64,000 nt of DNA from Lama glama (lineage: Eukaryota): contig CM052816.1 of NCBI GenBank assembly GCA_028534125.1, positions 33,110,001 through 33,174,000 of the forward strand. Reading direction: 5' to 3'. The notes under the pieces were generated by a model that saw only the letters and a program-made list of their open reading frames with translations, searched no databases and was not told the origin of the DNA. A program made the translations under genes and the position numbers. Shown piece by piece: positions 1-64,000 of the stretch (positions are counted from its first letter, which is position 1; every line of letters begins with the position of its first letter).

Positions 1-817
1 CTGCCCCTCCTAGGCTGGGCAGATTTTCTGTAAGTGTCTGGGGTGAGATGACTTGGCTCGGAGCTGCACACGATGAAGGGTGCTACATACACTTTCAACT
101 GTTCCACTATAAAAATGGGGTCTATTTTTAACAAAATCAATTCTGGAACAACACAAAACTCTCCTCATCCTTCTTTTCACTTCGCATTTTGGTTTCTTCA
201 AAAATATGATTTCGGGACACATGAGAAATGAATCAAAGAGGAATTTTCCTCTAAATAAAAACACCAGCTTCCTTATTAACTTAGATTCCAATAATCAGAC
301 ACATTACATGCACCATGCTGCTTCCCCAAAAGGAATTCCCAAAAAGATTTAAACCTGATTCAGCTTGCAAGTGGATTCATTTCTCCAGCCCATTTGATAT
401 GAGAGAAGTAAACGATCCTCAGAGAAAAAGTGTATTTAAATGGAACTTAGCACTAGAGAATTCGGAAGATCCAGTAATTCTTAGAGGAACTGGATGGAGG
501 GAGTACAATGAAACGGTGAATGCAGATTGAACAGTCTTGGCATTTGAGAGCAGATCGCCTGGGACACTCTCCTGGTCCATGTCCTTTCCATAACAGAACG
601 ACACAAGGAGATCCAGTGCTTGCAGAAGCACATCTGCACTGAGGGTGCAAAGAAGCTCCTCTGACCGGGCATGAGATCTCCTGCAGAAAAGCATTCTGAT
701 AAAAAGACTTTCAGAACTTCCAGTCCTCCAGGAAACAAAACAGTTCTGAGGGGACATCCTTTTACTTCAACGTTATATTAAGCTCGACAGCTCCAACTTT
801 GCGGAGGCAGAAATAGA

Positions 818-1800
818 ATCTGAATGCTCTGCTCACTTTACCTGATTTTAGTAACCACAACACATTGTGGGGTCTGCCAGACTGTCTGGGAGCCCAGAAG
901 ACAAAGGCAGCATGAGTGGTACTCCTGCTACCAAGTCCTTTGTGTCCTGACCCAAGGAGGCTGGACTCCCCCATGTTCATGGCAGACCCTTGGGTGCCCC
1001 AGTGGGGGAGTTCTACCATAGGGCAAGATGCTGGTGGCAGTATCCCCTTTCCAGGCTTCTCTGAGCTACACAACTAAGCCATGCTCCCAAGAGGGCACGA
1101 GAGGCAGCTTGTGGGTGCAGAATACTTGATCCTGGGTTTGAAACAACACGGCTGCCTGTACTGCGTTAAATAAGGACACCAATAACCTGGGACGTAGACT
1201 CCAGCCAATCCCAGAGCTGCTGGTGGCAGACAGGCTCAAGTGCTTGCAGGCCCCCAGGAGGCAGAGTAATGGTTAGGTGCAAAGGCTTTGGGACCAGGCT
1301 CCCAAGCTTCAATCTCAGCTGTGTCGCTCACTAGCTTTGTGACTTTGGACAAGCCACTTAACTTTTCTGTCTCTTCTGTCTCATCTGAAAAATGGCGATA
1401 GTTCTGTCTAAGGTTGTGGAGGTGGTGAAGGATTCATCATGTTAATGAATTACCAAGCGCTGAGGATGATGCCATCAGCTCAGTGCCATAGTGTTTGTCT
1501 TCTTTATTAGTGTTACCAACTATAAATATTATCATTTTCCAAGTGAGATATTTTGGGCACCAGCAACACAACATAAAGCTCAAGCCCAAGTTTAGGGCAG
1601 AGCAGAGAAAGAGCCAGGGAGCATAGGGAGAGGGGAACCAAGCCCCTCTGAGAGCTGACCCAATGTCTGTGCCAGGAGACCGGGGTGCAGGGCTGGGAGG
1701 CAGGGCCAGGAAGGTGTTCCCGAGGGCTGGAAACAGTCTGGCAGACCCTGTGATGTGCTGTGGTCACTAAAATTAGGTAAAGTGAGCAGAACGTTCAGAT
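818..1800. repeat. 68-bp long inverted repeat (arms 818-885 and 1733-1800)
   Basis: Ungapped manual alignment of arm 1 to the reverse complement of arm 2 gives 59/68 identical; all 9 differences are transitions. Confidence 0.95.
1262..1510 (+). mobile_element. MIR SINE
   Basis: Core motif ...ctcactagctttgtgactttggacaagccacttaacttttctgt...tcatctgaaaaatgg. Confidence 0.8.
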
Positions 1801-4800
1801 ACGGGACACGGCTCCCCTCTCCTCAGATGAACTTATAATGAAGTGTAAAAAATAAGAAGTCAGAATGTGTACAGTACAAGAAGAGAAATTAGACCCTGAA
1901 ATTAAGTTATATTCACTCTGGCACATTTTTTAAAAATTGGCAAGGAAAGTAGTAAAGGGGGCTCCTAACATGCTCAGCGCCCTGGGGGTACTCATTAAAC
2001 ACTTGCTAATCGACTAAACTTGCCTGTTCAAAGAGAACTTGGAAATGTATATGCCTTCAGGGAATAACTCTAGGAGTACACAATTCACTAAGTATCTTCT
2101 TAACAGTAACGCAGAATACAGTTTATATGTAAGTTAAATATTTAATTGGTATAAATAGACCACATTTTGTCTCTGCTTTTTAATGAGCACAGTTTTGGCC
2201 ACCATGTTTAAAGCTAACTTCACAGAAATTCAGAGGTTTCATACCTCAAAGGTATTTTAATAATATTTGGGTATTTTTATTGACATCATGTACCACATGA
2301 TGGGGAAAGAAACAGGCAGGATCCACGGAAAGCAATTGCTTCTATTGCTCCTGCATCATAACGTTATGAAAATCTTGTTAGTTGAGAAACTGAGTAATAG
2401 AATTGCAAACTAGAAAAACTGATGCCTCTAGATTTAGGAGGTCATAACATTATCCAATCTTATTTCTGCCAAGGAAAATCCAAATAAAGTTCAAATCTAG
2501 ATTAAAATGATAGGTGTCCAATGAGGAACCAGAGAGGGGAAACTCAGAGGCTTCCGGTCTAAAACAAGCAAGGGAATAAGAATCAGGTGTATTTGAGAGA
2601 AAGCACAGGCACACCCAGGGGTTACAAGAGCAATGGTGTCTGAAAAATAAAGGAGGGCTTCCTCACTGATCAGTCTCAGCTCTACTATAATTTCTGACTG
2701 ATTCAGAAACTTCCAAGGCTCTCAAAGCCAAGACAGGCAGGAGTTTTAAGGTGTTGGCTGGATGCAAAATATTGCTGGCAATTTACTTTCTTCTAAATCA
2801 AGAGCAGTGAAAGACAATCAGGGTCGTCTCATGCCTCAAGTATCAAAATTGAATTCTTTTTCAGCAACAGCAGAAAAATAATTTCCATGAATTGAGTATG
2901 TGGAAGAGGGGTAGGTATAAACTAAAGGAGGCATTCCGGGGTGAAGGAAGAAAGTGTGCTTTGTGGATTTTTTCCCTCCTTCAACAATAATGGAGAGTTC
3001 AAATATTTCTGGCTGTTAGACTGACATCAGACAGATTATCAAGAACGCAGCTATATTTTGCTTCCCACATGGCATAAGCAGCAGTCACAGTAACACAGGC
3101 TCAACCTCACCGTTACTTAAATTCAGAAAGCAGGCGATTCAAGAATTACAAAGCTTTGGGGGTGGAGACACCTGGGTAGCTTAGAACATTAAAACGTAGT
3201 AAAATATCGACTTATGTTTCAATGTCTATCACTGCCTACTGATGCAGACACTCTTATATCAGGCTGATGAGCTTTTGGTACTTTTAGAAATGTCTGTAAC
3301 ATTTGGGGGGAAATGTTTGTTTTGTAAACAAAGCAATTATATCTGATATAACTGAAGACTGGGAAGTGAAGAGAAAAAAAGCCACCTACACAATCACTTT
3401 CTACAACTTATTATTAGCATTTTGTAAATTTCATTCCAGTCTTTTCCCTTTTCCTATTTGGCAGTCAAACATGGTAACACACGAGAAAGCTGGTTCTGCA
3501 TTTTATTCTCTGTTCTTAAATCAACTCCTCACTAAACAACAAAAATCACACAGTAACTTACGAAACCAAATTTTGCTCAGAGATTTCTCCCAACTTTAAG
3601 GTTCTGCGGTGGTAGTTGTTTATTTGTTTTCAATTCAAAAACAAAGGCTGTTATTGCTAAGAGTTCAAAAGTACAGACAAAGCCAGGAGATTAGAAAAAA
3701 CTGTCAGCGCATTCAGGAACTCAGGAGATTCCCACCCCCAGCGGGGTGTGGTGAGGACACAGTGCAGCCCTCACCAGGGCTGCCTTGGTCTCAAGGTGAT
3801 GGCACGTGGCACCAGGGAAAGACTCAGGGTCTCAAATTTATAACAAAGTTGTAGTTCCAAAAATTGTTTAGGACTTAAAACACATTTTTCAGGCAAACAG
3901 TACAAGGGCTATTTCTGCAAAGATCTAACTGATCTATGTAGTTTAAAGCAAAGTTCTCAAAGACAAGGTAGTTGTAACGATTCACTGAAGTGAATATTCA
4001 CCTGTTTCTTTCTCACCTTGTCCTTTAACGCCTAGTTTGTGTTTTATAAGTTACATAACATGAATACAGGAGGGAAAGTATTTAATTTCTAAATATACGG
4101 AAATAAGCGATACAAGCTGTGAAAGCGCAAATTATTAAATAGAGAAGTTTGGAGATTAGTTTAAACAGAAACACTCTTGTTTGCTACCATATTCATAGCA
4201 AGATCTCTTTATGAAAATATGTCTCATGTTTCAACTGAGGCAACTCCAGGAATAAACCTGTCGCTGGAACATCTCATGACACTGTGGGTCTCTGTCAGCA
4301 ATAAACTGAACAGTGGGAGCACGGAATCCCAGAAAAGGGGCTCTAAGAGGAGGCAGGCCTTCTACATTTTTCCAGGGGACTTTCATGAAGTAGTGGTTCT
4401 TAATCTCTTTCAGTTCAGCCCCCTCTTCATCGGGTAAGTGGAATGGACCTTCTCCTAACATTTTCAGGGGTCTGACTGATGTACCTGCTGGAACCACTCA
4501 TGGATTCCTGGGACCATGATCCTTGGAAGCAAAATGTGGCCTCAGCCACAACTAAAAAGGACCTCAGTTGTCAAGTCCAGATGAGAATGGGGACTTAAGG
4601 TCCGAAACGTCCAAGAGCAGCACATTTGTGGCAGATTCTCCACTGGGAAATGACTAGTGTGGACGGAGCCTAAATCTGGGATGCTTATCTTAGTCAACCA
4701 CGGTGTAAACACTCATCTGTCACACACACATTCCTCATTTGTCAGATTTCCCATGGCGCACTGCCAGCTCCTCCCTGGGCGAAATCCCAATGCCGAAAAC

Positions 4801-5129
4801 AGAGCCCTGGTTCTGTGCCAGGTGCTGCCAGTTTCTGATCATTACCTGGTCTCCTATTTCCAACTCAGTTTAGCTGATTGATTCTCCACATGGAGCCCAG
4901 GTTGAGCTTTAAGACACAAATCCAATCAGATCATTCATTACATCATTTGTATCCTCCAATGGCTCCTTTCTGCCTACTCTAAGTCCAAATCCTGCTCCTT
5001 TCTGGCTTCCTGTTTTGCAAATTAAATCCTCACAAGTAATTGTACTCTCCAAGTACAAAACAGAGTGATGGGGAGCTGCTGTTACTGCCCACCACCCTGT
5101 TTCTTTCAGGAAAAACTCCTCTCCCCTGT

Positions 5130-5395
5130 GTGGTTGCCAGACGGCTGCCTGAGGAAGGACAGTCATGATACCCCTCTCCCCAGCTAGTGACTGGTCTGGG
5201 GTTGGAACATGACCCACGTGAATCTTCCCACAATTAACAGAAGGGCAGAGAGTAAGACCTGAATATCATGTCTGGGCCTCGGATCTAGCCACGTGTGAGG
5301 TCACTCCTAGACTTGCGAGTTATAAAGCTAGTTTTGTTGTCAGTTTGAGCTCATTTGGAATAGGTTCTCTACATCCAACCAAAATAAACCTAGAA
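5130..5395 (+). mobile_element. Ancient MaLR (MLT1-type) LTR fragment
   Basis: 3'-end-like text ...ggatctagccacgtgtgaggtc...ctagacttgcgagttata...gagctcatttggaataggttctct...caaccaaaa; family assigned by resemblance only. Confidence 0.45.
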
Positions 5396-6734
5396 CTCAG
5401 ACCACACTGAACTGATCTGCCAGTGACAGGTGTGTAACCTGTTTATAAGGCTAGAGGAGTATGTCCAGATCGTTCAACAATATGGGGTGTAAGGACATCA
5501 TGTGATAGATGATGTCCACTCTCTAGCTTAACTATCCTGAACTTCCTTCCTCTGATACGCGTGTTTTATAGCTCAGTGAGGCTTTTTACAGTGAGGATGG
5601 TTTCAATAGAGACTGCTTCAATATCACATTTCCCCTCCTCAGAAAGTCTAATGCTAACTGTAGCAGAGTTTCCAGCCCTCTAGCCTATACTCAACTCAGA
5701 GAAAACGGCAACTTCATTCACACAGTTAGCATACCAGCTGCCACAGAGGAGCCCGTGGGAGTTTGCGTTACAGCCAACAAGAATCTGTGCTCCAGGAACC
5801 AAAGCCTCAGGACCAGAGGAGCTGAGAACCGGACCTCCACTTCACAGACAAGGCAACAACACTTCATGGGGACTGCAGTTCCCATGTGCTCAAGGGTCTC
5901 CAGGTCCAGATTAGACACCCTGGAATGAGAGATGTGCACTTTTCACACAAGCCATCCTCCCCTTGGCCAGTTGCATCTGCACTGGGAATCACAGAACGTT
6001 TTCCCTAAAAGGTACTTCAGGGTCCAGACCCTTATTCACAAAATAAAGTGGTGGGTCCTAGAGAGGGAAACAGCTCAAGTCAGAGCACCACAAATTCGGG
6101 GTGGGGGGAGCCCCTAGTCCCTGCCCCACAACACTGCTTGTCCAGGACACCATGCTGCCTCTAGGACACAAGCCAATGCCCTGCCCGAGTCTCTGGTCAC
6201 CCTACTGACTGGCCGAATCAGAAACTGAGTAACATTGGTAGGTCATTTAGAAATCACTTAGAAATATTTTGAATTTCATATTAATAATAGAGTCTGAATT
6301 ACATGACATGTTGATATAACTGTATAGAAAGTCATCTGACTTCGTCCTTTTTTTTTGAAGGTTAAATGCAGCAGAATGACCACACACCATTCACCCTACT
6401 CACGTCTTCTTTCCAAAGCCATCCAAATGATGGCAAAGCCAAAACAAACAAAAACAAAAAAGCAAACCCAAAACCTACAAAACAAGATGTGGGCAAGAGA
6501 ATAGGAGGGAAGACAGCAGAGGAGGAATTTCAACAAATTCTGGAAAACAAAGCAGAGGGACTCCTGACCTACCTTCCTCAACTCTGCTACAGCCTTCGAA
6601 GAACCTGCAGGGGGACACTGAGAATAAACTGTCCTCACAAAAATCCAAAAAGACTCAGGTTTGCAGACTGCACTGCAGAGGACAGGAGTGAGACAGGAGG
6701 CTGGAAACGAGGAGACTGTTCGAAAGTTAATTTA

Positions 6735-6875
6735 AGGGGGAGGGTATGGCTCAGTGGTAGAGCACGTGCTTAACATGCATAGAGGTCCTGGGTTCAATCC
6801 CCAGTACTGCCATTAAAAAAACAAAAAATAAATAAACCTAATCCTTCCTACCACCAACCCCCCCACACACACACA
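6735..6875 (+). mobile_element. Camelid tRNA-Ala-derived SINE (vic-1 type)
   Basis: ggggagggtatggctcagtggtagagc...ggtcctgggttcaatccccagtac with A and B boxes and an A-rich tail (aaataaaccta...). Degenerate target-site duplication (agttaat). Confidence 0.9.
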
Positions 6876-7479
6876 AAGAGTTAATCTGGAAGGAGACTGC
6901 ACCCCTATGTCTTGGCCTTAACCTTTCACAAGTCTAGGGCTGTGTCTTCCCACTTTGACCACCTTCCATAACAGGAGAGAGCCCTGGACAAAGGTCTGCA
7001 CACCTCAGGCACCAGAGGCCACACAAGTGAGGCTTGGATTGAGAAAAAAAAAGTACTAAAAATATATGCAATCTGAGCCCTGGGGCTCAACTGCTCCTCT
7101 CCTTTTCTGAAGTTTTCTTCCTCCAAATATAAGAAGATACGGTTAAAGTAAGAGATTAGAGGAATCTTCTCTGGAAAAGCTAAGAAAAAATATCCAGTTA
7201 CTGTACAGACATTCAAAGTGGTGAAACAGTCAGCTCCAGAGCCTACCTGCTGGCTAGTCCACCCAACTTCCGTAGTTTCCAATCAGCTTTCCCACATTCT
7301 CAAGCAGGAGCAGATGACCGGAGCACCATGTATTAGAGAAATTGCTCCAACAGCAACGAGAGACCAAATCAAATATAGGATAAAAGAAAAACTCTCCCTC
7401 TCATAAACCACATTCAATTTTTACCAAGACCCTTTACCGATACAAACCTAATCCCTCACCACAGCCATCCTTGGCGTGT

Positions 7480-8400
7480 AGACCAATATGCATGGTACAC
7501 CTGGATTCATTCACCACATCCTGGACATCAGCAAGGCATCAACAGATTCTTCCAGGGTATCATTTGAGTTCCTGTTGTAACGGAGCAGGACCTGTGGGGC
7601 CTTCCAGGGTCAGACTTCTCCCTCATATTCTCTGCTAAAGTATCCAGATCACAGTATCTCATGTATATTTCCTGAGTTTTTCAGATGCTTAAAACCACCA
7701 CCAAAGAGAAGAAATTAACTACTTGATGATGGAGAGCTCATGGCCCCCAGACCTTCTGGCACCTAGGGGTTGATAGTGCGGACCGCCCTGTTACCTCCAC
7801 ACCAACCAGTCAGAGAATTGTGCGTGAACTGACCACATACCCTGAGACCCCAACTCCCTTACCTGGCCTTTAAATATGCTTTGCTAAAATTCTTTGGGGA
7901 GTTCAGGGTTTTCTTGGGCATGAGCCACCCCATTCTTCATGCTCGGCCCTGCAATAAACCTTTCTCTGCTCCAAACTCCGATGTTTCAGTTTGGCCTCCT
8001 AGTGCGGCAGGCACATGAACTTGCCTTTAGTAACACCATGTGTCAGAAGAGAGCCAGACTCAAAGACTAAACTTGGGGAAGAGGCCCTCCGTGGTAGTCA
8101 CAAGGCATCCATTCTGGTTTATTCGATACTTATGCAAGATACTGGTAAGTATGTCAACGGTATGGTTCTCCAACCTCCAGGTGACATCCCTCTAGGAAGG
8201 ACAGCCAAAATATATGCTGACAGAGTCAGGATCCTACTGAAATGGAACATGAAATGACAGATAGAATAAAGGACAAAACTGACTGAATCAAAAATTATCT
8301 TACATTCATGTTTTTAAAGGGCTATAAACAGAGGGAGATAAGAACTAGGAAGAATTATTAAGAAATTAAAAACAGAAGACATAACCTTAGGAATCTGAGC
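7480..8400 (+). mobile_element. Degraded CR1/L3 LINE reverse-transcriptase remnant, interrupted by the LTR
   Basis: ctggacatcagcaaggcatc (LDFSKAF-like) left of the LTR and ...ctaggaaggacagcc...tgacagagtcaggatcc right of it, both resembling CR1 RT segments. Confidence 0.45.
7576..8035 (+). mobile_element. ERV solo LTR (about 460 bp)
   Basis: TGTAAC...GTAACA termini, TATA-like tttaaata, AATAAA (about 7953). A second partial copy lies at 30567-30762. Confidence 0.85.
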
Positions 8401-11400
8401 TTCCTCCATATTCAGTGACTCTTGTATCCAACAGCTGCCCCCAAGACCACTACCATCTTGGATGACAGGAGATGCAGAGCACTGGGGGTCTTCTGTGTAC
8501 CAGCACTGCAGGCTGGCCCTGGCCGAAGTGACTTACAGACACTGCACTTGAGAGGGTAGCAGACAGAGCAGGACCTGATCAGAGAAGCGTCACCAGACTG
8601 ATACAGCTCAAGACGGCGCAGGATGAGGAAGTGTGTGCTTCCCCCGTGGGGTGCTTCAGAAAGCCCTTCTCTCCAATCTCATCGAAAGGAATAGAAAACT
8701 GTGTTGTGGGAAACTGAGAAGGTAAAGCTGTGACTTCACAAAAACAGGAATGAGTCACCCAGACAAGTGAACAAGCCCTGAGTTACAGGAATCAGTGGTA
8801 GTGAGTGTTTCCCTTCCCCATTCAGACTAGAACCAGCCAACAAATCCAGTTCACCATGAGATACCATGTAGGGAAACCCTTCAGTTTCCATTCGATGATT
8901 TATTTTACAAACTTATGCCAAAACATTCAGTCAAGTGATCTACTGAATTCTGAAAATAATCACCATTCCCTCTGTATCCCTTATCTTGCAAATATATTCC
9001 AGAGGCCCAAGTCTAAAAATGGCTGTTTCTAGCCATGTTTTTCTTTTTCTCTCTCTTTTTTTAATAGGATGGTGGTATCAAGTCTTGGCATGATCTAGAA
9101 TTTTACTGCAGTTACAACAGCCCATTTCCAATAATGAATCATCAGCTCATATAAATGAAAGGTGTAAAAAAAAAAGACTGTTTTGTTCAAAGAAACAAGT
9201 ATTAACTCATGGCCACAAAGCTTTGACAGAAACAGACCAACTATGAGAGTCAAATCTTGGTTTCTGGAAAATAAACCCAAAGTTCTGGCCACACTACTGT
9301 TTTTACACTTCTTCCTGTTTAAAAACTATCAATGATGTCCTCTGCCTAGTGAACCGAGTTACCAAACTCCAGCCTGGCACTCCAGGCCCTGCGCTAGGGC
9401 TCCTAGGTGCCCAGCTGTCCGTGCTGTCCTTCCTTCGCCTCATGATGCAGCCACGCGACACCGCATCTAGCATTTCTCTGCCTCCTCTCCTTGCTTCAGG
9501 CGGGACCACCACCTCCCGCTGCTTCTCCCACCCAACCAACACCCAGCTCAACTAAGATCTGAATTTCACGCATGGTGCCATGCAATGGACCAGAACACTA
9601 AATACCCACCCAGCAACAGTGAGCACGTCCCAGGATCCCATTCTATTGTACAAGCAAAGTAAACATACAAAAATCTTGTGAAGATGTTTCTTTGGATAGT
9701 ATACACGGAAATTCTGAAATTATCTAAATCTAAATAATTGATTTTGACAGATCTGGCTTATTAAATAAACACACTTCTAAATGGGAACATGTCTCTGTCC
9801 TAAATTACATCTGTAATGTGAACATGACTGTTGGCCTCAGTTACTGATATACTTTTAACAACACACAGAATGATCGTCTATGTATCCATGAACTATAGAT
9901 ATATAAAATAAATATCCACAGCTAAATGATCTGCAAGCAGACTTAAATATTAAAGCCCACAGGAATAAACACAATGTATTTTGATCTTCCCATAGTTATA
10001 TTTTGAGTAAACAGAGGAAATACTCCAAATTATGTAATACTTGATATAATCTCTCCAACTGGAGAGAGAATGCATGTAACATCTGCTCTAGGCTTAGCCT
10101 ACACATTTTGAAACTTTAGATTTCTCAGCTTAAAAAAAAGAAAAAAGCCTTAAATAACATTTCTAAATATATTTGGCTACTAGGAGTATCTCTTGTGATG
10201 GAAAATTTACTTAGTCAGAAAGATAAAATGTCAAGACTCCGAAAGGAAGGAAACAAAATTAGTGCAAATCCATCCCCACTCTCCCACTGGAGAAATAATT
10301 TCACTCAGCGAATTTACTGAGTTCTTCTCTTGGAGGCTAGTAGCAAAGATAACTAAACAATGGGAAGAGAAGCCTCCCTGAAGTAATTAGGAAAATCATA
10401 TTTCACTTTACTGCTATCCCTGAACATCGTACCTATATATTCTTATCAGTACAGCACTCCCTAAATATATATAAAATGTACGTCTATTGTGACAGTAAAT
10501 TTGCCAGATAAAAATCTTAGTTTTCCATTGTTGTTCAATCAACAATGCTGTCTACAAGTATACAAAAATTAGTATCAATTAGTCAATGTGGGTTTAAAAA
10601 AAAATCACACAAACTCGCTAGATTAAATCATCTGGATAGCTCATGCTTCTGGAAAGCAAATTAAGAATATATGTTTCCCTCACAGAGGTTCAACCCAAAG
10701 AATTCTAGTTGAGGAGTGAACCAAAGAAATGTCGTGTCCTCTTTTTTGGGTTGTTCAAGTTATCTCTCTCTCTCTCTCTCTCTTTTTTTAACCCAGTTGA
10801 ACATTTTAAGCTGATCATAAGTGCTGATCATGCACTGAGGCCATAGGCAATCTAACTAGTCAGAGAAAGGTTAGCAGAGCGGAATACACCATATCTTTGG
10901 AGCAATCAAGGACATAAGGCCAAAAGAAGTATATGGCCTGGGTAATAGTTGGTTTGGAATCCAGTGTAAGAAACAAGACTCCTAGTGATTAATGCTGAAG
11001 CTGAGTTATCACCCTGCAACCTTCCTAGGGGATGTGCAGCCTCTCAGTTTCAGTAACACATGTCTGACAAACCTTATACTTTTATTTTAATCCCCTCCCC
11101 GATAAAAGACGGAAAATCCAAAGAGATTCAAGCCATAAAGAACTCCTACTGAGACAATTTAAAACCCATTCAATCACAGCAACTGCCACTTTGAAAGGAA
11201 AAAAAAACTCACCAGGAATAAGGGCCAACAACGTAATCAACACCTAATGGGATCAGAAAATGTCTGGATGTCTGTGCTTCACAATGACACCAGGGCCAAG
11301 GAGAGTGGTGTTACTTCAGAGGTTTTAGAAAAAGATCTTGTTAGAAAGGCTTTGAGATAAGGTCCTAACCAAAAATATTTCCCAAGGGGAAGATGGGGAA

Positions 11401-11417
11401 CAAAAAAGAATGAAATT

Positions 11418-11545
11418 TTATGTAATAATCTTTAATGAAAAAGAATATAAAAATGAATATATGTATGTATATGCATGACTGGGACATTGTGCTGTACACC
11501 AGAGATTGACCCACTGTAATTGATTGTATTTCAATTTAAAAAAAG
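11418..11545 (+). mobile_element. L1 3'-end fragment (artiodactyl/camelid type)
   Basis: gaatatatgtatgtatatgcatgactgggacattgtgctgtacaccagag...ttcaattt followed by poly(A). Confidence 0.85.
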
Positions 11546-11677
11546 GAGGGGGGGCAAGCATAAGAATAAGCAATCTGTTAGCCGTTTTTATTAATTCTTC
11601 ACTTTTAGAGAAAGGTTACCTGTATTTTTCTTTTCTTTTTGCCCTGAATAGATTTTATTTTTGCACTGAATAGATTT

Positions 11678-11850
11678 TATTTTTTTAATTGAAGTATAGT
11701 CAATTTACAATGTTGTGTTATAATATTGGTTTTATATATATATGTATATTCTTTTCCCTATTTTTTTCCATTATAGGCTATTTGGGAGAGATAAAATGGG
11801 AGTCCAAGATTTGCAGATATTAACTACTATATGTAGAATAGATTAAAAAA
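11678..11850 (-). mobile_element. L1 3'-end fragment with an inverted 5' part
   Basis: 11678-11783 is an antisense L1 tail (ttgaagtatagtcaatttacaatgttgtg). 11784-11850 is upstream L1 3' UTR sequence in the opposite orientation (ggagagataaaatgggagtccaagatttgcagata). Confidence 0.7.
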
Positions 11851-11888
11851 TTGTTTTACATGTGTTATCTTATTAAACTTTTGCACAA

Positions 11889-11910
11889 CACACACACACA
11901 CACACACACA
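11889..11910. repeat. (CA)n microsatellite
   Basis: About 11 CA units, seen directly. Confidence 0.95.
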
Positions 11911-12937
11911 AGAATGAAGTTTCAGTAGAAAAGGGAGACATTTGGATTTAGTTATAGAAGATGATTTGCTAGAAGAGAATCTGATAAACAATCATAGGGA
12001 AAAAGGCATTGAGCCAGAATTTTAAAACCCTCCGTAGCAACTCAGATACTAGAAGTTTCAGGGTTCCAGAGCAGAGTATGATTTCACTTGCTTGCCTCTA
12101 ATCAGAGATTTAGCACAATGAGATCCCTACCTGTTGAAATATTTTTTAAAATGGGTAAGTGGGAAGACAATTCATTTTTTCAAATTTCTTGTGAAAAGCA
12201 GCCTCATCTTGATGTAGAGAAAGAGGAATATAAAGGAGGAAAGCTTATCCCAGTAGAAAGAAGGACAGTGATATATCACGGAACTGAAAGGAACTCAGAT
12301 TATGTCTTCCAGATGGAGGGATGGCGTGGGGAACTAGAGAAGGATTTCATTTTTAGGAGAACAGGAAGGCCAGGTGCCAACTTTGTTAAGTGCCTCCTAT
12401 TTGCCAATTTAACCAGGAATCGCGAGGAATGGAAGACAGAAGAGGCAGCTAATCCTATTTAGGACACGGAGCCTGAGAACCAAGTAAATGAATCCTAAGA
12501 GGAGATATCGTCTTCATCTCCAGTTGTGAGCTCTTCATTGTTTCTTTGAAAATTGTCTCATCACTTTCTGTGATTGTGTTTAAGGAAGAATCCTTTCACT
12601 TTATCCATAAACTCTTTATACTGTATTAAGTTACACACGGGCTTCTGAAAACCACTCTCCTCTCCAGCTTAATCATAACAGGGACAGGGAGGCTGCAGTG
12701 CAGATGCTGTTTCCAAATCCAATCACTGGAGTCATTTGGTAACAACAGGTTGAGGACCTGAAAAATGGCTTTGACTCCCTTCACGTTTAAGGATGCAACA
12801 ACAGAGGCCCAGAGAGTTCAGGAGATACGGCAAGATGCTCTGTGACTTGTACACGCAGAAGTGACATTCTAACCCAGTTTTCTTCACTTGGTTCACTGTT
12901 CAGTCCATTATGGAGCCCATCCTTCCTACTTCTGTTC

Positions 12938-13092
12938 TTTTTTTTGTTTTTAAATTGAAGTATAGTCAGTTATAATGCGTCAATTCCTGGTGTACAGCAT
13001 AATGTTTCAGTCATACATATACATACATATATTCCTTTTCCTATTCTTTTTCATCATAGGTTACTACAAGATATTAAATATAGTTCTCTGCA
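12938..13092 (-). mobile_element. L1 3'-end fragment
   Basis: Poly(T) then ttgaagtatagtcagtt...ctggtgtacagcataatg...ataggttactacaagatatt. Degenerate flanking duplication (ctac..tgttctt). Confidence 0.85.
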
Positions 13093-14439
13093 TGTATCTC
13101 TTCTACCTTTGTTCTTAAATGGTTTGATTGAAGAGGAAGGTGCTGGACACTGGAGATGCAGTCTTAAAACACAACCCCTGCCATGGAGCAGTTTACAACT
13201 GGGCTTATACATGACATCACTGCTGATAATATGGTCTACGAAAAATCTTAGAGGAACCCAGAGGAGGAAAACTTTGCCCGTGGGCAGGGGCAGCAGAGGA
13301 AGGCTTGGGAAAACTTCGGTGGAGAAAGAGTAAACCACAGGTAAGGACCAGAGGGGACCACTCAAAGCAGGGAAGGAAAATAGGGCACAGTCCCAACTCC
13401 AGCACACAAAGAGATGCTGGAATGACTCATGATATATTTAAGACAACAGAGAACAACGTGAACAAAGATTAGAAAGGAGCAGAAAAGCCATAGAAAGCCT
13501 TCAATGCCAAGCTATAAAATTTGGACTTTATTTATCAGACTGTTGGTATAGACAGAGGACTCAGTAGCAATGAAAGTGATGTATACAAAGTGGCGTTGTC
13601 AAGATAATGGCTCTGGAAATTCAGTACAAGGGGGACTGCAGAAAGACTGGAGTCAAGGAATCTGAGGTGAGATGAGCAGATCAGGTAAAGCAGAGAAAGG
13701 ATGAACCCATGTAAGAAAGGTCCCGAAAGAAAGGCCCACAGGATGTGGGCAGGAAAGAGCTGGAGGAGTAGAAGAGGCTCCAAATCTTCAGGCACGGATG
13801 TGAAAGATGGTGTCTCCCTGACCAGAGACAGCAATGTCTGGGACACCGTGACGGGTTGGCTGTTGTCGCGTGTGAAGAGAGACCCAACAGACAGAGATCA
13901 AATGCTGAACGAAAGCTCTGGAAAGACACCAGCAAGCACAGTGTTGGGCACCCCACAGAAGAACCAAACCCTGAGGGTGACTGAGTCATGCAAGGGGTCC
14001 CAGAGCTCAGGCTGGGGTACAGGCTGTTGTTGGGGGCAGGGCAGGATGAAGCAGGAGAAGTCAGGGAAAGGAACAGAGAAGGAAAAGCTTCAGGAGGCGG
14101 TGGAGAATGAAGACAGCACATAAGAAAAAGGCAGCAGGGAGCTTCACGAAAGCACTAAATCCCAAGGAACCAAAGTCAATGTACACAGAGCAAACACACT
14201 GGATGAGGTGACTACAAGGTCATGGGTACTAGAAGAAAAAGTAACAACGCTGATGGTGGCAATAAAACGGTTCAGAAAGAGACATGGGAATTTGAGCAAT
14301 CTACATCGATCATTCGTGAGTAAGCAGTAAAATCAGCAATATCTGAAAGGCAGTGAGATACAATGGAAGCCTCTGTACACTGTGACTCAGGAAACTGGAG
14401 ATTTAACAACAACCCCAGCCCCAGGGTGCTGAGCATGAA

Positions 14440-14670
14440 GCACGGGCCCTGTGCTGTACTACACCCTTGACCCACGTCCATGAATTCAGCCCCTACAACA
14501 GGTCTGCCAAGTGAATTCTATCAGTCCCATTTTTTTAAACGCAGAAATGGAGGCACTGAGAGGTTCAGGAACTCACCCAAGGATGCAGGCTAACGAGCAG
14601 TGGGGCCACACAGGACCCCGGCTCTCAGACGCCCCATCTGCGCCCTTTGTCACTAGGCTCTTCTCTACCA
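14440..14670 (-). mobile_element. MIR SINE
   Basis: cccattttt...gcagaaatggaggcactgagaggtt...actcacccaagg. Confidence 0.7.
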
Positions 14671-17600
14671 GGTACTGGGTAGCCCTGGACATGAACAGAT
14701 CTTCTGAGCCTGCTTTCTCTCCTGGGAAATATGGGGAGGCTCTGTGGATACCTAACATTTCCGGCCTTATCAGTCTAAGTTGCTGGGGCTCTGTGTTAGA
14801 GGATGGCTCTGAAAGGTCTCAGTGAAAGACATCTTCTCTTTTTTCGCTTCTTCACATCTCAGCAGAGGATTCACTTTATCTACAAAGAAGCCAGGAACCT
14901 AATAGACTGTGCTAACCCATGGCTTGCGCCTTCTGGCTTTCAACAGGCAGTTGGAGATTAGAGTCACCGTGGAGAATGTGAATCAGAACATGTGTGGTAC
15001 TCACTTTTATCATGCGTTACCACTGGCTCATTGCTTTGGTAAATATAAAATAAATTTCACGCCTAAGAGAAGCTGATATACGAGGACAGTGTGAGAAATG
15101 ATCTGGCTGCTTCTGCAATTTCCTGAGTGTGGAAACCCTGGCAATCTTCTAAACACTAAAAGGGATGTAGGTCATGTCTTCTTGGTCCGATACACTTAGC
15201 ACTGTAAAGGTATCATCACTCTCTTAGTCCAGAGTTACAGTGAGGTTCTGATAGATATAAAAAAAAATTCTCTGCCCAGGAACAGGACAGAACAAGGTTC
15301 TCTGGTTCTCAGTGCACATGCAGCAATCTCTCTTGTTTAAGTGCCTGACTGAACACCACACTCTGTGTACTCCAAAAGGGAGTGATGCGCTAACGTAGAG
15401 CAGAGCTGAATCCCTGTTCTTTATGACTATTGTTCTCCTTCAAGTGCCACTCCCAGCAACATAAAGATCCACTTAGAACTAAATAAAACAGGAGGATCAG
15501 GAGGTCAGGGGAGACATGAGGACAGTAAGACCTCCCTACTTGACTGAGGACAAGTCAGAAGGAAAATAATTCCACACAGCCCCATCTCCCCAGTGTCCAA
15601 GCCATATACTAACTCATTCACGATTTCCATTCACATCTGACAAACCCTTCCCCTCTACTTACATTCCAATCCCATTCTTCCCAGCCTCTGCCCAGTGGCT
15701 GCTCCATTAGTTATTTCCTCTCCTCTGTATCGTCTCCCTTCCTCCTGGTTCACCCCCCAGACGAGCTCAGGTGGACCTGGCCGTCTCTGGATGTCTTTGC
15801 GTTCCGGGCATGCACAACACACCTGCCTCTGCTGGGTTTCAAGGGCAGGAGGCAGAGCTCTGCAGAGCAGTGTGTTTTCTCTCCCTTTCAGACCTGCTCA
15901 ACCAGAACCAGTCCGGACAAGTTTACCACACCGATGAAAATGGCCTTTCAGGCCCTCTTATCCAATGTTCCTTATTCTGGTGTCACTGTCTACCTATAAT
16001 CCTTGGCTTAAGCCATTCGCTAAACTACTCCTCTGTGATTCTAATGTTTGCCACGTTACCAGCCTCTTCAGACTCCAAAACACAGTCTTCAAGAAGGGAA
16101 ACAAAAAAGTGGTTAAAGAAAAAAAATTACAGAATTTCAGGAATCATGATAAAAAAATAAGTGAAACCCCTGGACAGAACAGAACTTCCCTGGCATACTG
16201 AAACCTAGACAGCAAAGACAGTCTCCCCATAAAGCCAGCCTTGCGTCCCACAGGGTCTGCAGATACATGGCTGGGAGAGGAGTCGAAGATGGTCAGTGAG
16301 GACGCACCAGTGTCGTAAATCACACAGGACATTCTGTCATTTTTATCAGGAAGAAGAGTCCAACTGGTATCACTGATGATATCACAGAGGAGCATTTTCC
16401 TAGGAGGGTCAAATTATCATGCAAAGGTGGTGAGAATACATAACTGCTCGAGTGTCAGAGATGGGAATGCAGCCTAGAAGATCATCAGTTTTACCTTCTT
16501 AGTTTACACAAAAGGAAAAGGAGATGCAGAGAAAATCTGCTCTGAGGTCCCACAGTAGGACAGAGACAGTGCTGGGATTGGAACCCATGCTCCTTGAGTC
16601 CTCATTCCAATTCACTGTGCTACCAGCACACCACTTCCCCACATTGGTTCTTCCACATGCTGAGACATGCAGCTTTATAAACTAATACAAGCCACTTAGA
16701 TGACCAGACCTTTTCTGGGATCAGGTGTTCTTGCCATTGGAATTTTAACATCAGTCACAAAGTTATGTCACACACTTCCTGAGGAGTGCATGGAACTGTT
16801 CATGTAAGCAGTGTGGGGAATTCAGATCAAACAGTCAGTGAGTGACTCAAAACTCAAGACAAAGACGGCCAACACTGGAAAATGTGTGTGCCTTTTTCTA
16901 ATGGGCGAGGTTCCAAGCATGTGTAACATTACTCCCTCTACTTTCTATGTTCTGGTGACTGGAAATCTTGGGGTTAGTCCAAGGTCAACCTACATGCACA
17001 AAGGGAATCCCTAGGATTGTCTTAGAAAGACATGGCCCCCCAGACAGGTAAAGTCAGGGCACATCATCCCAATAAACTATCTCAAAGGACAATCTTCTTT
17101 CCAACTGTTATGTTGCACAGGGATTTATACCTTTTCCTTACTGACTTAAGAGGCCGAGATTTTAACCAGAAGGCTTTCTTAGGGTGCTCCAACAATACAG
17201 TCCAAACTGTTTCATTCAGCTCCATTTTCCTGCATGTTAACACATCACTATTGTCCAGAGGAAAATAAAGTTATCCAGTCTCTTAACTTATGAACCTCAG
17301 AAGGAGAATTCCAGGTGTTAACTCGCTGCCTTTGTGAATGGCGGCTGTGCTGAACGCTTGCTCAGAAATATTTACATCAGTCCGGCCAAGCCCAAAGGGA
17401 TTCTTTTCCACAACTTTTCAACAGTATTGCCTGTCTTTTTCTTTTGAAACAAAAAAGCTGGTATTGCCTAGGTTAGAGTCCAACTTCTAGAAATGAAATT
17501 TCCGTATTACCCCATTTGTTTAAGCTTGGGAAAAAAGATAGAGACAGCTTCTCTCTAGCTTGGACCCTTTTGCAGCGGGACCCCTAAGGGCTGGGATGAC

Positions 17601-18429
17601 TCATGTAGGCCGGCAGGGCCTTGGCAGGTAACTCGATGAGTTACGAGGGCCGTGACAAGTGGGGAGGGACGGCCTGTCTACAAGGGTGGCAGCCACTCGG
17701 ATTCAGCCAGTTACTACAGTGAGGAAGACTGTCAGTACAGCCAGATCTTCCTCTTTCTCAAGAGAAACCATACATTCAGGTTTGGGGGGAGGTCTCAGTT
17801 TTTTAAAAAGTTAACTCGAGTAGAAAACAAAACACTGTTTGTGCCCAACCAAATATGCCCATGGGCTCGACTGGGATGCTGTTTCCAGCATGCTACATCC
17901 CCTCCATGGGAAGAGGGAATGACGCATGTACAAGGCAACTGTTGAAGGATGTGAGAATGTTAGTCTCAGAAAGCCTCCGGTGGCTTTGTGGGAATGTGTA
18001 AAAAGGAACAGGAACATGAGCAGAGACAGCAAATTATCAAGGGTTTATGGACATCCGGGACAAAACAAGCCTTCGGATTCTCTGACAAGTCACTGGGTTA
18101 ATGCAAACAAAACCCCACCCTTCGTCCACTAAGAAACAGACCCAGAGGCCCACTCTTTTCCTCACAACCCGAGTCCCCCGTTTACTCCAGCCAACACCTA
18201 ACCAGCAGCTGGGCCCTGCATCTCCCTCTGGAATTATCTCATATCTCACCCTTGTTCCCAGCCCATCACCTTACTGCAGACCCTTACCCATTGCCTAACC
18301 CACTAATGTCACTCTGGCAGCCTCAGACTCCAGTTTCTCTCTCCTCCTACCTCAGTCCAACCCTAGTTCCTTCTACACACAACTACTGAAGTGAGTCTTC
18401 TTCGATGTGCACATCATAAATTCCCTGCA

Positions 18430-18580
18430 AGTATGCAGGAAACTGCTAACAGTGATTGCCTCTGGGAGGGGGACTTGGAGAGCCCGGTGTGAGGAAAGCT
18501 CATTTTCCTCTGCATCTCCTTTCTGTACTTCTTGAAAAAATATTTCACCATGTGAGTGAGCATTACTTTCTCAAAAACAT
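18430..18580 (+). mobile_element. Ancient L1ME-type 3' end
   Basis: aaactgctaacagtgattgcctctgggagggggac...ttctgtactt...ccatgtgagtgagcattacttt. Confidence 0.6.
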
Positions 18581-18599
18581 AGTAAGTTTTAAAAACTGT

Positions 18600-20390
18600 A
18601 TTGCCCCAGGGCTTCTAGACTGAGAAGTAGGACATCTCCTCATCCCACCCTACTGAGGCACGTCCATGGACTAAAGATTTTCCTAAGTGAGAAGAGAGAA
18701 GATTGAGAACTAAATCACAGCAGAGCTTGGGACACATATAGGTGAAGGCAAGAGCGGAGGTAGAAGTTGGTAGGAAGGTGACATTAGAAGTGTAGAAATT
18801 GAGCTATTAGAATAGCTCAGTGGTAAAGTGCATGCTTAGCCTGCATGAGGTCCTGGGTTCGATTCCCCACAACCTCCACTTTAAAAAAAAAAAAAAAAGA
18901 AACCTAATTACCTCCTCTGCCCCGACAAAAAGAAACTCCAAACAAAAGAAGCTTAAAAAAAAAAAAAGTATAGAAACTGAAAGGAGTGTCCGTCCAAAGA
19001 ACAGCCTGGAGAAGAGTGGCATGGCCCAAGCTTCCCTTCCCCAGCCCGTGAGGACAGCACAGGGTCTTCCCCTGGACAGAAGTCAGACACGGACTCTCCA
19101 AAGGGAGCAACTGATCTGCCAGAAGGGACTGGTACCCCCAGTAGGGACCTCTTCTCTGGCACTGAGGGAACCTCAACTTGTCCTGCTTGCTCCGCCTGGA
19201 CACACCCTCACGTGAGACCTGCACCCTCAGTTTCAGAACACAGTCAGCTAGAACCATCAACCAAGTCCTTCATTTGTGAATCTGGGTGAGTAAAGAAGGA
19301 TCATCCGATTTGAGCAAGGCTAAAGGAACAAGACAAAGACTGGCATGAAACAAACAGAACCAATCCCAGAGAAATTAGAAATTCATGAAGCAGAAGAGAA
19401 TTTCAGAGGGGAAAAATCTGAGTATAGTCAAAGATACTAGAAAACACATAATACATACATGAAACAAAAGCCTTATTATGAGAAGGAAAAGAGTACACCA
19501 AAATTAAAATTGGATTTTTGAAGTTAAAAATTTAATAGAAGGGCTGAGATAAAAGGGTGGATGAAATTCCCAGAAAACTGAGCATGGGAGAGGAGGAGAG
19601 AAGACAAAGTTTGATAACATAAGAGTTAATCCAGGAGATCTAATACCAATCTATTGAATTAATAGGAAAAAAACTGGACACCAGAAGACAGTGGAAGTCA
19701 TTAAAGAAGAGATTTCCCAGAGCTGAAGAACACAAGTCTTTAGTTAGAAGCCCCACAAGTGCTGAGCAGAATAAATGAGAAAAGACAGAGTCTCATGAAG
19801 GGTCACAGTATCAAGGAGAAAGAAAACATTCTAAACTTTCAAAGAAAGGTCTACATGAAGGCACAGACTCAGTAACATTGATTGCTGGAAACAAATTCCT
19901 TTCAAATCCTGAGGGAAAATTATTTTGCACTTAGATTTTCATACCCAGCCAAATTAACAGTTAAGTTTGAGGGCAGGTAAGCATAGGTTCAAAGTACACC
20001 TGCCAGACACTCTTACTGAAAAATATCAAGATATATTCCAGAAAAATTAAAAATATGTCTAAGAAAGTGGAAGACAGTAGCTCCAAGAAAAAGTAGAATT
20101 CACCCAAGAATTCAAAAAAAAAAAATTTCACGATGACAGCTTGGTAAGCAAGTCTAGAAAGCAGTTCATAATAAAGTATCTGAAAAAAAATTGTATAATT
20201 AAGGGAGTAAATTATAATGTTCAGAGAAAGAGAACACGTTACTTCTGCTGCTGAGAAAGCAGGCAATTAGAAAGTCCAAGAAGAATGAGGCTGTATGAGA
20301 ACGTGGCAGTCCATACACGAAGCAAACAGAAGTGTGCCATGATCCTAAGCAAACCAACCACACATAAAGTGAGAATCTTACTTATGTGCT
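18600..20390 (+). mobile_element. Old L1/HAL1 5' region and ORF1 remnant
   Basis: A-rich sense strand with ORF1-like text gatttcccagagctgaag and ttcaaatcctgagggaaaattatttt...ttttcatacccagccaaatt; no open frame remains. Confidence 0.65.
18803..18965 (+). mobile_element. Camelid tRNA-Ala-derived SINE with target-site duplication
   Basis: tagctcagtggtaaagtgcatgcttagc...ggttcgattcccc plus A tail. TSD aagtgtagaaattga (18788-18802) / aagtatagaaactga (18966-18980). Confidence 0.92.
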
Positions 20391-21709
20391 CAGAACATCT
20401 TCTGTCAGTAGCTTACATGTAGTAACATAGGATTCCATCTTTATGGTCCATTCGTATTTTTGAACACCACTTTAAGAGAGGTATCGGAGTCTCTGGATCA
20501 AACCAAGAAAAAAGCAAACCATCTCCTTGGGTGTTCCCAATGTAGGACTATGAAAGACACTGTCAGTTGACTGAGTAAACCTGTATTTCCCACCCTTGAT
20601 TTCCCAACCTCTTTTGCAACTTGACCACAATTAGAGCCCAGGAATTGTGAGCCACCGAAGTTCATGGGATGTTGCCTTTAGGATAAAAAGGCCAAGACTT
20701 GCTATAGAAAAAGCCTTGCTCTTCTCCCTTCCCTGTTTTTCTTGCCATTCTGTGACTAAGGATGAAAGCCCTGTTTCAGGAACGGTGGGGCAGGAGGGCA
20801 GAAGGTTCGAAATGACATCTGTGAGCGGCTCTACCACTCTGAGATGAAATTCCTTCAGGCTTCTTGCTACAAGAGAAGATTAACCCCCTGTCTATTTAAG
20901 ATGTTAGTTGCATATTTCTTGTTGTTGCTGGGGAATACATTTCTAACTGAAACAGGAAATCCATCTCCTATATTGAGTGAAAGCCAGTCTGAGTTTGAGT
21001 TTCCCTCATCTGCAAGCAAGAAAGATCTGACTAATACGTGTCCTCTTTCTTTGCAGTTTGCTCCAGAGGAAAAAGAGACACAAAGGCCAAATCTTTTACC
21101 TTCGGCCTCAGGAGGAATAGGGTGTTGTACAGGGGCCTGGAGCTTTCATTTAAGCACATAATTGGCCCCAACCACAGGTTAATTTCTGTGTTGAACATGG
21201 GACACCTAACATGCCCACAAGGAAACTGCATTTGTCCTCCTGGGCCCCAGTAAAATGGGGCAGAGAGGTTACACACACAAAGAGTATTGTCAGAGTATGT
21301 GATTGTGTTACACAAACATAGTAAAGTAAGTAATTTAGATCAGTGTAGTAATAGTTCAAAACATAGTCAATTCTCAAATTCAAGAGTGCCCAAACTGTCT
21401 GATTCAGCTACATCAACATTTTATTCACCAGTAAACTCTTCATTATTCACTGAATAATGGCACAGATAAGCCAAAATAATATTTGCCTTGAATGGGTTTA
21501 TATTTTAAGTTGGGTGTGTCTGTTGTTCTGGGAATGCACCACACCCCAAGTAAATTGAATCCAAATGGAAGGTTCTAACTCAAAAGAAACCAGCATGTTC
21601 TTTAGCTGGGCCAACCCTATTCTCTTTAGTGCAATTATTCCTCATGTAAGAGGCAGGCGATACTACCACACTGACCGAATCAATGCCACTCCTCAACCCA
21701 GCACTGCTT

Positions 21710-22085
21710 ATTTCAGTCATTTAATAATATTACACAAGCATCTACTATGTCAGATGCTGTGCCAGGTGGTGTGGATATTCCAGAAAGTAAGACAATACCT
21801 GCCCTCAAAGGGCTTACGTCTACTAAGGTCAGGGGGTAAAGTAAGGGTTCAGACAGGGAGGAGTCACCAAGCTATTACAACCGAGTCCTGGGGAGGGGAA
21901 ATTAGAGAGTACTGTGGAAATACACAACAGGGACTTAGAGGGTGGTTAGGGAACAAGTCCTGGGAAAAATAAGGTATAGTTGGGATGGGTTCCCCTAACA
22001 GAGGGAACAGCATGTGTAAAGGTCTAGAGGCAAGGCATAACATGACATAGTCAAGGAACTTGGGTTTCAGGTTCAGTGAAGCTGT
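21710..22085 (-). mobile_element. L2 LINE fragment
   Basis: aagcatctactatgtcagatgctgtgccagg...cctgccctcaaagggcttac...agagggaacagcatgtgtaaagg. Confidence 0.75.
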
Positions 22086-25000
22086 CTACCTGCGCATTTA
22101 GGTAGAATAAGAACTTAGGGGAGCATAGGTTTGAGATCTTCCTCCATGTGCATTCCAGCAGGCAGTCACGTAGTTTAAGAGCTGTACAACTCCTGTGAAC
22201 ACTGCCACTCACTCTTCCAACCTGACACAGACACTTAGGGTAGCCTCAAGTGTGATAAAAGTCACTGTGGCCCTCAACCCTGAAATAACACCAATTTTGG
22301 GTATATTTCAACACCATACCAGCTTTTTGCTTATTTGCAGAAAATGCTAGTCAAGCAAAAACAAACCATTTTGAAAGCCAGATTTATAAACTCCCTCAAT
22401 TTCTCCAAGGTGACTAATTTCTATTCACATATCTATGCAGCAGGAGGTGAAGCCTAGAAGGAGGTTACCATGTTCCATCACCCCTCCTCCTGTATCTGGT
22501 GGCTCCAGTGCTTGTCACAGGCTCACCTCTCTCTGCCTCATCCCTTCCACCCTGTTGGAGGAGAGGACCAGAAGCTCATGGTATCAAGATACATAGGCAG
22601 TTGGGGATTTGTGGGGCTGAGCATGTTCAATTTTAAGGTTTATGGGCACCTGGCATGCCCTCCAGGCATGACATCCGTCAACTGAGCTCAGCATGGTGTG
22701 TGGAGCCAGAGTTCAAAGAGTGATATCGAGAGCACATGTGGAGAAAGGAAACTTCTTCTGTGAAGGGAGGCAGAGAGGACAGATGAATGGATGGTACCAG
22801 CACAAGACACTTGCAGGCTGGTGACAAGCTGAGGAAGTCACAACTCAATGGCTCTCTCTGTAAAGCAGGAGGCCAAGGTGTTCACTAAAATGGAGAGAAG
22901 TGATCAGATAAGAGAGCAGAAAAGAGAGCAAATAACCACTGTGGTGAGTGGCAGGGAGTTGTCCAAGTCAGTGTTTTTCAGTGAGTTGATGGCAAAGCAT
23001 CCCGAAATGATTATTTAAAAAAAAAAAAGAGAGAGAACAAAAAACCAGAGTACAACACATACAGTAAAGACAATCATTGTATATAATAAGTTAATATAAC
23101 ATATGTTTATGTGTATCCTGAATAGTGCTGTAAAATATTCTTGCTGTGGGTGGCAGTCAAAATACCTGCAAGCCAACAGAAGGAACCACTTAAGAGCACT
23201 GACAACTCAGGTGAGGTGGGAAACAATTTCGTTCGTGGCGGCCCTAATCTACATTTTTATGCTTTTTGCCTCACCCCTGGACAAAGTCACAAGTGGTAAT
23301 TAAATTGAAAGGCTCCTGTTAAATGTTAAATGCAGTGACTCAAGGAGAGAATACATATAAAAACATATCAAGTAATATATCTTATCACTTATGCTACTTA
23401 ATTATGCTAATTAAAACTTTTGAAGTAATTTGACAGTAAATTAAGAGACAGTACTACTCTGTTTGACCACATAATTAAGCTTTTTGCTTTCCATTAGAAT
23501 TTTTATACCAAAAGATCTTTAAGTGATCTATTTAACTTGCAGGATGTATCACGCACTTGGAGTAAAAAAGTTAAAAGGTGTTTTATCTTAAAACCACCCA
23601 CATTTTTATGATTTACAATCGCACAAACCAAGACTAAAAACCCCATTCTTGTTAAATATTCTCTTAATAACCGAAGCCAAGTAAATTCTTTTAGAGAGAG
23701 AAAGGCACTCCTCCACCCCTCAACGAACCATAAAAGTGACTCCATTATAGAAAAAGGCATTTATTTTCCATTCTCAGTCATTTGTGAGGTGCCCCATTGT
23801 TACAGATAAATCCCAAGTGAAACAGTCAAAAAATGAACATCGCCATCTTTCTCATTTACCCAACTATTATTCAGAGATCAAGACTGTCCTTCAAAATCAC
23901 TCAGCCCTGACATCTAATTCCGTAAGTCTACTGAAAGTTAGAAGACAGCCTGTGAAAAGATAAAAAGTTGCCAGGTAATGGATTCCACTCCCTCCTCCAA
24001 GCCATTTAATAAACTCATTATTATTTACTGAAGGAAAACAAAATTAGTTGGAAAGCATGTTGCTCTTAATATGCTTCAAATGTCATCTGCAAAGATAGCT
24101 GTGAAGCCACTTGTTCACCTCTAGGGACCAGCTTAAATTTGAGGGGAGAGCACATGGCTCTTATTTTTCCCTTTATTCCAACTCCCAGGAGACATTAATC
24201 ATCAGAAGAAAAGTAAGGCTGTTTCGTAGTAGGGACACTGTACTGGGTATCACAGAATACAGTATTTTGCTCAGATATTTCTAGGTAAGTCAAGCCTCAA
24301 CTGAACCAAATGTATAAATAAACTCTAGCTACAAAGTAACTCTAGAAAAGATGGAAAAAGATGAATAATTCAGTTGATTAACAAATGATATCTTTCAAGG
24401 TAGCTTGAATTCATTACAAATTCAAATGCAGAAAAAGGAATCAATAACCTCCAACTCTGGAAAAAAATTTAAACATAGAAATTCATCTAACCCAGTAGTT
24501 CATCATGCCAAGACTGCTGGTCCATGTACCACACTTTGAGAACGATTACTCTAAACCACCACAACCTTGCAGAAGGTTCAACATGTATGCAGAAAGCAAA
24601 TGAAGGCTAACACAGCCTCCATTTACATGGAAGAAAAAAGCTGGAATTCTGACACATTTCTCAAAACTCAATCTGAGAAATGCTTTTTCCTACTTGTTTA
24701 TTTTTCTTTCTATCCATGCCCTTCAAGAAAACCCCCAGTCACGTTACGGTACCATCACTCAATCTGTAGAACAACAGCCACTATCCCCAGCATCCTGGCA
24801 GAAAAGAGCTAGTAAGGAACCCTAAGTTTCCAGGGTTCTTCACCTAGTTGAGGGGGAGTATTCTCAAGTCAGGAAAGAACAAACAAAGAGACTGGCCCTA
24901 ACGACTAGAGTGTCAGTGCCTCTTGTAAGCCAACTGATTGCTAAAGTTAGAGAGGGCAGAGGGGTTTCCAACTTGACTAGCTGGGGGTGTGCAGCTAAAT

Positions 25001-25859
25001 CTAAGTGACTGTGATGGCGAGAACCCTTACTGGGAACGGAAGCAAAAGACCAGGAAACAGAGTGTCCCAGAAGGGACGTCTTCTCAGTACATTAACTCTG
25101 GATCAGATGCTGGCTACCATACCAAAGAACCACAGCTGGGTTATTATCGATTAATCAATAGCGGCCCTGATTCACTTGGACAGCTGAAGAGCTGTGGGTT
25201 CCATGTAACAGACCTCCGCCTAGTAAATGCAGAATTGGCACTGTTAAAACACGGCTCTTTCAAATTGTTTAAAACTCCTACTGAGATGCACATATTTTCA
25301 GCAACATTTCATTTCTCAGAGGAACATAACTCAAGGACAGGGCAAAAAGACAGCAATAATTTTATTGCAGGGAAGCCACTCTGACAAGTAAAATTAAACT
25401 ATCTAAGGGGGGATCTCTGGGAGTATCTTAATCTTCCTGAGACATTCCTGGTGTGGCAGGAAACGGCCTGACTCTTGCACCCCAATTCCACCCAGATTGA
25501 GATGCAGGCCTCACAACTCAACATGGCAAAAGCAAAACGACTGAAGGAAGTAAAAAAGGAAAGGACTGGAAGCCAGTGGGCTTATATTTGAAGAAGAAGA
25601 ACAACAACAACAACAAAAAGAAAGAAAGTAACAGCCCTGGTCCGACGAGCAGCCAAACCATCTGACTTTGCCTAAACCATGCATCTAAATTGGTCCTTTA
25701 ATTCTTCCTTTTACAAGGATGCTCTGGGAGTGAAAGGACATGCAGGTACTAGTGCTCTTCGGAAACAAAAATTAAGGAATCCCTGAGGATGTGATTTTCT
25801 TTATTTAAGAGAGCTTATAATGTAAATGTCCATTAAAAATGCTTCTTAAGACCAGCATA

Positions 25860-26520
25860 TTTAGTTGGTGAGCTTGTGGAGGAACGAGACCCACCTACAC
25901 TGCTGGTCGGAATATAAAATGGTATAACCTCTTTGGAAAACAGTTTGGAAATTTCACACAAAGTTAAACACATACTGTCCATGTTGACCAGCTATCCTAC
26001 TCTGACGTCTTTACAATAGCGTATGTTCATAAAAAGACCTATACACAAATGTTAACAGCAAATTTATCTGTAAGGTCCCGAAACTGGAAATAGTTAAAAT
26101 GCCCTTCAACGGATGAATGAACAAATTGTGATATGTTCACACAAGGGAACGTCCTCAGCAACAAGAAGGAATGAATTATTGATACATGTAACATGGATGA
26201 CTCTAGAACTATGCTGAATGAACTCCAGACCAAAAAGATAGTACATATTCTAAGATTCCATTTACATAAAATTCAACAAAATACCAATTACCCTAGGGTG
26301 GCAAAAAGTAGATCAGCGACTGGAAAGAGGATTAGGAAATGGAAAGAGAAGGAGAAATGGAGAGAGGGGAGGGATGAGAGGAAAACTTTTAGAGTGATGG
26401 GTATGTTCAGTGTCTTGACCGTGGTAATGGTTTCAGGGATATACATATAACTTCTCAAATTGTGCACCTTAAATATGTGCAGTTCATTGTCAGTTACATC
26501 TTCATAAGCTTTTTAAAAAC
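25860..26520 (+). mobile_element. Old L1M (L1MC/ME-like) ORF2 end and 3' UTR
   Basis: tacactgctggtcggaatataaaatggtataacctctttggaaaacagtttgg...acatggatgactct...aattgtgcaccttaaatatgtgcag. Confidence 0.85.
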
Positions 26521-26971
26521 AGCATACATATTTAGGTCTTTCAAGATCTGAGCAAGGGAACGTGTGGATTTCAGTGGCTAAACTACAGAAAATTAAACTC
26601 TATAATTCTAATCTGGGTTTCAGTCGAGCGTTACACAATATTCCAGGAGCCTTGACATCTCTATTCCTACATGTGGAAACAGCTCTGCTTACCCCAACCC
26701 TGGCAATGTGCACAGGGTCTCAGTCATAGGTCAAGCACCTAAAAGCCTACTCTGGTAATTATTAGCTCCCAGTTCTAAAACCAGCTCAATGAACTTAAAA
26801 CCCTTTCTCTATCTCAAAGGTTAGTTACTACGCTAGTCAGCCTTCCTACAGAGGTCTGGTGAGGTTAATGGAAAGATTAAAACATTCAGGCCTCACACTC
26901 TATGAAAGCTGTTCTCATCCACCTGGGCTGTTATAAAAGCACACGTGCCCTTCTGCTTCCATGTCATGCTT

Positions 26972-27303
26972 TAAGGGTTGGCAAACTACAACCCATGGGC
27001 CAAATCCACTTCACCTGGTGTTTCTGTACAGCCTAGAAGCTAAGAAGCATGTTTACATGTTAACATGGCTTAAAAAAAATAAAATCAAAAGATCATCTCA
27101 TCACATGCAAAAAACAATAAAAATTTCAAATTTCAGTCCTGGGACGTAAAGTTGTAACTGAACATAGCTACACCCATTAATTTATGTTATCTGTGACTCT
27201 GTTTACCTTCAACGACACAGTAGTTGTGACAGAGACCACATGATCCAAAAATGTTAAAATATTTACTATTTGGCCCTTTACAGAAAATGAGTGCCTACCC
27301 CTG
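26972..27303 (+). mobile_element. MER58-type hAT-Charlie DNA transposon
   Basis: Termini agggttggcaaact...tgcctacccctg and the characteristic aaaatatttactatttggccctttacagaaaa. Confidence 0.85.
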
Positions 27304-27559
27304 CTCTGCCCCAGTGCCACATGCCTCTGAGAAAATGAATTCTGGAGACAGACGATTGTCCTGAAAAGCAACATAGTGGTTGTTTTCTCCCAACCAGTAC
27401 CTTTGACAGATGCTTCTCCTTCTAGTTCAGAGCAAGGCTATGATGTCACCAGATATGCCCACTTCAGTGTCTGCACTCAGGGAAGGACAGAGCAGCCCCC
27501 TCTGTGGGGCCACATTTTCAGTAACTCAGCCCCCTACTTACATCCTTTACTTTCCCATA

Positions 27560-28004
27560 TAACAGTAAGGTAGGAAGCCCCATGAAAAAGACGGCAAGAC
27601 CCCCAGGCAGGGCCACTATCCTCCTCCTGCCAGTGCCCTGGCCCAGCGGCATTATCTCACTTTTTAACTCTGAAACTGGCTTACTTCTAGGAAAGCTGAA
27701 CTTCTCCCTAAGATTCTATTGGTTCCCTAAGCTCACTCCTGATTGGTTCATCTCTATCACTCCTGATTGGTCCATTTTTTATACTTTATTTGCATATGAT
27801 GTTGCAAAATGTTGCAAAGTCTAGACTGCTAGCCTATAAAAGCTTGTGTAAACCTATAGACAGGGTCCAGAGCTTGGAGTGTTAACTCCTCTGGGCCCGC
27901 TGGCGTAATAAACCTGAGTTCTCCAACCCTCCGAGTGCTGCTTGGTCTCTCCCTTGGATCCAGGTTGCTGTCACAACTGAGCTGTAACACATTTTGCTGC
28001 AACA
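27560..28004 (+). mobile_element. ERV solo LTR with intact promoter motifs; 5' boundary uncertain
   Basis: Three ATTGG (CCAAT) boxes, octamer ATTTGCAT, TATAAAA (27835-27841), AATAAA (27907-27912), ends ...GCAACA. Confidence 0.8.
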
Positions 28005-28754
28005 ATAGGTCCTCACAGCAGCTGTAAAGATTCAGGCTTCTTTTAACGGCTGAATAAGTAAGGGCTCCTTGAGTTGCAAGTTTACAAGACAACGAGACAG
28101 TTAAAGGGAAAAAGTGAACCAACTCGCTTTTCATCTGTTCTACGTACACAGGGGTCTCTGGGCGCTTGAGGGCGCCGGGCAGTAACTTGTGCTTGTCTCC
28201 TGTGTCCCTCCCTGCACATCTCCTTCATCCCTCCTCGCTGCACACCAGCCCCTTCCCTGCTCACAGACCTCCAGAGTTAACAACGCCCCTGATGCCAAGA
28301 CAGACTAGAAGTAGGACATATTTCCATTTCCAAAAGGCCCAGGAGATGGGTCAAGTTTATAGGGCCAAGTGCAGTAGCATAAACAGAGTATGGGGTGGTG
28401 CCTCGGAAATGAGGAGAGGAGATCTAGATACAGAATGTTTTAATATCCACTTTGTCCTCCATAACATAGGTGGGGAGAACAAGCTATGTAAATTTAGGAG
28501 AGACAGTAAGCCTCCTTCCAAGAACAAGTCTTATTAGACTCTCACTCTGGAGCATCTCAAAAAACCCTGGCTCTCACGCCAAACTCCAGGAAAAACTGTG
28601 ATTCTTCGTTTCTCTTTGCTTCATTCCTTCTGCTGGAAGCCTGAAAAGTATCTACACTTTTGGGTCCCAGTTCAGGTCCCCACCGCCTCCACCTTCCATC
28701 TACATTTCTTTTTGCTTACTTCCCCTCCCTTTCCTCTTCCACCTTCTCATCACC

Positions 28755-28755
<1 letters not shown>

Positions 28756-28795
<40 letters not shown>
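28756..28795. repeat. (AC)20 microsatellite
   Basis: Perfect dinucleotide run. Confidence 0.97.
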
Positions 28796-28797
<2 letters not shown>

Positions 28798-30035
28798 CCT
28801 ACCACTACTGCTAGCACTGCAAAAGTATCACATCTCCTGAAAAAAAAAAGCCAACAGGTGGGGAGAAGGGGTTGGCGGTGCATTCAGATTAGATGTTCAT
28901 TCTCCCAAAGTGGGGCTTTTGTTTACCCAGCAACAGTCAATTACACCATTTGCAGACAGTTACCCAACGGGCAGAGCTTCTGATGAATGCAGCCAGAGAC
29001 AGCCCTGGGGAAATTCCCAGTATCTTCCATCTGGTTTCATTTGCATTCATTTGGGAGAGGAGTGGGCAGCAGAGGGAAGAGCACTACTCCCTCACATTCA
29101 AGGACATCTTGGCACTCTCAAAGCCTTTGTGCACACCTTGGTGCATTCGCAGTGGTTTCTAGCCTCCCAGCAAGGGAGCTGACTATCTCATACGGACAAA
29201 AAGCACCTAAGGCTCAAAGAGATCAGGGTCAAGTTCAAGTCAGCACACTAGGGAGTGGGATCCTGGCCTAGGATCTGGGTCACATTTTAAGCCCAGGGTA
29301 CTTCACTGATTTGTTTCCTTTTGTTTTTTAAATAAGGGCCTAAGTCACTGACCGGCTAGCAAGGGGGTTTGGGCCAAGAATAAATTGGGTCAGAGGATCC
29401 TGCACAGACTTGACTTGGCCAACAGCTAATTAAGAGAACTCGGCAATGACTGCATCATTACTCCATTTCAGCAGAACAGGTTGAGCGCTCCCTCTCTCTT
29501 TTCTTCCTACCCTCTCACCACAGGCCTTCTCCACACCTCAGCCCTCTGCACTTCCTTCTTTAACTCCACCCTAGAGACTCAGCTCTTGCGGGCTTAGCCA
29601 CTGACTCCACCAGCATGATCTCACAGAGGCTCTTCAGCTTGGCCATCCGCACTGATCCACCTGCACGGCCATCAACCCAAAAGTCATGGGGTCTCCATTC
29701 CATCCCCTTGCCCCTGAAACTTGCCTTCTCTTCAGCAAAATGGGCCACCAAAACCTCTAAGTTTACATAAAATGAACAGATAAATGTTCATACACAATAT
29801 CTGATCTTCAGAATAACTCTGGGAAGTAAAGCGGGCGGCACCATCATTCCACCTAACACGCTGATTGCCCACTGTGGATCGTGTGCCCTGAGGAAACACA
29901 ACTATCACCCAGATTTAGGTGACATGGCTGTCAGCGTGTTAACAGGTGAGGCACACCCACTCCACTCCATCCGGCTTCTTCCTGTCAGGGCCCCACTTCC
30001 CATCCACTCGGCAGCCAAATCAAAACCCATCTACC

Positions 30036-30225
30036 AGATAAACAGCAAGCCCCTACTGTACAGCACAGGGAACTATATTCAGTATCTTGTAATAACCTAT
30101 AATGGGAAAGAATCTGGAAAAATACATATATAACTGAATCACTGTGCTGTACACCAGAAGCACATTGTTAAGCAACTACAGTTTAAAAAACAAAAGTTCA
30201 TCTGGAAATAAAAAAAAAAAAACAA
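30036..30225 (+). mobile_element. L1 3'-end fragment with poly(A)
   Basis: agataaacagcaagcccctactgtacagcacagggaactatattcagtatcttgtaataacctataatgg...; TSD-like aaaacccatctac / aaaacccagccac. Confidence 0.85.
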
Positions 30226-30239
30226 AAAAACCCAGCCAC

Positions 30240-30548
30240 ATACTGAGACATGCTACCACATGGATGACCCTTGAGAACATCATACTAAGTGAAATAAGCT
30301 AATCACAGAAGGCCATTTAATATGTGATTTCCAGAATAGGCAAATCCTTCGCGGATTCATCGCTGCCTAGGGAGTGGGAAGGAATGGAGTGACTGCTAGT
30401 GGGGTTTCTTTCAGGGACGATGAAAATAGTCTAAAATTAGATTGTGGGGATGGTTACACATTCTTGTGAGTATACAAAAACCACTGGACTATACACATTA
30501 AAACAGGAGAATTTTTATCATGAGTATCTCAATAAAGCTATTAAAAAT
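30240..30548 (+). mobile_element. Old L1MB-like 3' UTR
   Basis: catgctaccacatggatgacccttgagaacatcatactaagtgaaataagc...tatctcaataaagct. Confidence 0.8.
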
Positions 30549-30566
30549 AACTTCTATACTTATATG

Positions 30567-30762
30567 TGCCAGGTCTTGGGGCTATGTACTCATGATCATC
30601 AATTAGTTCATTTCTTCCCTTTGGTGGCGGTTTTTAGCATCTGAAAAACTCAGGAAATATGCATGAGATATTATGATCTGGGTACCTCACAGAGGAGCTA
30701 GAGCAGAGGATGTGGGGGAGAGCCTGTCCCGGGAAGCCCACATAGGGTCCTGCTCAGTTACA
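30567..30762 (-). mobile_element. Truncated LTR (5' part of about 195 nt), same family as 7576-8035
   Basis: Reverse complement tgtaactgagcaggacc...atatttcctgagtttttcagatgct...accaaagggaagaaat aligns by eye to 7576-7760. Confidence 0.9.
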
Positions 30763-33574
30763 CACCTACTGTCTAATGTAACACTCCCCAAGTTGATGGC
30801 AAAAGAAAGCTTCTCAGTTTGAGAAGTGAGTTTTTCTCAAATCACCCATTATTCTTTGGTTATCTGGGAACGAGTTATAACTGGATTCTAGGATGGTTCC
30901 AAACACTGGGTTGAAGGGGAAAGAAACATCAGCTGAGACGGACCAGCTTAGAGAAGCCAACAATTCTACCCACCGCTATCCTGATCGGTTAGTACTGAAC
31001 ACAAGGACGGGACTATTAACACTGACTGGTGTTATCTGTAAGGAACAGACTTTTTTCTCAAAGATGAGAAAGAAGGTGGAGATGAAGCAAAGGGCACTGA
31101 AGGGACAGACAGAGAATGGCAGCAAAACTTAGAAGCAGTGAAGGAGCAATGGAAACAGCAGGGCTAGGGTGGGCGAGCACTTGACAGAGAAGACAGGGAT
31201 GAGGAAACAAAAGACAGACCAGCTCCACATGCTGGAGGCAGAAGGGCACATACTAATTCTCTGCCTACAAAACCCGTGTCACACCAGCAGGCCAGTTCCC
31301 CTCCTGGAGTCAGCTCTACAGTTTCTCTCCAGGTGGGGACAGGGCCCTTTGACTCCCACAGGCCCTACTACGGGGAACCAGAGGCCAGTGAACTCTCTGC
31401 CATAAGCTTTTGTCAAAGAAAACCTGAAGGATGAAGAACGCTTATGTGGCTACACTCCTCCCTCTCCCATTTTACTACCGCAGTGATAACACATCAAAAA
31501 AGCACTTCCTTCATACCTTTAGAATAATACGGCTTTTTTTTTTCACATTGACAATGAAACAAATTATTAAATTGTGGTAGCTTTCTAAATCTGATTAATG
31601 TTACTCAGGGACTCCCACAAACTACTTGCCATTTACCACACTTGTTAATTAGGAGCTGTAACATCTTTATCTTCCTCAGCCTACAGTCCCAGGCCCAGAG
31701 TGGAGCTTGACTAAAAGCAGGACTCCTGGCTAATACCGTTAATGAGTTTAGCACTGCCAAAATGTCAATGGTTTTTCATTTGGTCAGAAAGGGCCTAATT
31801 TATCTAGTTCAGCTGCCCTCGGTAATTTTCATGGAAATGTCAGAGCAGCAATCAGGAGAAACGAATGGCAATAAAGATGATTACTAGAAGGGTAGCAAGA
31901 ATACCCCACTGACAGATGGCTTTTCTTTTTTACCACGGCAAGATTCAGGTCAGAGATAAGGCAACAGCACAGAGCCCAGTACTAAAGCAGGCCCACATAT
32001 TGTGTCTGACGTACAATTACATTTTGAAATTCTGAAACATGTAAGATATAAGGAGTCTTCACTGTAGGAGGAAGAGCGCTAAAAAAAAAAAAATACTCCG
32101 GGGGAGAGGTGGGACGAGCTGTTTAACAAAATTTGCTTCCATTCATGACAAATTTTATGGCGCTAAATAAGGGCTCCTGAAGGAGCTGGATCTAGATTGT
32201 GTTCAGCACTTCTGCACGAAAAGAACTTGCTTATGACTTATTCAAGGCAAAATAAAAATAGATCCCTTCTTTGGCAACTTCAACTTATGCCTTGCTACAT
32301 AAGCGTAAGTAGTAACGAGTGTAATCATTCTAAGAGTCAGCAACGGATAACCTGTTCACCTTCAGGTCATGGGTTTAAGGATGACCAAATGTGGGAGGCA
32401 CTCACTTAAGCTCAGTGCAACAGCATTGGGGGAGAAAGCCCACGCATGTGTGTGGATTTGGGGGGCTGCACTCGGCCTTTCACTGCCAGAATTCCAAAAT
32501 TTACTATGGAGACACATCCAGGGCACTCAAATTATTATGAAAAAGGAAAGGCAAAATGAAGAATAAAGAAAATCAAGCACTCAGCCTGGTTGCCAACAGC
32601 TGACCTCATAAGGAATAAAAATCCCAGGCTTTCACAACGTCAATAGGTTATCCTCTTTGCACCCACCTCAGTCTCTCCCCACTCCCTTTATCCCCCCTAC
32701 TGGGATAGAGAAATGCTTCCTGTTTTCTGTATCTTTTCAACTTACTAGAGGAAGGAGAGTATCTGGTAACAAGGCCTCTGCTTAGAAAGTTGAGAAATGG
32801 AAATTCCACACAACCTGAGTTGCATCTCTAACTTCCACCCATGTTAACTTCCAAATAGCCCCGTATACCTTTGCTCTTTAAAGGTGTTAATAGGTGTTAA
32901 AAACCTCTGACAGAAAGGAAACGATTTCATTTTCCCACTTAAATTTCCCTGCAAAAAAACAAATATACAAATAAGAAATTGGCACATATGGGCTTAATTT
33001 AATCTCTCCTTGAGGAAAATTCATAGTTTGCTAAGGATAAAAATATTTGCATCATTAAATTTTCTGTCAATGAGTCTAGCTTAACTAAGCAGATTAACCA
33101 AGTCATTGACTGCAGCAGTGCTACTTAGAACCGGACCCTTAAATGATCACGTATGTTTACTTTAAGATAATGGAAATATTTTTATCTAGGGGGCCTTTGT
33201 TTACATTTCCAAGCACGGACCCAAGCAAATAATGCTGCTGATTCAGATGCTCTGGATTCCCAGGGCCACAAGAAACGTCCTGCTTTTTCTTGATTCAGTT
33301 TCCCCACCACTAACAATGGCATGGTTATCTCTTCTACCAACTACCCAGAACATCAGATTCACTAATTATTAAGTAAGTGCTAAGCACTGTGTACACAGTG
33401 AAGGTCTCCAGATTCATATCTTAAACAGAAGACAGACAAAAACACAGGCAAGAGACTTAGCTTATAAAGAAAAGAGAAAAAGGTTTCTTATGATCAGTCA
33501 GCCGTACTTTAGTAAAAACTTTCCTACAGTGAAACTAGAAGCAAAATTTAGTATCAACATCAGAAATAAGGAAT

Positions 33575-33672
33575 AAGGTGACCGATCACCCCAGTATGTT
33601 CAGAACTATAGAGGTTTTTGCACTGAAATTCCTGGTTAAACAGAGAGAAAGACAGGGAAAGATGGGTTACCT
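33575..33672. mobile_element. MER81-like hAT-Blackjack MITE
   Basis: Inverted termini aaggtgacc...ggttacctt and internal gtttttgcactgaaa. Confidence 0.55.
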
Positions 33673-33864
33673 TAACAGAAACTCAAATGAGTAAGAATAT
33701 TTGCATAATCAAAGATGACTGATCAACTTAAATACAGTTACTTTAAACTCAGTTCTCTGCATTAAAAACTGGAGCTTGACTACCTTTAGCTTGTATACAT
33801 TTTATCCTTTTCTTAATTTTTTTTTTCAGTTTCACAAAAAAAAAAACTGGTAAAGATTCAGTTA

Positions 33865-33990
33865 TCTGAGGCTCTACCACTTACTCTGTGACCTTGGGTA
33901 AGTTATTTAACTTCTCTTTCTCAAGTTCTCCATCATGCCAGGCACCCAGTAAGCACCCAAATGTAAGCCAGCAATGTCATTTCTATTAAA
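33865..33990 (+). mobile_element. MIR fragment
   Basis: ggctctaccacttactctgtgaccttgggtaagttatttaacttctct. Confidence 0.75.
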
Positions 33991-36900
33991 TACTGTAAGT
34001 CTATTGGTTAACACCTTATTTTTTTATTGGTGATTTTAAAATTTCACCCATCATCTCTATAAATACAATATATTTTCCTTCTTTTTTTAAATTTCAAAAA
34101 GAGCTTACCAAAAAAAGAAAAAAAAGCCTACAAATAGGATCATGTTGAAATACTCTCCTTAATTCCTCCCCCTTTTTTCCTGGTAGACCTACATAAAAAA
34201 CAAAGAAGTAATTTCATTTCCTTCTTCAATTTAAAATCAGGCTCTACCATACTCATTTTAGCATAACCAAGTGTTAGAAAACCTTTAATAACAAAATATC
34301 ATTATTTCTCTCTCGGTAATTTCTAATTACCAGGATACTCCTGTCCATGTTAGGATGTTTCCTTTTCCAATCACTAACCTAGAAAGAGGAATAAGCTTAT
34401 TAGAATTCTAACAACACCAGTAACAAAATATAATTAGCTTCTTGGAATTTATGAGCCTTTTCTTTCAACAAAATACAGTAATTATTCTTTTAAAAATGAA
34501 TATGATAATGCATGGATTGCAGAGAAACACTCCAGCGAATGAATTAAGGGACATCACTCCCTTATCGTATCTGAGTAGGTTCCTTTTACTTTGTTGTCCT
34601 TTATTCATTTGAATTTTCAATCTCAAGCTAATAAAACCACGAACTATCAAGTGGGTGGGCAGCACAGAAATCACAAAAATGTAATAATGTTGACAAGGTG
34701 GCTGCTGAATCTTGGGGCTTCCAGCCACAGGGGCTGTAGGCACAGAGCAAGGGACACTTTAAAGCAGTCACTATTTCACTAATGTTCATTAATGGAGAGA
34801 ACTATCAGGCCTATGATAATAGGAAAATGTAAAAACCTCTTAATCTACCGTATTTATCAGAATAGTACCCAAGGGGCTGAGAGTGACACTGGACAAATTT
34901 TTGGAGGAGAATGAGAATTGCAGCATTTCCTTCAAGGCAGGAAATTGACTCATTACCAATTACTGAATCAATGCATAGCTCCTAGGAAACGGTAGGAATG
35001 TGTGAATATCTGTCCTTTTCCCCTTCTGGCAAAGTGCCACTATCAGCTACAGCACGTTATATCAGGGGGTCAGAGGTTCCCACCTTCCTCAGGGTTTTCT
35101 GTAAGCCTCCTGCCCTTGCAAAGCGCTGTAGATGAGCGATGAGATCTCAGGAAGTTTACATGAAGCGGAGTCGGGGATTCTGTGCTCTACTCTGAGTCAT
35201 GCCCTCAACATGGAGGGTCTTTGTCAATTGGGTCTTTCTGATTTTCTCACCCTGCATTAGGTATTTTAGACGAACAGCAGAAGAGTACATGAAGTACCAG
35301 CCACTTCCAGCCACTGGAGGTACTTACAAAGCCCGTAGGGGAGGATAAAGTGTGAGAAACAGGACGAGGCCACATTTTAGAGCACTTAACGTGCGATCGC
35401 AAAAACTAAATGCAATAGGATTTTTAGAAACAAGGGATGAGAGTAGGCATGTGGTGGCGCCAAGCAGAGTCAGCTGGACCAAGGAAGGGCGTTTTCGTGA
35501 TTAAACTGGATTAAGTAGAGAAATGCAAATAACACTCTGCAAATAGGCATGGTAATAAAGATCAGGAATCTCCTCAACCATAGTAAACTGGATAATGGAA
35601 GGAACACTGAGTCATATGAAGGGTGGACAGGTTAAAAAGTCCTTCCTCCCTGAGACATGCTGTTTCCTGTTGCCTTCCTTCATCCTCCCAGTTCTGCGGA
35701 TCACGTTATGCTCCTAAATTCCACTCCTAATTATGGGCTGTCCTCAGGGTTTATATGTACCACTGACATGCAGAGGAAGAGAGGGTTCCACCTCTGCACA
35801 GAGAAACGCCAGTTTCTCCAGCTCACACGAATTGCTGAACATTGTACGTCCACTGGCTATGTGAGGCAGGGTGGAGGACTTCCAGAAGGTCACTGCCCAG
35901 GACCACCTCGGGACTTAGTTCAATCATGCTGTTAGACACCACCTACTTCCTGCGATAGCCTCGATACTGGTCATGATGTGAATTGTAAATTAGAGTGGAG
36001 CATAAATTACATTCTGGGCATTAGAAGCTGGTCAGTTCCTTCCTCCACTGTGCTAAGAGTGGTGTAATTCTTAGCAAACCAGTTTCTTTCTATGAAAGTG
36101 GGAAGCTAGTAGAGAAGCATCTACACTAAGCTGGGATGATTTAATCTTGACTAAAGACACGTTTGAAGGCTAATGAAACGGAGGCATACCAGCACTCTAA
36201 CAGCTATTTCCAATCATTCAATTAGCCAAGTTTCCACTACAATCCTAGGAGGCTATGGAAATCCTACTAGGCTATGGAAATCACCCAGTATGAAGGCGTT
36301 CGTCATCCAAGTTTCCACCATCAACTCTTTTCATAAATACTCCTTTTTGAAAGAATGTTATACCTTATGAATCAGAAAATACTTTTGCATTCAATGACAT
36401 TTCTGGGGGAGAAACCAGGCTCTGACACCTCCCTGCCCGCTGCCTGTATTCGCAGCTCGGCTTTCAGCCCGCCAGAGAAACTGGGGGACCGGGGCAGTGG
36501 GTGCAGTGGAAAGCAAGATGTCACTCACACAGCCTGCGGCCTTCCCCACACTTTCTGAAAGCAGCAAAGACCTACAGCCATCCTAGCAACCAAAGCCTCC
36601 GCCGGTAAGTCACCCAGGGCGGACTACTGGATTAACGCGCTCCTTAAAAGAAAAATGAAATCAACAAACCAAAGACACCCGGAAGCTGCAAGCGGGCCCT
36701 CCTCCATTCTGCTAAAATAGCTACTCTGATTCCAAGAGCTAAATTGATGACATGGCACAGTTTGCCAAGCCAGTAGGTTAAATGTTACTCTAGATTAGCA
36801 TTCCGTTCATATCCACTTTAAACAAAAATTATATAAAGCCTTTAACTGTAGACTTGTATTTGCAACACAGTTCAATTTAGAGATTTCCAAGTAATAATTT

Positions 36901-38394
36901 GGTTGTTATTTATAGGAAGTCATCATTAAAACAGATAAATACCAGCAATTCATAATGGTCACACTTGGCCTGAAAATAAAATTCAGCAGCTCCTGTGATT
37001 AAAAAGGACTCTGCCAGGCCCCAGGGAGTAAGCTTCCTAAAACTAGACTGGTTCATAGAAGACTTTGCAAAAACAGGTTAATATGAGATCATGCAGAGAC
37101 ATCAACATACATATAAGAAAGGAGTAATACATTATTCAGGTTAAGGTGAAATATCCTTTTTAAAAACATCATTCTAAAATTCACCTCAGTTGGTGGTTTA
37201 AAAAAAAAAAAAAAGGCAGGTTAACTCACCTCCCCTCCATCTCCCACACTCCCATAGATCAGAATGTCAAGGCCACAGGAGGCACAGTTACTCCAGCCCC
37301 AAAGGGTAACCAGCACAAACGCGCAGCAGCCATGCTGGTCTGACTCCCTTCCAGGTGCTGCCCTCTTCGCCATTTTAAAGGCATTCTTAAATAAGCAACA
37401 GGTGGAGGACTATATAAGCGAGCCAAGGTAGGACAGCAGGTGGTCCCAATTTATTTTCGCCTATTTGGTGTGTGTGTGTTTAATCAGTCTTTTCAGTCTC
37501 CGGATTATTTTACGAAGACCACCCCCAAGGCTTCAAGGTACCCTTGTTTTTCCTTCTTCAACATCAGACACCAACCCTGCATAATACATTGCTCAGCGTC
37601 TTCAATTACACACATTTTTCTTCCTCTCCTTCTCCCTCCTCTCCCTTTTCCCATCTGCCCTAAATACATAACACAAAGTTATATAGGGGCATTATTTACA
37701 TGAACCAAGACTGGAAACCTAAATATTTATCCAATTGCTATTACAGTATAAAAGATGGATTATTAAAGTTATTAAAACTCAAGTCCTTTATAAGAAAACA
37801 TCAAGGAAAACTTGAGGCAAGTAGAATACTGTAAAACCCAAGAATAATCCCTTTAAAGAAATATCAATAACTAAAAGAAACAAAGCAAATTGTTACACAA
37901 CAGTATAATTACAAGATTTTTTTTACCCATTTATTTTCCAGATGTTGTATGTACATGCATTACTTCTATGATCATACCTACATATCCCTTACTCCTTACC
38001 CTGTCCTTTCTTAAGGAGGAATCAAAGGTAGAAATGCTCATGTGAAGTGATGAACTAATCGGATTTTTCTTAAAAATGTTTTAAATGTGACTTAAAAAGC
38101 ACAACTTGTTTCGGTTATAATGGCAGGTTCTGAGCCATAAACGTATGTGTGTGGATTATACACACATAAAATGCCAGGAGGCAAAGACTGCAATCTTTGA
38201 TCTGCACTGGAGTATGCACAGCACCATATGGTCGCTTCACGCTCCTTATTTGTGTGGCCCATGAGTAGGCCTCCACTGAGAGGCTGGAAAGGACTACATT
38301 AGCTGTCAGCTCATCTGCCCTCTAAGTGAATAGCCATGAAGACCAAAGGTGCCCAAACGGATCACTTTCTGAGCCTTGTTAGTCCACAGCGACT

Positions 38395-39360
38395 GGTAGC
38401 ACATTTCCACTTAGATGACCAACAGGCATCTCAAACCCAGCATGCCAAAGTCCAGACTCATCGTTCCCCACAAACTGGATTGTACGTGGCATCTCCAGTC
38501 TCTCACATCAGCATGATCCTCTCAGAAACCTGGATATCACACCCCCAATGCCTCTCCTTCCCAGCAACCTATCAACCCACCCACCAATCCCAGGTCTTAT
38601 AGTTCTAGAGATCATGACTACACAGTCCAAGAAGGCTGCAGGCACTGTGCAAACAGCAGGGACTTCTGGAATCAGATCGAAGTTTAAACTTGGCCCTGCC
38701 ACCCACTAGATGACCTTGGGCAAGACCGTTAATCTGCCTGGGCTTCCAAACGTCCCTAAAGCTAGGACCTATGTCATGGGACTGTTGCGAGGTTTAAATA
38801 AAGTCATACATTCAAAAGGGAATGTTGAGGGCCGGGTGCTATCCAATGGTGAACAACAGGCACTCTGGTAGGAAATACAAGTCCGCAGGCCTGTACAGGG
38901 TATTAAGTGCTGTAGTGCAGAAATACCCAATGCTACGGGAGCACAGGGGAGAGGATGGAATCTAGACCAGAGTGGGACTGTCGGGGAAGCTTTTCAAAGG
39001 GACTAACACTTTAAGTCCTATGAGATGGACAGGAGGTACATAAGCAAAGGTGGAGGATACGGATAGTGCACTAGTGGAGGAACAGCAAATGTGAAATTCT
39101 AAGGTCAAGAGACAACCAGGCACCTTGAAGGTATTGTACATAGTTGAGCTGGCTGGAGACTAGAATGTGAGGGTGAGAAGTCACCAGACAGTGGGGAGGG
39201 AAACTGCTCAGTGGTAGAGTGCATGCTTAAAATGCGAAGGTCCTGGGTTCAATCCCCAGCACCTCCATTTAAAAAAAAAAAAAAGTGACAGACATAGCTG
39301 GACAGTTCAACAAGGGCTAAGGGGTTGGGGACCCTGAAATAAAGGATTTTATGCAGGTAA
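38395..39360. mobile_element. Cluster of L2 (+), MIR (+) and L2 (-) fragments
   Basis: L2 caggcatctcaaacccagcatgccaaa; MIR ctgccacccactagatgaccttgggcaag; antisense L2 ggaggaacagcaaatgtgaaa. Confidence 0.65.
39193..39284 (+). mobile_element. Camelid tRNA-Ala-derived SINE (short-tail form)
   Basis: ggggaggg...gctcagtggtagagtgcatgctt...ggtcctgggttcaatccccagcacctcca plus poly(A). TSD-like aagtcaccagaca / aagtgacagaca. Confidence 0.9.
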
Positions 39361-41999
39361 ATATACTGTATGTAACCGCCTTCATTTTTACTACTATACA
39401 GGCTCGTTTATGCTGTCCAGAAATTTACAATCGAGTGTCTTTTTTTCTTAAGCTAGCCTCCCCCTCCTATTAATTATTAATATGTTAAGAGTATTTTAAA
39501 AAAGCAATTTAAAAAATTTCCTCAATGTACTTGGTGAATTACAGGCAGAGATGTAAGGGGAAAACCCTATCAGTCTTTACCTGGGCTCTTTGACAGTCGG
39601 AAGAGCAATGAAAAGGGTTAATTTCTTAACTAAAGTCATAAACCCCGAACTCTCCACAGCAGTGATCACATTAACTTCTCAAGTGCACCTGCTGTGCTAA
39701 CTAGTATTTACCAGACACCACATCAGCCTCAGCATTTCCTAGCATAACATGCTCCACCCTTCCCATCCAGCCCACTAATGCGCCAGCAGTTCGGGACACT
39801 CAGTCACCCAAGGCATCTCTGGCTGATCGCTTTGATGCAAACATAGTTCTACCACTGAGTACTGTGGCAGTCACCCTTTGAACGAAACCTACCCAGTAAC
39901 CCAGACCTCCCTGAAATTCCTTATTAGCTCCATAACGCAACCTATGAACACTGATATTTTTAAAAACCTAAATTAGTGAAATGAATTGAAATCTTTATCA
40001 TTCCCACCAGATTAAGAATCGTTCATCTAAGAAAAGCAATTAACATATTTCTGTCACTTGCAAATGAATGCTGAAGCTTAACTGCAGGGAATTCCCTCCC
40101 TTTGTAAGGATGTCTTTCTGCATACAGGGCACAATTACATCCAGAATTATCTCCACGCCCTCATCCTTAAATACTACATATTCATTTCTATTTTGGAAAG
40201 ATTAGGCAAGAGGCATTAAATTACCATTGTCACTAATGCTAACAATTTCATTTTAATCAGAGTATCAATGAACAGTAATTTCTAACAGGATGTTTTAAGT
40301 ATCAGAACTATTATTGTACACCAGAGTTTTGTTGTTCTCAAGGTAACATGTTTTAAAAAGCACAGATTTAGACTTTAATATGCATAGAGGGAACATTTAC
40401 AAAATGAAACAGAAGTAATTTTGCACCATATTGCTTCGCTTGAAGTATTCCAACAAAATATCTACCCTGCAATCCTTCAGATTCATCATTTCTAACAAAT
40501 AACACAATCTAATTCCAGCTCCTGGAGCTACTCTCACCATCTCAGGATTAGGTAGGACCTGCTTCCAAACAGCCTCCACTCTGATCTCCCCTCTTCCCAA
40601 GAGAGAACACCCAGAGCCAGGCTCAGATATCTCCAAGAGATTCTGCAAAGCCCCCCAACTGGAGTCATGCTGGATGGGCTCCTCTGGCCCAATGTCGGCT
40701 TTCAGGAGATGGAGGGTAGGGGTGACCCAGATCCAGCTCCAGGGAATGGGGACCTGGGTATGGAGAGTGGGGCTCGCACTACTTGTCGGTACAAAAGTAG
40801 TTGACCTTTGTGTACTTTTTCTGTTAGCCTTTTCTTCTTACTTCTTTTCACCATTTCTAACTGTCATATGTCCTGCCAACCAAGCGGCAATAATGTGCCC
40901 TGAGAATAATGCACTTCTCCAGCGGTTGGCCACTCCCCCATCAGGCAGGTTTCTGAGACAGAGCAATCTGTGAACGGATCGGATGATAGACCATTAAGAG
41001 CTAAGTCAGAGGAGCAAGTAGTGTTGTCAGACAGCATGGGGTACTGGACACAGCATTAACTGAGAGGTGACAGAGCCCTTCTAGAGACTGGCATGAGTCT
41101 CTCTGCTAGAGGACAGGAGGGAAGAAGAGGAAGAATACTATTACACAAGACCTGTGCTTCTCCTTTTATCTGTTGGGTATTCAAATCGATCTGGGTTGGA
41201 GACACAGACTTGTCAGGCAACAGCCTACAGATGGTAGGCTGAGCCACGGGAATGAGTAGCACCTCTGTAGGAGCATTCTCAGAGATAAGCCTGGGTCCAA
41301 AGGGTCCAAAACTTAACAACCAAAAAGCGAGATGATAGAGCCCAGGGTGTAGGTCTATGACTCTTGTTCGTTTCCTTCCCACCACCCTCAGGTGTACACT
41401 CCTCAGCCAATGATCAAACTGTCTAACAGCTTCAAAACCTGAGAGGGAATATTTCATCACTTCTCTCCTTCCGACCTTTAGACAAAACCTCAATCAAGAA
41501 GCTTTAGAAAAATTCTTTCAAATGGAAAAGCTAGCTGTCAACAGAAATAAAGATGGCCTTCACTGCTGGGGGAATATCCTGAGTCCTGTCAAACCCATTT
41601 ACCAAGGCCCCCGCTCTCCTTCAGCAGGTGAACCTCCCCCATCTGTTCCTGCTCTTCCAGGCAAAGCTCCTATGGCACTGCTGCCACCTTCTTACAGTAA
41701 ACAAATCACAACTTGTAAGGGAATCCACAAAGTGTACATCACTGATAAAACTGTATCTCCATGGAAGAAACAGTTATGCAGCACATGAACATGGACTGTT
41801 TCCCTGCAATGTGTCCTTATTCTGGATGTGGATCGTGGCCTGCCATGCCTTCCCTCCCCCACGCTGCGCCGTCAGCTACGATGGTTGTCCTGAGGTCAGG
41901 TTCTGGGCACTAAGAGGGACTTGAGGCACTATAGCTGGGACAAAATTAGGACAAATTACATAAAAACAATAAACAAAATAAAATGTAAAAAGCAATTAA

Positions 42000-42120
42000 T
42001 GAAAACGAATATATGTATGTTCATGTATGACTGAAGCATTATGCTGTATACCAGAAACTGACACAACATTGTAAATTGACTATACTTCAATAAAAAATAA
42101 AAAATATATATACAAAAAAC
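42000..42120 (+). mobile_element. Young L1 3'-end fragment
   Basis: gaaaacgaatatatgtatgttcatgtatgactgaagcattatgctg...ctatacttcaataaaaaa. Confidence 0.88.
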
Positions 42121-42191
42121 CCCACACACCATTACTATTGTCACTTAGCTCATTAACATTCTGGCTCTGCAAATCCAAAAAAGGAAATACT

Positions 42192-42338
42192 GGGGGGAGG
42201 GTATAGCTAGTGGTAGAGTACGTGAGTAGCATGCACAAGGTCCTGGGTTCAATCCGCAGTACCTCCACTAAAATAAATAAATAAAAACCTAATTACCTCC
42301 CCCAGCCAAAAATTTTTTTTAAAAATTAAAATTAAAAA
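42192..42338 (+). mobile_element. Camelid tRNA-Ala-derived SINE with perfect target-site duplication
   Basis: ggggagggtatagctagtggtagag...ggttcaatcc. TSD aaaaaaggaaatac at 42177-42190 and 42339-42352. Confidence 0.93.
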
Positions 42339-42574
42339 AAAAAAGGAAATACCTTTCTTTTCTAAGATTTGCCAGTATTTGGAAGAACATTTTCCCAGAT
42401 AATAAGCTTTTGGCATGAAGGTCCAGCAAACCTCAGCTGGCTGTGAAACTCTTAGGATTCCTGCATACTGTCTTCATGACAAGTTTGTCTCCACTTCAGA
42501 ACTTCTTTTAAATTACTTTAGTGCCCATTTACAACCACAGCCACTAATGTTCTGTTTGTAGTAGCAAAATAATA

Positions 42575-42810
42575 GTAACAGCAACATTATTGCAAGAACT
42601 AACAAACAGTATTTACCAGGCACTTCGATAAGCACCACATAGTTTATGTCACTGGTCTTCACAGTATTCATCTAAGGTGGATACTCTTATTATCATCGTT
42701 TTGTAAAAAGGAATGTGCAGCCCAGAAAAGCAACTTCCCCCAGATCGCCCAGCTAGAAAGTGGCAGAGCTATGACTTCAGAGCACACAACCTGACCACAC
42801 AGTTTTGCAG
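42575..42810 (-). mobile_element. MIR SINE
   Basis: tattatcatcgttttgtaaaaaggaa...caacttcccccagatcgcccagctagaaagtggcagagct. Confidence 0.7.
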
Positions 42811-43949
42811 ACAAACTGAGCTGATGAATCAGGTGACTCGGCCCAGAGGAGAAGTTAGTAAAGAAGTTGGCCCCAAACCAGAGGCCTTTCCCAATCATTC
42901 AACATATCTACTACCCTGACCCCAACATGTCATGGCTGCTGGCTGGGACATTTTAAGGCCCAAGATGATGTCCTATTTTTTGACACTTGAGGAATTACAG
43001 GATTTGAAGGCAGCTTTATCAGCATCAGACACTTTCTTTGGTCGTAATTATACGTATGTCCAGACAGCATTTTCACAGGCAACTCAGAAGCCCCAAAAAG
43101 AAATAGTCTTAGAAGTCTATCAGTCATACTGGAAGGCACACCGCTTTCCATCCCACACTTAAATCATGGCATCCTGAAAAAAGAGGCTCCCCACTTAGGT
43201 TTGAATCTACCCATCAGAAGTAAAAATTCCTGTCCAGGGGATCAACTCACCTATTTCCCCCCACTCACTATTAACCCCCTATTAATAATCAGCGAGGCAC
43301 CACGGCCCCTGGACTATCTCATTCCCACAGTACTCCCATTCCACACTTACTCTCGTTCAAACACTTCATCAGAAGTGCTCCCAATCAAGCATGAAAATAA
43401 ATTAGATTTTGGTTTAACCAGGATTAGATTCACAGCACCAAGAAATAAAGTAACAGTTATCTAATCTAACAGGCTAGCCTCAGACTTCCTGGCTACTCTC
43501 CACAGGCTCCTCTTGCTGAAGCCCTCTCCTAAAAATCCTCTTTAAATACTGTGAAATCACAGCACGTCAATGCTGTGAAATCACTGCACGTTGGTGTAGA
43601 AATGTAACTCTTCAAACGCCATGAACCTAACTCTTAACTCTGAGGCCTGCCAAACCCTACTAGAGATCGTCTAGCCCGTCCCTGGGGAGAGTTGCTGGTG
43701 GTCAGCCTGAGAAATGTGCGCTGGCCCCGCAACACAACAGGAAGCTACTTCTTCCTGGACATCGTGGAGGAAAGCAGCCTCCTGGGCTTGGGTGAGCCCA
43801 TGTGTTTTCCGTGGAGAAGCAGTTTATACTCATGTCTCATTTTACACTCACTGTAACTCCATCTGGAAATTGCGAGGAGCTAGTGGCTATGCAAAGCCCC
43901 AACCAAGGAGAAAATCAGACCTGGACAAAGGAAGAAAAGAATAGGAAAT

Positions 43950-44893
43950 TGATATCAAAAACACACAGAGAACTCCCACAGTGCAGCAACAAAAAAAATC
44001 CTAAACAACTTGATTAAAAGATGGATATGGACTTGAATAGACATTTCTCCAAAGAGGATGACAGGGCCCAATAAGCACATGAAAAGATGCTCAACATCAG
44101 TAATCAACAGGGAAATGCAAACAGAAACCACAATTAGATACCACTTCATATCCACTATGATGACTGTTATTTAAAAAGCAAAATAAAACAGAAAAGAAAT
44201 GTTGGCAAGGATGTGGAGAAGTTGGAAGCTCTGTGCACAGCTGGTGGGAATGAGCTAAAGTGGAGCAGTCCCTATGGAAAATAGGACAGCGACCCCCTCC
44301 AAAATTAAACATGGAATTACCACATGCTCCAGCTATCCCACTTCTGGGTATGAACCCAAAAGAAGTGAAAGCAGGGACTCACACAGGTATTTGCACACCC
44401 ATATGCATCACAGAATTATTTACAATAGTCAAAAAGTGGAGGCCACCTGAGTATCAATTGACAAATGAATGGACACAAAAAATATATGATATATACATAC
44501 AGCAGGTTATAATGTCTTAAAACGGAAATTCTGACACATGCTACAATATCAATGAAACTTGAAGACACAATGCTAAGGGAAAGAAACCAGTCACCAAAGG
44601 ACAAATATTTTACAATTACACTCACATTGGGTATCAAGATTAGTCCAATTTGTAGAGGGACAGGAAGTGGAACCGTGGTTGCCAGGGGAGGAGGGAAATG
44701 GGGAGTTAGTGTTCAACAGGTGCACAGTTTCAGTTGGGGAAGATGAAAAAGTGCTGGAGATGGATGGTGATGATGGCTGCACCACAGTGTAGGTGAACTT
44801 AACGCCACAGATCTGTATACTGAAAAATGGCTAAAATGGTTAAATATAAATAACTCTGTGTTATGTATATTTTACCATAATTTTTTTAAAAAA
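43950..44893 (+). mobile_element. L1MA/L1MB-type LINE: ORF2 C-terminal remnant and 3' UTR
   Basis: gacttgaatagacatttctccaaagagga...cacatgaaaagatgctcaacatc. ORF 44260-44520 contains PAIPLLGMNPKE. Typical 3' UTR end tgtatattttacca. Confidence 0.92.
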
Positions 44894-45880
44894 GAGGATA
44901 GAAGGGTTAAACAAGTGCTGTACCATCAACACACAATAGCTGGCAAACCAGCCAGACAGCGATCATCTCATTACTCCCCTGAAATAGAACACAACTGCTC
45001 TTTTGGATTTTTTTTTTACTTGCTAGGCCCTGAAAATCTTGGCCAATAAAAACCCATGGAGCAGGCCAATAAAAACCCATGGAGCAGAAACTATTACAAT
45101 GCACCCAAAAATCATAGAGCTAAAAATAAATTCTAATGATTTTAATAGTGTGACTAGTAGCAATGTCCTATGTAGATAAGAATACTGAAGAATTAGACTT
45201 CCACCTTTTAAAATAATTACAGACTATTTATTACAAAACACGTATCTTAAAACAAATCCTGTAATGCAGAAACTGAGGGTGTTGAGGCAGAAGAGGAAAA
45301 ATTATCCATGGGAGTTAAGGAAAAAGATCTGCGTTCTACACTTTCCCTTCTGTCACAAGCCAGCTTCCTTCAAGCCTCAGTTTCCTCATCAGTCATGCAA
45401 ATAAATGGTTAGGATCAAATAAACCACAAATCGAAAAACAGTTTAATAGGCCACCCAATAGAAGCATCTCCTCATCCAATTCCAGGCTTACGTGGCAACT
45501 TTCTCGTCTTCATCTGACTGCCAAATAGCTTTTCAACAGGAAAAAAATGTCAGCATTCCAGACTCCTTGGAGCTATCTCGGCTATAAATCAATAAGCTGA
45601 TATGAAAGTTCGTGAAAATAAAGTCAGCAATTCTAAATAGTGGAAGGAAATTGGTCCAAGTGCTCACGGAAAGCAGAGTCTCATTTTCCTAATTCAGAAC
45701 CCACCTATATTCCACATCATCAGCATCCATCAACAATGAACTATCCATCAAGGGAACGTAGTTTTCAAATCATTCCTGGCCATTGTCCATACCAACTCAG
45801 CTCTTTAAACTACTCCTTTTAAAGGGAAAATACATTCAGACTCTGATGATATCCATAAATAATTATACGGCTTTTTAAGC

Positions 45881-46027
45881 TTTTTTTTTTTTTTAATTCT
45901 TTTTTTTGGGGAGGGTGGGTAATTATGTTTGCTTGCTTGTTTATTTATTTAATGGAGGTACTGGGGATTGAACCGAGGACCTCGTGCATGCTAAGCATGC
46001 ACTCTACCACTGAGCTATAACCTCCTC
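45881..46027 (-). mobile_element. Camelid tRNA-Ala-derived SINE
   Basis: Reverse complement gaggaggttatagctcagtggtagagtgcatgcttagcatgcacgaggtcctcggttcaatccccagtacctcca plus A-rich tail. Confidence 0.93.
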
Positions 46028-46070
46028 TGATGATTATGGTTTATTTTCAATGCATATAACAATTATTTCT

Positions 46071-48275
46071 CTTTTTTAAACATTTTTTATTGAGTTATAG
46101 TCATTTTACAATGTTGTGTCAAATTCCAGTGTAGAGCACAATTTTTCAGTTATACATGAACATACATATATTCATTGTCACATTTTTTTCACTGTGGGCA
46201 ACCACAAAACCTTATATATTTCCCTGTGCTATACAGTATAATCTTGTTTATCTATTCTACATATGCCTGTCAGTATCCACAAATTTTGAACTCCTGGTCT
46301 ATCCCTTCCCACCCCTCACCCCCTTTGCAACCACAAGTTTGTATTCTATGTCTATGAGTCTGCTTCTGTTTTGTATTTGTTTTTCTTTCTCTTTCTGGCT
46401 TATTTCACTTAGAATGACACTCTCCAGCAACATCCATGTTGCTGCAAACGGCATTATGTTGTTCGTCTTTACGGCTGAATAATATTCCATTGCATAAGTA
46501 TACCACATCTTCTTTATCCAGTCATCTGTTGAGGGACATTTAGGCTGTTTCCATGTTTTGGCTATTGTAAATAGTGCTGCTATGAACATTGGGGTGCAGG
46601 TGTCATTTTGAAGTAGGGTTCCTTCTGGATATATGCCCAGGAGCAGGATTCCTGGATCATATGGTAAGTCTATTCCTAGTTTTTTGAGGAATCTCGATAC
46701 TTTTTTCCACAGTGGCTCCACCAAACTGCATTCCCACCAGCAGTGTAGGAGGGTTCCCCTTTCTCCACAGCCTCTCCAGCATTTGTCATTTGTGGACTTT
46801 TGAGTGATGGCCATTCTGACTGGTGTGAGGTGATACCTCATCGTAGTTTTGATTTGTATTTCACTGATAATTGGTGATATTAAGCATTTTTTCATGTGCC
46901 TATTGATCATTTGTATTTCTTCCTTGGAGAATTGCTTGTTTAGGTCTTTTGTCCATTTTTGGATTGGGTTGTTTGCTTTTTTCTTATTAAGTCTTATTAG
47001 CTGCTTATATATTCCAGAGATCAAGCCTTTGTTGGTTTCATTTGCAAAAATGTTCTCCCATTCCATAGGTTGTTGTTTTGTTTTATTTATAGTTTCTTTT
47101 GCTGTGCAGAAGCTTGTAAGTTTAATTAGGTCTCATTTGTTTATTCTTGCTTTGATTTCTATTGTTTGGGTAGACTGCCCTAGGAGAACATTTTTGAGAT
47201 GTTAGATGTTTTGCCTATATTTTCTTCCAGGAGGTTTATTGTATCTCATCTTATCTTTAAGTCTTTGATCCATTTTGAGTTTATTTTTGTGTATGGTGTA
47301 AGGGAGTCTTCTAGCTTCATTGACTTACATAGAGCTGTCCAGTTTTCCCAACACCATGTGCTGAAGAGACTGTCTTTATTCCATTGTATATTCTTGCCTC
47401 CTTTGTCCAAGATTAGTTGACCAAAAGTTTGTGGGTTCATTTCTGGGGTAGCTCTATTCTGTTCCATTGGTCTGTATGTCTGTTTCTGTACCAATACCAT
47501 GCTGTCTTGATTACTATAGCTCTATAGTATTGTCTGAAGTCTTGGAGAGTTATTCCTCCAGCCTCTTTCTTTCTCTTCAATAATGCTTTGGCAATTCTAG
47601 GTCTTTTGTGCTTCCATATAAATTTTATTATGATTTGTTCTAGTTCTGTGAAATATGTCCTGGGTAATTTGATAGGGATTGCACTAAATCTGTAGATTGC
47701 CTTGGGCAGTGTGACCATTTTAACAATATTGATTCTTCCAATCCAGGAGCATGGGATATCTTTCCTTTTTTTAAAGTCTTCTTTAACTTCCTTCATCAAT
47801 GGTTTATAGTTTTCTGTGCATAATTCTTTCACCTACTTGGTTAGATTTATTCCTAGGTATTTTATTACTTTGGGTGCTATTTTAAAGGGGATTGTTTCTT
47901 TACTTTCTTTTTTTGTTGATTCATCATTAGTGTAAAGAAATGCAACTGATTTTTGAACGTTAATCTTGTGACCTACTACCTTGCTGAATTCTTCAATCAG
48001 CTCTAGTAGTTTTTGTGTGGACCTTTTAGGGTTTTCTATATATAGTAACATGTCATACGCATATAGTGACACTTTTACCTCATCTTTTCCAATTTGGATC
48101 CCTTTTATTTCTCTCTCTTGCCTGATTGCTGTGCCTAGGACTTTCAAGATTATGTTGAATAGCAGTGGTGATAGTGGGCAGCCTTGTCCTGTCCCAGTGG
48201 GAAGCTTTTGAGTTTTTCACTGTTGAGTACTATGCTGGCTGTAGGTTTGTCATATATAGCTTTTATTATGTTGAG
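46071..48275 (-). mobile_element. Young 5'-truncated L1 (about 2.2 kb) with disrupted ORF2 (RT C-terminal part and cysteine-rich domain) and TSD
   Basis: ORFs 47833-48147, 47437-47832, 47246-47500 and 46299-47066 are consecutive L1 ORF2 peptides ([32 protein letters not shown]). TSD ataacaattatttct (46056-46070) / ataataattatttct (48276-48290). Confidence 0.97.
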
Positions 48276-48482
48276 ATAATAATTATTTCTGATTGGAGAA
48301 AATGACACAATTAGAAAGTCTGCAAATATACATAGTCTTTAAGAGAGTGAAAGAAACAAAAGGAGAAATTATATCTTCTTCTGAAAATACTTTGATTGCT
48401 TTTTGGGACACAACCTTCCTGAACTTTTCTTTGCTAGCTCCTCCTCTTCCCAAGGACATCTCCCTGCCCTACTTAATAATTT

Positions 48483-48528
48483 TATACACACACACACGTG
48501 TGTGTGTGTGTATGTGTGTGTGTGTATG
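48483..48528. repeat. (CA)n-(TG)n inverted microsatellite
   Basis: acacacacacac|gtgtgtgtgtgt palindrome inside an alternating purine-pyrimidine tract. Confidence 0.95.
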
Positions 48529-48559
48529 AAGAGGATAAAAAAATCAATTCTGGCATATG

Positions 48560-49052
48560 TTCAAAACACTCCAGACAAATCCAGATTCTTCTTCAGAGCC
48601 TACAGGGCAACAAGTGATCCAGCCAGAACTATGTTCTCTGACCTCATCTCTTTCCACTCTCCCCTTGTTCACTGTACCCCCAGCCACTTCACCTCCTTGC
48701 TGACACACACCAGGCATGCTCTGGTCTCTGCACCTTGACCCTTATCCTTCCCACTGCCTGAGATGATCATCCTCATCCTTGCATGGTTGTATCCTTCCTT
48801 GTATGCATCACTCAACTCCAAGATTCCCATAGACAGGTCTTCCCTGATCAACATAATAGCATCCCTCCCTCCTTCATTCCTCTTTGTAGCACATATCACC
48901 ACCAGACATACATCTGTGTATTGTCTGTCTCCCTCTAGAATGTAAGATCCATTAAAACAGGGACTACATCAGGTTTGTTTTTGTATGCCCACACCTCAGA
49001 ACAGCACCTGGTATGTAGAAGGCATGCAATGTTTGTTGAATGAATAAATGAA
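48560..49052 (+). mobile_element. L2 LINE 3' end
   Basis: ctctgacctcatctct...cagccac...ctagaatgtaagatccat...gtttgttgaatgaataaatgaa. Confidence 0.85.
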
Positions 49053-51329
49053 CTAGGAATAGAGAGTATGTAACATTAGTAATGACAGAACTAAATTCCC
49101 TCAAAAGCATCCTTCAACCAAAATATTTAAGTGGCCAATCCAACACATGGGTCACACTGTAATGGCAACTGCTATTTGGTCCAACAAGTAAATCTGAAGT
49201 TTGCTGATGCCCTACTATGTCACACATGGACTAGGTGCTGGCAATAGTGTGATGGGTTTCACTCTGTCCCTGCCTTCAAAGATCTCACGGTCTCCCAGGG
49301 AGGCCATGGATAATTAAAGTAAGTGTTCTGAACACAAATAAAGGAAGGAACAACTAATCTGGGAGGGACCCAGGCAGAAGCAAGAAGTCATTGCAAGCGT
49401 GGCATGTATTCTACAGACAAGTTCACACAACCCATAGGAAACAAGGACAAGTAATTCCTCCCACTCCTACCCTGCAACCAACCAGAGGACTTCATTGCTT
49501 TTCTAATTGCGAGGAAATCTTTTCCCATGTTGGCATTCTTCCCTTGACAACTGCTTCAGTATTTCTCACAAATCCAGCTGGAGTCATTAACTGCATGCAT
49601 GCACACACTGAGGTTTTGTCAAACTTTCTGCGCTCAGGTAATGGAACACTACAGCCTTTGGCTTAAGATGCATTTCCATCTCTGGCCCCATATGTCCCGT
49701 CATGCGTTCCAAGCACCGATCAAATCTATGACAAGTGATCTGCCTCTAAACATCCTACCAACCAAGAAGCTTTACTACGGAAGTTTTCCAGGCCAGCAGA
49801 CTGTTATTGCTATTAACAAAGTTAATAACCCTAACCTATAGCTTTTTATATGGCAAGTAGAATCAACAGCTGCTAATGCTGAATATTCTTCCTAAACAGT
49901 CACAATGGTTTAACTTCTATGCTTGAAAAAAAACATCTTGAGCAAACCTTCCAAAAGGTGTTCTCTTGCCCTTAGGGATTAATTTTGACTGTTTCTGTTC
50001 AGCAAGAGAAAAAGGACATTTGCTAGAAAGAGAGGACAGCTCTGTGGTCCCAGTAAATATTTACTCTATAAATTGAACCTGTTTATCTGTGTAATCCAGG
50101 TGATTCTCTTCTCTGTTTCTTTCAGGAATGAAAGATGGCCACGGCTAGGAATTTGGGTGTGGTTTAGGGAGGTGAAAAAATAATTGGAAATAATTTATCT
50201 CTGCCCTGCCAGCCCCTTACTACACGGGGACGTTTTGATTTCTTGGATCAAAACCTAAATTTGAAATCTTTGCTCACCAACAACTTCTTATTCTAGCCGT
50301 AAATGCAGGTTTAATTTTCCAGTTACAGTCTGGCTTTGGAGGAAGTCTTCCGCATGACTTGCATTGGGCAAATCAGCTTCAGGCAGCTATTAACACAGCA
50401 CCTCGAGTTTACTTCCTGTCACCACCGCATCCCCTACTCTGGATGGGTGCCCCAACTCAGAATTCTAGCACCTCAAATCTGGCATCCACAGTCCTGTAAA
50501 TAACTTACTATGAAAAGTCTTGGGATTAATTTTAAAACTTCCTGACTGGACAAAGCACCTCCTCAGAATGGAGGTTCTCTCTCTGCTTTCAGGTCTGTAG
50601 CCATCTCCGTCCCTGATCGCCTGCCTGGTCTCGGACTCATCTCCTCGCCTCATATCCCTCCGCTCCTTCCCTCGTTCCCTTGACCACCGCCTGGTCCCAG
50701 CCATACCTGACCTACGTGCCAGCTGGGCTCACTCGGCGCCTCCCCGGCGCGCTCAGCACGTGCCTCCTCAGGACCCGGCCCCGAGCAGCTGCGCTGCCAC
50801 GCGGCCGCCGCCTCCCACTTCACGAGCTTTTCATCCACCCTGCACTCTGCAGCCCCCTCGGGATGTAGCCAACTGTGGGCGACGCCTAAAGCCCCACCTG
50901 CCGTGGGGAGAGAACCCTAATTCTTGTGACAGAGGAAGTCTTGTTCTCGTCCTGGCAGCTCAGTTATCGCGGCACTAATCCCTCAGACGCCACGGGCTGC
51001 GTCGGCAGTGGGACAGAGGTCACCGTGCCTCCATCTCCCTTGCGGTGAGCGGGGAACAGGAGGAAGGCCTTCCTGGATGAAGACCACCCTACTCCTTACC
51101 AACAAATCCACTTTCAGAGCTCTAGAAAATCAATGTCTAGAATTCTTCAGTCACCTGAAGGTGGTAACAGTAACTATATTCATTACATTCTTATCAAAAA
51201 CATGTATCTGGGTATTGCATGGAGATTACAATACAAATCAAGTTAAACAGGCTTATGAAATAGAATACTCTCACCTAGGAACACGTGATCAAAAGCTGAA
51301 AGCAATAACAGAAACTAACGAAAAGGAAA

Positions 51330-51530
51330 CAGTATAGGAATGATAGACTCTGGAGAAGGACTACCAGGGCTCAAATCTTGAGTTCACCATTGAATCTTGG
51401 TAAGGGTTTTCACCTCTTTATGCCTTAATTTCTTCATCTGTAACATGGACATAACAGAATGTATCTCAGAGCGTTTTTTTGGACAATTAAGCATATCAGT
51501 ACCTGGGAAATGCTTAGAGTGTTAGCTATT
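51330..51530 (+). mobile_element. MIR SINE
   Basis: agactctggag...gggctcaaatc...cacctctttatgccttaatttcttcatctgtaacatgg. Confidence 0.75.
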
Positions 51531-51642
51531 ACAAATCACTAAATTAACAGCTAAAAAGACAAAATACAACAACAAAAATTATCGCTAGCCGTTGGGAATT
51601 AAGAGGCCAGGGTTTTAGACAAGGGTCTCGTTTTGTGGCCTC

Positions 51643-52060
51643 TGGAGTAGATTAAAAATGGTTGCAAGTTCTTTATTGCATCCCCCTTGAAGAAGTGGGA
51701 TTTATTTCTTCAGTCTTTTGAACCTGGGCTAAGCACCAGCTATTACAAGCAACACAGTCCAACATTTTAAAAGAACTGACAGCTTCCACCTCCTCCTGCT
51801 GCCATGCTGAGAGGAAGTCCAAGCAGCCACATGGGCAGGCCTGGGGAGAAGAGAAATGAGGTGACCTCCCAGTCCCCAGCCAGGACCCATTTGCTCATCA
51901 TGCGACTAAGCCATTTTGTAAGTGGATCGTCTAGCTCTGGTCACAGACACAAGTCTTACCCTGCAGCTCTGCCCACAACTGTGAGATCATGAGCAAATAA
52001 TGTTCTTTTAAGTCTTTAACTCTGGGGGGGCAGTTTGTTACACAGCCACAGACAGCCAAA
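51643..52060 (+). mobile_element. MaLR MLT1-type LTR
   Basis: gtagattaaaaatggttgcaagttcttt...gaggaagtccaagcagccacatgg...gatcatgagcaaataa...gtttgttacacagc. Confidence 0.8.
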
Positions 52061-55000
52061 AAAGCCTCAGACCAAGGCTTCTATGTTTATAAGAAGGGAA
52101 AGGGAGAGGAGAGGCAAGGTGTTCAATAAGACACTTGAAGAACACCTACTATGTGCCAGTCTCCATGACAGGTTGCTACACTGCCATTCTGAAGCGAATG
52201 GTCTGTGTCTCAGACAGACACTAAACAACTCATTACAATGAAGTGCGATTCCATAGAGGCGTATAAAGAAGTATGAAGGGCTGTGGGAATTCGGTGATCT
52301 CAGTCCCTTCCAAGTCTGATATTTTGCAACTTGATGATTGAGAGTAAGTATATCTGTGAGATGGTCACTAACAGATAGTCATACAAGATAATCTATCTAG
52401 ACAACAATTTTCTCCTATACAGATGCACCTCTTAATTAGAGTATCAGTGAAGATGTGGGTTTCAGGAGCTACTCAACAAGTAAATGATGAAAGCACATAG
52501 AGTTGCCTCTATAGCACACATTCAGGAATGCAGTAATCTTATGAAAGAGGCTTTGAATAAACAAATAAGGACAGAGTAAAGGAAGTATGATTTCCTGGGG
52601 CAACTAAAGTTTCAAAGTAAACGGTGATGGAAGAATTTTTACCTATTCGTTGTTTAATAGGCAAAGAATATAAGCCGACTGCTTTGGATAGGAGGTTTTA
52701 ATTACTGCCAGGGAAGATTTTTAGTTTGCTACCTAATTAAATTTTTAGTTAGCGACATGAACAGATAGCTGTCTACCAGGCAAACAGATCCAGTCCATAG
52801 CTATTCTGTGAAGATGAATAAATTCAAGTCATACCCTGATAATGCTGCACCTTAAGACATCTTCCCAAGGTCTGAATTATTCTAAGAACCAAGAAATGTG
52901 ATTATGAGAGTAAAACAAGGGTAAACCACATACTAGTCCCACAAGTTTTACCAAGACAAACAGAACTAACCGCGACTGAAAACCCACGGCGTTAAGGAAA
53001 AGGATTTGAGACTTCCCTTGACAAGGTTTGGGATAATTTAATCTAATGCAGCTGAAAGTGTGTCCACTTAGCTTCTTGATAATGGGGAGGGAGACTGAAA
53101 GTCAGAATTTTCTGAGTACTTTTGATTTGGCTGATGCTGAAGTCCTTCCTTAACCTCACTTTAGGAAAAGAAAAACATTCTTTGAGTCTTCGATAGGGAC
53201 AGCTATTAGCCAAGAAAAAAAAAATAGCCAATTCATATTTCTTAAATTTTCTTTTTGTGGTCTGTTTTCAATGCTAAGGATTAGTTCGCTTTACTTCAAG
53301 TATTCACACTTGATAAAACGATTGTGGTCATTGATAAATAAAAATATTTTGAATGTCCACAGGTAGGGACAATTTTACTGTCTCATAATCTCACAGGATC
53401 TTAAGCAGCTATTGTTCAAAATAAAGACAAAAGGAACACATTCATGAATTTCCTGTTTTTCCATTGTAAAGTTCTCACACATACAAAACCCCTCACGCCA
53501 AACAGCCAGCTCCAGGCCTCCAAATCGTGTGTCCCTCACACCCAAATTCCCCTTTGCCTCTCCTGCACCCAAGCATTCCTGGAGCACTGTAGGCAGAGGC
53601 CTGCACCTCAATTGTTGACCAAAGCTAGCTGCGCCCAGGAACAGACCAGCAGATCACAATGAGAAATTGATTCAAGTCACCCCTCCTTGTTTAGGATTTT
53701 ACTGAGTCTGTGGCAATATTGTTGTGAAAAAGTCAACGACTCCTGTGGCTGGAGGACCCTTGTAGAAGGGGTAAGCTCACAAGTCAACACCAAAGAGAAA
53801 AGCCACTTGTTTATGACACTGAGAATAACACTAGGTCCTTCAGAATTCCTCTTGCCCCTGAAATGGCCATTGGGCATGGGGCTAAGTCTGACCCCACGGT
53901 GACCTCCTGAGCAGTAAGAGATCTGGCACTAAAGGGGCCTCTGAGGGTTTTTATTAGCTCTGCTTCCAGGTGAGGAGGAACCACCCAACAAAAGATGGCA
54001 ACTCTGTCCCCCAAGACTTACAGTAAAACCGGTGTTCAAGAGAAATCTTACAGTGAAAAGAACTCCTCCTTTCCATCATAGACCTCATGTGAGAAATACA
54101 AATGACTTGTGTTCAGATCTATGGATCCACATGGATACTGTCCTGTGGATGTGACAAAAAACGCAAATCCTCCAACTACTGACAAATTGAACTGAGATTT
54201 AGGGTCTACAAGGCATGAGCCACACAACCCTCTTTGCTTACAAATTCTCTTTACATACACTCTAACTTAAAATATGTACAAAGACTAAAAATAATTATCC
54301 TTAGAGTGCAACTACTCAATCTGCAGGGAAACTAAGACTGGGAGGATGGAGGGGCAACTCAATCACTGAATTTAGAAAGAAGGCGGGAAAGAGGGCAAGA
54401 AATGAATGAGCAGACCCTGAAGGGAAGGAGAGTAAAACTGGTAAAGGACATGGTTGGGGCAGAAATTTGTTTATTTTTTCAGGGACATAGCTATGTCCTA
54501 TAAAGCCCAAATATTACTTCTCTCACTAATGGAGGGGCCATGAAGCACCCTCAGCTCTTTCACTGGGCCCCAGGTTTTCCAAGGAGCACTTAAGGAGTGG
54601 ATACAACCAGGCAAAGAATGGAGTTTTATCTCCCACCCAAGGTTCATAGATACTCTCGGTTCATCTAATGCATTCACTCTGACCGTGCCAAACTACTGAA
54701 GTCAGTCCAGGCCTCCTCTCTCTCTCTTTAGTGTTCTAACCACCTTCTTTCTAAATCTCTGTGTTTCAGTTCTAAACAAAGGTGCTTGAATAGCACACTT
54801 CAGCTGACAGAGTTACAGCTGCCACACAGAAACAATGTGAAAGGCCTGCCAAAGACTACAAGATACATGCCATCAGTTTCTTATTTTGAAATGACTTAGA
54901 AGAAAAGTCAAAGGCTTCTCCTTAAATAGTGTCAAATTAATGGAGCAAGGTCCTGGGTTCTGTTTTAGATCTGAAATCTCTCCCTGCATGTAAAACTGGA

Positions 55001-56390
55001 AAAAATCACTTAGGTCTTCGTACCTCTTCCTCCACCTCCCGTTTTTAAGTTAAACACCTTCACTCTTAGCATCTCTTCAGCTGTCTACATCACAGGGAAA
55101 ACCACAGGGCTGAGGAAATGGCTCTACCTCATTCGCAACATCTTAAATGCTGTTTCAAACCAGCGCTGGGACAGCGCAGCAGCAAGACACTTAGAGCACC
55201 AGGCAGGGGCCAACCGCATTCACTGCTGGATACTAGCCTCCAAACTACTCAGATTTCCCCCGTCTACACCTCCCTCTCTTTCCCTGCACCAGCCCTCTCC
55301 CCACAAAGAGGGCTCCATCCTTTCATTTTCCCTTCATGGTTGGTAATCTGACATCACCTCTATCTGCCTTCTGGCTGTTTTTACACGGCTCCTTTTCTTC
55401 CCCTTTCCTCTCTCCGGCCACACTCAAGAAGCACAGGCTATTTTTTCTACTTTTGCCCCATGGATGGCTCAGTGACAGTGTTTAAGAGGAAAACCCACAA
55501 CCACTAAGCTCCTGCTGAATACATCCAATCACACAGACCTACTCCTCTCCAGCACCCAGTTCTGCCGATTTTCCATCACCACTTTTCAGGTATTCAAAGT
55601 CTAGGGAGGAGGTTTGCCAGAGGCATCCCTAAAGTCATCAAAAAAGGTGGCCTCGGGCATCTAACCGCTCATATATTTGCATATTGTTTGATGGAGCTTT
55701 AATTTCAAAGCTGGTCTCCAACACTCAAGTGGATTTGATACTGTGAGAGACAGGAATTGCAAATGCGCTTGCCTCAAAGACTCAGGAGTCCAGTCCCAGG
55801 CAGGAAATAAAGTTCTAAGCCGCTTTGATGTGCTTCCTCCCCACTCCCCTCCCCAGCGCTGCTCATTCGTCTCCTCCGAGGAGAGACCACCTTGCCTAAA
55901 CGGAACCAAACGCATTACACGTGGGAGCCGTTGGCAGATTTAGTACCCCAATGAGCTCCCCGGCCCCACCAAATTATCATCAGCTTAAACTCAACGAGAT
56001 CCCCGTGTATTCTGAGGACCACGGAAGGGAATGTTGTACTTGAAGTGGAGGGATGGGGGTGGGGTGGGGGGGTGAAGGTAGTGGGGGGTGGGAAGAGTCA
56101 GGGGACCCAGGCCACGGAGACTAAAACGCCTCGGCGGCGCGGTGAGGGCTTGTTTCTTTTTTAAGCCACTCGTTTCAGGCTGAAATATCAAGCCAGTTCA
56201 GGTCATTTCCTGAGTAGCACAACAAGTTAAAACAAGATCCGGAAAATCTATTAATCTTTAATTGCTCTGCCTCCAAACTGGGAGCGCGAGGCGGGTGGCT
56301 TGTGAGGCTGGGGGAGACGGGGAGGGAGGGGAGTTGGTGGCAAAGCAAATGCCTAAGAAACCAGAGTTCCCGACCTCAGCTGTTTCTTAC

Positions 56391-56447
56391 CTCACTCAGC
56401 TCGGCCGAGGAGTCGTTTCCATACTTCATGGCAACTCCAGAATTCAT
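56391..56447 (-). CDS. MCC: First coding exon of the short isoform of MCC (mutated in colorectal cancers); 19 codons, phase-0 splice donor
   Basis: Reverse complement reads ATG AAT TCT GGA GTT GCC ATG AAG TAT GGA AAC GAC TCC TCG GCC GAG CTG AGT GAG | gtaaga = MNSGVAMKYGNDSSAELSE, which I recognise as the N-terminus of the short MCC protein. It ends at a canonical donor and lies in a CpG island. Too short to appear in the ORF track. Confidence 0.95.
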
Positions 56448-56670
56448 GACTGCACTTTTCAGAGCCGAGCTCCTCCTCCTCCAGGTCTCGGAGCTTACGA
56501 GTTGGGTTTAACAGGCTGGATATCCACTGCTTGGTCCCTTCTGGCACATTTTAGTCTAGACAGCCATTTTCACCCAGGACAGTGGTGAAGCCCAAACGAA
56601 GGATGCAGGCACTCCTCAAAGGAACACGGCTGGCTCACGTTTCACGGACGAGCCATTGCTGCAGGAGGCT
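56448..56670 (-). other. MCC: 5' UTR of MCC short-isoform exon 1; the upstream boundary (TSS) is uncertain and may lie further right
   Basis: Contiguous with the ATG. The minus strand CCTCCTGCAGCAATGGCTCGTCCGTGAAAC...CTCTGAAAAGTGCAGTCATG resembles the human MCC leader as I recall it (not aligned). Confidence 0.8.
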
Positions 56671-57393
56671 GGGTGGCGTGGCGCGCTCGCAGCTGCCGCA
56701 GCGGCCGAGCTGGCGCGGAGACCGGGGCAGTGCCACCCGCAGCGCCGCCTCGCCTGTCCTACGGCGTCTCGCCGCCCCCCATTACCAGACTGGAGGGCAC
56801 CCCCCGCAGGACCCGGCCCCCTAGAGGTCTTCGGCGAGCTCCCGAAGAAACCAGGGCGAGGAAAATCTCCACCTCGGGTTCCGGGGAGGAAAGAAAGCTA
56901 GAGAGAGCCGGAGCCGGGCTGCGCTTCACGCTGAAGTTTCCCGTTTGAATCGTCTGGAGTTGTAAGTGCTCTCTGATTGAATACAGCTGTCTAGCTGCTG
57001 GCTACAGGGCGAGCGGAGGAGGCGGGGCCAGAAAGAGAAAAGAGGTGGCGGGGGAGGGAGGAGGCCAAGCAGAGGAGACCTCGCCGGGAGTGCAGGCATC
57101 CTTCCAGGTCTCTGCGATAGTAATTACGGGACTTCAGTCCAGGACGAGAAAAGAAACAGGAAAAGCCACCTGAGTAATCGTGCAGGAAAATTAAAAAACA
57201 AAAACAAAAACAAAAAAACTTCCCTCCTACTAGCGACTTTCCATAATTTAAGAAGGTCAAGACAATTCTGAACACTGTACGTCAAGCAGCCCTGTGCACT
57301 TTTCATGGTACATTAAGATTTACAAGAGCGTGGGGCAGTCATTTTCCCTGATCAGTCCAAGTCAACACTGAGGGTGTAAATTCATTGTCAAAC

Positions 57394-57397
57394 TCTC

Positions 57398-57436
<39 letters not shown>
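57394..57436. repeat. (CT)n microsatellite upstream of the MCC promoter
   Basis: Seen directly. Confidence 0.95.
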
Positions 57437-58289
57437 GGGGCAGATTGCATTTTCTGCATGTTCTTAATAAAGATTAAAATGATCCATCACATGAAAGATG
57501 TAAGACAGACTCAAATTTCCCATCCTCTCCAACCCTCAAACAGCCCTTAAAGATACTACATTTCCCATCCGCTTCAACCCCCAGACCTTCCTTAAAAAAC
57601 CTTACAGTTTATCTGAGCAAAGCGAGATTTGTATTGGGGGTGGGAGGAGTATGAATTCAGAAAAAATTCAAGAGGCTATTGTATTCAGTGGACTCCTGGA
57701 ATCAGAGCTCCCCTGCAGCCTTGAGTTTCCCTGAGGTAAAAAAAAAAAAAAAATCCGTTTGAATGTGTAAGGAGGAGCAGGGAATTGCTGCGGGGGTTGC
57801 CGGTAGGGGGGAAGGATTTTCTCTCTATAAAGGTTAAAGTCTCACTGAACTTGAGATGCACTGAGAAATGTTCTGATCCTTTACCAGTAGGTCTGCAGGA
57901 CTGCTTAAAAGGCCTCATCAGTCAATTTCTACACAATGGGAACAAAATGTCTCCATCTCCAATGACAGATCTTGGCATTTCCTGAAGCCTTCTACGAAAA
58001 AGCCATTGTATTGTTAATATCCAAGGTCTTTTTCTTTTTTTTAAATCGAGGATGTTTATTTTGCTTTTTAAGAAGAAGCAAAGAGCTTGACCATTTGCAT
58101 AGATCGTCTTACCCATGCGCCTTCCTGTTGAGTTCATTCACTGCCTGATGAAGGCACTACTGGGATGAAGAAGAGTTGGCAGCTTTTCTGGAGCACAGGT
58201 CCCAAGTGCTAGGGCACTGCCAGACCAGAAAACATCAGGAGAAGCTCTTCTGCATGGGAGGAGTTGGGAAGCCACATTATTTTACTTCT

Positions 58290-60500
58290 TTATTCATTAA
58301 AACCTGTTGAAGACTGACTGTGTGCTTGAAGATGGGGAGGGTAGTGAAAAATTATAAAAATATAAAGAAGACTCAAGCTGCCCATAGTGTTTATAGCTGC
58401 ATAAAACATAAAGAGAAATGACAGTTCTAAATAGAAGTAGAAATGGATACTTGCCATAAAAGCAGGATAAACTAAGATCTATTGCAGTTCAGAGAGGGAA
58501 ATAGGATTTTGGCTAGGCTGGGTGGGTGGAGACTCTGTGAAGGACTCTTAAGAGATGCAGCATGAGTTGATCTTTGAAGAATGGTTGAGACCCGCAAAGA
58601 TGGGGAGTGAGAAGAAGGTATCCGTGGATGTGGACCCACTGTAAGAGGAAATGGGGATGGCAACTAGAATATGCAAAGCATGTGTGGGGAAGGGCAGGTT
58701 GTTCTATTCTGGAATGGAACCAGGATTAGATAAGTGAGTTGAAGCCAGATTGTGGATAGTTTTGAGTGTCAGGCTAAAGAAATGGGACTTCTGATTGGCA
58801 ATGGGGGAAAAAAAGGCTTCTAAAGGTTTTCGAGCACAGAAGTAACAGGATCAAAGCTATGCTTTTTTAGACATTCCAGTGGATTTGTATCACACTCATG
58901 AGTAACTAATATGAATTCAAATAGACTAGTGTTGAGTGTGATTCTGGTGTTTAAAGAAACATATTTTTTATACTAGATGGCCCCTAAAACCAAGCAAATG
59001 ACTTCATCTGGTGTTCAACCAAAAGAAAAGCGATCTGTTCCAAGAGTGAAGGAAAAATTGGCACTGTTGAACTTATTAAGAAGCAATATGTCTGCAGATT
59101 CTACTTTATGGACAATATAAGGCATTTTCAAGAGCAATGTTGACTACATGGGATTTTCTTCTTTAACAATGACTTTAATACTTAATCCCCACATAAGATG
59201 CAACTTCACTACAATCTGGCAGCAGTAAATGTGGTAAATCGAAAGTAGGAAATGGACATGCCAACTGGACTATCCCAACAATCCAGCAAGAGGTTAAAAG
59301 GGCCTGAATTAAGTTGGGACAATGGAAATAGACAGGAAGAGGCAGATGTAAGAGGTTCTGTAGAAAGAGAGTAGAAAGAAATTGGAGTAGAAAGAGGAGA
59401 GATTAAAAATGACCTGTAGATCTAGAACTTGGCTGAATGGGGTTTGGGGCAATGTACCCAACAAAAATAGGTATTCCAGAGAAGAAACAGATCAAGGAAG
59501 AAACTACATTTGGGATATTGTAAGTTTAAGGTAGCATCTTCAAGTAAAAACATTTAGAAGAAAGCTTGAAATGGAGCTATAGAGATAAATCAAGGTTGAG
59601 ACAGAGATGGGGGTTTGGGGTTACCCCTATGAGAACAATAAATTAAACCACAGAAACAGGTAAAGTTGCCAAGGAAGAGAAGACAGAAAAAAGAGAAGTG
59701 GCCTCAGGATATTGTCTAAGGAAAGTCTTTTTTTTGGAGGGGAAAGAATAAAACAAGAAATGGTGGGAGAGGCCAGTTAGAGAAATAGGAAGATAACCAG
59801 GAGATCTCTGAGTCTGGGAGTCTAAGGGAGATGTCAAGACAGAAGGGACAGCATCAATATATATTATAGAGTGGGGAGAAGCCTGAAGACTGATAAAAGA
59901 CCATTTCAAAGACATTAATGTCCTTCGAAGATAAATCTCTACCAAGCCAAGGAAACAGAATGCAGATTACCACAGGGAATGAGGAGGATCTAGGGGCAGT
60001 AGCCATGGACTACTCTTTCCATAAATTTGAAGGTGACAGGAAATCGAAAGATGGGCTAGTTTCTTCAAGTAGATAAGCAATGTTGAGTAGAGGGTAGAAT
60101 GGGTGTATTTGTAGTCTGAGGCTAAGGGAAACCCTGGAGATACAGAGAGAAAAGGGAGATGGGGCAAAGTTCCTGAAAAATGAGGGAAGGAAAGGGGCCA
60201 AAGACAAAACTCATGAGATTAGCTTTGGAGTAGGCTCTAAGAGGAGAATTCAGATGCTCCTTCCCAGGAGACCAGGAACAGTTAGGAGAGCTGGAGACTT
60301 TATAGACTAGTAAAGAGAAGACTTCAGAGATACATAGTCACTAATAGCATTTGTGTGAAGAGTCATCCAACTTCCTCTGTGTGATTGTGGAGGAGTAATG
60401 AAGAGTAATGATAGCTTATAATCAAAATTTAATTTAAGAACAAGAAGACCACAGAATTGTCTGTCAAGGCAAGGAGAAGAGAGTAGTTGTGATTCCCACC
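58290..60500 (-). mobile_element. Long degraded L2 LINE, interrupted by a Tigger element
   Basis: Purine-rich antisense L2 text: tgagttgatctttgaagaatgg, ttgagtgtcaggctaaagaaatgggactt, ggactactctttccataaatttg. Confidence 0.7.
58877..59211 (+). mobile_element. Tigger/pogo-family DNA transposon deletion derivative retaining the transposase N-terminus
   Basis: 58977-59120 reads MAPKTKQMTSSGVQPKEKRSVPRVKEKLALLNLLRSNMS...*, resembling the start of a pogo/Tigger HTH-psq domain. Degenerate inverted termini cagtgga / ttcacta. Confidence 0.65.
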
Positions 60501-62234
60501 ACTGAAGTGATTCAAGCATAGATCAAAGGCTGGTGGGACACACCGAAAGCCAGTGGTATACAGAGTAGTTTTATGAAATAAGGGGGAGTCCAAATTACTT
60601 TTCTCCCAATCTACAATTCCATGAAATGAAGTTTTTTGGGGTGTTTGTTTGTTTGTTTTGCTTTGGTTTAAATGGTTTGTCATTTTTTTCACCTCTTAGG
60701 TGGTTGGGAATCTCTACTATCAAGAAAGCTAAGATGTTGCTGTAGATACGAATGAAATTGGGTCAATGTCCTAAGCAGATCAGAAATGCAAGGAGTCCCT
60801 CAGCATATCATGTCAGCACACCAAAGGGGAATGAGGTCCCAAGGGCATTTCCAATATATTAACAAAAAGTTCGCAAGATTAGTGCTCACTGTTGCTAAGT
60901 GCGTAACTGTGCATGCCTACAAATCCTTTCACATTATGACTGCCTCAATATGGCCCCTCTAAAGAGTTTCTCCAAGTCCTGCTTCAGCAGACAGTTAGCT
61001 CCTATCCAGGGGTACAGATAGGAAGTGGCAAGGGAATTTATCAAGATCAGGGGGCAGTTCTGGGAGAAGGAGGAAAACCTGTTTTCTGACTGGGCAATAC
61101 CCTGGGTCCCACTTCTTCCTGTCCTTGTCTTCCCTAGAAGCTAATCTCTTCTCCCCTGACTTCTGGGAGAAGAGGAGGCATCAGTGGTCCTGGGAGAGTT
61201 TCTGGGAAAGCAGAAGGTGCCTTTTGCATGAGTGGATGGGTCTGTGCCCTGATCACATGCTGTAGGCACACTGGCACTGCCTTTCTGCTGGCCCTTGTAT
61301 GTATGGCTGCTGACCTTAGTGAATTTCTACACAGTCAGGATTCTATTCTGGGTCTTGTCTATACCCTATACTGGTAATGAACATCACATTAATGGAACTG
61401 ATCTTGGGTAAAAGTCTTGAACCTCTCGCATTAAGGAAATTGACTGGACTTTGGGACTGGCTGACCTAAGCCCTGGTCTCTACCCCTAGGATGTCTAAGC
61501 CAGCCTTGTCCGTGGCAGCAGTCCACTCTGCTAAGTCAGACTGTCTTCCTCCAGCCCACAATTGCCCCTTCCCCCTTGAGTTTCTTAAGGGAAACCGAAC
61601 TTTGATACCTCAGACTTTAGGAAGAAAGTAGCCTGGTTAAGCTAATTCACACGAAGGTGAAAAATACTCATAACGTTCTCAACCATGACCAAAGTATTTG
61701 CATTGTAAAAGAGAATGCTTTCAAATAGTGCAAAATTGGTGAGATTTCCTGAAAAGAAAGTGACTTTCCAGGGGAAAGGGGGATTTCAGAACCCTGTGGC
61801 GATGCAGGAAGTTCCAGTCCTCTGAGTCCTTGAGAGTCATAAAAATCAGGGAGTCCTCAAAGTATATGCTCAAAAGAATTTCCTGCCCTAAATCTATAAG
61901 CCCATCCCCATGAGTCCAGAAATGCTCTGCCTAACTCAACTCCTGTGGCCCTCTGTTCAGTCACCACACCAGCTCTTCTCTCAGGCTCTGAGCCAGGACC
62001 AAGTCCCAGGTTGCAAGCCTGCAGCCTGCCTCCATGGCCTGCCCTATCAGACATTTGCTCCAGATGCCACAATATGAAGAATTCAGGAAGCATTGCACTG
62101 GATGTTCTTTGTCTTAATGTCTGTATCCTCAGAGAATGACAATAAAAACCTAGAAAAAATCCTCAATCACCTACCTCATCCCTGTATTCCACTTACAGAG
62201 GTGAGAATATGAGGGTCAGGAAGTTTGTGGTGTT

Positions 62235-62810
62235 GATTCAAAAACAGAAAAGCACCCACCATGTGCCAGACATTGTGCTGTGCCTTGGGATTCAGCGGTG
62301 TATGGGATGGAAAAAATCCTTGCTTTCACAGAGCTAGCATTCTTGGTGGAAAATGATTAATAAGAAAATATAGAAGAGAGTTATAGCTTATGGTGGATGC
62401 TCTAAATGAATTAAGCTGGAGCTATGATGAGGGAGAGCAAGCCTCTTAAATGAAGTAGTCAGAGGCGGCCTTGATGAGGAAATGACATTTCAGCACGAAG
62501 GTCAAGAAGAAGTCCACTGGCCAAAAGTAGGGGACAATGGCCAGGTGGAAGGATGAGCAAGTGCAGAAATTCTGGGGCAGAAAAGGGCTTGACCTTTCCA
62601 ATAAACTTCAAGTTTTAAATTTAATTTAAACTTTAATAAAAAGGTAGACATTATGATAGAAAACGATGAAGAAATGATCGACAAGCCAGACCATGCAGTG
62701 TGTGTGTGTAGGCCATAGATTTCATTCTGTGTGCATGGAGATGTCACAGGAAGACTTTAAGCAGGGCAGAGACATGGTCCAATTTACATTTTAAAAAGGT
62801 AATCTATTCT
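62235..62810 (-). mobile_element. L2 LINE fragment; appears to resume at about 63620-64000
   Basis: agcacccaccatgtgccagacattgtgct...tccttgctttcacagagct...tttaagcagggcagagacatggtccaatttacattttaaaaag. Confidence 0.8.
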
Positions 62811-62829
62811 TATACAATCTTTAACAACA

Positions 62830-63600
62830 GGTAGCCTAAAAAACAGACAAAAGAAAGTTCCTCACTTATATGAGTATTCCTGCAAATGAAGTATTGATGG
62901 AATTAGAATATCCCTATTTTGCAATCTCTAATGATTTAATAAATTTGGGTGTAAAACACAATGGCTACTAACATCACAAAAACTAAATACATGACTTATG
63001 ATGGAAGAATACAGTACCACCTATGAAGCCATCTTAGCAATTTTTAACAAGAAGGAACATGTCACATTAGCCACAGGGGTGCAATCAGCAAAATCCAGAC
63101 TATAACTCTACAGGAGAAACAATCTGGTTCTTTCAACAAGTAAATTGGAAGGGAGAGAAAAAAGCAAGTGAACGAGTGAGATATTAATAGAAGGAGAACC
63201 CTATAGACAGAGCAACCTATTGCAGTATGTGCTCCTTATTGGGATCTTGAGTCAAATTAACTGACTGTAAAAAATTATGATACCTCTGAGACATTCAGAA
63301 ATTTACTTTTTGAATATTTGATGCTATTTTATATTATTATTAATTTTTAAACATGTGTTGTCTTGTGTTTATCATTAAAAAGTCACGTTTTCCAGATATA
63401 TATTGAAATATTTAGGGGTGAAATGATATGATTTCTGGGTTTTGTGTCAAAATACTAGAGGCAAGGAAATAGATGGGGTTTCCAATCTGACAGACTGGTA
63501 TGCAATGATAACTGTTAAAGCTGGGTGACAGCTATATGGGAGTTCATACTCCTCTCTCTGTCCACTTGTATATGTTTGAAAGTCTTCATAATAAAAGAAG
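62830..63600 (+). mobile_element. Old L1MC/ME-type 3' UTR inserted in the L2
   Basis: gatggaattagaatatccctattttgcaa...ggggtgcaatcagcaaaatccagact...ataactgttaaagctgggtgacagctatatgggagttcat. Confidence 0.75.
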
Positions 63601-64000
63601 CCCAAAACGGATAATTTTGCCTTTATGTAAAGAATGGGTTGTACTGCCATCAAAGTACAGCAAGAAAACTTGTTAAATGCTATTGCAGTTTTAAGAGGAT
63701 ACATATGGCTTGAAGCCCAATGAAATCAATGAGGATGGTGAGAAATGGATAAACTTGAAATACATTATTTAGATAAAACTGAGTCAGACTTGGTGAATGA
63801 TTGGATGCAGGTAACAGAAGGAGGAATCAGGATGACCATCTGTTTTGGGGCAGAAAAACTGCGTGTGGGGAGGGACTGGGATTGGGAGAATCAAGGGTTT
63901 CATTTCGGACACGTTAAATTGGAGAATCCTATTTGACATCTAAGTGGATGCCAGTAACAGTTGTATAAATGAGTTTGGGGTTCAGGGGAGAGACAGACTA

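What the first reader, a model, noticed from the sequence alone, without database searches (positions are those of the whole stretch)
818..1800. Unexplained 68-bp inverted repeat, differing only by transitions, flanking an 847-bp spacer
Seen: 818-885 matches the reverse complement of 1733-1800 at 59/68 positions without gaps. All 9 differences are transitions, several with a CpG-decay pattern (cattgtgg vs catcacag). I recognise no repeat family in the arms and see no TSD. Inference: in the minus-strand MCC pre-mRNA the arms would form a 68-bp duplex with 3 G-U wobbles and 6 A-C mismatches, a known ADAR-favoured configuration. The stem would also bury a donor-like CAG|GTAAAG (843-835). Alternative origins are an inverted duplication at the breakpoints of a small inversion, or the long TIRs of an unannotated DNA transposon.
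Basis: partly seen in the sequence, partly recalled or inferred. Interest (0 to 1): 0.7.

Follow-up and report, generated by a model that had tools for sequence, protein, structure and literature searches.

The report
Old inverted duplication in MCC intron
A 68-base piece of DNA in a long intron of the MCC gene of a camel-family mammal was once copied backwards about 850 bases away, and the two copies have since drifted apart as ordinary intron DNA does; nothing seen shows that the RNA stem they could form has a job.

Summary
The repeat is real: 818-885 and 1733-1800 match at 59 of 68 positions, ungapped, with 9 transitions and sharp ends, far above chance. It lies about 54.6 kb into the first intron of the short MCC isoform of a camelid-type genome. 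The best reading is a one-off local inverted duplication (template switch or repair), probably within the camelid lineage, decaying neutrally. Five of the 9 differences are CpG decay. The '3 G-U + 6 A-C' pattern is a by-product of transitions: the opposite strand gets 6 G-U + 3 A-C and an equally stable duplex. Four of the A-C pairs sit in one 4x4 loop. The spacer holds an old MIR-like relic, no TSD and no transposase, so transposon TIRs are unlikely. Whether the spacer was inverted, whether the duplex is edited, and the genome-wide copy number of the arm remain untested. One curiosity: the left arm covers a whole 44-nt frameshifting pseudo-exon (885-842), but equally strong pseudo-exons occur about every 7 kb on both strands. 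Scan notes report similar copying-slip hairpins, one in this genome. Ordinary.

The parts
818..885 (.). Left arm of the inverted repeat (68 nt)
   Evidence: only self and partner hit in the window with nhmmer
1733..1800 (.). Right arm (68 nt), 59 of 68 complementary to the left arm; keeps one CpG at 1792-1793
886..1732 (.). 847-nt spacer of ordinary intron DNA, non-coding; orientation relative to the ancestor unknown
   Evidence: four overlapping stop-free frames of 76-108 aa hit no Pfam family; skew test inconclusive
1265..1530 (+). MIR-like SINE relic inside the spacer (family name recalled from the sequence)
   Evidence: weak matches (E 0.012-0.9) to five other places in the window at 61-75% identity
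842..885 (-). 44-nt pseudo-exon inside the left arm: acceptor AG at 887-886 after a pyrimidine tract and a branch-point-like CTCAT, donor GT at 841-840; would shift the MCC frame
   Evidence: approximate splice scores 8.9 (acceptor) and 8.4 (donor); MCC exon 1 is 57 coding nt, phase 0; use in RNA not tested
56391..56447 (-). Coding part of the first exon of the short MCC isoform; places the repeat about 54.6 kb into the following intron
   Evidence: translation MNSGVAMKYGNDSSAELSE and donor score 10.4; gene name recalled

Best explanation
One replication or repair event copied a 68-nt piece of the MCC intron backwards to a site about 850 nt away. The polymerase switched template, copied the opposite strand and returned. 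The arms were identical at birth (inferred) and have since collected neutral substitutions, mostly CpG decay. Age is roughly 5-45 My depending on rate and counting, comparable to the camelid tRNA-SINE copies nearby. The arms can pair in nascent MCC pre-mRNA and may be edited at background level like any inverted intronic pair, with no selected role. Shown: the repeat, its sharp ends, the CpG pattern, single pair in 64 kb, the old spacer. Inferred: the mechanism, the age, neutrality. Which arm is the copy is unknown. An un-inverted spacer (about 0.48) is favoured over an inverted one (about 0.27) only by base rates.
For: Ungapped, sharply bounded, no third copy in the window. 5 of 9 differences at CpG; 4 of 62 non-CpG positions differ. 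Arm identity of 87% lies in the 82-91% range of six pairs among four tRNA-SINE copies (a fifth copy aligned over under 20 nt and is not counted). The spacer relic is only 61-75% like its relatives, so the spacer is older than the arms. No strand preference in duplex energy. Opposite-strand non-tandem duplications are a recurring local rearrangement: 27 of 166 in one human cell line (21 plain, 6 with deletion), against one inversion with deletion and duplication (PMC5829575 Table 2 and passages). The majority template-switch types in apes generate single inverted repeats (PMC7954356, section 8 part 2). Two more inverted pairs within 3 kb, both TE-like, exist in the same intron, with larger predicted duplexes.
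Against: No outgroup sequence was seen, so the single-copy ancestral state is not shown. Nine transitions of 9 is somewhat more than expected: P = 0.003 at the 53% transition share of 19 other, partly overlapping repeat pairs in the window (246 of 462 substitutions), 0.03 at a recalled share of 0.68, and 0.05-0.27 for the four non-CpG changes alone. All five CpG decays read TG on the + strand (two-sided P about 0.06). The jump of about 850 nt is longer than the tens to hundreds of nt modelled for short-range switches (PMC7954356 passage). No microhomology supports the un-inverted model. No repeat library or host genome was available to exclude two pieces of an unrecognised repeat.
Confidence: 0.75

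Rival explanations
1. Variant of the best explanation: the 847-nt spacer was inverted in the same event, by a staggered break with fill-in or a template switch that copied spacer plus arm backwards. The arm is then the duplicated breakpoint and the left arm is the original.
For: Under this model the new join at 885/886 has a 2-nt microhomology (GT), and the join at 1800/1801 shows a loose CAGA match; the mirror model and the un-inverted model show none. Spacer base skew is -0.04 against an intron mean of +0.12 (3 of 63 windows as low; likelihood ratio 1.7). In Drosophila 17 of 29 inversions carry inverted duplications at breakpoints, the shortest 46 bp, often from one side only (PMC1885836 passages).
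Against: 2 nt of microhomology arises by chance 1 time in 16, and several models were tried. The skew signal comes from the MIR-like part (-0.24); the other two spacer parts (+0.07, +0.11) look like the flanks. The pattern was 1 of 166 in the human survey.
Confidence: 0.27
2. The arms are two independent fragments, or the terminal inverted repeats, of an interspersed repeat not recognised here.
For: Two inverted, similarly diverged TE-like pairs lie within 3 kb elsewhere in the window. A TA target duplication is one substitution away (AA left, TA right). No genome-wide count could be made.
Against: No flanking direct repeat longer than 4 nt. The spacer carries a relic much older than the arms. 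No Pfam hit in four spacer-overlapping frames. No third copy in 64 kb. Two independent insertions would rarely share both ends to the base. 0 of 117 metagenome loci with a 16-nt arm core extended beyond chance (best 21 of 52 arm positions), a weak test. PMC8605555 (passage) cites the earlier view that mammalian DNA transposons were last active at least 40 My ago.
Confidence: 0.13
3. Whatever its origin, the pair is kept by selection as an RNA duplex in MCC pre-mRNA: an ADAR substrate, or a mask over the 44-nt pseudo-exon and its donor.
For: Stable predicted duplex (-106 kcal/mol) that pairs donor positions -2 to +6 with P of 0.94 or more. The left arm begins on the minus strand at the first base of the pseudo-exon, whose inclusion would shift the frame. 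All differences are transitions and there are no indels.
Against: 6 of 9 changes break pairing on the transcribed strand and only 3 on the other strand; selection for pairing predicts the reverse (binomial P 0.25, so weak). Equally strong pseudo-exons involve 8 distinct donors on the minus and 10 on the plus strand of the window, with no duplex needed. The arm edge is soft by 2 nt. Most editing sites lie in lineage-specific inverted repeats and only 59 of about 1.4 million human sites are conserved with mouse (PMC4053846 passages). No Rfam family matches.
Confidence: 0.08

Closest known systems
Non-tandem duplication, opposite strand (Frith and Khan, PMC5829575) and template-switch mutation types 1-4-3-2 / 3-2-1-4 (four-point model; Walker et al., PMC7954356)
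   Same: A short stretch is present twice nearby in opposite orientation with sharp ends and no repeat family; gives a single inverted repeat.
   Different: Those events were polarised against an ancestor; this one was not. It is old (13% diverged), and the 850-nt jump lies beyond the range modelled for short-range switches.
Inversions with inverted duplications at breakpoints from staggered breaks (Ranz et al., PMC1885836); microinversions flanked by inverted repeats (PMC8755829)
   Same: Non-repetitive inverted duplicate flanking a segment; size (68 nt) and identity (87%) fall within the Drosophila range (shortest 46 bp, mean 88%).
   Different: Inversion of the spacer is not shown. The Drosophila cases are chromosome-scale; the ape microinversions are 17-33 nt long.
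ADAR substrates formed by inverted intronic repeats (Alu-type, non-conserved) versus conserved editing sites with an ECS (PMC4053846)
   Same: A long imperfect duplex under 1 kb apart in an intron of an expressed gene could be edited.
   Different: No editing was observed here, no real exon is paired, and conservation is not shown; the arms are not a recognised SINE pair.

Membership tests
Template-switch / local inverted duplication | Reverse-complement copy of nearby, non-repetitive sequence with sharp ends | tested here: met
   (single pair within the 64-kb window only)
Template-switch / local inverted duplication | Single copy in the ancestral or outgroup sequence | not testable with these tools
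   no host genome held; no mammalian orthologue found
Template-switch / local inverted duplication | Microhomology at the switch points | tested here: inconclusive
   2 nt under one of three models, none under the others
Staggered-break inversion | Spacer inverted relative to an outgroup | not testable with these tools
   only an indirect skew test, likelihood ratio 1.7
DNA transposon or MITE | Terminal inverted repeats | tested here: met
   68-nt arms in form
DNA transposon or MITE | Target-site duplication | tested here: not met
   longest shared k-mer across the flanks is 4 nt and not abutting; a TA duplication is one substitution away
DNA transposon or MITE | Transposase or element-derived interior | tested here: not met
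   0 Pfam families in four frames of 76-108 aa; interior holds an older MIR-like relic
DNA transposon or MITE | Multiple copies in the genome | not testable with these tools
   no third copy in 64 kb; genome not held
Functional ADAR editing substrate | Long RNA duplex on the transcribed strand | tested here: met
   predicted only: 60 of 68 positions P>0.9
Functional ADAR editing substrate | A-to-G changes in RNA reads | not tested
   one search gave no result
Functional ADAR editing substrate | Isolated A-C mismatches in favourable neighbour context (preference recalled: 5' U over C) | tested here: not met
   4 of 6 A-C pairs lie in one 4x4 loop; 1 of 6 has a 5' U
Functional ADAR editing substrate | Conservation of both arms across mammals | not testable with these tools
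   no orthologue obtained
Known RNA family (Rfam 15) | Match at gathering score | tested here: not met
   2 matches in the window, both tRNA-like SINE heads at 6740 and 45953

The most novel reading that the evidence does not exclude
The right arm is a lineage-specific antisense copy of a 44-nt poison pseudo-exon and its donor. It arose by one copying slip and was kept because it pairs with the pseudo-exon in nascent RNA and stops a frameshifting inclusion in MCC: a built-in splice-blocking antisense element born from a template switch. In the inverted-spacer version, the same event would both create the acceptor-exon join and hide it.
Probability: 0.05. Interest if true: 0.6.

Novelty: new member of a known kind. 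Interest (0 to 1): 0.15.

Why it matters
As read here it matters little: it is one more fossil of a known mutational process, usable at most as a lineage marker for camelids once outgroups are aligned. It also shows that an all-transition, A-C-rich duplex follows from CpG decay and is no sign of ADAR tuning. It would matter if the arm were shown to silence the pseudo-exon, because that would be a directly testable case of a splice-blocking RNA structure arising in one mutational step.

Tried and rejected
Own-genome search: no genome is held, so no copy number. Run search with 400-2300: 24 rows, 14 DNA rows hold 0.97-1.00 of 188 sampled words, under four organism labels and seven studies; 13 of the 14 are flagged as possible sources, and the one unflagged row holds 0.97. 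Three RNA rows hold 0.30-0.33 and three guessed-RNA rows of a fifth organism 0.13-0.15; four rows hold none. None was laid (one search gave no result), so these shares are not used as evidence of expression, editing or orientation. Assembly artefact rejected: the arms differ at 13% with a CpG pattern. RNA-templated origin of the right arm from a spliced MCC transcript rejected: the bases before it do not match the end of MCC exon 1. Skew test for inversion inconclusive. A crude exon finder showed no convincing coding exon between the repeat and MCC exon 1 (it did not list the real first exon either, so it is weak). Rfam and Pfam negative. Literature: 7 searches. The MCC + intron + inverted repeat search gave 2 papers, neither about this locus by title and abstract start. 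The pseudoexon + duplex search gave 21 papers, 15 listed, none on a duplication-born duplex masking a pseudo-exon by title. S1 Table of PMC7954356 (event-type proportions) was not read and may bear on the inverted versus un-inverted odds. Earlier scan notes: none near this place or like this sequence.

Full report
Observation. The inverted repeat is as described. Positions 818-885 match the reverse complement of 1733-1800 at 59 of 68 bases without gaps, 847 nt apart, and similarity falls to background at both ends. It scores 83.3 bits, against a maximum of 38.3 in 100 Markov simulations of bases 1-6000. All 9 differences are transitions. Five fit decay of three inferred CpGs: TG against CG at 825, and TGTG against CACA at 866-869. 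The arm has no third copy in the window.

Setting. The window is mammalian-type DNA (CpG observed/expected 0.25). It holds short tRNA-headed SINEs that I take from memory to be the camelid vic-1 type; SINEBase names vic-1 as a simple SINE of camels (PMC3531059 passages), but I did not compare sequences. A minus-strand coding exon at 56447-56391 translates to MNSGVAMKYGNDSSAELSE and ends in a strong donor. I recall this as the first exon of the short MCC isoform. The repeat thus lies about 54.6 kb into the next intron, and the minus strand is the pre-mRNA sense. A run search found 14 DNA rows with 0.97-1.00 of the sampled words under four organism labels, but 13 are flagged as possible sources and none was laid, so I do not lean on them.

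The spacer. It is non-coding: four overlapping stop-free frames of 76-108 aa hit no Pfam family. About 1265-1530 is a MIR-like relic (name recalled) that matches five other places in the window weakly, at 61-75% identity. MIRs spread about 130 My ago (PMC8605555 passage). The arms are 87% alike, within the 82-91% seen among six pairs of the window's tRNA-SINE copies. So the arms are far younger than the DNA between them. Non-CpG divergence of 4 in 62 gives 16 My (4-41) at an assumed 2e-9 per site per year and 6 My (2-17) at the 5e-9 implied by PMC8605555; counting all 9 changes gives 13-44 My over the rates tried. This fits an event within the camelid lineage, but it is an inference.

Transposon reading. 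No direct repeat longer than 4 nt flanks the arms, though a TA duplication is one substitution away. With an old host relic inside and no transposase, TIRs are unlikely. Two independent fragments of a hidden repeat would rarely share both ends exactly. I could not count copies genome-wide. A metagenome scan with a 16-nt core gave 117 chance loci, none extending; this is a weak test. I give this rival 0.13.

RNA reading. The duplex is predicted on the minus strand; 60 of 68 positions pair in register with P>0.9. The 3 G-U + 6 A-C count is right but follows from the chemistry: each transition gives G-U on one strand and A-C on the other. The plus strand has 6 G-U + 3 A-C and the same energy (-105.9 vs -106.0 kcal/mol). 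Five of the six A-C pairs are CpG-decay products with a 5' C neighbour, and four form one 4x4 loop. Only the A at 1774 sits in a UAA context (the ADAR preferences are recalled). Selection for pairing in the pre-mRNA would favour G-U on the minus strand, and the trend is opposite, though not significantly (P 0.25). The same intron has two more inverted pairs within 3 kb, at 11421/12947 and 44069/46499, with predicted duplexes of -124 and -332 kcal/mol. Background editing would therefore be unremarkable. Most known editing sites lie in lineage-specific inverted repeats and very few are conserved (PMC4053846 passages). Against full neutrality: 9 of 9 transitions has P = 0.003 at the window's own 53% share (246 of 462 substitutions in 19 partly overlapping pairs, probably lowered by A-rich tails and old pairs), about 0.03 at a recalled 0.68, and 0.05-0.27 for the four non-CpG changes. 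All five CpG decays read TG on the + strand. These are mild oddities. Editing in reads is untested.

On the minus strand the left arm starts right after a pyrimidine tract and CAG, so 885-842 is a complete 44-nt pseudo-exon ending at the donor-like site. MCC exon 1 is phase 0, so inclusion would shift the frame. The duplex would cover the exon and 24 nt beyond. With approximate recalled splice matrices, 28 of 3735 minus-strand GT sites and 103 of 4513 AG sites score as well. Pseudo-exons with both sites this strong involve 8 donors on the minus strand and 10 on the non-transcribed plus strand. The arm edge is also soft by 2 nt. The coincidence was noticed after the fact and is modest. It defines the most novel reading (0.05).

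Mechanism. The simplest origin is one template switch or repair event that copied 68 nt in reverse. In apes the majority switch types give single inverted repeats (PMC7954356, passages and section 8 part 2; its S1 Table not read). In one human cell line, opposite-strand non-tandem duplications were 27 of 166 local rearrangements, and inversion with deletion and duplication occurred once (PMC5829575 passages and Table 2). The alternative with an inverted spacer matches the staggered-break model (17 of 29 Drosophila inversions; PMC1885836 passages). It gets slight support from a 2-nt microhomology at 885/886 and a skew likelihood ratio of 1.7 that comes from the MIR part alone. Ape microinversions of 17-33 nt are flanked by inverted repeats of 3-75 nt (PMC8755829 passages), a smaller scale. 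Without an outgroup the two forms cannot be separated; I put about 0.48 on an un-inverted and 0.27 on an inverted spacer.

Earlier scan notes. One note from the same genome describes a perfect 46-bp hairpin in an ABLIM3 intron read as a template-switch product, and one from a fungus a decaying single-copy inverted repeat. They are unchecked AI notes. They agree with the reading I had stated before the first look-up and are not counted as support.

Verdict. A real but ordinary fossil of a local inverted duplication; new member of a known kind; interest 0.15. Open: orientation of the spacer, copy number, conservation, editing and pseudo-exon use.

Noticed in passing
window 56300-57000: CpG island (o/e 0.69, GC 58%) over the promoter and first exon of the short MCC isoform on the minus strand.
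   Followed up: partly
window 50580-51050: A second CpG-rich, GC-rich patch (o/e 0.59 in 50001-51000) about 5.5 kb inside the intron, with no repeat match in the window; could be an enhancer or another promoter.
   Followed up: no
window 6736-6842, 18812-18931, 39193-39284, 42193-42312, 45922-46025: Five tRNA-headed SINE copies of camelid type (name vic-1 recalled); four of them 82-91% alike in the head; two reach the Rfam tRNA score.
   Followed up: partly
window 11421-11542 / 12947-13068 and 44069-44493 / 46499-46905: Two TE-like inverted pairs (L1 3'-end-like by recall) 1.4 and 2.0 kb apart in the same intron; predicted duplexes larger than the finding's.
   Followed up: partly
window 7576-7754 / 30571-30762: Inverted pair of about 190 nt, 78% alike, 22.8 kb apart; probably two copies of a short LTR-type or DNA repeat; family not identified.
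   Followed up: no
window 45850-46260 and 41950-42400: At two places an L1 3'-end-like piece and a tRNA-SINE lie side by side within about 300 nt, and the two composites align in inverted orientation (67% over 355 nt, 3.5 kb apart).
   Followed up: no
window 31042-31164 (+): A 41-aa stop-free frame rich in E, D, K and Q in a purine-rich stretch; no Pfam match, likely chance.
   Followed up: yes
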